Of a DNA stretch of 64,000 nucleotides, positions 1 to 64,000 are shown in pieces. The stretch's first letter is position 1, and the number at the start of each line of letters is the position of its first letter. The notes beneath the pieces are model-generated. The model had not been told where the DNA came from, ran no database searches, and saw nothing but the letters and a program-made list of their open reading frames with translations. The DNA is from Mytilus trossulus (taxonomy: Eukaryota): positions 47,306,001 to 47,370,000 of the forward strand of contig NC_086375.1 in assembly GCF_036588685.1 (NCBI RefSeq), read 5' to 3'. The position numbers were made by a program, and so were the translations under genes.

Positions 1-346
1 CAATCTGTGGTCAAATCAAGATAATTTCAAGCCCCCATCGATTATTCTTTAATGATTAGCATTTATAAAAGAGTTGTATCATATTCATTAAAGAGAGCAT
101 ATAATTTTGGTATAAGTGTATATATTTTTGCTTAGACAGTTTGTACACACAACTGCAAAATGCTGCACTGCTTTTGGCTGTGATCTAGAGTCTAAATGAT
201 TATGCTTGCAATATATAGTTTTTAAATGTAAAAAAAAAAAAAAATCCCTACCTACCTACCCAACTGCTGATGGTGTGAGTCGGCAATGCCAAACAAACAA
301 TTTTTTAAGGGTGGCCTTATACCTAATTTTCATGGTTCTAACTTAC

Positions 347-1376
347 TTTAACAACTTGGTCTGACACATTATGACAAGATTCTAAACATAGAGCTGTAAT
401 ACTAACTCCCAATCTCCTCCATAACACAAACTGTCCAGGGGACATCAACTGATCACATTCCTTTAAAGAAATCTTCTGTAAATGCGGACATCTGTAAAAG
501 AATATTACAAAATAAAAAACAATATAATATCTAGAAACTAAAAGATGATAAAAAATGTATAAAATCCAGCTGCAGTTATTTAAAAGATGCCAAAATTACT
601 TTTAAAAGATAACCAAAAACTTATAAACAACCATCTGCAGATGATCTAAGAAATAACCATATCACATTTTTCTGTGTTTTTTTTTTTTAGATCTTATGCA
701 GAATGTTAGTCATAAGAATACTACAATGTATCATGACTACATGTATATATAACACAAGCAAATTACTTTAGAATGATGTAATTTAGTAGATATCATATTG
801 TGCGTTTCTGATTTCCATAATTTCTTCAGAAGTAAAAAACTAGTTTTAGAAGATCATCCCCACCAAAATAAGAATTAAGTAAAGAATATTTCACATAATA
901 ATAACAATTCATACTTTTTTTTTATTATTCATGACACAAAAATCAAATTGTCTTCAAAGTCTAAATAAATCAAATCCAAAAAAAGACCAGAACAAGTTAT
1001 GGACCTAAAGTCTAAGGAATTGTGACCTATGCATAAAGATACATTATCAAATAAATGATTATAAATTGTGTCACTTCACTCACTTTTTTATGACTTCAGT
1101 CAATCCAAAGAAGGTCAACTGTGGCAAGCATTTATCTACTTTAAGCTCCCTCAAATGACATGGCACAACAGCTTTCAGTATTCTATCAGTTACTTTTTCT
1201 GAATAAAACTGCAACAAGATAATCAACAAATCCTCTGCAACAGCAGAAAATACTCCATCTTCTAACAGTGTCAACAGATATTCTGTAAATTTAGGGTTTG
1301 TTTCTTCTACAAAATCTAGTAACACATGACTACTTGCTAAAGTTGAAACGCTTTTCAGGGATGGCACCATTGCCAT
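347..1376 (-). CDS. Cys-containing leucine-rich-repeat protein (FBXL/AMN1/ZER1-like), 5' part only; coding exons 1376-1084 and 491-347, gene continues beyond the window start
   Basis: Acceptor AG at 1410-1409 with an in-frame TAA before ATG 1376; donor GTGAGT at 1083; acceptor TTTTACAG before 491; donor GTAAGT at 346. Splicing keeps frame: ...HLRELKVDKCLPQLTFFGLTEVIKKCPHLQKISLKECDQL...ITALCLESCHNVSDQVVK, which are LRR-CC-type repeats (LxxLxLxxC). Confidence 0.7.
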
Positions 1377-1884
1377 CTTAAATGTCTTTCAAGCAGTTGT
1401 TCTTTAACCTAAAAGAATATAAGAAGTTAAAATTTATATCGCAATCTGAATTTTTAATAAGATTTTCATTTAAAATTTGAAGTTGTATTTTCAACATTAT
1501 AATTTTATGCAGTGAACAAGAATATATATGCAAAATGTTTTTTTTTTATAGATTATAACCGTTATTTAAGAATTAAATGCTTCTTGTTGTAACATTATTG
1601 GGGTGTAAAAGAGTTGACCGAAGTACATTTTCCGCGCTTCATTCACGGTCAACACCTTTACAACCCTATGAAGTTGAAAAAAAGAAACTTTCAATACTTA
1701 TAAAATTTTACACATTTTGGGATCATGAAAAAATGATTTTATCAAAGTTTTATTTAATTTACATGTATCTATTAATGACACACATTTTGGTGAAATATAT
1801 AGGTATGTTCAAGACAAGATTTTTTTTTAAATTTATCATTCTGTTTCAAGATTCACAGGTACACAATGTATACATGTAATTCTT

Positions 1885-1954
1885 AATAAATTATTCCTAT
1901 ATTCATGATGATGAGATTTGGTTCATATCCGGTAGTTTGTTCCAGTCGGTAATA
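1885..1954 (-). mobile_element. 3' end of an older CR1-group LINE ORF2 fragment (downstream half, split by the younger LINE)
   Basis: The minus strand reads (R)TITDWNKLPDMNQISSS*, which joins in frame to ...YRKESYFP(R) at 5845 to give the FPRTxxDWNxLP C-terminal motif. Confidence 0.65.
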
Positions 1955-1960
1955 GTTCTT

Positions 1961-4900
1961 TTTAAACTGGAAAGTCTTTGATAAACCCAGGATAGGCAGA
2001 AAAGGTGGAGGAGTAGCAATATGTGTGAGGGAAAACAATGGAAAATTTGTTGCTATTGAAACAGACATCTATAACAGCTTGGAATATGAATCAGTAGCAG
2101 TAAATATTACAACTGACAAAGGCATAAAGTTTGCACTGCTGTGCCCATACATACCACCAGAAAGATCTGACCAAATAGAAAAACTGTGTTCTAAACTCGA
2201 AGACGTAAAAAGCAATATTCCCTTGATTATTGCAGGAGACTTAAACGCCAAAAGTCAAGAATGGAGAAACATCAAAACTAACAAAGCTGGTGAACTAAAA
2301 GAGAACATGCTAACCAAACAAGACATGATCTGCATAAACGATGGCCAGCCAACACGAAGGAATTCAGACTCTGTTATAGATCTTATGCTGATGAACTCCA
2401 ATTTCCAACATAATATGATAAGTTGCGACACTCTTTCACACGAGACCATCAGATCTGACCATATCAGTATCCTTACTAATCTACGTGTTTGCTCTGAAGA
2501 TAATTGGGGAACACCAAAGAAAATATGGCAACTTAACAAGGTAGATTGGGAAGAGTGGAAACGTGTCACAGAAGAAAGGTTTGGTGAATGGTTGGAAAAC
2601 AGGCCAGCAAATAACAACTCAGTTGACCATATTTACCAGTCATTTGCTGACATCATAAATGCAACACAAAAAGAAATGATCCCATATAAAGAAATTAAAC
2701 CAAGAAAACACCAAAAGCCATGCTGGTGGAGTAGCTCAGTAACATCTGCCAAAAAACACCTAAATCACTGCCAGAAACAATACAGAATGAGGAACATTCC
2801 ACAAAACAAACAAAGACTCATCATTGCAGAAGACAACTTTGACAAGGCAAAGGAAGATGCACAAGAAGAATGGAGTAATAACCTCGTAAACCAACTAAAT
2901 CAGGCTAAAAACTCAAAAGACTTCTGGAACACGTACAAAAAGATGTCCAGGAAAACAGAAGATAACTCAGTACTCCCATTAATTGTTGAAAATAAAGATC
3001 CAATATTTGACAACAAAAGTAAAGTTGAACTTCTACAAAAAAATTTCTTTGGAGGTAGCCACCTAAAGGATGAGTCATTTGATAAAGAATTTTATGATAG
3101 TATCAACAAAGAATACAAAGAACTAAATAACATGTATCAGGCAGCAAATGAAACAGATCAACATAGAGAAGGCTTTGATAGAGAAATAGACAAAGACGAG
3201 GTAGAAGCAGCTATATACCGCCTTCGCACGGGGACTGCCCCAGGACCAGATCAGCAGTTTGCTGAATTCTATAAGCATGCAGGTGACAAATTTACAGAAG
3301 CCTTAGTAACAATGATGAACATCATATGGCAAAAAGGGGAATTACCAACAGAATGGAAAATGGCAGATGTAAAATTTCTAAGAAAACCAGGAAAAACCAG
3401 CTATTACTCATCCTCTTCTTACAGACCAATCAGCCTAACTTGCATTATATGCAAACTAATGGAGAGAGTCATCCTAGAACGCATTGTGGCATATATTGAG
3501 GGTCACAGATTGATTGATTTAACTCAAGAAGGGTTCAGAAAGAATCACTCAACCACCAATGCTCTACTTCGGTTAGTCCAAACAATAGCTGATGGTTTCA
3601 ATGAGGATGAATCAACTCTTGCATGGCTAGTGGACCTTGAAAAGGCATATGACTCAATATGGCGTGAGGGGTTAATGATCAAGCTGCATAAACTTGGGAT
3701 AAAGGGAAAAACCTGGTTATGGATAAACAGCTTTCTCACAAATCGAACAGCCAGATGTATGCTGAATAACTTCTTTGGAGAACAATTTGATACCAAAATC
3801 GGCTTGCCACAAGGGTCAGTACTTTCACCCACCTTGTTTAACATATTCATAGCTGATATAATGGATAACACAAAAGGAGAAAATTGCAAGTTTGCAGATG
3901 ATGGCACTTTATGGCATAAGGGGAAAGACATAAAGGAAATGAAAGAAAGAACTTCAGAGGATGTCAAAACTATTTTAAAATGGACAGAAAAATGGAGAAT
4001 TAATGTAAACCTGGAAAAGCGTGAAGTATGCCTATTCTCAAAAGGCAACACAGATGCAGAGCAGAAAACATTAAAAGTCAACTCCTTCTCCTATAGATAT
4101 AGTCCAACACCGAAGCTACTTGGAGTAACTCTAGACGAGAAGCTTAAATTTGACACCCACATCAATCTGATGCAGAAGAGGGCAAATAATGCAATATATG
4201 TAATTAGAGATATTAAGGGCATGGGAGGAATATCAAGATCAAAACTACTCCAAATATACAACAGCATGGTTAGATCTACATGTATCATGGAGTATGCATG
4301 CCCAGTCTGGCAAATAACATCTGCAGAGAATATGAAGAAATTAGAAGCTGTACAAAGAAAAGGCTTGTCAATATGCCTAGGACTACCAGGAACATCAGGT
4401 AGAGAGGCAATGGAAGTTGAAGCCAACATACAACCCATAGACCTCAGAATAGAGGAAATATCAGTACGTGAACTGGCAAAAATACAATCAAAGAACATAG
4501 CAGAACCAATTAAACAACAACTAGAACAGTATTTAACAAACAACGCAATCTATGAACAACAGGATTCTCCATTTGGTAAAGCTATAAACCAATCCATAGA
4601 CATGTTCAAAGCCACAAAAGTTGACATCAAACTTATAGAACCAGAATTCACATACAAAGCTGGTGTAGATGTCATGCTAAGGAGATCACCAAGTTATTGG
4701 AGTCGTCTAGGTAGCTCAAAGAACAGAACAGCCGAACAAACTGTTGAAAGTAAACAGGTTGTAAAGGACCTATTAGGAGACAGCACAGACTCAACAGTAG
4801 TGGCATTCACTGATGGTTCATGTCAAGGTAACCCGGGACCATGTGGGGCAGGAGCAGTAGTATATTCTGGAAATAGCCAAGGCATAAGTCTAAAGAGGCC

Positions 4901-5838
4901 AGTAGCTAATAGAGGATCGATACTTCTTGCTGAACTAGTAGCCATACTAATGGTCCTGGAGCACTGTATAACGACTATAAAGGACCAGTTTTCTGAGCTT
5001 AAAATACTGTCAGATAGCCAGACTGCTGTAGGCATCTTGACTCTGAACTGGAAATCTTCTAACTACATCGACACAATTACTGATATCAAAGAATGCATGG
5101 GAACGCTCTCAAGACACGGCATACTAACAACCCTATCTTGGATCCCAGGCCATGCTAATATAGCCGGGAACGAGATAGCGGACCAGTTGGCAAAAGACGC
5201 TGCAAAAGAGGCCTCATCACTAAATGATCAGTATAATGTCATAACCATGTCAGATGTAAGATGTGCAGTCAAGATGTCTACAAAACTCAAATGGCAAAGC
5301 AGATGGACAATTAGTGAAACTGGAAGACAGCTTTTCAACCTAATTCCTATCGTTGGTAAGGACGCACAACTAGACAAGCCTAACAACCAAATAGGAAGAA
5401 TATTGTCAGAAATAAGAACGGGCTACAGCAGACTTAACAAATACAGAAACCAAATCGGTCAATCCCTCACGCCATATTGTGAATGCGGAGAAGAAGAAAC
5501 ATCAGAACACTTCCTGCTATACTGCCCAAGATACCAACAAGAAAGAGAGGACATGCGAAGACAAATGGAACTACTTAACATCGATCCAACAAATATACAG
5601 TCAATACTAGCACCACCAAAAAGAGAAACCTACGAAGCAACATCGCAAATTGTAGGGGAATATATTACAAAATCAGGGAGATTCCAAGAACTTGCAATCC
5701 CTGATTCCCGATCCTGCGCCTAAACAAGTATACCAAAGTACCGCGAGATATTACCTCGAGCAACGGTGTACCATAAGAGGAGGAAGATAGCACACAGAGA
5801 ACAGTAGTGTCAATTATTGACCTTAGGATCAGGATCAG
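1961..5838 (+). mobile_element. 5'-truncated I-group (Nimb/Ingi/I-like) non-LTR retrotransposon
   Basis: Bounded by a 6-bp duplication GTTCTT (1955-1960 and 5839-5844). Ends in a short (AGGATC)n tail at 5825-5838. Contains one uninterrupted APE-RT-RNase H ORF. Confidence 0.9.
1962..5723 (+). CDS. LINE ORF2 polyprotein: N-truncated apurinic-like endonuclease, reverse transcriptase, RNase H and C-terminal Cys/His motif
   Basis: Motifs: GGGVA, GDLNAK, IDL and SDH (APE); YRPISLT, DLEKAYD, GLPQGSVLSPTLF and FADD (RT); FTDGS, AEL, SDS and WIPGH...GNEIAD (RNase H); CECGEEETSEHFLLYC. The frame is open from 1962 with an in-frame TAG at 1953 and no native start. Confidence 0.92.
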   Translation, partial: LNWKVFDKPRIGRKGGGVAICVRENNGKFVAIETDIYNSLEYESVAVNITTDKGIKFALLCPYIPPERSDQIEKLCSKLEDVKSNIPLIIAGDLNAKSQEWRNIKTNKAGELKENMLTKQDMICINDGQPTRRNSDSVIDLMLMNSNFQHNMISCDTLSHETIRSDHISILTNLRVCSEDNWGTPKKIWQLNKVDWEEWKRVTEERFGEWLENRPANNNSVDHIYQSFADIINATQKEMIPYKEIKPRKHQKPCWWSSSVTSAKKHLNHCQKQYRMRNIPQNKQRLIIAEDNFDKAKEDAQEEWSNNLVNQLNQAKNSKDFWNTYKKMSRKTEDNSVLPLIVENKDPIFDNKSKVELLQKNFFGGSHLKDESFDKEFYDSINKEYKELNNMYQAANETDQHREGFDREIDKDEVEAAIYRLRTGTAPGPDQQFAEFYKHAGDKFTEALVTMMNIIWQKGELPTEWKMADVKFLRKPGKTSYYSSSSYRPISLTCIICKLMERVILERIVAYIEGHRLIDLTQEGFRKNHSTTNALLRLVQTIADGFNEDESTLAWLVDLEKAYDSIWREGLMIKLHKLGIKGKTWLWINSFLTNRTARCMLNNFFGEQFDTKIGLPQGSVLSPTLFNIFIADIMDNTKGENCKFADDGTLWHKGKDIKEMKERTSEDVKTILKWTEKWRINVNLEKREVCLFSKGNTDAEQKTLKVNSFSYRYSPTPKLLGVTLDEKLKFDTHINLMQKRANNAIYVIRDIKGMGGISRSKLLQIYNSMVRSTCIMEYACPVWQITSAENMKKLEAVQRKGLSICLGLPGTSGREAMEVEANIQPIDLRIEEISVRELAKIQSKNIAEPIKQQLEQYLTNNAIYEQQDSPFGKAINQSIDMFKATKVDIKLIEPEFTYKAGVDVMLRRSPSYWSRLGSSKNRTAEQTVESKQVVKDLLGDSTDSTVVAFTDGSCQGNPGPCGAGAVVYSGNSQGISLKRPVANRGSILLAELVAILMVLEHCITTIKDQFSELKILSDSQTAVGILTLNWKSSNYIDTITDIKECMGTLSRHGILTTLSWIPGHANIAGNEIADQLAKDAAKEASSLNDQYNVITMSDVRCAVKMSTKLKWQSRWTISETGRQLFNLIPIVGKDAQLDKPNNQIGRILSEIRTGYSRLNKYRNQIGQSLTPYCECGEEETSEHFLLYCPRYQQEREDMRRQMELLNIDPTNIQSILAPPKRETYEATSQIVGEYITKSGRFQELAIPDSRSCA

Positions 5839-5844
5839 GTTCTT

Positions 5845-5985
5845 GGAAAATATGATTCTTTTCTGTACTGTGTTTTGCAGGATGGAATTTGGAAGCTGTT
5901 CGAATTAGAATGTCTTGTTTGTCTTTTTTGAGGAATTAATTTATTATTTTTAGGAATTGCAACCTTTTCGTGTTCAATTTTGTCT
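5845..5985 (-). mobile_element. Older CR1-group LINE ORF2 fragment (upstream half)
   Basis: The minus strand translates as KIEHEKVAIPKNNKLIPQKRQTRHSNSNSFQIPSCKTQYRKESYFPR and continues at 1954. Confidence 0.65.
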
Positions 5986-6656
5986 GTTTATCTACTGACT
6001 CTACTGTATGTTAGCTCTATCCATTCCTTTTAATATTTACATCTCATATCATTCATACTTACAATTTATATATTATAAACTATATTTAAGACTTTCTATC
6101 TACTTACAAATAAACAGATATATGTTAAGTCAACCGAGTGTACCTGGTCTCTTCTACCATATCTACAACTACATTTGTAGTTTTGAACCACTACAGCACA
6201 AATTAAATTACATGGTAGCTTTCTAAGCTTATAAGTACGTGGAAGATTGCCTTGTATAATATAAATATATCTATCTAAAATGTAATTTTCTTACCAATTT
6301 GTACGTAATCAAAGTACGCAACAATATTCAATGATAAGGGAGGGGGGCCAAAATCTCCAATGTAAACAACACGAAAGGACAGGAAGAACCCAGAAGAGAG
6401 CCGAAAGAAGCTGCAACTAATTACCGTAGAATAGTAAAAAATAAGAGAGTACCAGGATGTACGATAAATCAAATAATATGACCAGAAACATATAATATAT
6501 TATAGTTCTCGATCTATATAACAAAATCAAATAAACGAATAGTTTTATCAAAATTAAATTGAATTGAATTATATAAATAATACATGAATATAGAAAGGAA
6601 TAAATATTTCTAAAATTTTGGAATCTCAAAATGTACTACGTTCCGGCGCTTTTGGG

Positions 6657-6688
6657 CAGAGACATATATATGTGTATATATGTCTCTG
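6657..6688. mobile_element. 32-bp TIR-TIR palindrome (putative transposon excision footprint)
   Basis: CAGAGACATATATATGTGTATATATGTCTCTG flanked by TTTTGGG and TTTTGGC. A second copy lies at 56768-56795. Confidence 0.6.
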
Positions 6689-6809
6689 TTTTGGCTGATT
6701 GATTTGTATAGTATTTCTCACTACAATTGTCCAAATATTAATTTTGCTTTCATTATGAATAAATCAAGAGAGAAACTCGTATCAAAGAAAAATCTCTGAG
6801 CATGTAAAT

Positions 6810-7480
6810 ATCATAAATAGTTTCTGTGATACAGCATGACATGTGAAAACCGCCTTTTTTTTTTTAACAAAAACTCAATAACTCTAATATAAAATTTTAA
6901 ATCAGCACTAAAAATTATACAGATCTTTAAAAGATTAATATAACTATAAAGAAGAAAGAAAAGTTTTAAGCAATAATCATATTGTTTTTAGATACGGCGG
7001 GACATGTGACCCCCCCCCCCCTTTCTTCTTTTTTTTTTTTTTATAAATATCACTAAAATAAAATTTCGAATCAAAACCAGAAAGTAAACAGATTTTTAGA
7101 TTAATATCAAAAGTGTGTTAAGTTTTAAGCAATAATTATATATCGTTTTTGAGATACAGCGCGACATGTAACCTCTCCCCCTTTTTTGGCAAAATACTCA
7201 AATACTCAAAATTAAAATTACTATTCATCAACAAAAAGTATACATATCTTAAGATTAATATAACGAAGAGGTGTGTAAGTTTTGAGCATAAATCATAAAT
7301 CGTTTTTGAGATACAGCGCGACATGTAAAAAAAACTCTCCCTTTTTTACAAAATACTCAATATTAAACAAAACAAAATTTTGAATCATCACCAAAAAGTA
7401 TACAGATTTTGAGATTAACTAAGAAGTGTGTAAAGTTTTTAGCAATAATCATAAATCGTTTTTGAGATATGGCGCGACAC
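6810..7480. repeat. Diverged tandem array of ~157-bp units (about 4-5 copies); satellite-like, possibly the central repeats of a Helentron/DINE-like element
   Basis: The motif GTTTTAAGCAATAATCAT...TTTTGAGATACGGCGCGACATGT recurs at about 6963, 7122, 7279 and 7436. Confidence 0.65.
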
Positions 7481-7850
7481 AACTATAGGTCACCTTACGG
7501 CTTTCAACAATGAGCAAAGCCCATATACCGCATAGTCAGCTATAAAAGGTCCCGATAAGACAATGTAAAACAATTCAACCGAGAAAACTAACGGCCTTAT
7601 TTATGTAAAAAAAAAATGAACGAAAAACAAATATGTAACACACAAACAAACGACAACCACTGAATAACAGGCTCCTGACGTGGCCGGGTACTTATACATC
7701 CCGACACAAAACGACACAATTACCAGATCTGAGAGTACTCGCAGATATCTGAAAGCTAGTTCAAAGCCACTACCACTAACAATTAATAAAAAAAAATTAT
7801 GTATCTAAGACTAAACAGTCAATCCGTACACATCCACTCCAATGGATTTA
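7481..7850 (+). repeat. Copy of abundant interspersed repeat family A
   Basis: AACTATAGGTCACC...CAACAATGAGCAAAGCCCATA...GTCAGCTATAAAAGG is nearly identical to 51280-51480. Confidence 0.75.
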
Positions 7851-8922
7851 GTATGGCTGATCATTTAGTCTGTTTAGTTTTTCTCTATCTTCTTTAATTT
7901 TCGCATAAAACACAAAAGATGGAGACATCCTAAATAAGGGGCTGGGCAATCAATCCTACAGAGTGACAGCCTATACTACCTATATAAGCGAAATTTAAAT
8001 TGTAAGTAATTATTGCCTTGCTAGTCATTTTTGTGGCCATGCCGATATTTAGCTAGTTTTGAAATGCCACCACATGACAACATGTTAAGTCAATGTTCAA
8101 ATTCACACGAGTAAACACACATCCTGTTTTATGTACAAAACACCAAACGACAATTGAATATGATACACAGCAATAAATCAAATGAATGACTGGTTCCTTG
8201 TTTATCTTTCAAGCCTTCAGAATGTTCAATTTCTTGTCCTTTTATGAATACACATCAAAAGAGCAGGCCTTTTACAGCTGACTATGCGGTATGGCCGTAT
8301 GGGCTTTGTTCATTGTTGAAGGCCGTACGGTGACCTATAGTTGTTTAAAATTTCTGTGTCATTTTCATGTGTCTCTTGTGGAAATTTTTCTCATTGGCAA
8401 TCATACCACATCTTCTTTTTCCTATTTATACTGTTCAATTTAGCAATGGTGAAAAACTTCAGGATGCATTTTATTACACGTTCGCCGATATCGACTGCTC
8501 ATTTACTTTTTTTATTGGTCATACCATCTTTTAGACACTATATCTGTACCAATGCATTGGATATCAAGATACGCCTCCCAACTTTGACAAACAATATGTA
8601 AGAAATAGTGGAGTGATACGGAAGCCTTTAAGGGCCATGCTAATTTACTTTTAACAATTCATATAACAAATTAATAATTTGATATAAATGTGTTACGTGC
8701 ATTTATGACTTATTTTCGACAGATGATGTTTTAAACGAGTTAAACGACAGTTAAACAGTGTTCTTTTTTTTTAATTATTGTTATTTGAAACTAAAACTTA
8801 ATTTTCTTATCAACAAAATATTATCATTACACAGAGATATGAATTTAATTCAGGTCAGCTTTGGTCCTCATTGAATATGAAGCATAGTCTTATCATTAGT
8901 TTGAAATTTGTATATAGTTAAA

Positions 8923-11397
8923 ATGTTCGGAGTTTGGTTAACAGGGATATTTTTTGTTACTATAACAATCAGTGCTTCGTATGGCGATGACGTGATTGAA
9001 AGCCTTCAGTTCGATGTGGTGTTTTTAAAAACCCAAATGAAAGAGCTGACGACGAAGTTGGATAAATCAAACATACTCATAGATAACTTGACTAAACGAC
9101 TGGAAGTTTCCGAAAAGAGGAACGATGACCTTTTAAACATACAACTTTCTAGTACTGGAAACTGCACGAATAGGCAAGGTAAGCTTTTTATTCCCTTTTC
9201 TTCTAAGATTCAGATTGTATATATTAAAAAAAATGAAAAAAATGAAAGAATATGATGCAAATAATAAAGGAAGAAAAAGTTAAAAATTATGTTTGCAACG
9301 TAAAAAACAACTTTTATTTGTTTCATAAGGCGGAACTAACGTAAGTTATTATTATTATTTGAAATATTTGTTTTTGTTACTAGCATATTATGCTATCTAG
9401 TAATTAAGGTTTTTTATATATATGATTTAGATAGGAAAAGATTGCTGTTATCAGACAGTACGTCGACAGGAGTTGCATTTTCTACAAGATTGACGAAAAC
9501 ATTGACCGGTCTTGGTGCACACCAGCCAGTGGTTTTTGATATGGTAACGTAACAAAAATCTGTTCTCTTTAATTCTTAAACATTTTGTACGAAAGCTTAT
9601 GTGGGATAGCTAATAAATCTTGCTAATCTAGGAACAAGGTGTCACATGACAGAGAAAAGCGGTAAATTGATGTAATTAAGCTTTAAATGCATGCAAGGTT
9701 TGTATCTCAAGTGCATTCACATCTATATATTTAAAACGTGCTTTCATTATCCTAGCAAAAAAAAGTGTAATTATAAGTATTGAATATTTCTTTTAGTAAT
9801 TGAAATGTATAGAGTTGTAAAAGCGTTGACCGTGCGCACATGTTTACACCACAGGCACTCGTCTCAGGTTTTTTACCCCCTATATACCTTTTTATAACAA
9901 AAAATTCGGAGACGAGTGCCCAGTGTGTTTTACACCCCAATAAATTTACAAAAGAAGCATTCAATTCTTAAAAATAATCAGTAGCGTTTCCGAATATATA
10001 ATACGCGTACAGCGTCAATTTAAAAAGCGTGCATATTGGTGTCCTCGATTGAGGCTCTTATTCCTTCTAGTTATAGATTACAACATCTGAAATATCAGTA
10101 CGTTTCATTCTGTTTTAGGGGGATGCGTAAAGTCAAATTCATCTCTTGATTTCAATCTGTAATTTAATTTGCAATCTTACAACACATATTTAATATGTTT
10201 TCGGGTAGATGTTTTAGCCTAAATGTGAAAGATTTGCCCAAAAGAAAAATAATTTCCATTATATTAGGTTTTGACAGACACTGTACACGCATACAACAAC
10301 AATGATGGAATTTTTTCTGCACCTATTTCTGGTATGTACGTGTTTTTTTGGACAACCGCAGTAAGACAATATGAGAGAACTGGATTGGTAGTAGACGGTG
10401 TAACTTATGGCTATGCTTTAGCCGATGTTGCAAACGATGGAGATGCAGATTATGGAAGTGCTTCACAGATTGTTGTTCTTAAGGTAAGTTCGCAATGAAA
10501 AGTTCAAAATTATCCTGATTTATCTGTTCTAATCAAAAGACAAAAAAATACTGAAAATGAAATAAAAAGACATTTACCAAAGCGATGAGTTCCAAAGTGC
10601 CAATTTGGTAAAAAGTCACTATGAACAGTGAGAGGATTTTTTTTTTTATTATAACCAGTATTCTAGATATTCTTTTGAAATAACTTTAACTATATTTATA
10701 GTTTTAAAGCGGTTATTAATTGAAAATGAAGAAATGTTCTTTTTTTTTTGTGGAAATATTAAAAAGAAAAAAAAGTATCTCCTAAAATCAAAAGAATGCA
10801 ATACATACCAAGCAGGTACATGAAATTTTCTACGTTGATATCGCAATAGTACTGAGACGAGCTTTGATCCTTTGGGTTCTGATTAACCCGAATGCGATCG
10901 CCGCGATATAGCCTTTTTTTTTATTATGCAGTGTAAAGCAACCAACAATCAATCAATCAACCCGAATACGATTCGACAGAGATCAGACAATGAATGACGA
11001 GACAGCTAGAGGCCGAGGCTTAACAGTTTATTTGATTGGGCGACCTCTACAGATAATTCCCGAGTCGTAGTATTCTATAACGAATACACGCCTCACTCTG
11101 CGTTCAGATAATGATGGGACATTCAAGAACATGCATTATATTAAATCCGATTTTTTTGTAAAAACAAATGTATATGTCGTGGCGCTGTCTAATCTGAAAC
11201 GGGAGCAATAATCGGAGCTGTGTAAACGCTAGATAAAGCGAATGTCTGCTTCGACTTGCCTAAATATTCAAAACAGATACATGTTTTTGCAGGTTACTAA
11301 GAATCAACATGTTTGGATAAGTGCATTGAGTGGCAGTGGACTTGATGGTGATAATGATAATACATTTTCTGGATGGCTTCTATACCCATTGGAATAA
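8923..11397 (+). CDS. Secreted C1q-domain-containing protein (signal peptide, coiled coil, globular C1q), 229 aa; exons 8923-9178, 9431-9543, 10268-10483, 11293-11397
   Basis: All introns are GT-AG and frame-compatible (690 nt in total). Hydrophobic N-terminus MFGVWLTGIFFVTITISASYG and a heptad region. gC1q motifs: VAFS, VVFDMVLTD, AYNNNDGIFSAPISGMYVFFW, SQIVVLKVTKNQHVWI, NTFSGWLLY. Confidence 0.9.
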
Positions 11398-11696
11398 GAA
11401 TAAAATACCTCTGGTTAGATTGTCATTAATACGAGCCTGGAATGTACATCAAACATCTCTTTTAAATAACTTAGAACTATTCAAAATTGCTCACAGTCAA
11501 ACACATACAAGTATTAAGAATCATTTCCATAACAGCATGGACAATCGCAATACTTGTGCTGGTAATACTAATACTACTGCATGAATCTTGTTTGTCATCG
11601 GCGATCGATAACAGTGATTTGAATAGAATAAAAGGGTAAAAAAAAAACACGACGACGCAAGTGAAATAAAAGAAAGGTTAAGTATTCAACATTTAA

Positions 11697-12280
11697 GGTG
11701 GTATGGGAGTCTAAAATGATAGAATTTGTTCATACTTTGCCAAAACATAGTGTCTATTGATATATGTTGAAAAATATAATAAAAATGATAGGTCACCGTG
11801 CATTTTCTTATACTACAGGACGTGACAAAATGACATATTTTGTATGGATTGTACAGGAAAAAACACCATTTTGTGATTAGAAACTAAACAAAATGATAGA
11901 ATTGTTAAAATCTTAAGGAAAAGATAGCTTTCAGACAATGCTTTGAGAATATCAAAAGAAAAGATAGGGTCACCGTACGTTATTTCCGGCTAAAATACAA
12001 GATAGGAAAATTTCATGTAGAATCCTTCAGAAAATGCACTGTTTTAGAGTTACCTCCCCTTAAAATGGCAATTTAAAAAAAATTAGACAAACAAAAATAA
12101 TCAACATTTGCAAAAATGTTAATATTTATAAGTTAAAATCTAATAAATTGGTTCTTTTAAATGAAAATTCACATTAAATATCTGCATTCCTGCATCAAAT
12201 TTTGCTAATTTGATAGAAAATCTGGACCTTTGGTTCTCTGTTTTTTACAATCCAAGATGGAGGAAGACACCCATACCACC
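11697..12280. mobile_element. Non-autonomous DNA transposon, Kolobok-type (584 bp)
   Basis: TIRs GGTGGTATGGGAGTCT and AGACACCCATACCACC (1 mismatch in 16). TTAA on both sides (11693-11696, 12281-12284). RR...YY termini and no ORF. Confidence 0.8.
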
Positions 12281-14698
12281 TTAAATCAACATGCAATGTT
12301 TAGTCGTTTGCTAGTTATTCGTATTAATTGATATATGCGTTTAGAACCTTTGGCGACCCCGCAATTTATGTGACTAAAACACGTACGACACGACAGGTGG
12401 ACGTTACAGACGAACTTGTCCACGCTATTATAAAATGATTGTTAACACAGAAATAATTTCTACATTGAAGAGCTGACAAGACACGCTGTCATAGAGAAAA
12501 GACTCATTGTCTGTATCAAAAATCAAATACATAATTTAAATAAAAACATATTTTTCATCCTGAAAAGTTCAAATTCTTTCGACCACAATAAGTATTACCA
12601 GAAAAAAATTCAACTGCACAACTAAATAAAAACGTGAGGAGCTATATATAACCAAAAGAGCCTAAAATAAAACCAAATCCATCCAAGGGCAGTTCTGCCT
12701 GAGACATTCAGCAACTACAAGTTACTGTTTTTATAGTTTGTTCTTATGTTGTAACACTATTGTCACATGTAACCCGCCATACTCTGTATGTGTTTGTTCC
12801 ATGTCAGTAGGTCTATAGTTTTTCTTGATTGAATCGTTATTCATTTTTCATTTCGGAGTATTTTATTGCAGAAGACCATACGGTGACCCCAAATTGTAAA
12901 TTTTTATGTCATTTGGTCTCTGGTGGAGAGTGGTGTAATTAAGATGGCAAGCATACCACATCTTCTTATTTTACATGCAGTTATACTGAAACTGAATGTT
13001 ACAACTCATGAAGACCGTAGTTCTTCTTTAACCATAAATTGAGGCTCACACATGCTCAAATGTACCTTGTGGAAATAATTACAAGATTATTCCAGAATGG
13101 TTTCCAGAATATTTCAGAAACGAGTATCATGTGCACTGTTTTCGGTATCATATTACTGAGTTTGGTCAATGATGTTTACTGAGTTTGGTCAATGATGTTG
13201 GACTTCTTATCGGCGCAGGGACCATCCATTAAGTAACAAATGGTTCGGTACTGAAATATTTTTAACAAAAGGTTTTTATATATATGTATAATAAATATTT
13301 CATGAATTTCTTTAAACTCATGAGCTCAATCTTTTTATGTATTTTTTAAAAATTTATTATTGATTTCTACCCGTCTTACTCTTTGAACACCGTATCGGTT
13401 GCCCCTTTTCAATTGATGCTCTATGCATGCCTCTTTGGCGTCGTATTTTTCAAATCATTTTCACAAAGAAATTATATTAGACACTAAAAGCAAAATATTT
13501 AGAGACTGTTTTGTTAAAATTCCAAGAGCTGTAAATAATCTGTAGTTAAAAAGTAACAATAACGAATCTCATTGTGCGACCAAATCACCACCATTATCAA
13601 AATACCCTTTTTTTCTAAAAAGTTCAAATTACTTCATCCCTTTGCCCAACTTCGAGTTGTGTGATACTTTCACTAACTGTCTTTCCGGCAGCACTCCTTT
13701 TGCGCCAATTACTGTTTTTCAGGGGTATCATTTGCGCCAAATCTTTTTTTTTTCAAATGTATCAATTGCGCCAGTTTTCAGAACCCATTTGCGCCAATGT
13801 ACCTGAACACATATTGATCGTACATTTTAAAGATTAATATATATTTGGTATCATTTTTGTCTGAGTGGAAATCGCAAGGCCACACATGTTATTGCTAATT
13901 AAACAATGCTATATTTATTAAGTATGTTCAATCATTTCAGAATGAATAGATTGTTGTTTTGAAATCTGGGACTTGATCAATTCTTTTTTTTTTATTTGAC
14001 AAACATATAATTAAAACACTTAAAATAGTTTCTAAAGTAATTTGACAAGGAGGAAACGGTTTAATTTACTTGCACCCGGCATGGAAGGTCTCAATTAAGT
14101 TTAAACTAGAGAGTGGGTGTCAATCTGTTTTCAAAGTAAACTAGACCAATAACTATAGATCACTAATAGTATATACAATTACTTTAAGTTTAAAAAAAAA
14201 ACGGATAACTGCCTTATGCTGAATTTCCAAGCTTCGTCATACAGGTTCGATACTGCATATCATATTGCAAGAGTAGCAAAATCGTGCTGTGATCACAAAA
14301 ACATTTTTACATATTATGTAATTGTATATTAACTGACTTTTATTCAATTAGCATACTACAAGTTGTGTCCTGTTTTGGCAGGTAACAATTGTGTGAAAAA
14401 GGGTCAAAAAGTGTATTACTGTGAAATATGATACCTCGAGCATAAATGTGTGACGCAGACCAATCGAAAATAAGAATATTTAATGCATATAGTATAAGGG
14501 ACGTTATGACACTCCATCGTTCAAAGGCACTTATTCATTTGTAAATACATGCAAACTATTATAAAGCTTTAAACATATGAATGTTTTAATATAAATGTTT
14601 AAATGAAATTTGCATATATCACAGATAATAATGCTACACAACTTTCAAAACTTTTTTTTTCATCAACGACAAAAATGGATGGAATAAATTATGACTGA

Positions 14699-16153
14699 CT
14701 ATGGTCCAGTGAATATTTGCTTAACTTGGTTTCGGAAAGCAGGATTTATGGCACTATATACATACTGATTAGCTACATTGTTAATGAAATAAGTCACATT
14801 CATAAGAACTAATAAGCTGCGAGTTGAATTTGGCAAATTCTCTTCGACATAAACATGATTAGCGTTCAAAGTTTCAACAATTATGGTAGGAAGATAAGAG
14901 AATATATAAACAATCGTCACAGTGCTAAATATTACTGTGTTTGTCGTCACGGTCCTTGAACTTTTAAAGCCCTTCCTTGAACCATAACCGCTCCCTGTAC
15001 TAAATGTTGAATGTCTTCTATCCTTGTAATTTCTATGCTCGTTTTCTTCTATTGTCGACGATTGTCGTCCGTTGTTGTGTTTTTTATAACTAAAATGAGT
15101 AGGCCGACTAATTCTTTCATGAATAAATCCATTATTTGATTTTCCATTTTGTGCTGTGACAGAATTTTCGGTATTAGAAGTGTCAGCTTTGTTATTTGGT
15201 TGTTCATGGTGAGAAACGTCCGTATTCTCGTCATTTTCTGCAGAAAAAGTTTCAGAGGTTTCACTGTTATACCGTTTCTTTTTAGAATATTTAAATTTAG
15301 ATATCACTTTACTAAGTCTATAATTCATTGATACAACATGTACCGGTGACGAGGGAATGTCCTCGCCTATATGTTGATTCTTCCATACCCAAATTGCTTT
15401 AAATATACGTACATACATGAAAGACAGTAAAATTATAACAACAACATTCAACACTCCCATAAATCCAAAGTAAACTGATGGTAAAACCGAACTTTTATAC
15501 TTGTCATCATCCCCACAATCTAACCCCACTACATTTTTGACACCAGTTTGTACAGTCTCAGGTCCGTGAAAGAGCAACATAGGCCAAGAAAGTACCAAAC
15601 TTATACAAATACAAATAAGCAAACACATTCTAGCTTTCTTGTATGAAAACCTCTTAAATGGTTTGCATATTTTATAATAACGATCCAAAGCAATACACAA
15701 CAAAAATAAACTAGATGATACAGTTGAAAACATCTCTGTTAGTCTGGTTATTTTACACAATACTCTATAACGCCCTGTGTACATCGGAAACCGTTTGTCA
15801 AATACTTCCATTAACATTGCAATACAACACATTGTATCAAACACAGCTAAGCATAGAACAAAGAAATGGGCGTTTGTCCGCTTGAATCGGAATCCATAGA
15901 TGTATAAAACCAGCGAATTTCCGAATATTCCGAATACAGCTAAAACAATTAGAAAGATAACACACGGCAGGTTGATATTCCTATATAAACTTTCATTGTA
16001 CAGCCATATAATTACACTGTCAGAAAATGGATTGCCACCAATCGTGGACTCATTACTGGAGTTATTTGTTGTCCGATTTATCGTATCCATCAATTGATAA
16101 GTATTCTCAAGATTTCCGATTATCATCATCAGTTTACCATTTCTGAATTTCAT
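14699..16153 (-). CDS. Intronless rhodopsin-family (class A) GPCR, peptide-receptor-like (CCK/orexin-receptor-like orphan); start ATG uncertain (16153 to 16090)
   Basis: Seven hydrophobic segments. GN in TM1, LAVFD in TM2, Cys at the top of TM3, ALDRYYKICKPF, SWP in TM4, FSYLP in TM6, NQYVY in TM7. N-terminal N-glycosylation sequons and a long third intracellular loop. Confidence 0.9.
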   Translation of the reverse strand: MKFRNGKLMMIIGNLENTYQLMDTINRTTNNSSNESTIGGNPFSDSVIIWLYNESLYRNINLPCVIFLIVLAVFGIFGNSLVLYIYGFRFKRTNAHFFVLCLAVFDTMCCIAMLMEVFDKRFPMYTGRYRVLCKITRLTEMFSTVSSSLFLLCIALDRYYKICKPFKRFSYKKARMCLLICICISLVLSWPMLLFHGPETVQTGVKNVVGLDCGDDDKYKSSVLPSVYFGFMGVLNVVVIILLSFMYVRIFKAIWVWKNQHIGEDIPSSPVHVVSMNYRLSKVISKFKYSKKKRYNSETSETFSAENDENTDVSHHEQPNNKADTSNTENSVTAQNGKSNNGFIHERISRPTHFSYKKHNNGRQSSTIEENEHRNYKDRRHSTFSTGSGYGSRKGFKSSRTVTTNTVIFSTVTIVYIFSYLPTIIVETLNANHVYVEENLPNSTRSLLVLMNVTYFINNVANQYVYSAINPAFRNQVKQIFTGP

Positions 16154-18145
16154 TAATTTTAACACTTTTTATCCGATACATGTCACTTAAAATTTGGTTG
16201 ACTTTTCTTTGTGACTTGATATTTAAAATTTATCTTAAATCTTCACTGTTCAATGACGCGGAAAAACCAAAATATAACGTTTATGTGTTTATTTTTTTGG
16301 TTAAAAGTAAACAACTATAAAAGCCTTAAGGAAGACCATAAAACGTATGATTTTCCGTGTTGTTCTATGCTTTTTGTTATTCACACACGATAGAAAATGA
16401 AAAATAAGTGTACAGGTTGTAATATCAACAAATGCTATTTGTGAACATAAAAATCTATTTTTTGCAAATGTATCACACCGAAACGCTAAACTATACACAC
16501 AAGAGAATCATTTAAATTTAACAGCGGGTTGTGTTAAAGCATGGAAGTAATATTTAAAGTAACTTGAAAGTCGATTTAAACTAATTTTATATGACGTATG
16601 ATTTTTTCAACAAAAGAAGTTGTGATATTTTCCTCCTTCATCTACCCGGATTTTAAATAATAACAAAGAACACCAATGCATTTTAAATTTAATGTTTTAC
16701 AGCATTTTATAATACTATTTGAGTACTTTTAAAAGACAGTGCTTGTGAGTTAATGCAATAAGACTTCTTAATTAATTTTATCACATACATATCAGTCGGA
16801 CCATTAAAGTCCATTTGGAAACTCAAGGTCGGCTTTTTATTCAAAAAGTTATATTTATGCTCATTAAATTTATATTTAATGATTAATTCTTAACTTTTAA
16901 ATATCTAATATAAAACATGTTTAGACAAAATTCAAAATTTAAGCTTAAACGTTTTGCATTAGAACTAAAATATGCCAATCTACTGTCATGGTTTCTTGGA
17001 TTACACGCATTTATCTGTTAACCTCTAATTTGTCTGCATGCAGGAACATTAACCCTCCCCTTGCATATATGTTAAGTCATCACTGCATTATACCACAAAC
17101 ATATACTTTGAACAATAAGTTTCCTAAAGATGAAATGCACAATTTTTCATACACTTTTAGGTATATAAAAAATACAAATATATTTGACATGAAGTTTTAC
17201 AACCATTGATCTTACAAAACAAGTGGTAAAACCTAAGACGGAAATTTATCTGAATTTGATTTTTTTGATAATTGTTTAAAGGAAGGCTTCTGTTACCAAT
17301 ATAATCTTTTAAGAAGGAACGGAGCATCAACAGGAAACTTGAAACGGGGTTTGATTTTCTGAAATGACATTCGGTCTTCCCCTTGTCATGCTCCTAATTG
17401 CGTCTACATATAAGTTAAGTCTTTCTCTGACTATTAAAGGCATACGATACAGTTTTGACCCCATAATAAAATGTTGGTGAACATTTGCATACATACTATT
17501 TTTTACATTATTAAATCAAATATGTAATAAAAAAATATACCATCATGTGCTAATTTTTGGGTAAATTGAGGTTCAAATTTCAGACATTTCCTCGAAATTC
17601 AAATTTTTGGACGTATTTTTCCTTCCGACAGAACTACATTACCTTTTTGTTTTAAAAGGTAAACACAAGCTTTTTTTTGTTAAAGTATTTGTATTTTGTT
17701 TTTAAAAGCTGCCATTTTGTCCATTGTAGAGAGTTTTCTCATTGGCAATACTGTCACATCTTCTTATTCTTATTGTCTTATGATTCGTACAATCATTTTG
17801 ATGGATTAACACAGGGCGTCCAATCTACTAAAATAAGATCAATACATTCTAACTATACGTCCTATTTCAGACTATCTCTTCGACAGATTCAACAGGATTT
17901 GAGATACCAATTTCCATTAAAAATAGTCGTTTTGGTATTGCGCACAGAAGATATTGTCTGCTCTTCGACTGTCTCGATAATTCAATGGCATTTTAATCGT
18001 GTTCATCATGTTTTGATTTGTGTGATCTATTCGTTTGTAGTACCTTTAGTCGGTAATAGGGAGTGGATACAGAGTACCAATATTATGAAATATTCCAATA
18101 GTCTTTTTTTTCTTGTGAATTTTCTGACCTCCTCTCAACATTAAT

Positions 18146-18402
18146 GTCATTTTCGCTGTCAATAATATACGCTAGCAAATCATGCATGTATATTTATTCT
18201 CTTCAAATTCCAGCTGCAGAAATGTACAATATTTGTAAATTTGTTGAAACCAAATTTCATTTGTTGTTTTGTTTATTTCCCTTGTCTCTGTTGCTCTGAT
18301 GTCCTTTTCGCTGTCAATAATACACACATTCAATCAAATCATGCACGTATATTTTGTTCTCTTCAAATTTCAGCAACAGAATGGTACAATATGTGTAAAT
18401 TT
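18146..18402. repeat. Diverged local duplication of ~100 bp at 155-bp spacing
   Basis: TTTTCGCTGTCAATAATA...AAATCATGCA...CTCTTCAAATT...GTACAATAT.TGTAAATTT occurs at about 18146 and 18301. Confidence 0.6.
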
Positions 18403-19639
18403 TCAATACATTTTTTTTATTTTTTTTTTTTTTTATTTATTTCCCTTTTCCCTGTTGATCTGATTTTAGATTTATAGAAAATAAACGATTTTATTCCTGA
18501 TATGGATATAAGAGTTATACAAAAAATGAGTTATCTCTCATTAGAGAATTTTACGTTTCAAACGAAACTTACGTACGTTAACGCAAGAAACTTAGGCTAT
18601 CAATTATACGGACTTATAAGACATAATATAAATTGTGGTTGTCTCCCTTCGCCGGTTCTGCATTTAAGATTTTGAACAGTCGGATAGTTATAATTTTGTT
18701 TAATTCTTAAATAACATTCATGTTATACAGGCACGGACACTTCGATTTTTTTTGGGTGGGGCCGGTAGGGGATGGGGTCGAGGTTGCTGGGAATTCAAAA
18801 TGAAGATATTTCTGCCCATTAGATAATATTCCAAAAAAAATTCCACGTCAGACAGGGTCTCCCCCTCCCCCATATTTTTTTTTTTATCTAAATGATCGAT
18901 GACTTAATAATTGCAAATTAAATACAGAATAACCATACATTGTCTTGAAATATTAATGTTATTGGTACAGGCTTAGAAACAGGAAGAAAGCGAGGCTGTT
19001 TCTAAGCATTGATATTTCGAGACAATTTATGGTTGTTCTATATTTATGAGTTAAACATAAGTTTTTTTTTATACAATCATATCTATTTGATAGAGGGATA
19101 GATGAAATTTGAAATAAATAGGCAGGACCCTCGAATTTATGATGAAACAAAGTTTGTAAAAGTATTTACAAAAAGAGCAGAACCAAAAAATGTTTGCAAA
19201 ACAAGATTATTGGAATATAGAAAAAAAGCATAGGTTGGCAAGCTTGGACAAAATAGGCTCAATAAAAATGTCGTCTGAAATTTTATCCATGCACCCCTCC
19301 CCTAAAAAAAAGGGGTTGCATCCTTATCAAAAACAATGGACGAAAGTAAAAGGTGAACAAAAAAATAATTTACCACAAAGTTTTTGGTATTTGAATGTCA
19401 ATATTTTCTTTTTGTCCGTCTTCCTTCTTTTCAAGACTGAGTGAATTATCGACTTCATTATACCAGAATACAAATTAATACGTCTGCATGGTCGGAATTC
19501 TGTCGAACTGACGGAAAGGAGTTCAACTATTTGACTATTATACCTCATCATTGAAGGTCGTGTCAATTAAGATAAACGGTACTGTAGTTCCATCGGTTCA
19601 ATTAAAGAAGTAAATCGGTGTAGTCATGTTTGTACATAA

Positions 19640-19945
19640 GTTGACAGAGTAAAAGGTCGACATGTTTACACTAGAAAGGTTGACAAGTTGACCCTAGAAA
19701 GTTCTACAAGGTTGACAAGTGTTAAGGTCGACAGGTTGACAGGTCGACCTGTTGAAAAGACGATAAATGCATGATAGGTTGACCGGTTGACAAGTGTAGA
19801 GGTTAAAAGTTTGACAGGTCGACATGTTGAAAAGTCGATAAATCCATAGCTCGACAGGTTGACAAGTGTGAAGACTCAGGGTTAACAGATTGACAGGTCG
19901 GTACATGCATAGGTCGACAGGTTAACAAGTGTAAAGGTTAACTCT
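19640..19945. repeat. Degenerate short-period tandem repeat (GTCGACAG/GTTGACAA subunits)
   Basis: Repeated TCGACAGGTTGACAAGTGT-like units. These account for the low-complexity ORF at 19694-19906. Confidence 0.7.
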
Positions 19946-20439
19946 CGTGTATTGTTGAAAGATGTGTTGGACTTGCAAAGAGAAGGGCTGAATTTATAAA
20001 TGATCTTGGTGAAGAACAAGCTGCTCCTAAGGTTGCAGAATAAGGACATGAAAGATTTGTTTTTATTTCGTTTTTAAAAAATAAAATTGTCAATATTTAA
20101 AAACCTTGTCAGTCAATTATTCAAATAACAGTCATTGCGGTAAATTAGGAAAGTACGATTTCTTTTATTTTTTTTTAATACCAACTCGTGTAGGTGAGTG
20201 AGATTTAAACATACTCAACTGATATACATTACAGCACGGGCTGTGAACTGAAAAAAATGGATTGTAAAAACTGAAAATTCTAAACATTTTTTTGTTTCTC
20301 AGTCAGTCAACATGTTAAAGACTTTTCAGTCTTATTATTGGTATCTAGTGGCAAGTTTTACGTCGTCACTTCGAAAACATTTGTGAGCATCAAGTTTGAT
20401 TTAAAACTAAAAAAGGTAAAGCTCAGGGTCATCGTTTCA

Positions 20440-20710
20440 CGAATGTGAACTACCGAATTAAACTGTTTACTGGATTTTTTTTATAACATAAGCAACACGA
20501 TGGGTGCCACATGTGGAACATATCTCTTACCCTTCCAGAGCACCTGAGATCACCCCTAGTTTTGGTGGGGTTCGTGTTGTTTAGTCTAGTTTTCTATGTT
20601 ATGTATTCTGTACTATTATTTGTCCTTTTGTCCTTTTGTTTTAAGCCATGGCGTTGTCAGTTTATTTTCAATTTATGAAGTTGACTGTCCCTCTGGTATA
20701 TATCTTTCCT
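20440..20710 (+). repeat. Interspersed repeat family C (3' portion of the Penelope-like element seen at 43086-44484)
   Basis: GCAACACGATGGGTGCCACATGTGG...GAGCACCTGAGATCACCCC...GTTCGTGTTG...AGCCATGGCGTTGTCAGTTTATTTTC matches 44160-44460. Confidence 0.7.
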
Positions 20711-23064
20711 TTTTTATCATTGAGCAGATATGGTCTGATAGCTACCCAAATTGAAACGACAGAAATTTTAAACGAATCAAATATGCTGCTCCATTCAGCT
20801 TACGTTGTCGCTTAGGCAATGCAACAGGAAAAAAAATATAAAGATCACTATTTCCGAAAACCGTACTCGACATGGACCAACTATTATGGTAATGTATTGT
20901 TTTGATTGACAGCTAAGACAGTACAACATTGCATGTGAAAGTCAATTTCTAAAGTTTATACGCTGATTGTCGTAAAAAGGTCCAATAATCTAAGCATCAA
21001 GTCACGCTCCGTTGACATAAATGGTTGAGATATTAAAACCAATTCTGCAACATTTGATATCGTATCTCGCGTTTGGACTTTTTATTCGAAACGCCGAACT
21101 GTTCTTTTCCCGCGACAGCTTTCTTTTTTCTAGAGTAATTACCTTTCACCACCGATGCTTCGAAGGGTAATAGTAATTAATGCTACCTTCAATCGCGCTG
21201 TCGGTTCGTATGTCTGTCTGTTCGTAACAAACCTGATGACACCCTCTTATCTGCATCCTTCAAAGGATTATAAACAAGGCAAATTTATCACATCGCGATA
21301 TGTTTTATTTTCACTTGCCATAATGAATTTTCCAGGTAATAATTTTCTTGATAGATTGTGGCACACACGACACAGATCATTCATTAAAAAAATAGATAAA
21401 AACTGAATCATAAGACAAAAAAAATACGTTTGGTATTCTTACAAATATTAACAAAAGCCTTTACTCATGTTAATGGCAATCAAATAAAATAACACCCAAA
21501 ATGATCTTAATTAATGATAAAATAATCCGGGTATTTCAATATGCCTCAATATTAGAAAAAAAACCACTACACGTTAAATGTATATATTTTAATTACTTAA
21601 ATTACTGAACTTGTATTGTCCTTCATCTTTGATCAACTTTATCCTTTTTAGAATAAATATGTTCAAAAACTAATTTTTCCGTATACTCTCTGAACGCGGC
21701 ACGCGATATTCACAAATTAGTTGAAAAGAAACTCTTTTAGTACGAAAATAGGAAACATTGTTCACTGCATATTATTCAAAATATACATGTGTCCCCTGCG
21801 AACAAAGTTGGCATTTTCTTACGTTCGGATATAATACTAGTGTAAACGTTCGGTTGTAGAGTACGTTATTTTAAATAAATTTGAATTAAATGGAAAAAGG
21901 GAGACAAACACAATATTACAACAACCAAGTTAAGGTGTATTACGTACGTCAAAGTATATGATTTTTGTTTAATTTACAAGTTAAATGACCAACGGGAGAT
22001 AACAATGAGTATTTATTGAAATGTTAAAGTATGTTACGTATTACGTACGTCAAAAACCTAAAATTCTCTATTGTACGGTTAACAGTTTCGGTGAATTGTA
22101 AATGACAGTTTTTCACTTATAAGTGTCAATTTCTGAAAGGACACATCTTATATGCATCGAAAGGATTTAATAAAATAAGTAAAAAAAGAATTAATTAAAA
22201 TTAATAAGCTATGTTTATAAACGATATTGTTTTATTCTGAGTAAATGTAAGTAAGTTAGTAGAAAGACATATATTTTATTCTCTAAAACCGATACAGTAG
22301 TAACAAAAGACTTTTAACAACTCCTGTGTTAAGTGTTTTAAAATTGTGGGGTCTTTGGGATCCTGTTTAATTAGAACAAATAAAGTAATGAAATCTTATC
22401 TACTGAATTTGGAACTTTTTCTTGCCAATTTTCCCTGTAAATATGTCATAAATGGTAAAAATGAACAATTTGTTTAAATAAGAAATTTAAATGCAGTTGA
22501 ATATGAAAGAGACTCATTTGTCTCAACTCATATAAAGACTTCGTCTGTAATGAGCCTTAAACTTCTGTTTAATTTTAGAACTCTTTATACAGTTTTCAAG
22601 ATTATAGAAAACCACATAAAATGGGAAAGCATTTCCCTTTAAGACAAATTAAGATGAATAACTTCTATAGGATTTTTTTTTACTAATTTGCGGATCTTTT
22701 TGTTATGCTGATCGTTGGCAATGTCGTCATGGAATAGTAATAGCCCATATAGGAAGTGAACTCAAGATTTCAATCATGTAGACCTATTTGTAACCCTGCC
22801 TTGTTGACCGTTTTTCATTTTTAGTTTCTCTCTGTATACTGTAAATTTCAAGATTACAAAACAAAAATAAAAAATTTGCCAAAAACACAAAGAGCAATAT
22901 TTTATAACAACTACTTCTTTAAAGAGTTGACGAACAATTTAGTTATATCGAAGATTAAGAATAAATGCTTCTAACCTTTATTTTTTATACCATTTTTAAT
23001 TAAGAATACATACACATGTTATGCATTCAACACATAAAATCTTATAAATACTTATAAATGCGCA

Positions 23065-23322
23065 ATTTTGCGCCTGTCCTAAGTTAGGAGCCTCTGGCCT
23101 ATGTTAGTCTTGTATAATTTTTAATTTTAGTTTCTTGTGTATAATTCGATGTTTAGTTCGACGTCCATGCATATTTTTTAAGGGGACAGCTGAAGACCGC
23201 CTAGCTACGGGTGCGGGAGTTTCTCGCTACATCGAAGACCCATTGATGGCCTTCGGCTGATGTCTGCTCTATGGTCGGGTTGTTGTCGCTTTGACACATT
23301 CCCCATTTCCGTTCTCAATTTT
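23065..23322 (-). repeat. Interspersed repeat family B (other copies at about 24625-24745 +, 53097-53212 +, 54280-54450 -)
   Basis: Shared AATTGAGAATGGAAATGGGGAATGTGTCAAAGAGACAACA head, seen as recurring '[10 protein letters not shown]' and '[13 protein letters not shown]' pseudo-ORFs. Confidence 0.75.
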
Positions 23323-25810
23323 ATTGTCTGCAGTTTTATATTTTCTGTTTTCAAACGTTCCCATTTCTCCTTTTTTTGGACATAGTGACATACAAGCATG
23401 AACATCAACACAAAGGATAGAACGGAATATTTTTCTTTAATATAGAGGAAACCGACTAACTTGCAAATAAGCCCTCAAAAGTCTACACAATACTTTTCGT
23501 CAAAATATTTGTGTTAACCAATAGAAAAAAATCTCAGAATATATTTTGAAACGTGTTATATAACCACAATCCGTCATTGACTTAAAGACGTAGTTGTGAC
23601 ATTGTTGTGGTGAAAGACAAATATTCGTGGTCAAAGGTTATTGTGTAAAACATAACACATTTTCAGCTAGTCGGTGAGTGTAGGTCAAACGTAAGTTCAT
23701 TTTACTTGTAGTATTTACAACTAGACTTTAAGGCTCCAGCAGTTATTCGCATCTTACATTTGAAAGAAATCAAGATTTTCATAAAGCAACCATTTACATC
23801 AGTTTATCAAATAGGTATCTCTTTATATTTCCAATTGGTCAGATGATTGCACTGTATCTTTGAATTATTGTCACCCGGACCTGTCTCAAAATCGAATTAA
23901 CCATGCATTTATAATATAATCATTTATAATTTATATAATATGATTTATTATAAGAAAAATAAAACTAGTTAATGTGATGCATACTAAAATGTAGTACAAA
24001 CCTAATATTGAGCAATAGGTAAAATCACTCATGAACGCATTTATATATGTACAAAAAAATTATGCACATGTGCATACTGTGTTATTTTTTTAAGCTAACC
24101 TTTGAAATATCTCTGTTATGACTTTTGGTGTGTGAAAAGGGTTAAAAATATCAGCATTGTAAAATTGTTTTATTGATGACTACATCCACTACTGACTAGT
24201 GGATTTTTTTACAGTACAAACAATTTTATATTCATTCTCAATTTTTATAAATATTCCAAAAGCTTGTAAGAAAAGCACTCATACCATTCTATATTTGTAA
24301 TGACAAAGTTTTATTGGGTGATAATTGTGGCATGGCTTGACATCAGTAACATTGTTTCTGATGTGCATTATACTTCGAGGATAACCAAAATTGGTTATAA
24401 GCGCAGCCATCATAATATTTGTATTGTTAATTTTAAACTACCGCCACATGATAAACTTTCCATTGTGGTGATGTATAAAAGTACCCCACCGCTATGCACT
24501 GGTCATGAGAAGAACTACTACACAATATGAAACTATAATTATTGTTTATTATTTCATATCTAATTTTTTATATAGAAATCGACCTCGCTACATTGCACTA
24601 CACACTTTATAAAATGATAATACAATTGAGAATGGAAATGGGGAATGTGTCAAAGAGACAACATCCTGACCATAGCAGAAAACAGTCAATGGCCACCAAT
24701 GAGTCTTCAACACAGAAAGAATATCCCGCACCTGGATGCGGGCTTCAATATCCCATATTTCTCACATTTTATTTTATTTCTTTGTGTATTGTGTATTTTC
24801 TCTGAATACTCTGACTTAAGTATTCTTTCTCGATGCCTTACTCATTTGGAAACATAATCATAGCTTAGCAATTTCTTTGAAGTCTTTTCTTTAAAACATA
24901 AATTGTTAAGATAAGTTCAAGAGTAAATTGAGACTGTAGAGAAATGAATATGTATATAAGACAAAGGAAAGTACTGACATCACCTAAAGACAAAGGAAAC
25001 AGACAACAACAAAAGACAAAGGAAAAACTGACAACACCAAAGGACAAAGGGAAGAACAGATCAAAACAAAAACAAAAAGGAAAGAACACACAACACCAAT
25101 GCCAAACAAATTACTAACTAGTACTAATATGATGACAATACAGAATTATGTTTCAAAGTCACAATTTACTTTGTTACCTGCATCAAGTTTTTGTTTATTA
25201 CAGGGACGACTGCGGTTTTTCGAAACTGTCTGCATTGAATTAACTAACGATATGCTTGTGAAGTTGTTTCAAGATATTATCGCAAATCATGCTACTAGTA
25301 TGCAAAAAAAAAAAAAAATCAAAAATAAGGTTTTTAAAGATCTTTTACGTCCTTTAAAAAGGTTGTCCTGAGACACAGTGGTAGATTCAAAAAAAGGAGG
25401 GGGGGGGGGGGGGGGTCCGGTGGTTGGACCACACCGTTTTAACGATCATTGCATTTGATTTGAATGAGGACATATTTATATAAAAAAAAACTTTCTCTAT
25501 GATTGGCAACCCCTTTTAAAATAGCTAGATCCGCCCCTGACACACCTTAAAATAAAGTCTGATGGAAGTAAATTAGCAACATATATGGTTTATACATTGT
25601 ACATGTATGTGTTCATTATTCTGGATTTTTACGTTTACGTTAAAGTATGATACCATTCATATCATATTATTCAGCTCTTCTGTCTTAACATGCATTATCA
25701 TTGATATGATCATAATTATAAATCAACCGTTTACAAAACTTCGAACTTTACCTCATGAATAAATTACCTTAGCTGTTTTTGGCAAAACTTTTAGGAATTA
25801 TGGTCCTCAA

Positions 25811-27220
25811 TACGGGGCGCCGAATGGGACTCTTGTGGTTTTGTACAAAATTCAATTCTGTCATAACAAAATCATTTTTGTCTTACAAAACTATGTGCTA
25901 CATACTTGTTTTGTGAGAACTTCTTCAATTTTGTGATGACAAAATTCATTTGTGTAGACAAAATTCATTTTTGTCATGACAAAATTCATTTTTGTAGACA
26001 AAATTCATATTTGTCATGACAAAAGTCAATTTTGTCTAAAAGGTATGCAAATATAAACATATTTTGCATACAAAATTGACTTTTGTTACCTGATATGGAA
26101 ATTAAATCACAAAAGTCAATTGTGTGAGGTAAGATTCAAGTTTGTGAGACAAAATTGACTTTATTGAAACAAAATTAACTTTTGTGAGACAAATTTAACT
26201 TTTGTGAGACAAAATTGACTTTGGTGAGACAAAATTGACTTTTGTGAGACAAAATTCAATTATGTCAATTTTGTTGAGACAAAAGTCCATTTTGTTAATT
26301 TTGTTGAGACAAAAGTCAATTTTGTCAATTTTGTTGAGACAAAAGTCAATTTTGTTAATTTTGTTGAGACAAAAGTCAATTTGTCAATTTTGTTGAGACA
26401 AAAGTCAATTTTGTCAATTTTGTTGAGACAAAAGTCACTTTTGTGACGACAAAATTCATTTTTGTGACGACAAAATTCAATTATGTCAATTTTGTTGAGA
26501 CAAAAGTCCATTTTGTTAATTTTGTTGAGACAAAAATCAATTTTGTGGAGACAAAATTCAATTTTGTCAATTTTGTTGAGACAAAATGCAATTTTGTCAA
26601 TTTTGTTGAGACAAAATTCAATGAGACAAAATTCAATTTTGTCAATTTTGTTAAGACAAAATTCAATTTTGTCAATTTTGTCGAGACAAAAGTCAATTTT
26701 GTCTCACATTTGTCAATTTTGTCTCACAAAAGTCAATTTTGTCAATTTTGTTGATCACATTGGTCAATTTTGTTGATCACATTGGTCAATTTTGTCTCAC
26801 AAAAGTCAATTTTGTCAATTTTGTTGAGACAGAAGTCAATTTTGTCAATTTTGTTGAGACAAAAGTCAATTTTGTCAATTTTGTCTCACAAAACTCAATT
26901 TTGTGTAACAAAAGTCGATTTTGTATGCAAATTAGTTCACAGAAACCAAACTAAACTAATTTGAATACAAAATTTACTTTTGTCGCCCAATTTTCAAATT
27001 AGGTAACAAAAGTCAAGTCTGTGTAACAAAAATGAATTTTGTCATGACAAAAGTGACTTTCGTCCGATGATAGATAATTTTGTATGACAAAATTTTAAAT
27101 TTGTAGTATGATACAAATTTTGTTAAACTGAACTCATTTTTGTTGAACAAAAGTCACTTTTGTCCGTACAAAATTGAATTTTGAGTACAAAACCACAAGA
27201 GTCCCATTCGGCGCCCCGTA
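25811..27220. mobile_element. Foldback-like non-autonomous DNA element (1410 bp) with internal tandem repeats
   Basis: Perfect 36-bp TIR TACGGGGCGCCGAATGGGACTCTTGTGGTTTTGTAC. 5-bp duplication CTCAA (25806-25810, 27221-27225). Interior built from ~21- and ~31-bp units of TTTTGTTGAGACAAAAGTCAATTTTGTCAA. Confidence 0.88.
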
Positions 27221-27276
27221 CTCAATGCTCTTCAACTTCGTACTTTATTTGGCATTTTAAACTTTTTTGTATTCGA

Positions 27277-27320
27277 GCGTCAGTGATTAGTCCTTTGTAG
27301 ACGAAACGCGCGTCTGATCC
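27277..27320 (+). ncRNA. Degenerate hammerhead ribozyme in a retrozyme-like monomer (about 25690-25810 plus 27221-27360, interrupted by the foldback element)
   Basis: GCGTCA-GTGATTA-GTCCTTTGTAGAC-GAAA-CGCGCGTC-TGATCC. The core CUGAUGA is mutated at two positions and the 3' strand of stem I is damaged. Confidence 0.7.
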
Positions 27321-28314
27321 AAATGCAAAATTTCATTCCTGGTATCTATGAAGAGTTTATTGATGTATTTTTAATACTTAATTCAACCAAATGTGTTAAA
27401 AATTTTCAGCAACAAAACCAAAACGGAGGTCTGTATTAAACATATTGAAAGCTATATTGTTATTGTTAATTTTGTATTATACATTAATGTCAAACCCTGA
27501 CTACATTCCTTCCATATTTTATATACTAAAAAGTACTAGTACTAAAATGGAACTAAACCACATTTTATATGTTATGTCATGATTAAAAATATCATAAATG
27601 TGACAACATAAACATTTATTATTACAGTGGGAACATAAGTGTTTTGTGTCGATGCATCTTCAAGTGGTATAGATATTGTTAAAATATATTATGAATGTGA
27701 TATTAAATAAGTGTTACAGAGTATCATATGTATCGGACATAAGTCTTTTATCGTGGATATTCTTATTTTAAATAAGAAATCCGTGTCAGAATGAACTATA
27801 GCTTGATCCATCAGTTTCCCAAGTTAATCAAATCCACACGCCTACAATTTGGATGAGATATTGATCGTCCTTTGTCTTGATAGTGTCTTTGTTAAGTTTT
27901 CAGTTCAGATAGCCGCCACTTGACATTTTTCCAACATCTTCTCGGTGAATAAGAACTTAGTTTGTATCCGGACTTTTTATAACACTTCCGACATAAAACT
28001 TGTATAAAGTTAGTGGGATATATGTTGAAGTGACTTTGAATATAAACCGTTGTGAGACAAAACAAGCTTGCTGTTCTTAATATCTGTATAATATACGTAA
28101 CATACATTTTTATATGTTAGGACATATGCAATACTTGTGAGTCACTTTATCTAGTCTCGTTGCAAAATTAATAATAGTTATTTATCTTAATGAAACCTTG
28201 TGAGGCGTGACCGGAAAAAGTCGATCGTAACGTCATTCCAGTTATAGTTGTACTATAATTAACTGTCTTAAACAGATAGATATACAATTCAAAAATGGAG
28301 ATTTAAAACTAAAT

Positions 28315-31300
28315 ATGATGACGAAGAAAGGACCGAAAGAAGTGAAATGTGTATTAGTCGGAGATGGAGGGGTCGGGAAAACTAGTATGATTCTAAGTTA
28401 TACCACAGGAAAAATTATGACTTCATATGAACCAACATGCTTTGACGATTATTTAGGTAAGTTTAAAATATTTTTTGAAATATTTCCGGTAAAATTATAT
28501 ACAATTGGAATGAAAAACAACATATTTTTTTTTATTGAAAGAACGACGACATTTGAAATGTAATAGTTATTGTAATATGTTGTATTCTTCTTTTTTATTA
28601 TTTGCCTTTAATGCTTTTCTTTATGCCTAAACGCTTCTTTTAATTGAGACTTATTCCACAAATTTTCATCAAGATGATATTCGCCATGAGAATTAATAGC
28701 TATCTAATGTCCAATTCAATCAGGAAAAAGAACTATCCAATCGATCGCGAATTCTTTATGATATGAGAAAACTAACAATATAAAGGATACTTAAGTTTTC
28801 CAAGAAACAAAGCCGTCAGAACTAAAAATAACATTAGAATCGATTGTTTAGACAGAACAATACAAAAATATAAAGGATTAGCTAAGTTATGTATTTAAAG
28901 TACTAAAAGTCATTTATGACGTGTACTTGACATGTCGAAGTAAAACTTATGTATAATTTGTGTGACAGTGTCCCCTTTTATAAATAGGACCTCCTGGAGG
29001 CTTACCGTGTATTTCCTTACATCAGCATCCGCCGGATTACATGATGAAAATCCACTAGGAGTAACTCGCGACATATTGATACTTTAACAAAATGTTACAT
29101 TTCGGTGGTCATTTGTTACAAATATATCAAAAATTGAGATTAACGACCTAAGATTTCAACTCCAAGTCTTTATTAAATCTTATTGGTTGAGCACATGGAT
29201 TCCGTATTTTTTTTTTGGCAGCAGTCTTTAATAAGAAAAAATAAAGTTAGGAATATCTCAAGTTTATGAGTATCAGGAATCTTTGGTTTATGAGTGTCTG
29301 GTTAGGAATAATAGGTTTATGAGTATCTGCTCAGGAATTTTAGGTTTATAAGTATCTGATCAGGAATATTAGGTTTACAAGTATCTGGTCAGAAATCTTA
29401 GGTTTATAAGTATCTGATCAGGAATATAAGGTTAATAGGTATCTGGTCAGAAATCTTAGGTTTATAAGTATCTGATCAGGAATATAAGGTTTATAGTTAT
29501 CTGGTCAGAAATCTTAGGTTAAAGAGAATCTGATCAGGAATCTTAGGTTAATGAAAATCTGATCAGGAATCTTTGGTCCGAAATCTTAGGTTTCTGAGCA
29601 TCTGGTCAGAAATCTTTGGTTTATAAAAATCTAATCCAAAATCTTAGGTTTTGAGTATCTGGTCCAAAATCTTAGGTTTATGAGCATCTGGTCAGAAATC
29701 TTTGGTTTAAGAGTATTTGATCCGAAATCTTAGGTTTTTGAGTGTCTTGTCCGAAATCTTAGGTTTATGAGTATCTGATCCGAAATCTTAGGTTTAAGAG
29801 TATCTGGTCAGAAATCTAAGGTTTTCGAGTATCGGGTCAGCAATCTTAGGTTGATGAGTATCTAGTCTGGAATCATAGTTTTTTTAAGAACATGTATTTG
29901 GTCAGGAATCTTTGGTTTATGAGTATCTGGTTAGAAATCATTGGTTCATGAGTATCTGGCCAGGAATAATAGGTTTATGAGAATCTGGTCAGGAATCTTG
30001 GGTTTATAAGTAGGTTTATAGCTCCATGTATCTGGTCAGAAATCTGAGGTTTATTAGTTTCTGGTCAGAAAACTTAGGTTTATAAGTTAAAGCATCAGGT
30101 CAAAACTGGAAAATTGAGTTCATCCCTTTTGTTATCGACTACTTCCCTCAAAATTTGGTAAGAAGCATATGATATTGTGGTATGCTTTATTTCAAAAGAA
30201 TTAGTGAGAAAAATAATGAGCATAAATAATTATTAAATTAAAATAACACCATGTATTCGAGGTAAAAATCATTATTTTACCTCTATAATGTTCTTTTATC
30301 AAATGCTTTATATGGTTCTATGTTTGACTTTTCTTTAAAAGCATCTGTTTTTTTCTGTATCATACGGATAAAGGGAAAAAATAAATAAACGAGCAATACC
30401 TAAAATGTATACGTATACTAGTATATATGTTGTGTACAAGATGTACAGGGCTTTTGTACAAGTAATAAGATTTTGCATTAGGTGATACAGGTTTATATTA
30501 AAAGTACCATTTTAATGTTTTAAATTCAAGTTGAAATACTTCAACCTAACATTTAGTGCCATTTTCTCAAACTAGAAATGCGGATTACCTGAATGGTTTA
30601 AATTCGATTTTCTTCTCGTTAAACCATATTCATGTCCATAAAAGTCTTTATAATGCTTTTGGTATCAATGCTCAGTATTAGACTGTACCATGTAGTAGAA
30701 AATGTAACAGACATGTGTGAAACAAAAGACTGTGTGCTTGCATCATCCATTTGTGTTAAGCAGTTCATAAATCACTAATAACTTGCTAAATATAATTTGT
30801 ACAACATGATAACTTGTACACAATATATATAAACCGAAGAGGCATGAATGACAATGAAACAACTTAAACTAATCACCTACACTCAATTAAATATTATTAG
30901 TGTAAATAAAGATTGGTTAATTGCTTTCAAAATGTCCAGTTCCATTTGTGACGGGACATTTGGAATACATGTCGTAAAGAATCTGATAGTTTTTCTCGCA
31001 ACATCTCACGAATGTAGCAAGTGAATCATGGTGAATGCTTGTCCTATTACTTCGTGATGTGACTGCGTATTTATACATCCCGCAAATGTCCCCCATACAA
31101 TACGTGCTGCTGATTTTATTTTTTCTAGGTAATGATCTTTTGGTTCCTTACAAAAGAAAAAGGCTACATATTTAACTATATATAAAACAACAAACAGTAC
31201 TGTTATATCAGTACTTCGTGTCTTTTTGTTGTTGGGATATACAAGTACCCAGCCACGTCCACTCTTTATGTTGTGAGTTGTATTTCTATTTGTATCCATC

Positions 31301-34002
31301 GGAAGAGTTAATTCTTTTTCAAATGATTTTTATTGCTTGTTCTTATGTTGTACTGGTACAAAACTCTCTCAGGTTAGGGGAGGGCTGGAATCCCGCTAAC
31401 ATGTTTAACCCGGGCACTTTCTATGTGTATGTGCCTGTCCCAAGTTAGGGGCCTGTAATTTAGTGGTTGTCGTTTGTTAATGTGTTTGTTTTTCTTTCAT
31501 TTTTTTTTGTACAGAAATGAGGGCGTTAGTTTTCTCGTTTGAATTGTTTTACATTTGTCATTTCTGCTGACTATGTAAAATGGGTTTTGCTCATTGTTGA
31601 AGGCCGTACGGTGACCAAAAATTGTTAATTTCTGTGTCATTGTGTCTCTTGTGGAGAGTTGTCTCATTGGCAATCATACCACATCTCCTTTTTTTAAACT
31701 TTTCCTACGAAAAGGGGGAGGAGGGCCCCCTGGATCCGCCTATGTTAACCTACAAAGGGCACATGGAAATTTACATTTAGTAATGCGGTAGTAATAGGTA
31801 TTGAATACCTGACATCGTGTGGATACTTTCTAAGAAGAGATACTCCAAAAACCAAACATACAAGGAAGCAATTTGTAAATGATTAAATAATCTGATTTCA
31901 TCGAAGACCAAATAATACAGATTATGTGGGGTTTGAAATGTGGTCGATGAGCTACATGTATACCCAAAAGATGCAATGTGATTTAATACAGACAAATAGC
32001 AAAAATTGTCACAAACTTTTCATCTTAATAAAGGTTAAAGATCTTATCTAAATAAAAAATCTATTACACCATAATATTACCCCGGAGGGAACCTGCACTA
32101 TTAATCTTAATAGAACAATATTTTTTTGTGTGTTTTTAGTGAAAAGAGAAAATAAATCTTAAAATATTTATTGTCTGGTAAACTGATCTGTTCCTGACTT
32201 GTAAAATGATAGCAATCCTACCCGGTTAAAAAGGATCTTTTTAAAATAAATAGTTTGTAAATGACAGGCACATGTAAACAGTAGCATTCCTTTCATTTAT
32301 AACGTGTCAAATTATAAGGTGCACTTCAAGTAAAAGACCAGGTAATATACATATACATAAATTCATACACACTCCCACAGTAAAAATGAAATTGACCCTT
32401 TGACTTGACTTGAATGAAAATGCTTCAAATTCAGATATTGCTTTAGTTAAACTCTACTTTTACATCTTATATGCATGAATGGGAAGAAATTATGAAGTCT
32501 TTTCAAATTATTACGTAAACAATGAGAGGTGAATCATTCTTTGCATTAAGTGATATAATTTAACTTATAAATGATTTAAAATGCACCCTATTTGGAATTC
32601 GTATTACACAAGGAAGGACAAGGTTAAATAAATTCGACCTCTACGGTTTTGAGTGTTTCACAATCGGGTGCATTATATTTGTTTATATAATCATTGTATT
32701 ATGATGTTTTTGTATTTTGCCTGACAAGGACCCATGATTGGAAAAATAAAATAATGTCTAATGTCTAATGTCTATTTGTGTGCATTAACCCCATAGTAAT
32801 TACAGAATTTTATCTTTGATTTAACCATCTGAACTACAGTCTTCAGCAACATTGTAAAACACACAGGCACTTGTCTCAGCCGTTGTCTTTTTTTCTGAGA
32901 CAAGTGCCTGTGGTAAAACACCCTTATCAAGTGTTTATTTACTATTTTTGTTGATGTATACACATAGATATTATTGATATGTACAGGATTCAATACTTGA
33001 TAATTTTATATTTTAGTAAACATTCACACTCACAATGGACAAGAAAAAATGCAGGTCTCAGATACAGCAGGCCAAGTAAGTAGTGGATAAAATAACATTT
33101 TCAAACCAAAGTACTTCAGAAATGTGTCATATGAAGACCTACAACGGATTGACTGCAGAACACCAAAAAAAGGAAAAGAAAAAAAAGAGACTCCATCCTT
33201 CTACACAGCGATTCCTTTGATTAACATTGCTCATTCAGTTCTGTTGATACTTCTCATTGAAAACTAGGGAATTCAAACCATTACAATTGCTACTGAAATA
33301 AGGGAAAATAAAGCAAGAGACACAAAGAAAAGAGAACGCCAATATAAAAAAATGAACATATATATCCAAAGAAACACAACATTTTACATCTTGTAAGTTC
33401 CAAATCAAGAAATATAAATTTGAACATAAAAAACTCAATTATGAGCATTATGATATTAATGAACAGTTATTTTTTCTTATTTCCTTATAAACAAGCCTGT
33501 AGCAAATTGAAGTAGGTGATTCACATTAGCTGCAATGATTGTGATCAGTGAACAGTAAACAGGAAATGTTTTAAAGATGATTTTGTTGTTTTTCCAGGAA
33601 ACGTACGACCGACTACGGACATTATCGTATTATGACACGGATGTATTTATCGTCTGCTTTTCTGTGGAGGATAAAGACTCATTAGAAAATGTCAAAACAA
33701 AATGGATTCCAGAGATTAAAGAATTCCGACCCAATACCCCATTTATTCTCGTAGGGACACAAACTGATTTACGTGGTTCAGTGACAGATATCACAGACGC
33801 TTGTATTAAAACTACAAAAGGAAAGAAACTAGCTAAGAAATTTGGTGCTGTAGACTATTTAGAATGTAGTGCACTAGAATTAAATGGAATGGACGAAATA
33901 TTTAGTGTTGCATATCATGCTGCAGTAACTCCTAAAAAGAAACGACGGGTATGGAAGAGTCTCAAAAGTGCTTTCAAACGAAAATCTGTTGCAGAAAAAT
34001 GA
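28315..34002 (+). CDS. Rho-family small GTPase, Cdc42/RhoU/V-like, lacking CAAX, 201 aa; exons 28315-28456, 33017-33075, 33598-34002
   Basis: GT-AG junctions in frame (606 nt). [13 protein letters not shown] (G1), YEPTCFDDY (switch I), [16 protein letters not shown] (G3/switch II), GTQTDLR (G4), YLECSAL (G5). Confidence 0.9.
29260..30090. repeat. 29-bp minisatellite (about 28 copies) in intron 1 of the first Rho gene
   Basis: Unit is approximately GTATCTGGTCAGAAATCTTAGGTTTATAA, for example starting at 29381 and 29410. Confidence 0.9.
31150..31695 (-). repeat. Long copy of interspersed repeat family A
   Basis: Ends ...GAGAGTTGTCTCATTGGCAATCATACCACATCT, the reverse complement of the head at 39053 and 51218. 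Confidence 0.75.
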
Positions 34003-35768
34003 ATTCACTATGTACCTCATCAAAACTAAAATCCATATTTATTATGTCTGTCTTAGCAAGGAGGTTACATTAACCTCCTTTGTCTTAGTGATTGCTGATC
34101 TTGACGAATGCTCTTATACTAGATTACTTCGCCGTCCATTGGCTTGCATGTGGTGGTGATTTTGATAGTGTAAATTGTGTGACAAACACTTTGAGTGTGT
34201 TAACTTTGTGTCCGATGTGTTCACGTCTCTAAGGGCAAATGCATAATAATAAATCAATCAAATAATCCTTTTACTAGAATTCTTTTTTAAAAATCGTTTG
34301 TTGACCCCTTGATGTTGTTTTATTGCTTTTTTCCCCTTGTCGTTCGAGTGATGCCACATAGTCCTATACCCTACATCGCTTTTCAATCATATTTACATTA
34401 AAACTGTGAGTGAATCAGTGAAAACATTTAACAGCTGTTACACTTTATAAATTAAAATCGTCCGAACGCTCAAAGCCGAATATTTGAAAGCCAATGGTGT
34501 ATTAGAACCGAGACAGTTGTAGGGCTTTATGAACAAAAACAGTGAATGTCTTTATGTGTGTGATTGTGTGCTTGACCTGAAATACGCTAACGAAAATGTG
34601 TTTGACATTGTTCTTCAAGTAAATAACAGAGTAGATACATACAGTAACAACGGACTACATCCGCTGTTTTTATTCTATTCTTTTTGTCTCCTTTAGCGTC
34701 TCGTTGGCTGCCATACCACATCTCCATATTTTATAGAGAAACTGGTAAAAGTCAACTTCGACCAACATTGCCGGAGAACGAATGAATAATTGTAAAATCA
34801 TTTGTTAAAAAAGTAAACTGACAACGCCATCGCCAAAAAAGAAAGAAAAAAGACAAAGAGGCAAACAAAAGTATATAAAACACAACAGAAGTGAGCGATT
34901 GGTAGTAATATAAAGAAATCCAAAATGCCTATTGTTTGGTAGCAAAGGAAATTACATATAAAATATTTTTGTAATGAACGAACTTAACTTTTGTCAAATG
35001 GAATGTAACCTTAATGATAACTTTTTACAGGATTTAGGCAATAACATGTGTTTTATTAATTATCATCTTTAAGCAATGGTCAGATGAATAAGAAAGAAAA
35101 GCTTATGGACAATTATTATACATTGCATGTTATATTTTCTTATCCATTTGATCATAAAAGCCGATGTACTTTTACTATTAAACAGCAATTTATCCTAAAT
35201 TGGTCTGTGAACTTGTAAATGGCTGCAACATTTAGTATGTCTACGCCCCTGCATTGTAATTCACTTACAACTAATAAATTGTACTTTAAATATAACTTAG
35301 ATCCAAGGATATTCGTATATGAAAACATCAATTGTTTTAAGCTTGTCATTTATGTTTGACGTCGTTAATGACATTTGGACTAAGTAGCCAATTGCGGTCT
35401 TTATTTGATTCTATTTGACAACACTACAAATACTTAATAGGATTTACAAATTATTTCATTTCCCATGTTAAAAGCATACATATTCAGTTATTACCATCCC
35501 TAAATTTTGCAGTTATGAGACAAAAATGTTTATCGTAACACGTTTTGAAGTGAAATATTAGAATAAGGTAATGTAATATGATTTCCAATGAACAAACCTG
35601 TAGTCCTATGTGACCTAGGGGTCATTATTTACTATTTCTATTTACTGTTCTGTAATTTTTTTTTACTATCAATGTGCCACCTGAGCATTAAAAAAAAAAT
35701 AAAAATGAAAATATCAGTATAAAAAGTTAAAAATTTAATAAAAAAATAATATTCGCTTCTCAGTCTAC

Positions 35769-35931
35769 TGGCAAAACTTTTAGTAATTTTGGTCCTCAAT
35801 GCTCTTCAACTTCGTACTTTATTTGGCCTTTTTAACTTTTTTTGATTCGAGCGTCACTGATGAGTCTTTTGTAGACGAAACGCGCGTCTGGCGTATATCA
35901 AAAAATTAGTCCTGGTATCTATGACGAGTTT
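35769..35931 (+). mobile_element. Partial solo retrozyme-like monomer
   Basis: Reverse complement of 43245-43415 at high identity; contains an intact hammerhead. Confidence 0.8.
35851..35894 (+). ncRNA. Type I hammerhead ribozyme (intact core); predicted cleavage after C35888
   Basis: GCGUCA-CUGAUGA-GUCU(UUUGU)AGAC-GAA-ACGCGCGU-C/UGGCGU. Stem I has 6 bp (two G-U), stem II has 4 bp, stem III is palindromic, and the cleavage triplet is GUC. Confidence 0.88.
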
Positions 35932-36663
35932 ATCTACTATGTTTTCATCGGGCACATATTGCTCCTCATTGAAAATGTGTGATACATTGACTGCTTGTGG
36001 TTCTCTTTAATATTTAGGTTACGAACCTTAATTGGTGGTACCTGTAGAAAACTGATTTCAAAGGGATAGCACATCCTTATATTTGTTTTTTACCAAGCCC
36101 GAATATTTGGAAACAATGACGTCTTTACCCTTAAACTATTGGATGTTGCATATGTACTTATTAACATGTTGTTGGCTTTGTGCTTGCTGTCAGTAACTGC
36201 GAGTACTCTCAGATCTATACTTAATGTCTTATTATTGTGGGAATGTATAAGTACACTGCCACGTCGACTCTGTATTTTTTGGTAGATGTATTCCTGTTTG
36301 AATCCATCTGATGATTTAAGTCCCTTTCAAACGATTTTCATACTTTGCTCCACTGTTCCAGTTTATGAGAGGGTTGGGCTCTCGCCACCTTTAAAAAACC
36401 CCCACTTGGTACGATTAGGAATAAAAGTTGTTAGATCATAAAATAATAACCAATGACATAAACAAGATATATATATTAGAGCACCTGAATTTGATCCGAT
36501 TTTTAAAAAGTTCCTGTTGCTCAAATTTTACTTTTCTTATAATGTTGATGGACTGTTTTTTTTAATTTTTTTTGACATTGTTATCAATGTTCTGTTTTCT
36601 CTCCTTCGTCGAATTATGAATTTGATTGCCTTTGCTATTTCATTTTGTAACCATGTATGAAAT

Positions 36664-38101
36664 GTACCAACTAATTGATGGGGAACTTTTTATCCAAAGA
36701 ATACTCCTGACAAATTATATTTCTTTCCGTCTTGTTAATCGTATTTGTTGTAATAACGTTTTGAATACCTTAGAGTAAATATGTTGTGAAAACTACTTAT
36801 TGAAAGTGCCTAGCGGCTTCTAAGAAAGAGAAACACAGGATCAATAGATATAAATTATTTAAATATTTAAAGAAGTTTTCTATATCTATGTCTCAATACA
36901 AAACACAAGAGAGAGATATTATATCTTTTGTATAGCAAAGTTTAAATCAGACACCATGTTTAATTTTTACGACACACGCTCATAACACCAATATGAACAT
37001 ACATGTACTAGTATCAAAGATAAAAACCTTCTCGGTCGAAGACAAACCATTACACCATGAAAAAAAACCCCACTTCATTAACTAGATACTTCCTAATTTG
37101 TACCCTTCTAATACCAAGGGATTCTCAGCTGCTGTGGAAGGGTAGACAGATCCTGCTCAACATGTGGCATTCATCGCGTTGCTCATGGCGAGCATACGTT
37201 TGGAGAAACACATTATATGTTGGCTATGTTGGTGTCACAATCGAAAGAAAGAGGACCGGACTGTATGGCTACGACAACTGGAACATATCGGTGGTCACCT
37301 TTGACGATTATTCCACGTGAAAGACTGCGATATTTTACATCATCGCTCAAATGTAGATTGCGAAAATAGCATTACAACATAAGTACCAACTAATTGATGG
37401 GGAACTTTTTATCCAAAGAATACTCCTGACAAATTATATTTCTTTCCGTCTTGTTAATCGTATTTGTTGTAATAACGTTTTGAATACCTTAGAGTAAATA
37501 TGTTGTGAAAACTACTTATTGAAAGTGCCTAGCGGCTTCTAAGAAAGAGAAACACAGGATCAATAGATATAAATTATTTAAATATTTAAAGAAGTTTTCT
37601 ATATCTATGTCTCAATACAAAACACAAGAGAGAGATATTATATCTTTTGTATAGCAAAGTTTAAATCAGACACCATGTTTAATTTTTACGACACACGCTC
37701 ACAACACCAATATGAACATACATGTACTAGTATCAAAGATAAAAACCTTCTCGGTCGAAGACAAACCATTACACCATGAAAAAAACCCCCACTTCATTAA
37801 CTAGATACTTCGTAATTTGTACCCTTCTAATACCAAGGGATTCTCAGCTGCTGTGGAAGGGTAGACAGATCCTGCTCAACATGTGGCATTCATCGCGTTG
37901 CTCATGGCGAGCATACGTTTGGAGAAACACATTATTTGTTGGCTATGTTGGTGTCACAATCGAAAGAAAGAGGACCGGATTGTATGGCTACGACAACTGG
38001 AACATATCGGTGGTCACCTTTGACGATTATTCCACGTGAAAGACTGCGATATTTTACATCATCGCTCAAATGTAGATTGCGAAAATAGCATTACAACATA
38101 A
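36664..38101. repeat. Near-perfect 719-bp tandem duplication (36664-37382 and 37383-38101)
   Basis: Identical text at offset 719, including twin ORFs at 37057 and 37776. About 5 substitutions seen by eye. Confidence 0.95.
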
Positions 38102-38454
38102 CTGTTAAAGAATTAAAAAAAAAAACACTATAGAAGATAGGCATATACAAAATAATAATAAGAAAAACACACACACATACACACTCAAAACCTCAAACCA
38201 ATCATTTCTCAAAATAGATCGGGATCAAATAGAACTGATTAAAACAAACTGTATCACGCAAACACGTCCTACAATAAAGAAACGAATAAAATAATTAAAA
38301 CGCGATTATTAGGATATAAATATTCGATGGAATTGTATATATATAGCAAGGTTAATTTCAACTACCCAAACTCAAACTGATGTTGCATATTTAACGTCAA
38401 GAAATGTAAATTTAATAAATTCAGAAGATAAAAATCCGAAATTTGTTAAATAAT

Positions 38455-39620
38455 TGCCAATGAGGCAACCTGAGACCATTTTCACTTAAATTAACAACTG
38501 TAGGCCACCGTACGGCCTTCAACAAAACACAAAGCTCATACCGCATAATAAGCTATAAAACGGGTCCGAAATGACAAACGAATTACAATTCAAACCGGAA
38601 AACTAACGGCATAATTTATGTACAAGAAAAAATAATGAAAATCAAATCAGTTACACAGCAACAAACAACAACTAAATTCAGGCTCCTGACTTTGGACAGT
38701 CACATACAGAATGTACTTAGACAGCGGTGTGTACTTTTTTATACAGGCTCCCGACTTTGAACAGTCACATACAGAATGTACTTAGGCAGCGGTGTAACAG
38801 GACATCATGAGAACAATTATTTAATTTAGTTAATAAAGGTTTAACTCTTCATGTGGGTACAGACAGACATACATCGAACAAAAACACAGAGTAAACGTGG
38901 CCGGGTACTTGTACATCCAAAACAAAAACACACTAAGTAAAGATCTGAGAGTATTCGCAGTTACTGACAGCTAGTTCAAATCCAAAATCAACCAAATAAT
39001 CATGCATCTAACACTTAATTATCAATCAGTACACATTCAACTTAAAAAAAAGAAGATGTGGTATGATTGCCAATGAGACAACTCTCCACAAGCAACCAAA
39101 TGACACAGAAATTAACAACTATAGGTCACCGTACGGACTTCAACAATTAGCATCGCCGTATAGTCGGCTATAATAGGCCCCGAAATGACGAATGAAAAAC
39201 AATTCTGACGAAAAACTAACGGCCGAATATATGTACAAAAAATGAACGAAAAACAAATATGTTACTCATCAACAAACGGCAACCTATGAAATCGCAGACT
39301 CCTGACTTTGGACAGATTGCGGTGGTGCTAGAATGTTAATGTTAGCGGAATCCCAACCATCCTCTTAACCCGTGACAGTGGTGTAACAGTACAGCATAAT
39401 AAAAAGCTGTAAAAATCAGTTGAAAAAGGCCTAACCCATCAGTTTCATACAAATATCATACATCTAAAAAAAAACCACAAGAGTGGACGTTGCCGGGTAC
39501 TTGAATATCCCAACAACAAAAAGACACTAAGTACTGGTCTGACAGGACTCGATGTTACTGACAGCTTGTTCAAAAGAAACTGTCAACTAATATAAAAAAT
39601 CATTAAAAATCTTAGACTAA
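38455..39620 (+). repeat. Two adjacent copies of interspersed repeat family A
   Basis: TTGCCAATGAG...AACAACT.TAGG.CACCGTACGG heads at about 38455 and 39053, each followed by the GCCGGGTACTTG...TACTGACAGCT tail. Confidence 0.75.
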
Positions 39621-42600
39621 ATATATATGCTCATTTTAAAAGAATGTATATATTTTGATTTAGGTATCCTCAGATATAAATTTCATTCCTTGCGACAAAA
39701 TAGCGGAGGTAAAAGTTCAACGAATCTTTTGAAAATAGCTTAGGATCATTTTATTATCTTTAATTGTTTCGTGAAAAGAGCTTCATAGTTCTTTTGACTA
39801 GTAAGTAGATTGAGGTAAATCTAACAATTCATTTTGGTTTTGTGTGAATTTACGCCAGTTAGGAATATCTAAAAATAACTAATAAACGCTATGCAATCAT
39901 GCTTTATGAAACACACGATATAAATAGGTCTAAATAGTTCTCTGCTAGACAATCAAATACCTAATGATCATAAATAAAAAAAAGTAAGCCTACAGACAAA
40001 ATCAATGAACAACTATTTAAGATTAGCTACGCCGTTTTGCACCTGAATCTGTCCGACCAGATTATTTTAATAACAAGTGATGAAGTTACCCATCCCCATT
40101 ATCTTCCCGCTTGCGTATATTCTAGTATTTGGTTTATTTTAATTTGTGAAAAAAATATACAGATGATCTTTTTTTTGTAACAACATTTTATATAGAAAAT
40201 TCCTTCTTTGTAAGTTTTTGCAACGAACTTTAGAAAAAACATCCAATGAGGTTTTTTTTTAATTTCCTTTTGATGTGCCTTTTTCTTGAACTCTTTAGAA
40301 ACCAGTCAAGAACATTTTGTTTAATAGTTGTCGGTTGATGATGTGGTTCATAAGTTTTTCTCGTGTTTTTTCCTGTTTGGATTGTTTTACAGTAGTCATT
40401 TTGTGGACCTTTATACTTTCTGTTCGACATCAACAAAGGCTCCGTAATGAAAGCAATACTTCGTCCTATAATTGTTTACTTTTTAACTGGAGAGTTGGCA
40501 CTCATACCACATCAATTCTTTGGCTAAGAATTTACACACTTCCATCATCCCCGAAAAATTAAGGGTTTTACTGGCGGTACAAAATGATATGAAAGTCGAA
40601 TTCAAACAAACTGTTGGAAACATAAATTGCCTGATATCCAAAAGCGTAAACATAACTTCGCCTAGGGTTTTGCAATGACAAGACGTATAGTCCACGTTCC
40701 ACTAACAATTCTGCTTCCATTTTCAAGATACATAGCTTCGCCTCGGAAATTTATTGATTTCTCTTTGTATGTTTAGTTTTGATATGAATCGTTCTACGGA
40801 TAACACTACATATGCCACTGCTATTTATTACATTATCATTATATGATGACAAAAACTAATTGTTTGTAAATTGTAGTCTACTGACCAAAGGGAGACAACT
40901 GTACCAGAATTAAATAACAAAACGAGTATAATCGCTATATAAATTTTCGTTTATTTAAAGACTGTCTTGCATATCTCATGAACTATCAAAACACAATCAG
41001 GCCGAGTGTTTTCTTCAAGTGTTGAACTTCGACGGTAAGGAAATGCTGTAATTTTTCCCGCTTGCGCTATCAAGTTTTTACCGTATACATTAAAAAGTTG
41101 AAGGAGCAAACTCATCCATGGCATCTTAATAAAGATCAAAATGCAGTCTTCATCACTATTATTGTCTATACATTATTTCTTAATGTCTTTATAACCGTAA
41201 AAATGTTACCTTAACACCAACACATAATTTTCCAAACAATGAATAAGATCAGTTATTGCTATTTTATGTTCAGGTTGTATTTACTTGAACAATCTCATCT
41301 TGTGAAGCGTTTCTTTCATCTTCAGAAGTCAGTTCCTCATCAACACTAATAGTGTCTGCTGAAGATTGGGCGTCCTATCCTATCTCCGTATTTTGTAACT
41401 CATCATTTTCAACGTTTGGAAATTTTTCAATGATGGTTGTTATGACGACATTTCCAAAGTTTTATTCCTCATCAGATGTTGTATCCTCAGAGTAGTCATT
41501 CTCAGTGGTCGGCTCCTTCTGTTTTGTCTACTCTTTGCAGGTGTTGGTCTTTTTCGGTTTATCCTAGAATCAAGTGTTGGTGTGTTACTTATGAATCATA
41601 TAGGAAGGAGTAGATTCCTGTGCCATTTTCCTTCTTAACTGAAAATATTGGTATGTCACTGTTTGGTTTACTGATGCCATGATAGGGATCATGCTCCCAT
41701 CTGTCAGCCAACTTGTGTTTCCCTTCTTTGAAAGCAACTATCTTCACTTGCACTCTAGCCTGGGTCCTACTTGTTCTCTCTTAATTCAAATACTACGTCA
41801 ATTGGCAATATTGGATTTTTACCAAATACATGTATAAGCAGATAAGGTGTCTGTCCCGTGCTGTCATGACGTGAACAGTTTTTTTTAAATAACATAAATC
41901 TTTTATTAGTATTGCACATTTCACTGCTGTTTACAACTTACTCTGACGTGAACAGTTGTCGGCGTTAACTAGTGGAGCAACATAATCATTCCAATCAGTT
42001 TTCTTGTCTGGTTCCAATGATCCTAACATTTTTAATATTGTTCATAGCATGGTAGCTGATAGTTCTGGATTTTTTTCATGCCAGTAATGTTACACAAATC
42101 TTTAATCACCTTAACCTCAAAATAAGCTCTTTGATTCGAGTGAATACTAGTACTCTACAGTATCCCCTAGTGGAGAATAAAGTGATTGTACGTTTCAGCA
42201 GTAGTCTTGGCTTACTAGTTTCTGGTTGGAATTAATGCCATTGCAAATCTAGTAAAATTATCTGTTATCACTTACAAGTGTTGATGAACTGCCTTGGATG
42301 GTTCCAGTTTCAAGAATTCCATGCAGACTAGTTCTAACGGAGAACTAGTTATGATGCTCACAAAAGGTGCTCGTTGAGTGGTGGTCAGGATCTAAATCCT
42401 GAACCTTTTCCCAGTCAATAAGGTTCCTGGTTTCTGTTCTTCTTGGATCGTAATCATCTAATTCTAACTCTGGTTGAGCTTCAAGTTTTCAATGAGGGAC
42501 CTTGAAAACATGGAATTACTGATAGGTTGAATCGCTCCAATGGTAATAGGTAGATGGCTAAGAGTATCTGCATTGTTTTGTCCTGGTCTATAATGTTTGT

Positions 42601-43285
42601 TCAAGTTGAATGCTATCAACCAACGATGTCCTGCTGCATCCGACTTTGAGGTGGTCAAAACATAGGTTACTCGATTGTTGTTAGTGAGGACTGTGAAACT
42701 AATGACCGTAAATAAAGTTCTTGAACTTGTCGCAGATGTCCCACTTGAGTGCAAGGAATTCTCTCTTATGTGGTGGGTAGGAATACGATTTGTCAATGGC
42801 CTACTGATCTAACTAAAATCTTTCTAAATCTTCTGTAGTATTTTACGAAACCCTAAAACTACGTACATCATCCGGCGTTGTTGGTTGAGGTCAGTTAACT
42901 ACTTGGTCTGTATTGTGTTGGTCCCTCTTCAGATACTCTATGACAAATGTAATTTACCTTCCTTTAAAAAAATTACACTTACTTTGACTCTTTGATAACC
43001 TGAAACACAAGCTGTAAATGTTCCAGTGCTCTTCGAATGTCTTTCAAAAAATGATAATGTTGTCAAGAAATATGCAACAGATCTTATATTACCGGGCTTG
43101 TATTTCCTATCACGATTTCCTTGATAGAGAATTGCTGCTCACAAGGAAGCTTTTAACCAAGAGTTCCAAATAATGAAGTTGAAATCAGCCCTTCATCAAT
43201 TTTACGAACGCCATCACGAGTTGATTGACCGTTATTGAATAATAAAATAAACTCATCATAGATACCAGGACTAAATTTTGTACAT

Positions 43286-43329
43286 ACGCCAGACGCGCGT
43301 TTCGTCTACAAAAGACTCATCAGTGACGC
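43286..43329 (-). ncRNA. Type I hammerhead ribozyme (intact); predicted cleavage between 43292 and 43291
   Basis: The reverse complement is identical to the 35851-35894 motif. Confidence 0.88.
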
Positions 43330-43649
43330 TCGAATCCAAAAAAGTTAAAAAGGCCAAATAAAGTACGAAGTTGAAGAGCGTTGAGAACCAACATTCCTAA
43401 AAGTGTTGCCAAATCCAGCTAAGCTATTATATGCCTAAGGTAGAAAAGCCTTAGTATTTCAAAAATTCTAATTTTTTTAAACAGTTAATTTATAAATATA
43501 ACCATATCAATGATAATTCATTTCAGCACAAAAAGTGCTGACTACTGGGCTGGTGATACCCTCGGGGAAATAAATCTCCACCAGCAGTGGCATCGACCCA
43601 GTGGTTGTGACTTAACTAATCATACATACAAAAACTTAATTGTGTACAT

Positions 43650-43693
43650 ACGCCAGGCGCGCGTTTAGACCACAAAAGACTCATCAGTGACGC
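43650..43693 (-). ncRNA. Mutated hammerhead ribozyme (probably inactive)
   Basis: CUGAUGA is retained, but GAAA has become UAAA, stem II is weakened and the cleavage triplet GUC has become GCC. Confidence 0.7.
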
Positions 43694-44013
43694 TCGAATC
43701 CAAAAAAGTTATAAAGGCCAAATAAAGTACGAACATGAAGAGCATTGAGGACCAAAATTCCTAAAAGTTTTGCCAAATCCAGCGAAGCTATTATATGCCT
43801 GAGGTAGAAAAGCCTTAGTATTTCAAAAATTCTAAATTTTGTAAACAGTTAATTTATAAATATAACCATATCAATGATAATTCATGTCAGCACAAAAAGT
43901 GCTGACTACTGGGCTGGTGATACCCTCGGGGAAATAAATCTCCACCAGCAGTGGCATCGACACAGTGGTTGTAAATAAACTCATCATAGATACCAGGACT
44001 AAATTTTGTACAT

Positions 44014-44051
44014 ACGCCAGACGCGCGTTTCGTCTACAAAAGACTCATCAG
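44014..44051 (-). ncRNA. Hammerhead ribozyme truncated at the insertion boundary (5' strand of stem I missing)
   Basis: CUGAUGA, stem II, GAAA and CGCGCGUC/UGGCGU are intact, but the upstream GCGUCA is replaced by host sequence. Confidence 0.75.
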
Positions 44052-47000
44052 AATAACCGTTTTACAGATGATATCGGATATGTTCCCTATGTCGTAACAA
44101 CAATACCTCCCCTCTGACCTACTGCATTAGGCTATTTACCGGATTTGTAATAATATAAGCATCACGACCGGTGCCACACGTGGTGCAGGATTGCCTACTC
44201 TTACTCTTCCGAAGCACATGAGATCATCCCTATTTTTGGTGGTGTTCGTGTTGCTTATTCTTTAGTTTTCTATGTTCTATGTTGTGTCTTCTGTACTATT
44301 ATTTAGATATAGGAAGATGTGGTGTGAGTGCCAATGAGACAACTCTCCATCCAAATAACAATTTAAAAAGTAAACCATTATAGGTTAAAGTACGGCCTTC
44401 TGTTTGTCTTTTTATTTTTAGCCATGGCGTTGTCAGTTTATTTTCAATCTATGACTGTCCTTCTGTTATCTTTCGTTCCACTTTTAAGTTGAATTTAGCC
44501 AAGAAAGTCTCCATCAGTCTTTGATATGTCGCTGAGGAGTTCATCAACCCAAAACGACATCTGTTTAAACTAATAAAATTCAAACGGTTCTACAGAGAAA
44601 AAAAACCAGTCCATTCCTTGTGTTTTAAAGAATTTCTACTTGGTGATATACGGACTTCGTGTCGACAACTGAGAAAAACTTGCTTTTCTGGCATCACTCC
44701 AACAATTCCTTGATGCTCGGAAAAGCATAAGCAAGTTTTGTCTGAAGTTTCAGTTTGCGGTAATCAACACACATTCTTAATGCTCCTTATTTCTTCTTGC
44801 CGAGGACTATATATGATGAAAAAGGTGACCGGGAAGGTCTAACAATCCCTATGTCTATAAGCTGATGTAAGGATGACCTGTCTTCGTCATTCATGGATGC
44901 TGGTATTCTCCTATATGACTGCTTGAATGGTCTCTCTTTGTATATATCAATACCTGGTTCACTCTATCGGTGTGACCTACATCTTGATCGCCTTTGCTGA
45001 AGATGTTAGAATATTCAACAATCAACTACTTACATACCTTTAACTGTGTACTGTTAAGAGTTTTTTTCAGTTATATTCCTTGCCCTAATAACAAATTACC
45101 ATCATATTTATCTGGTTTCGGTTGTTCCTCAATGGTTACTAGTTGGATATCGCATATAATCGACTTCGGCGGTATTGTGAAATTCACTTGTGGTTGTATT
45201 CGACATTCTAACGGTTATCGTTTCATTCTGTTTGTAATAATACTCGTATAAATGTGGTTCAATGTCGATGGCATTGCATTCTGTAGATAACTCACTTGTA
45301 AAGATAGATTGTGTTGTACAGTACCGGATTTCTCTATGACAATATCCAATAACTATCTTCATGATATTTGGTTGGATGGTTATTCCCTGTTGACATCTTA
45401 AGCTTACAATGACTAATCGGTTGTTATTCTTTGACAATTCTTTGTCTCTCATTGATGTAACGAATCTTATGTACCATGGAGTTGTCAATGCTGCGTTCTG
45501 TAAATATCTGGCTCCAAGTTGTTCTTGAAGTTCAAATATAAGTTGATCTAAAATGTTGGTTCCTATTAATGCTGGGTACATGTTGACTATAACGGCTATC
45601 TGATACTAAAAGTAACACGTGCTTGATATTGACGTTGTTATTCCCTGGTGTTATAATTTTAACTTCTATAAATCCTGACTATGGTCGTTAAGTTCCTCCA
45701 GCTGTCTCAGTTTCCAAAATCGAGTCTTAATTCCTCATAGGTGTTGACTGAGAAAGATGGTCCTGATAATATGATTCACCTTTAGTTGATACAGTAGAAC
45801 AGTAGATAGCTTTTGTCGGTTTTCCAAATATGTCTTGATGTGTAATACCGGTACACTTCACAATGTTGTTTTTAACCATGGGACCATAATTCCTCCTATA
45901 CTCAAACCCAATACCGGCTCCTCTGTACAGGTTCCGGGTGTTTACATTCCTCGAATGGTCAATTCTTATTCTACAACCTATCTTTATATGGCCTTCTTGT
46001 CCACAACTCCTGTTTGTTGTTGTTTAGGAACCTGCTGTACAGGATCTCGTGTTCTTTGATTTTGCCAATTATTGTACTGTCCTTGATATTAACAATTGTT
46101 GTTCTGTCCTGAGGTTTGGTTCCTGGGGTTTGGTTCCTGCCTCTGCGGCCTCATCTAACCTATATACCTGTCATTACCTCTATATGGTGAATGTTCCTGT
46201 TGACGTTGATGTCGTAGTTCCATAAATTGACGGCTCAATTGTTGTACCATACCTTTCAATTCCTCAACATCATTTGTTTCATTTGTTTCAGGTGAAGTTG
46301 AAGTAGCTGCATTAGAACTGTTTTAAAAAAATGGCTTTTTTGTTGATAATCTTTCTCAATTTGTCTTAAGTGCAACTCTGAGATGGTTGAAATCTTGAAA
46401 GGAGTCATACCATGGAGGCCACCAATATCTTTCAATTCTTGTCTCAATCCGGTCCAAAACATGGCATGAAGCATGGTATTATAGTCCACACTTCCATAAA
46501 CGCTGTCTAAAATGTCTAATAAATCATTGATTGGTTTATCCCAGCCTTAATTAGTACATTATTATCAGTGCAGCTGATCCAGGTAAAGAACGACGGATGG
46601 CAAAATCCTTATGTGTCTTGGTATAGGTTGGATCTTTTAAAGCTATCTTCACATCATATCTCCATATAGCATATGCAATCTCGCTTTTGTTATCTCCACA
46701 TGAGAAACGGGCTTATAATTATGATTTCACAATTACCACTTCAAATATCCTGATCAATAAAATTTGCTACAAACACATTCCCTGTATAGCAGAAATTGTG
46801 ATATGTAAACCGTGATTGGTTGATGGAATTTTAATGTCATATATTAAACAAAACATGCACATATATATAACAATTAGTACTCTCCTTTGAACCAGGCAAA
46901 CACTATATATTAGCTACCGACAAACAAGATACCACTCAGTTCATCCCAAACCAGCCAATCTTGCCCTAAATGCCTTAATCTTTATTTGTGGAAAATATCT

Positions 47001-50000
47001 ATTTCACAATTTAAAATGCATCCTATCGCCTTTCAATGACAGGTCATCTATGAACCACTCATACAGGTTTTTTAAATGTTCGTAAATGTCTTAAGAGTGT
47101 GACACTATCCATACACGAAAATTAGTCCACAATTTGACCAAACGTTACAGCGTATTTATACATCCTGAGGCAAAGCCAAACTGACGTCTTTGTTTATGTT
47201 TGTTTGCCAGATTACAGTTGCCTAATTAACCATCTTATACCCTAGCTTACCATTGGGGCTTTGTATGATTGTTACAGACATTCGCCATAAACATGTCTTT
47301 GCTTATTAGGGCAAATGCCTCCTACTGCCACTAGCATGTACACTAAGTTTACATATATCATTATTTGCTTTATGAATAAATAACAATATAGGTCGATGAG
47401 ATAAAGCGTAAAACAAACGCATGTTCGATAGGAGATGTCAATATGATAATGTAAATTTGTCTAGAATTTCATTTATTTAGATAAATTTTCAACTTTTATT
47501 CTCTGCAAACATATGTATATACCTGTGAGGAAAGTTAAATAATGACAGAAGATTTAATTAAAAAGTAAATATGAAAAATAAAATTGCATTTTACAACAAG
47601 TAATAAGTATGTTAAGAATTTCTCGATTTAATCCAAACATTAAGAATTATTCTTAAAGCTTCGTGGATTTATCTGGCGTTCATTATTATGAACAAACATC
47701 AGGCCGTCATGTTTTCAAGTTTGATTTTTTTTACGTTTGTCATTTCGGGACTTTCAATAGCATGGATTTTGCTCATTGTAGAAGGTCGTACGGTGCAATA
47801 TAGTCGTCAATTTCTGTTTCGTGGAGAGTTGTCTCGTTGGCAATCGTACTATTATATCTTCTTATTTTCATATTCGCATAGGTATGGGTATTTTGTTGTT
47901 TTATTTGTGTTTTTGTTTCCAGTCTCATTGACCATCACAGAACTACTTTCAGTCATTCTATATTAGTGTAAAACATCCGTGTAACGATGTCAGTATTCAG
48001 ATCACTTATAACATGTTGTGGAGACTAATATAGCGATTGACTAAGAGAAATATTAATATGATTCCTCGAAAAACGGTTTTTAATAAAAAAAAAAAAAAGA
48101 AAAAAAAAAAAAAAAGAAGATGTATAACCTGGAATTGTGTTAGTCGGTCGGTTATCAGGTGGATGATTTTAAGGATAACACCAAATTGTTTTTGTAGAGA
48201 TTATATTAAATTGAGGTCACAAGTCCAAAAAGTATTGAACACCATATTTGTCTAAGATACAAGTGTCAAGGCAGATATTTGAAAACTAGCTTAGTCAAAA
48301 TATTTGATTTGATGAAATATTTGATTTGTAAACAAAATTTAACCCATGATAGATAGTCATTTTTTTAAAAACCACGACTTATAACGGACGTTTTTATAAA
48401 TACGTATAAATTGTCACAGTACATTTAGAAACAAAAATAATAAATTGAACTTCATTAAAGCAAAGATTGTCTCATGAGTTTGATGTAATCCTTTAAAGAC
48501 TTTTTTTTTTAAAGTTTTGCTCCCAATGTATTTTTCTTTAAAAGTTTTGCTTTCAATGTAATATACCTCATATGATTTTCCAACTGTTGACTGCAAAGTA
48601 GATTTTGGGCTTAATTGTGTCCATGAATTAGTTGTTTTTCAACGTAAATGCGTAGCACTTCATACTACTAATGTGCACACGGTGAACGCTTTCACAACCC
48701 ATGATTACATTTATATTATACAACCACAAAATAAAAATTATATGAGTTTCACTTTTTTTCTATGCATTGTTGTGATGTTGTCATGGGAAGCACATGCAGC
48801 CATGCATATTGAATTTTATTGAGAAATAAAATTTGTATTTCGAATTACTCGCGATTGTTGTCATTCAATGAAAAGCACGGATACAATGCTTAATAAATAT
48901 ACACATAATATTAGGCAAAGTTGACCTTACAAGATTTTTACCGTTCTGCATATTGTTTTTCCTGCAAAGAAATGTTTATTTTGTTAGCCACTTCATTTTT
49001 TTTTTTATCTAGAGCATTCCTCTAGGCGGTTGATCTACAATAAAACATTACGTTTGTTCTTTTCTGATAGTCATAACACTCAACACATATAGTCAACCCG
49101 TAAAACAATTTTCGTCCGTGTAAATATATTTTTTTTGTAAACGCCAAAGCATTGGTATCTGAATTTGATTGATATAACGAAGTTAGTTTCAGGAGATGTT
49201 TTATGAATTTCACTGTTACTGTTTAGCCTAGTTTTGGTGGTATCCATTTGACTTGGCTTTGTATTTATACATCCAATAATTGTGTCATTGTTCTGTAACA
49301 GTTTTTGTATACTTGGCTTTCATTTTTGCTAATATACTTTGTCTATATGCCTTTTTGTTTGTTTCTTTGTTACATATGGCGTGGTTCTGTACTTATATAT
49401 CCCGTCATTGTGTTATTGTGCCATGGAAAAACGTTTGTTTACATGATTGTTGGTTTTTAAAGTGATTAAGATAATAACACAATGTTGACTGCTGTATTCC
49501 TATTTTTGACATTTTCACCTGTTATGTCTGTTTGTTTTGTTCACACATCGTTGTCCATATACTGAAATATAATGACATTGTCGTACACGTGAGAGGTTTA
49601 GCTATCTATAAAATCAGGTTAAATCCACAATTTTCTACCTAAGAAAATGCCCGTAGTAATCTAAAAATATGACAGTTGTCCATTCGTTTAATGTGTTTGA
49701 GCGTTTGATTTTGCCATTTGCATAAATATCTCTCTCTTTCTTGGAGAAATAAATGAAATAGAGTTTTAAACATGTTTAAAGACATCCGAAATCGTAGAAT
49801 GATTGAATCTCAATGTATGGTCAGATTTGTAGTAGATAACACTTTTCTCTGTTTTGCCGACAACACTATACTTTTATAATAATAAGGTAATCATTCTATG
49901 AAACGTAATTTTTATTAAAACAAAACAATTAACAAAAGGTATTAAATAATAACGTATTTACACGCATGGAAGACATTGCTTACGTATATATGTGCACAAT

Positions 50001-50257
50001 ATTAATCATAACAATAATATTCATAGTGGTGTACAAGAATGCCAACAGCCTACAGCTGAGTTTTCACTATCAAAGACATAACATCCAGACACAACAAAAA
50101 AGTTCAACAAAATGTAAAAACTAAAATTATTTATCAACACCTTTATATTTCATTTGTAAATATTTTGTGAGGGCTTTAAAAAAAAGTCCTCATGATATCA
50201 CTTAGTGATTACTACTCTTATAACATATTAATATGATATATTATAATCGTTTTTTTT

Positions 50258-53200
50258 TTACAATATTGTACATGACTGCATTTCCATCCTGTCCCCCTGT
50301 GGGATTAAAACGGATGAAATAGCCTTGTTAATAACCTGTTTCACTTTCCTCTCCATGTGTGGAGCACATTCAACATAACAAGCATAATCTGTACGTTTTG
50401 ACAAAGCGTATCCCTCATTTTGAGATACGGGCTTCAAACCTCTGTTTTGAAGTTGTTTTATCACTGCTGGGTTTTCGCGTAAATCAGTTTGGGTTGCCAC
50501 CAACACAAAAGGGATATCACCCATGAAGTTTCGGATTCTCGGTAGCCATTTTTCTTTCACATTTTTAAAAGATTGAGGTTGCACCGCTGAATAGCAAACT
50601 ACGAAAACATCGGCGTCTGAACATATAGTCTGTATTGTGGCTGTAGAAGTTTCCTGTCCAATATAAGATATATATTTAAATTAACAAGGGATTTACATAT
50701 TTAGTTTTTTTTTGTAGACGGGTTATTTCAATCAAATTGTACTTGTTTCCACTTGTCTGCAAATCTTAAAATAATACTTTATGGTTCTTGTTATAGTTTT
50801 GATTATAAGAATTTATTGATGTTTTTATAAAGATCGATTGTTTGTTTTGTAACATCCAGTTGCAGAATGGTCCTGCATAAAAGAATGCTGGACGCAACCA
50901 ATGTATCAATACATTTAAAAGAGGTTCATTTTACGATTTTACAGAGTTTTGAATAAGGATTAGATAAGACTACCAATGAGACAACTATACACCAAAGTTC
51001 AAATAAAGTGGATGTTAAAATTATAGGCAACGGTATGATTTTCAACAATGAAAAAAAAACCAAGTATAACGTATATGTTTTGATAACAGGCGCTGACATG
51101 AAAATTATGAAACATTGCAATTGAGAAAACCAACGGACTAATTTATCACTAAACATTTAAACAAATATGGCTTGGGACAAGCACAAAAAATATAAGGAGG
51201 TGCTAATATAAAAAAAGAAGATGTGGTATGATTGCCAATGAGACAACTATCCACAAAAGACCAAATGACACAAACATTAACAATTATAGGTCACCGTACG
51301 GCCTTCAACAATGAGCAAAGCCCATACCGCATATAGTCAGCTATAAAAGGCCCCGATAAGACAATGTAAAACAATTCAAGCGAGAAAACTAACGGCCTTA
51401 TTTATGTAAAAAAATGAACGAAAAACAAATATGTAACACATAAACAAACGACAACGACTGAATTACAGGATCCTGACTTGGAACAGGCACATACATAAAT
51501 AATGTGGCGGGGTTAAACATGTTAGCGGGATCCCAACCCTAACCTGGGACAGTGGTATAACAGTACAACATAAGAACGAACTATAAAAATCAGTTGAAAA
51601 AGGCTTAACTCATCAGATAGACAAAAAATAAAAGTGGACGTGGCCGGGTAAACATGATTGTGAGCTTTCAACCCTCCAATAACCTGAGACAGTAGTGTAT
51701 TAGCACAGCATCAGATCGATACAAGGAAAATACCAAGCAAAACACAGACAGGAAGTGGCAGGCTATACTGTGAATTCATTTATTTTCGTGGGTATCAATT
51801 TTCGTGGATTGAAAAAAAACTTGCTTTTCGTGGATATTTGATTTCGTGGTTTTGCCAATCTCTGCATACAAAGCCTACAGAAAATTTGCAATTCGTTGAA
51901 TATTTCATCACTTATCCCTTACAACAAAAAGACACCAATTACATATCTGAGGGGGCTCGTTTTTCAAAAGGTTTGGAAGTAAAATACTTTGAGGTTTACT
52001 TACTGTTTGGCAATAAGCATCCGCTTGTTAGGTGCTTGTTAGCGAAAGAGGTGATCTAAACAGAATTTGTTATATTTGAAATAAGGTATAATAGCGGAGT
52101 ATTGAAATTGAAATGCCTTTAAGGTTTTGACAACACATACATTATACGGAATTTCAATAATTGACAGCTTGTTGTTTAACTGATAATATTTAAAACAATT
52201 TCCTGTTGTTAACCTTGTAGATATCGTTTAACGGTTTTTATTTTAATTTGTACTTGTACTTTAACGGTACTTTTTTTTTTATATTTTAGCAGCAAACATT
52301 TGTAAAAACAGGTGTGACATAATTGCATGATTAGCCCGTCCCTTGCAATCGTTAAGAAATTTGTGGAATATTTGAAGATTAAAAGTCCAATAATTTTGAA
52401 ACGAGACAAGTGAAAATCTCAAAAACGAGTACAGATCACCATTGCAATTCTTTTGAATTGAAGTGCATCGCTCAAAGTATAGTGTCAGGTCTTTCTATGT
52501 TGGTATGTTATACTTCTGTGTCAGAAAAGGTAGAAGGTGTGGTACCATTAAAACGTTTCGTCCCGCTGCGCTTTGCACCTGTTCTAAGTCAGGAATGCAA
52601 AACAGGTGAATACTTCTTAAAGAAGTATACGGAACATAAGACCCCATTTTTTTCCATAATTTTGTAAAAGCTTGAAGTATAACAAGAAATGTAGTATCTT
52701 AGACTTTAGATTGTTTCTTCACGTCTTACCATTTAAAAAAAAATCATAATCTAGAATAGAAAGTTGTATTAATTGTTTTATCTACATGTCTGTCAAAGAT
52801 TTTATTTACATGGAGCCATCCAGAACTTAATGAACTGAAGACCATGTGTGTGGTCACAAGAAATGAAATGTAGATGTAAGGGGTTAGCTTTATTGCCTGT
52901 TTACCCTTATGTATATGTTTGTGTGGGTTGGAGATTTTACTAACACATGTAATTTGTTTTGGAAAGTAGTGAATGTAGTTTTGTTTTGTTTTCAAAAGTA
53001 AAGATGGAATGGTGTAAAGACAACATTACTGAGGCTTTCAAATACTTTATGCAGGGTATTGTACGATGTCGGGAGACTGTTGTCGTGGGTTAATAAAATT
53101 GAGAATGGAAATGGGGAATGTGTCAAAGAGACAACAACCCGACCAAATAAAAAAACAACAGCAGAAGGTCACCAACAGGTCTTCAATGTAGCGAGAAATA

Positions 53201-55264
53201 CCCGCACCCGGAGTATAATGTCTGTTTTTAACGTAAATTAGACTGTTTGTTGTCTTCATATTTTTTTTTATTAAACTCAGAAACAGTTTAAAGCATACTT
53301 TACGACATGGGTTTTGCTCATTGTTGAAGGCCGATATATAGTTTTTTATTATCTTGTCTGTTAGTCTCTGGTGAATAGTTATCCCATTGGCAATCATACC
53401 AAATCAGAGTATTTAAAAAAAAAAAAAAAAAAGAACTCAGGTTATTCAATTAGATAAGTCTAAAATTTAAATTTGATCTCAGTGACCAAGTGTAAAAAAA
53501 CTGAGCACCCTCCCCCAAAATTTTAAGTTGAAACAATATATATCGTGACTTTCCGAGTCTGTAACTTTGTGTATATTATTTAAAAATTAGATCTACACTT
53601 GATCTACACTTCTTGAGGACATGAAATATTTTAAGTACGTGTTGACAATAGCTTATAAACAATAAACTTCAAAAGATGAAACCAATAAAAGAGATCGTAC
53701 CTAGTGTCAACATTAATTGATCTATATACAATAAAATGACTTAAATAGGGTTATTTTGAACTATTAATATTAATGTCAAACATAGGAAGTAAAGATAATA
53801 ATTCGGACTAGAACATTGTTTGTTTGTCAATGTTCAGGTAAAATCACAAATTTTGATTGATATATGTAGTTAGGTAAATTAAAATTTCGAGTTTAGTTGG
53901 CTATATTTCTGATGTAACGATGAAGGTATTTCAAGGACGTGCAGATAACCTCATATTTCAGGTGTGGTATGTAAAAGGGCTAATATTGTATAGATAATGT
54001 AAAAATAAACTCATCATAGATAACTAAAAATGAAAGTTCTAACTTGAAAATAAATATCTATGTTTTACCTGTTCTAAAGTATCCAGTAACTGCATCTGTC
54101 TTTGTTTTCCTGACAAAGATATTACACCTGAAAATAATAAAAGATTTATAAGCGTTATACTTACATTTGTATACTAAACATAGTTCCTTGTTATATGAAT
54201 CCAGTTTTCGATTCCTCTGATTGGTTGAGGTCATTAGTAAAATACTAAAGTTTATTTATATAATTTGGAGTTCAAGTGTTACGTCCATTTTCGCTGAACT
54301 AGTAAACTTTTTTTATGCATGGACCATCTAAAGCCTTTTGGAACAAGATTGTTCCGCTGTTTTAAAGACCAATTGGTGGTCTTCATCTGTTTTCTGCTCT
54401 TTGGTTGTGTTGTTGTCCCTTTGAAACGTTCTCAGTTTCCATTTTTCATTCTATTTGAATCTTTCAGATACCTAATTTAGATTTTTACAAAAAAACACGT
54501 CTCGTAAGCAATGAAATTAATTGTCCAAGATTAGTATTACATGGTATGATTGTATCATAGTGCTCCAACCACAACATGTCTTATACTTCCAAAAATAATT
54601 GCTGATTCAGCGTAGTTTTATCGAGATCCAAATCCCAACAATACAGAAAGAACAATTGAACGTGTAAACATGAAAAAATATTTACGACAAATAACTGATT
54701 TCTAGTTGTACATTAAGAGTGCAATCATACATTAAGAGTGCCCGATTCTCACACCTAACCTTATCGCAATGATGTCTTCGATCTAATTTTATGCTCCATC
54801 AAAACTCCGAAAAAAAATTAACTGGTTTGTAGTGTTATAAGTAAATAGACATAAGAACAACTTGTTCCCCACCCCCACGAATAAATAAATTAAAAATCTC
54901 CAAAACACAAGACATCATTGAAACCTACTTTACAGTATATTAGATATATATTCAAAGCATATGTATGTTATGGTATACTTTAAGAGAAATACTATAGATG
55001 TTACTAATTGGTCCGTTTCCGTGAAAACAAACCGCATTTATCGTTTTCTATCCTTTTAATTTAAGTATTCAAATTGAAGAAAAAATCAAACGGACAGAAG
55101 TTTTTTTTCTATAGAAATGTTCACTTACCAGCATAGTTGTCAAAGGCAGACGGGACACAGTTAGTGGGGAATCTTTTTGTAGCATAACTAACAAGCATAC
55201 TAGTTTTCCCCACACAATCATCTCCAACTACTACACATTTAATATAATTAGCAGGTACCACCAT
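50258..55264 (-). CDS. Atypical Rho-family (Cdc42-like) GTPase with degenerate catalytic motifs and a CAAX box, 196 aa; exons 55264-55129, 54127-54069, 50653-50258
   Basis: GT-AG junctions in frame (591 nt): [87 protein letters not shown]...VATQTDLR...YVECAP...CTIL*. Exons 1 and 2 are missing from the ORF track. Confidence 0.88.
51216..51650 (+). repeat. Well-preserved copy of interspersed repeat family A (intron 2 of the second Rho gene)
   Basis: AAGAAGATGTGGTATGATTGCCAATGAGACAAC head. Further fragments at about 8270-8420, 12730-12970, 36180-36400, 40320-40520, 47730-47870, 50970-51190, 53306-53400 and 63370-63640. Confidence 0.8.
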
Positions 55265-55320
55265 TGTATTGAAAATAATTGATTATATCAATCGCAAGTT
55301 TCATATCAAAAATAAATATT

Positions 55321-55365
55321 ACTAAACTTCGCGCCATCCTATTATACGCCCTGAAGTCACGTGAG
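55321..55365 (-). promoter_or_regulatory. Candidate proximal promoter of the second Rho gene (E-box, TATA-like, Inr-like)
   Basis: GTCACGTGAG at 55356-55365, TATAAT at 55346-55341 and TTAGT at 55325-55321, all 60-100 bp upstream of the ATG. Confidence 0.3.
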
Positions 55366-56680
55366 GTCTATATCCCACATGTTTTACTGTTATCTGACGA
55401 CATACCTTGTATACCTTTCGTTTACAAACAAACTTGTTCAGATATAAAATCAAAACAAACGTACAAATCCTATCTATGATAAAATATGTATCAAATATAG
55501 GTGTTTTAAATATGTCAATGGTGTTCATATATATTTTTAAGCTGCTTTTAATAGTTCAAAATAGATGATTTATATTTATTAATTAATTTTTTTAAGACTT
55601 GATCCTAGTTTTAAACATGCTTTTTCATCTCTAACGAGGACACCATGACTTTTGTCACGCAACTGTGTCCTATTTTCGTCACCTCAATGAATCACTAAAT
55701 GCAAACAATGACCAAATCATTTTATTTGTTAGAAAAGTCTCCTTAAATGCTCACGCTTTCAACCAATCAAGTCTTACTCCGAACAGAATTCATTCGATTC
55801 CGTTTATTAACTGCCACATTTGATGACATTATGTATGATTGATTGATGCTTGCAAAGTGTCCAGTGGCAAATAGTCTACGTATTCAGAACGAAAACAAAG
55901 TTACAATACACTCAAAATGTTAGCTCTTCAAAGTGGGTGTACCTCAATTAAGGGCAGTAAATTGAGACTGATACTTGAAAATGGGAGTATGTTTGATGAG
56001 TGTAGAAATGTTGCTTCACACCAGGTCATCTACGGATCCATCCAAGAGCTGTAACGAAGGTTCTTAAACGTGCAATGCTCCATCCGCTGGGCATAACTTC
56101 AGAGTTTTAAACTTCTCAGTTCTTATCGGACGTGGTTGCGTATATATAAATTCCGAACAGTATAACGGGAAACTTTTTGGACGTGCATGTAGCTTTTCGT
56201 CAGACAGAGAGCCAGGGACAAATTGGTATGCAACAGGAAAATTGTAAGTCCTGACTTGAAAGAAATATGTGAACATCGTTATACTACTTTGATATTCATC
56301 AGCTTTATTTTGTGATTAAGAGGATAGTTTCGGATAAATAGGCCCTTTCTGAAGAGAGACGGTATCAACGAAATTTCACAAGTATCATGAAGTATGGATT
56401 ACAAATCACGACTGTCTTGATTGTTTTAAAAAAGTGTTTTTAAAAGAAGCTAACGGTGGTATATGATTTATGTTGACCTGAACTATCATGGCAAAGTTTT
56501 ATTGGTTTATGTTGAGTTGTTTGTCGTTCACGTAATATTAATTTTATTGTAGGGTGTATTTTGCCAATGGTCATGTTAACAACGTGTACTATTTTTTGTG
56601 ATAGGCTTTTGTTACTCTTTTGGTTCAATTATGATCAACCGCTATATAATATTTAGCTTTCTGGTAGTTTATAATATTAA

Positions 56681-57412
56681 AGAGGCATTAGCTACAATTT
56701 CAACAAAAGAATAAAATATATTAAAATTTAAAATAAGAGCAGAAAAAAAAACAACATTTCGCAACAGCAGAGACATATAATACAATGTGTCTCTGGCAAC
56801 AGCCAGTTTCGTCAATTTCGTCTAAATAAGCTAAAACATCACTAATGTAATAATGACTTGTAAAACAATTATAATTCAGTCCATTTCAATCCGTTTTTAT
56901 GCAGCGTCATTTCAATTTGGCCTTCAAAATAATAGGATGCGTATGGTTATCGTGTGGCTCTTCATTAAAAAGAAAAAGTGAAAGTGAAAAAAGGGACCAA
57001 AACAAAGAAATAACCTTTCGGTTGACTGATCCGAACAACACGCAATAATCATTCATATGCATACAAAACGACGATTTACATACATCTTAAACCTCTTAAC
57101 ATGAAACAAAACAGACCTAGAAATATCACACTGCATGTTCTCCCCGACTTTTCATAAGCATGTTTATATTTGGTTTTAAGACCGTTGGCAGTTTTCGGAG
57201 GTCATCTCTTGTAATAAGTTGACGTCCGTTCTTTATAGAAAAAAAAACAAAAAACGTATAATGATGATAATTTTAAGCAAGCCTATGCCTTGTTTATTGT
57301 TTCCTTTTGACCTTTTTGTAATTTGAATATTTGTTTTTGTATGTTATGCTATAAAAACAGGAGAATTTGGGTAAAATCGATGAACCTAACTTTGTTTGCT
57401 ATAAATGCCTAT
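56681..57412. mobile_element. Old Kolobok-like non-autonomous element (degenerate TIRs)
   Basis: TTAA|AGAGGCATTAGCTACAA on the left and an imperfect complement TTGCTATAAATGCCTAT near 57395-57412. Confidence 0.35.
56768..56795. mobile_element. 28-bp TIR-TIR palindrome with 7-bp target-site duplication (putative excision footprint)
   Basis: GCAACAG-[CAGAGACATATAATACAATGTGTCTCTG]-GCAACAG. Confidence 0.7.
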
Positions 57413-57973
57413 TACTTTTTAGTCTGTGGTGCAATTAAAAAATTAGCTTACCAAGCTCTTCTTACCGTATTGTGTTTCATTTAAAAAAAAAAGAAGATCA
57501 AGGCATTACTGAGCAAAAATAAATAAATAAGACATTGCTACCATGGACAGTGTAGGTATTTTGCCTTCGATAGCTTTATATTTATTTTGTTCCGAATATT
57601 CCTATCTTTTTAAACAATAAATATGTTCTCACGTTCAGATATTAGATATAGAAAATCTCTGTCATCTATCAATAATTATCCCACATTACAATAAAAAAGG
57701 GTCATCTTATGCATTTATAACGATCTAGTTTACTCTATGACAGAAGCGTCTCTATTGCTACTTCCGAGATATTTTATGCAAGTATTACTGAAACTTATTT
57801 GACATTCAAAGCTTTAGCCATGATAAAAAAAAATTCAACCTTTTTTTTTATTAAAAATTGGAGACAGATGAATAAATGAATGCAGCTATGAACAATGCAA
57901 CAAAATGGTGAACAAAAGACTAAAAACCTACAATAAATAGAATATCACAGTAACATTAACGTTGTATAAAGAT

Positions 57974-60900
57974 TCATGGATTGTTTCTATGTCCTATAGA
58001 ACTCACTCTCTTTTTACCATTCTCTTCATGTAACATTAATGATTTGTGATCGAAGTCTGATAGTTTAGGCAAACTAAGCGGTTCTTCAGAAAAAATGTTT
58101 TGAAGCCGGCATTTCCAGTCTTTGAGATACTGTTGTCGTGTTGGCTCTTCTACAAGTTTTGTTCCATATGAGATCTGTGGTGGCAGAACATCAAATCCAC
58201 ACATTCTTAACGTGCCATACTGAAATAAAATTAAAACTTTTGATATAGTATGTGACTGATTAATAATGTTCATTATTTATTACAAAATTAATGAATATTA
58301 TGTTTTTCTGTTCGATAAATGTCCAGTGGTAAATATTTAATAAATATTCAGTACGATAATATATCTTACAATAATCTATAGGGACGAAGGATACGAAATT
58401 CGGACTACAATTGGAAAATGAAGGTATATTTTTTAGGAACGCATATTTTGTCTGGCATTAGGCCACTTATGTACGCCTTTGGTACTGTTAAGGTTGTTTA
58501 ATAAACATAGAGCGTAACACTCGCATGCACTATTCGAGGCGTCGGATATAAAAGTTCTATTCCAAAAGTCAAATTGTCGTAACTGCGTTACTGCGTATTT
58601 ATACATGCCACATATCCAAACGTACCCCCCCCCCCTTTAACAAGGGTTTTAATACCGGACGGGAGAAGTCTAGGGATTATGTCTATGCCAATTGCAACCC
58701 TTGGTGTGTATCGAAGATATACACACAGGACGGGTTGAAGTCATAATACTTTGATCAGTATTTGGGGCACACAAATCATGCTCGAAACATAAAATCCAAC
58801 ATTTGGATTGGTTGATTTTCGATACGATTACAAAATATTACAATTAAAAATGAATGAAATTAATGTTTTGAAGAGCTATACGTTCAGCAGGTAATATAAG
58901 AATCATCGTCTTATTCTTCTGAAAATTTAAAATATTTGAGCCAATCAATAATACACATTTGTAATACTGATATTTGTTTTAAAGTATTGAGCGATATCGT
59001 GTGTTCCATTCCATGTTTTTTTTTTTTAAAGTTAAAACATCTTTAACTTTATTGGTATGTTTACAATGTATATACCTTTCTGGCATTCACAACACGCAGA
59101 TCAATAATTAAACAAATTAACACAAGACGGTATACGCTGCACTTGTAAAGCAATCTTTGCCTACACTTATGAAGCAACTAAGAAGATACTCGGGTTTTGA
59201 AGGGGTTTGTGTTGCTCAGTGTTTTTGTTTTCTACGTTGTGTTTTGTATACAGTAACTGTTGTTTGTCTTTTAACTGTTTCTCATTATTTGCTATGGCAT
59301 GGTCGGTTTATTTTCGAATAATACAATAGAATGTCTCTTTTGCATTTCGCTTATCTTTTATATCTTTCTGAGTCGGTTACGGGATGGAGTTTCTTTTTGG
59401 TCAGACTGACACACTATAAAGTAACTATATGCTGATATATGTATTGTTATACACCAGGATGTTTCATAATTTATAAAGAAAATTTACAAGGAAAGCGGAA
59501 CATACGGAAATTCAAAGTGCTTTGCCATTTATTGGATATGCTAATGGCTTTTTTTCGTTTGATCTTCAAAAAATTTATATTTTACTAAGTTAAAGGCATA
59601 CACCCACTCGTTTTGTAAATTATTTAAAGGCCAATATTTCATATAATATCTAGTAAACCAGGATTCAATATACCTTTATTTTAACCCAGAAATTTTCCAA
59701 ATAAGTTTTACAAACACAGGGTAACTAGTTTTCAGGTGCGCTTAAGAGCAGAACATATAGACGATAGTTTTTATTCGTATGTTCATCTTATAGTAAAGCA
59801 TTGTTTCCTTAAAAACTACAGGTCAGCATGCATTCTTCGACTGATGTACTATATGTTTCACTGAATGATTAGAGTTTACAAATGTATTCACAGTTGGTGG
59901 GAAAAGGGAATGAACTCTTTTCTATTTCTTACTTGAATTGGCCATAATAAAACATTAATATCGCTACTGAGACCTGTTGGAGATAGCATATCTCTTGTAC
60001 AACCAGTTGTCAACGACAGCACTGTTCGTTTACCCTAAAAAAAAAGAACACAAAAAGTGAACAACATTGTAGATAAATAGATACACACTTAATTATGTTG
60101 ATTTTAGCATTAAATTTAGATTAGATAGTAATGATGAAATCATGTAAGTCCGAGATATTTTAAATATCAATTAAATTTTGAATAAATAATCGGTATATTT
60201 GCTTATTATATTGAATATATGCTTTATTCTAAATACAGCTGACACTATCACATGGAAACAAGTTAATGCTACAATAAACTTGTCTGATCTTCCCAAACGT
60301 TGAATAATATCTGGACATTTGTTTCTAAATGCGTGACCAAAGAGAGGTAATTAACTTCTAACTCGAACTGCATGGCATTATAGAACATCGTCACTTAAAA
60401 ATTAAAAAAAGATGACTTATGATCCCCGATTACAAAGAGCAGAAGCGCTTATAGTCATTTTAATGTTGTATGCTCCCAAGCTCTATAATTTGTTGATTCA
60501 AAACTTGTCTCTGATTTACACACGCCTCATACTATTCCCTTAGTAAAATATGCATTTGGTAAGCCTTGGTCGATTAAAACAGCTTGACGACGCATTACTA
60601 TCATAAAAGTACCTTCATAAATCCCTGATCCAAAACATTTTGAGATTCAAAGTCAAAAGCAAAGCTATCACACAAAACTCGATCAAACCATCCTTTCAGA
60701 ATGGCTGGAACGGATGACCAGTATAATGGGAACTGAAATATCACAAGATCTGCACGTTTTAATTTGTCCGATTCATTTGCTATATCCAGCGACTGGCAGT
60801 TATGTCTATAAGCAAGTCTTCCTTCTTCGCTGTAGTTAAACAAATCAGGATCTTGCAGAGGACCTGCAAGTCATATAACAAAATAAAGTTACTGTTTTGT

Positions 60901-62003
60901 CTTACTGCAAGCATAGTCTGCACATCCGTTTCTTAGTATTGTCAAATTAAGATCAGAATGCATTCATACTTGATTACGACAACTATACAAAATTACTCAG
61001 TCTTTAGGTTTTATGTTGTGTTTTGTGTTGTGTTTTTTCTCTTTTCGTCGGTTATGGTTTTTCACCCATGGTATAACCATTTTATTATGAGTTTGAATAT
61101 CCCTTTGATAAGTTTTACCGCTTTCTTACATCTAATGTGCTTTGAAAGCAAAAACAAAAAACAAAAAAACACCCCAAAACAACGATCAAATCTATGCTTT
61201 ATTTCTCCTTTCAGTCGTGGGTAATATAATTATTTTGTTAATTTTCTTACGCTCACGTGTCTATAACAAATATTTCAATGCAAAATTTCGTATGTGTATT
61301 ACTTTTAATTAAAAAAAGGGAAAAGTTGGAAGAATCGTAAATCGTTAATGACTCATATATAATTTAAAGTAAAATTAATGTTGAAAATTTTCTGAAATCA
61401 AGGATTCTTGTATGAGCAGTGCATATCTATATATGCAGTTCAATCACGAAGTTGAAGTTCAAGATCTAGAGAATAAAAAAAGTGCGAAATAAATCTTCAG
61501 CAACGCACTCACAATCTGATTTCTTCTGTTTATTTTGAAGTTGCTGTACCAACAGCAATTATCCAATGTTTATGTTTATATGTGTAGCTATATTGTGAGA
61601 CTGGTAATTTCTGGTTTTATTGTTGACGTGACAGTTTGTTGATGAAAAGTGTTTTCCAATAAGTGTTGAATTATAAAATGTAGATACGAAAATTCCAATC
61701 GATTTCGTATTTGTTCAGTTATAACTGTATTATACAGTCAGGTTATATGATGTTTTGTTTATTTTAATATTCCATTTAAAAAGTTAATCTTACATAATTT
61801 TTTTATACGTACATGTACTTACCCCTTATATCATTTTTTGTTGCGCGTGGTTCAAACTGTTGTGAATACAAATCCGAGACTTCAACGGAATGTCCCAAAC
61901 TCCGTAATGTGTCTATGGCAGCATCCTTAAGAGCCCCGTTGAAGGATTTTCCGTCTTGATGCGCAAAAACAAGGAGCACATGTTTTTGACTTGGATCACA
62001 CAT
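57974..62003 (-). CDS. NQO1: NAD(P)H:quinone oxidoreductase (flavodoxin-2 fold, NQO1-like), 259 aa; exons 62003-61823, 60863-60613, 60034-59933, 58219-57974
   Basis: GT-AG junctions in frame (780 nt). Motifs VLLVFAHQDGKSFN, VSDLY, ADLVIFQFPLYWSSVPAILKGWFDRVL, LSLTTG, LWPIQYGTLRMCGFDVLPPQ, plus an NQO1-type C-terminal extension. The symbol denotes family resemblance, not proven orthology. Confidence 0.9.
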
Positions 62004-63639
62004 AACGTGTACACACGTGTTACACAGGAGCTTATTGTACTTTACAGTTTGAACACTTCAGTAGTCACATTTTTAACATGTCATAAGTCAACGATTTAAA
62101 AATTTAAACTGCAGTTTAATTTAATTCAATGGAGCGTATTGTTATTTCATGGGCTGATGAAATCGATTGCGTCAGCTATTCAACACGGATACATATAGTA
62201 CAAAATGTTCATTAACGGTTTCAGTTGAAAACTTGTAAAAATCTATAGCCTGATTTAAATAACCATTGTTTATTAGTATTTAAATGTGTTCAATGTTACC
62301 ATTAGTTATTATTCACTGCAAAAAATAATAAAAAAATAATCTTTTTATATCAATGTTGGATCAAAGAACTATTGAACTACAATTATGTTTCTATTATTGT
62401 GAAATTATTATGAAACTAAGGTTACAACTTCAACAGTCAAAGTTAACCATAGATTGGTTTAGATTTGTGTTTGTCATATAGCTCTTCGCGTGTTTCGGTA
62501 CTTGTACATCCTTGTCGTTAAATTTGTCGTTTTGAGTGTCCCAGATAAAGGTAACTCTAGAATTTTGGACGCAAAACATATCGCAAGCAATGTTTGACAA
62601 ACATTTACATAGTGACAAAAAGAACAATTGTGATGATGTCTCATAATTTTCATAATTGAAAACAAAACATCTTCGAGGCAAAAGTGTTTTTGTTTCATAA
62701 TCAGCTATCAATTATCAGACAAGGAGTCAAATGAAATGGCGTATTTATTATGTTCGATAATATAGTCTGTAATATTTGGCACTGAACATCAACATTTTAT
62801 CATGTTTTCCAGAGTTATATTCTAAACAACCAAAGAGGAATAACTCTAATTTTATTTATTTGTTTACACGTTAAATTGTGTAAAGAATTACGAATTACTC
62901 ATCCACTTATGAGTATGGTTTACTTTAATTTTTTTTTTTAATTTAAATATAGAATATCAATTGTGGCCGCTCCTAATCAAATTTGCGACTATTTTGATTG
63001 TAGAATGATTTACAAAAATAGCATTCAGTTATAAAAAGAACACTGCGCTGAAAAGTTGTGCATGCAATTTTTTTCAATGTTGAACTAATTTCTATATACC
63101 ATCAGTTGATATGCTGATTTGAAGATTATTTTCAAGCCTGTATCAATTAAAATCATTCATACCAATATATGTGCGCACGAAACGCGTTCATGAAATACGC
63201 ACCATTCGGTACGCTAGAGACCAAATCTGTTTTGGGGACCCAATTCACAAAGCACTATAGATAATCAAAACCACAAATGGTCTTAATTCAATTGAGTAGT
63301 TGTTGTTTGTTACTGTTTATCATGTTTGTATTTCGATTTTGTTTTCGTTTTGCATACTGTGTTATTTTATTTTGCAGTTGTTCCACTGCTTCATGTTAGG
63401 GGAAAGATTTTGCGCCACACGTTGAATCCCGCCACATTCTATACCGTATGCATGTGTCTGTCCCAAGTCAGGATCCTGTAATTTAGTGGTTGATTTTGGT
63501 TCATGTATATCATATTTAATTTTAAAAAATAGTTATAAATAAGGCCTTTAGTTTTTTTTTCAAATTACATGTCAAAGCTTTTTACAGGCGGTTTTACGGT
63601 ATGGGTTTTTCTCATTGTTGAAGTTCGTACGTTTGAATT

Positions 63640-63875
63640 ATAGTCTTTACGTACCCTAACTATTTCGTGACCCCATTGTGTACCCTGACAAAAACCATTT
63701 CGTACCATGACCATCTCGTACCTTGACCATTTCGTACCTCATGTAATACTAACATGTATACACTTTTGTACCTCATGGAAGATTTATATGTATGCCATTT
63801 CGTACCTTATGGAAGGTTTGTATGCTTACCATTTCGTACCGCAATGAAGGTTTGTATGTATACTATTTCGTACTT
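63640..63875. repeat. Cluster of CCATTTCGTACC subrepeats (probable MITE subterminal repeats)
   Basis: The motif recurs at least 6 times at irregular 18-40 bp spacing. Confidence 0.55.
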
Positions 63876-64000
63876 GTTACTGTTGATAACAATAAAAAAA
63901 AGTTGCAGATAATTAAGTCTTTCCACTATCAGTATAAAGAAACTTATGATTGGATTCCAATTTTAACATTGAGTAAACCGGAACTAGATTCTTCTCAATA

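What the first reader, a model, noticed from the sequence alone, without database searches (positions are those of the whole stretch)
43243..44050. 364-bp tandem repeat carrying type I hammerhead ribozymes: a retrozyme / circular-RNA system
On the minus strand each unit has GCGUCA-CUGAUGA-GUCU(UUUGU)AGAC-GAA-ACGCGCGU-C/UGGCGU at an exact 364-nt period, with no ORF. The unit also has strong internal pairing: TCAGCAC/GTGCTGA at 43523-43541, GCTGGTG/CACCAGC, and ACTACTGGG/CCCAGTGGT at 43541-43605. A >2-unit array that starts and ends mid-unit between short duplications fits rolling reverse transcription of a small circular RNA, whose transcripts self-cleave to monomers and recircularise. Dispersed copies at about 27277 and 35851 show mobility. 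Non-LTR retrozymes of similar size have been described in mussels, so the class is known; this length variant and locus may not be.
Basis: partly seen in the sequence, partly recalled or inferred. Interest (0 to 1): 0.85.

Follow-up and report, generated by a model that had tools for sequence, protein, structure and literature searches.

The report
Decayed copy of known mussel retrozyme
This is one ordinary, partly decayed copy of an already published mussel mobile element (a 364-base non-coding repeat carrying a self-cutting hammerhead ribozyme that makes small circular RNAs); the genome holds many thousands of such copies, and their ends look like those of a Penelope-like retrotransposon of the Naiad type.

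Summary
The tandem repeat is real: 43245-44051, period 364, 2.2 units. The minus strand carries type I hammerhead motifs. Only one of the three is whole (43329-43286, predicted cut 43292|43291). The middle one has core mutations, and the 5'-most one lacks its helix I strand. This locus therefore cannot release a monomer by double cleavage.

The element belongs to a published family. Its 44-nt ribozyme is identical to the cloned Mytilus galloprovincialis retrozyme Mg353 (Cervera & de la Peña 2020). That clone self-cleaves in vitro, and its family gives abundant circular RNA. The 364-nt length is the majority length of the main subfamily here, inside the published 350-390 range, so it is not a new length variant.

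This scan holds 285 notes with the words hammerhead and retrozyme; the eight listed all lie on other DNA of this genome.

Beyond the papers read:
- Insertions share a fixed 3' end 47 nt past the cut.
- They show a steep 5'-truncation gradient: exact 21-mer counts 6,710, 5,785 and 1,065.
- The unit's 3' terminus and the covarying stem-loop after it match the ends of a Naiad-type Penelope-like element in this genome.

RNA evidence could not be obtained. Verdict: already known, low interest.

The parts
43245..44051 (-). Whole insertion: 2.2 tandem units of the 364-nt retrozyme, subfamily A. It starts at unit position 286 and ends at the family's fixed 3' terminus (unit position 364). GC is 37%.
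   Evidence: TRF; BLAST of the unit on the window; end positions; GC
43245..43608 (-). Unit 3, full length, 96.7% identical to the family majority sequence
43609..43972 (-). Unit 2, full length, 93.7% identical to the majority. Fifteen private substitutions are packed into its last 63 nt (43609-43671).
43973..44051 (-). Unit 1, a 5'-truncated 79-nt piece, 100% identical to the matching part of unit 3
   Evidence: the repeat finder family D11
43286..43329 (-). Complete type I hammerhead. Helix I is GCGUCA/UGGCGU, the core is CUGAUGA, helix II is GUCU/AGAC with loop UUUGU, then GAAA, then the palindromic helix III stretch ACGCGCGU. It is the commonest (modal) ribozyme sequence among the sampled sites (both subfamilies). 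The predicted cut is after C 43292.
   Evidence: Rfam RF00163, 32.5 bits, E 6.8e-6; commonest of 79 distinct sites; identical to clone Mg353
43650..43693 (-). Mutated hammerhead of unit 2: helix II broken, GAAA to UAAA, GUC to GCC. Predicted inactive.
44014..44051 (-). Hammerhead at the 5' edge of the insertion. Core and helices II and III are intact, but the 5' strand of helix I is missing. Predicted inactive in cis.
   Evidence: Rfam partial match to model positions 7-39; 3 of 6 helix I pairs
43544..43602 (-). Conserved imperfect stem-loop that begins a few bases after the family's insertion terminus (unit positions 7-65). It is homologous to the stem-loop at the 5' start of a Naiad-type element. 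A second copy lies in unit 2 at 43908-43966.
   Evidence: fold z -3.3; compensatory pairs; nhmmer and fold comparison
43523..43541 (-). Hairpin UCAGCAC-UUUUU-GUGCUGA (unit positions 68-86)
35769..35933 (+). Solo 5'-truncated copy (unit positions 198-362, 96.4% to the majority) with an intact hammerhead at 35851-35894. It shares the 3' terminus.
27218..27361 (+). Older solo 5'-truncated copy (unit positions 221-363, 89.5%) with a degenerate hammerhead at about 27277-27320. It shares the 3' terminus.
54003..54022 (-). 20-nt exact match to the last 20 nt of the unit. It is probably an extremely 5'-truncated insertion.

Best explanation
The array is one partly decayed insertion of the published Mytilus non-LTR retrozyme, the subfamily whose loop 2 reads UUUUGUA.

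Shown in the literature for the family: tandem units are transcribed, the type I hammerhead cuts each unit, and the monomers accumulate as circular RNA.

Shown here: new DNA copies always end at one fixed position, 47 nt downstream of the cut (...GAUGAGUUUAUUU). They extend a variable distance upstream, usually less than one unit and sometimes more than one.

Inferred: a reverse transcriptase starts at that fixed internal site. It copies a template that is continuous across the cut, either the religated circle, an uncleaved concatemer, or cut monomers joined by template jumping. The most likely enzyme comes from a Naiad-type Penelope-like element (N-terminal GIY-YIG endonuclease, C-terminal reverse transcriptase), because the retrozyme unit has the same end organisation as that element.

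The window copy has one working ribozyme out of three. A transcript through it would be cut once and could not yield a 364-nt circle. It is a dead-end copy, not a source locus.
For: Anatomy.

Family identity:
- The 44-nt ribozyme is identical to clone 'Rtz Genom mussel Mg353', and the flanks read by eye are about 95% the same.
- The paper reports about 5,000 motifs, 350-390 bp repeats, in vitro self-cleavage at about 0.1 per min and abundant circRNA.

Census in this genome, with the reversed-pattern control at 0 in every case:
- 18,787 exact intact cores.
- 6,710 exact copies of the subfamily-A 21-nt tail, of which only 719 run on into a next unit.
- 5,785 copies of a 21-mer 53-73 nt from the end and 1,065 of one 317-337 nt from the end. 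This is a 5'-truncation gradient. About 86% of copies are retained across the cut.
- In 18 sampled insertions, 16 end at unit positions 362-364, and their starts spread from 64 to 344.
- Subfamily B behaves the same way.

Naiad link:
- A profile of retrozyme monomers hits six copies of one PLE family at the same place, E 2e-5 to 7e-4.
- The fold is the same. Three of seven outer-stem pairs changed on both sides (CUGGG/CCCAG against CCAAG/CUUGG).
- Seven independent fragments of Naiad-like elements in unrelated loci stop at one point...GUGAUUUUACUUUUU. In tandem copies the stem-loop follows directly, as in the retrozyme.
- Full-length homologues have GIY-YIG at about aa 130-270 and RVT_1 at about aa 630-900.
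Against: - No RNA data could be obtained for this genome.
- The intact motif scores 1.5 bits below Rfam's gathering threshold.
- Target-site duplications are weak or absent at this locus.
The terminus is inferred from fragments.
- The six PLE hits are copies of one family, so they are not independent.
- The PLE copies sampled show no hammerhead of their own, and Naiads are reported to lack them. The origin of the ribozyme is therefore unexplained.
- Exact 21-mer counts ignore different decay rates. The ribozyme 21-mer holds two CpGs.
Confidence: 0.9

Rival explanations
1. The array and its relatives are plain satellite DNA. It would have grown by unequal crossing-over or replication slippage, and the ribozyme motif would be a passenger. 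No retrotransposition would be involved.
For: Some arrays are long and show higher-order periodicity, for example 4-unit repeats on scaffold 3 and runs of more than 40 units on scaffold 1. Local amplification therefore does happen after insertion. The 2026 preprint also proposes local amplification of such repeats.
Against: Thousands of dispersed copies share one exact 3' terminus and show a 5'-truncation gradient. Most are shorter than one unit. Slippage or crossing-over does not produce that pattern.
Confidence: 0.03
2. The copies are not an independent 364-nt element. They would be the 3' ends (pseudo-LTRs) of a longer Penelope-like element, left behind by 5' truncation.
For: PLE insertions are mostly 5'-truncated and leave terminal fragments. 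The unit's ends resemble Naiad ends.
Against: Whenever a copy reaches unit position 1, the sequence upstream is the tail of another unit, never a coding body. All sampled insertions show this. Genome-wide there are 719 exact tail-to-unit junctions against 1,065 exact copies of a 21-mer near the unit start. That is close to the ratio expected once the 7 extra letters of the junction pattern are allowed for. Nothing longer than 52 aa is open in the array.
Confidence: 0.04
3. The family and the enzyme are as in the best explanation, but the template is not a circle. It would be linear RNA, either uncleaved multimeric transcripts or cut monomers joined by reverse-transcriptase template jumping. 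That is how autonomous PLEs, which are not circular, also form partial tandems.
For: Naiad and other PLEs give partial tandems from linear RNA. Tandem PLE copies about 4.28 kb apart occur here. Units within one retrozyme insertion are not identical, at 87-98%. In the window array the middle unit differs from its two identical neighbours.
Against: Circles are the dominant RNA form in mussel tissue according to the paper. About 86% of copies are retained across the cut, which would need very efficient jumping. Sequence alone cannot separate the two templates.
Confidence: 0.3

Closest known systems
Mytilus galloprovincialis non-LTR retrozyme (Cervera & de la Peña, Nucleic Acids Res 2020, PMC7229834; clone Mg353, HHR families A and B)
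   Same: The 44-nt type I hammerhead is identical. The neighbouring sequence is about 95% identical where compared by eye. Unit length lies in the 350-390 bp range. There is no ORF and GC is low (37%). Two subfamilies differ mainly in loop 2, as published.
   Different: Nothing of substance for the element. This assembly holds far more intact motifs (18,787 exact cores) than the roughly 5,000 found in the 2016 draft. The window copy is decayed. The species may be another Mytilus: a transposon protein is 99% identical to an M. trossulus entry.
Naiad clade of Penelope-like elements (Craig, Yushenova, Rodriguez & Arkhipova, Mol Biol Evol 2021, PMC8557442)
   Same: High 5' truncation, partial tandems and extra bases at junctions. 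A similar U-rich 3' terminus is followed, in tandem copies, by a homologous covarying stem-loop.
   Different: The retrozyme is 364 nt, codes for nothing and carries a canonical hammerhead. Naiads are 3.4-4.4 kb, encode endonuclease plus reverse transcriptase and are reported to lack canonical hammerheads. Outside the terminus, the stem-loop and one 29-nt stretch there is no similarity.
Vertebrate non-LTR retrozymes related to PLE pseudo-LTRs (Li, Clavereau & Pollet, bioRxiv 2026, 10.64898/2026.07.22.740005)
   Same: The idea is the same: retrozymes are non-autonomous relatives of PLE terminal regions.
   Different: That work shows homology in Xenopus and states that other organisms were not examined. 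Here the related element has the N-terminal endonuclease architecture.
Newt satellite 2 and Schistosoma Sm-alpha hammerhead repeats; PLE-associated minimal hammerheads
   Same: Type I hammerhead with a very short helix III. Its palindromic sequence (ACGCGCGU) could pair between two ribozymes. This is read from the sequence, and the comparison rests on general knowledge of these families.
   Different: The repeat sequences are unrelated. The mussel ribozyme is reported to cleave as a single motif at about 0.1 per min.

Membership tests
Hammerhead ribozyme type I (Rfam RF00163) | Conserved core CUGANGA ... GAAA ... UH at the cleavage site | tested here: met
   43329-43286 reads CUGAUGA, GAAA and GUC. 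The middle copy fails (UAAA, GCC). The edge copy keeps the core.
Hammerhead ribozyme type I (Rfam RF00163) | Three helices with helix I open (5' and 3' ends in helix I) | tested here: met
   Helix I has 6 pairs (GCGUCA/UGGCGU), helix II has 4 pairs (GUCU/AGAC) and helix III is short and palindromic. The Rfam alignment covers the full model 1-45.
Hammerhead ribozyme type I (Rfam RF00163) | Score at or above the curated gathering threshold (34 bits) | tested here: inconclusive
   32.5 bits, E 6.8e-6, on 1.3 kb, and no hit at gathering level on the window. Sister copies with other loop 2 sequences score 34.8-40.9 bits.
Hammerhead ribozyme type I (Rfam RF00163) | Self-cleavage | not testable with these tools
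   Published for a clone with the identical 44-nt motif.
Metazoan non-LTR retrozyme | Short tandem repeat (150-450 bp) with a type I hammerhead per unit | tested here: met
   Period 364. The motif is present in each unit, but only one of three is intact at this locus.
Metazoan non-LTR retrozyme | Non-coding, no LTR, low GC | tested here: met
   No ORF over 52 aa and GC 37%. No terminal repeats other than the units themselves. PBS and PPT motifs were not searched for.
Metazoan non-LTR retrozyme | Many dispersed copies in the genome | tested here: met
   6,710 exact tails, mostly at separate loci, and 18,787 exact cores.
Metazoan non-LTR retrozyme | Expressed as linear and circular monomeric RNA | not testable with these tools
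Published for M. galloprovincialis.
Metazoan non-LTR retrozyme | Sequence homology to the published Mytilus clones | tested here: met
   Ribozyme 44 of 44 identical and 112 of 118 flanking letters identical, by eye.
Non-autonomous derivative of a Naiad-clade PLE | Shares terminal sequences or structures with the autonomous element | tested here: met
   nhmmer E 2e-5 to 7e-4 at the same site in six copies. Three double compensatory changes in the outer stem. The terminus motif is similar. The six copies belong to one family.
Non-autonomous derivative of a Naiad-clade PLE | The partner has the permuted domain order (N-terminal GIY-YIG, C-terminal RT) | tested here: met
   GIY-YIG lies at aa 179-271 of the partial ORF. 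Full-length homologues have GIY-YIG at about 130-270 and RVT_1 at about 630-900.
Non-autonomous derivative of a Naiad-clade PLE | Mobilised by that element's enzymes | not testable with these tools
   Inference only.

The most novel reading that the evidence does not exclude
Mussel hammerhead retrozymes are non-autonomous relatives of Naiad-clade Penelope-like elements, a clade described as lacking hammerheads. They keep the Naiad-type U-rich 3' terminus and the covarying 5' stem-loop that follows it in tandem copies. Reverse transcription starts at that fixed terminus, 47 nt downstream of the ribozyme cut. A cut monomer therefore carries the start site at the wrong end, and only religation into a circle (or an uncleaved or jumped template) can give a full copy. 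That would give the circle a mechanical role in transposition.
Probability: 0.45. Interest if true: 0.5.

Novelty: already known. Interest (0 to 1): 0.2.

Why it matters
As a finding it matters little. The element, its ribozyme, its size class and its circular RNA were published in 2020 for a sister mussel, and this copy is a decaying one.

The side results may help people who study how retrozymes move. A chromosome-scale mussel genome shows a single fixed 3' end, a LINE-like truncation gradient and end homology to a Naiad-type element. This turns the statement that 'PLEs are a strong candidate' into a specific pairing that can be tested in an invertebrate. The 2026 preprint left invertebrates open.

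Tried and rejected
- Apparent pile-up of array starts at the cleavage site (unit position about 315) in the own-genome table. My own BLAST on the loci showed this is an artefact of the tool's 50-nt scoring flank. I withdrew the idea.
- The 29-nt match between the subfamily-B tail and L070:550-578 as the PLE terminus: rejected. 404 of 470 genomic copies of that motif continue into the same downstream sequence, so it is internal to the PLE's repeated leader.
- The sequence just after that 29-nt motif does not fold better than shuffles (z -0.3 and +0.3). The homologous stem-loop lies 400 nt further on.
- C-terminal-endonuclease PLE family as partner: its 3' end lies in (TA)n and is unrelated to the retrozyme tail.
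- Rfam scan of ten PLE loci found no hammerhead except a retrozyme-B fragment near one copy. The microRNA hits are long inverted repeats.
- L066:2928-3052 looked like a PLE-linked ribozyme. It is better read as an old retrozyme fragment beside a truncated PLE.
- Pfam and PDB sequence searches on the partial PLE ORF did not reach the RT domain.
- Search for a sibling of the mutated middle unit: none found.
- A computed alignment with clone Mg353 was left out because it would have required typing a long sequence.
- A majority sequence of the non-coding repeat was used only inside scripts, as a yardstick for divergence. It is not reproduced here.

Full report
**Observation**

Tandem Repeats Finder reports one array at 43245-44051 with period 364, 2.2 copies, 90% matches and no indels. 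Read on the minus strand, the array holds three hammerhead-like motifs 364 nt apart.

Rfam's type I hammerhead model matches 43329-43286 over its full length at 32.5 bits, E 6.8e-6. This is 1.5 bits below the gathering score. It matches 44051-44020 only over model positions 7-39. Nothing reaches gathering level on the whole window.

The 25-nt core pattern, allowing three mismatches, occurs five times in the window and never in 100 shuffles. Three matches lie in the array and two on the plus strand at 27283 and 35857.

The three motifs differ in state:
- The complete motif has helix I GCGUCA/UGGCGU, core CUGAUGA, helix II GUCU/AGAC with loop UUUGU, then GAAA, the palindromic stretch ACGCGCGU, and a cut predicted after C 43292.
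- The middle motif is mutated in helix II, in GAAA (now UAAA) and at the cleavage triplet (GCC).
- The 5'-most motif sits at the very edge of the insertion, and flanking DNA replaces its helix I strand.

No ORF above 52 aa overlaps the array, and GC is 37%.

**What it is**

The window belongs to a 1.30-Gb assembly with 14 large scaffolds. A transposon protein from it is 99% identical to a Mytilus trossulus entry.

Cervera and de la Peña (2020, PMC7229834) described non-LTR retrozymes in Mytilus galloprovincialis. They reported:
- about 5,000 type I hammerheads in two families;
- repeats of 350-390 bp;
- co-transcriptional self-cleavage of a cloned copy at about 0.1 per min;
- circular RNA at high levels in several tissues.

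Their supplementary table prints the cloned genomic copy Mg353. Its ribozyme is letter for letter the 44 nt at 43329-43286. In the 118 nt after the cut that I compared by eye with the majority sequence of this genome's copies, 112 letters agree.

The majority length of full units in my sample is 364 nt. Units bounded by two intact ribozymes measure 349-381 nt in this subfamily. In a second subfamily, about 80% identical with loop 2 UUAUAUA and variants, they measure 353-358 nt. These correspond to the published families A and B. The window element is therefore a member of a published family, and its length is the ordinary one.

**Census**

Pattern searches of the whole assembly return complete counts. 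The same patterns read backwards gave 0 in every case.

| Pattern | Exact copies |
|---|---|
| Intact ribozyme core, any 7-nt loop | 18,787 |
| Last 21 nt of the subfamily-A unit (tail) | 6,710 |
| Tail continuing into a next unit | 719 |
| 21-mer inside the ribozyme, 53-73 nt from the end | 5,785 |
| 21-mer 317-337 nt from the end | 1,065 |

- Among the first 100 listed tail copies, nearly all lie at separate loci.
- Among distinct ribozyme regions in my loci, 28 of 52 keep an intact core and helix II. The rest carry point mutations.
- Conservation along the unit is nearly flat, at 0.95-0.97.

This is what a recently active, neutrally decaying family would look like.

**Insertion architecture**

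In 18 sampled subfamily-A insertions, 16 end at unit positions 362-364 (...GATGAGTTTATT(T)). Their starts spread from position 64 to 344, and lengths run from 1.07 to more than 8 units. Subfamily B ends at the homologous point.

All three copies in the window follow the rule, and a 20-nt exact tail at 54003-54022 is probably an extreme case.

An apparent pile-up of starts at the cleavage site proved to be an artefact of that tool's 50-nt scoring flank.

There is no poly(A). Target duplications are variable and often separated from the element by 5-19 extra bases. At the window locus they are not beyond chance.

Two things follow:
- The fixed end lies 47 nt downstream of the cut, so it is not an RNA end made by the ribozyme.
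- The counts show that about 86% of copies run through the cut without a step.

The template was therefore continuous across the cut. It was a religated circle, an uncleaved concatemer, or cut monomers bridged by template jumping. Sequence alone cannot tell these apart.

**Which enzyme**

The genome holds many Penelope-like elements.

One family has a C-terminal endonuclease. Its 3' end lies in (TA)n and is unrelated to the retrozyme tail.

The other family has the GIY-YIG domain near the N-terminus. Full-length homologues place GIY-YIG at about aa 130-270 and the reverse transcriptase at about aa 630-900. This is the permuted order that defines the Naiad/Chlamys clade.

I tested this as follows:
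- A profile built from 25 retrozyme monomers hits six copies of this family at one place, E 2e-5 to 7e-4.
- The folds match, and three of the seven outer-stem pairs are changed on both sides. The PLE version carries an extra 24-nt hairpin.
- Seven independent fragments of Naiad-like elements in unrelated loci all stop within 14 nt of one point...GTGATTTTACTTTTT. In tandem copies the stem-loop follows directly.
- The retrozyme junction reads ...GATGAGTTTATTT followed by the homologous stem-loop.

The retrozyme stem-loop itself folds well (z -3.3). It shows compensatory changes between subfamilies A and B.

A further 29-nt match between the subfamily-B tail and the PLE leader is internal to the PLE, not its terminus.

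I could not fetch complete PLE copies, so the PLE terminus is inferred from fragments. The six profile hits belong to one family. A 2026 preprint shows homology between retrozymes and PLE pseudo-LTRs in Xenopus and leaves other organisms open. Neither paper I read mentions the fixed terminus or the truncation gradient.

**This locus**

The three units share four differences from the majority sequence, so they come from one source.
- The 79-nt first unit is identical to the matching part of the third.
- The middle unit carries 15 private substitutions in its last 63 nt, which destroy its ribozyme.
- No other copy in the genome shares that patch.

I have no explanation for the patch.

With one competent ribozyme, the locus cannot release a monomer. 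The solo copy at 35769-35933 has an intact ribozyme but is a single fragment. The copy at 27218-27361 is older and degenerate.

**Limits**

Expression and circularity rest on the paper, which used a sister species.

The scan holds 285 notes with the words hammerhead and retrozyme; the eight listed all lie in this genome, and two of them are follow-up reports that reached similar readings on other families.

**Verdict**

This is a known element and an ordinary copy. The end-homology and terminus results are a modest addition.

Noticed in passing
window 2025-5723 (+): A 1,232-aa open frame with an endonuclease/exonuclease/phosphatase domain, a reverse transcriptase and RNase H. It looks like a LINE-type retrotransposon with a long open frame.
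   Followed up: partly
window 14699-16165 (-) and 33577-34002 (+): A 488-aa open frame with a rhodopsin-family 7TM receptor domain, and a 141-aa open frame with a Ras-family domain (Pfam). The retrozyme array lies between the latter and the Rho-like gene noted by another reader at 50258-55264.
   Followed up: no
window 43609-43671 (-): A cluster of 15 private substitutions in 63 nt of the middle unit, against 4 in its other 300 nt. They are not CpG-type, and there is no donor copy elsewhere in the assembly.
   Followed up: partly
window 49479-49720 (+): A stretch 71% similar to the leader/terminal region of the Naiad-type element (L070:696-934). It is probably an old fragment of a related element.
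   Followed up: no
window 36664-36963 and 37383-37682: Two 300-bp direct repeats, 100% identical and 719 bp apart (repeat finder family D5).
   Followed up: no
window 25844-27205, next to the solo copy at 27218: A dense field of 20-, 30- and 60-bp tandem repeats built on the motif TTTTGT..GACAAAA. A weak (70%) match to unit positions 65-228 lies just upstream at 25668-25810.
   Followed up: no
L069, L070, L074 positions about 40-700 (Naiad-type element leader): The region upstream of the PLE open frame is itself made of tandem, partly diverged repeats of about 230-305 nt. Each carries a 29-nt stretch about 90% identical to the subfamily-B retrozyme tail.
   Followed up: partly
L085 about 20-61 (-): A minimal hammerhead-like motif with a palindromic helix III (AUCCGGAU) and a UA cleavage triplet, of the kind reported for Penelope-like elements. 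It was found by a loose pattern only, and Rfam did not report it.
   Followed up: no
scaffold 1, 113-119 kb and 269-285 kb of the assembly: Near one end of scaffold 1 there are runs of about 15, 13 and more than 40 units of a 354-355-bp retrozyme subfamily with nearly identical ribozymes.
   Followed up: no
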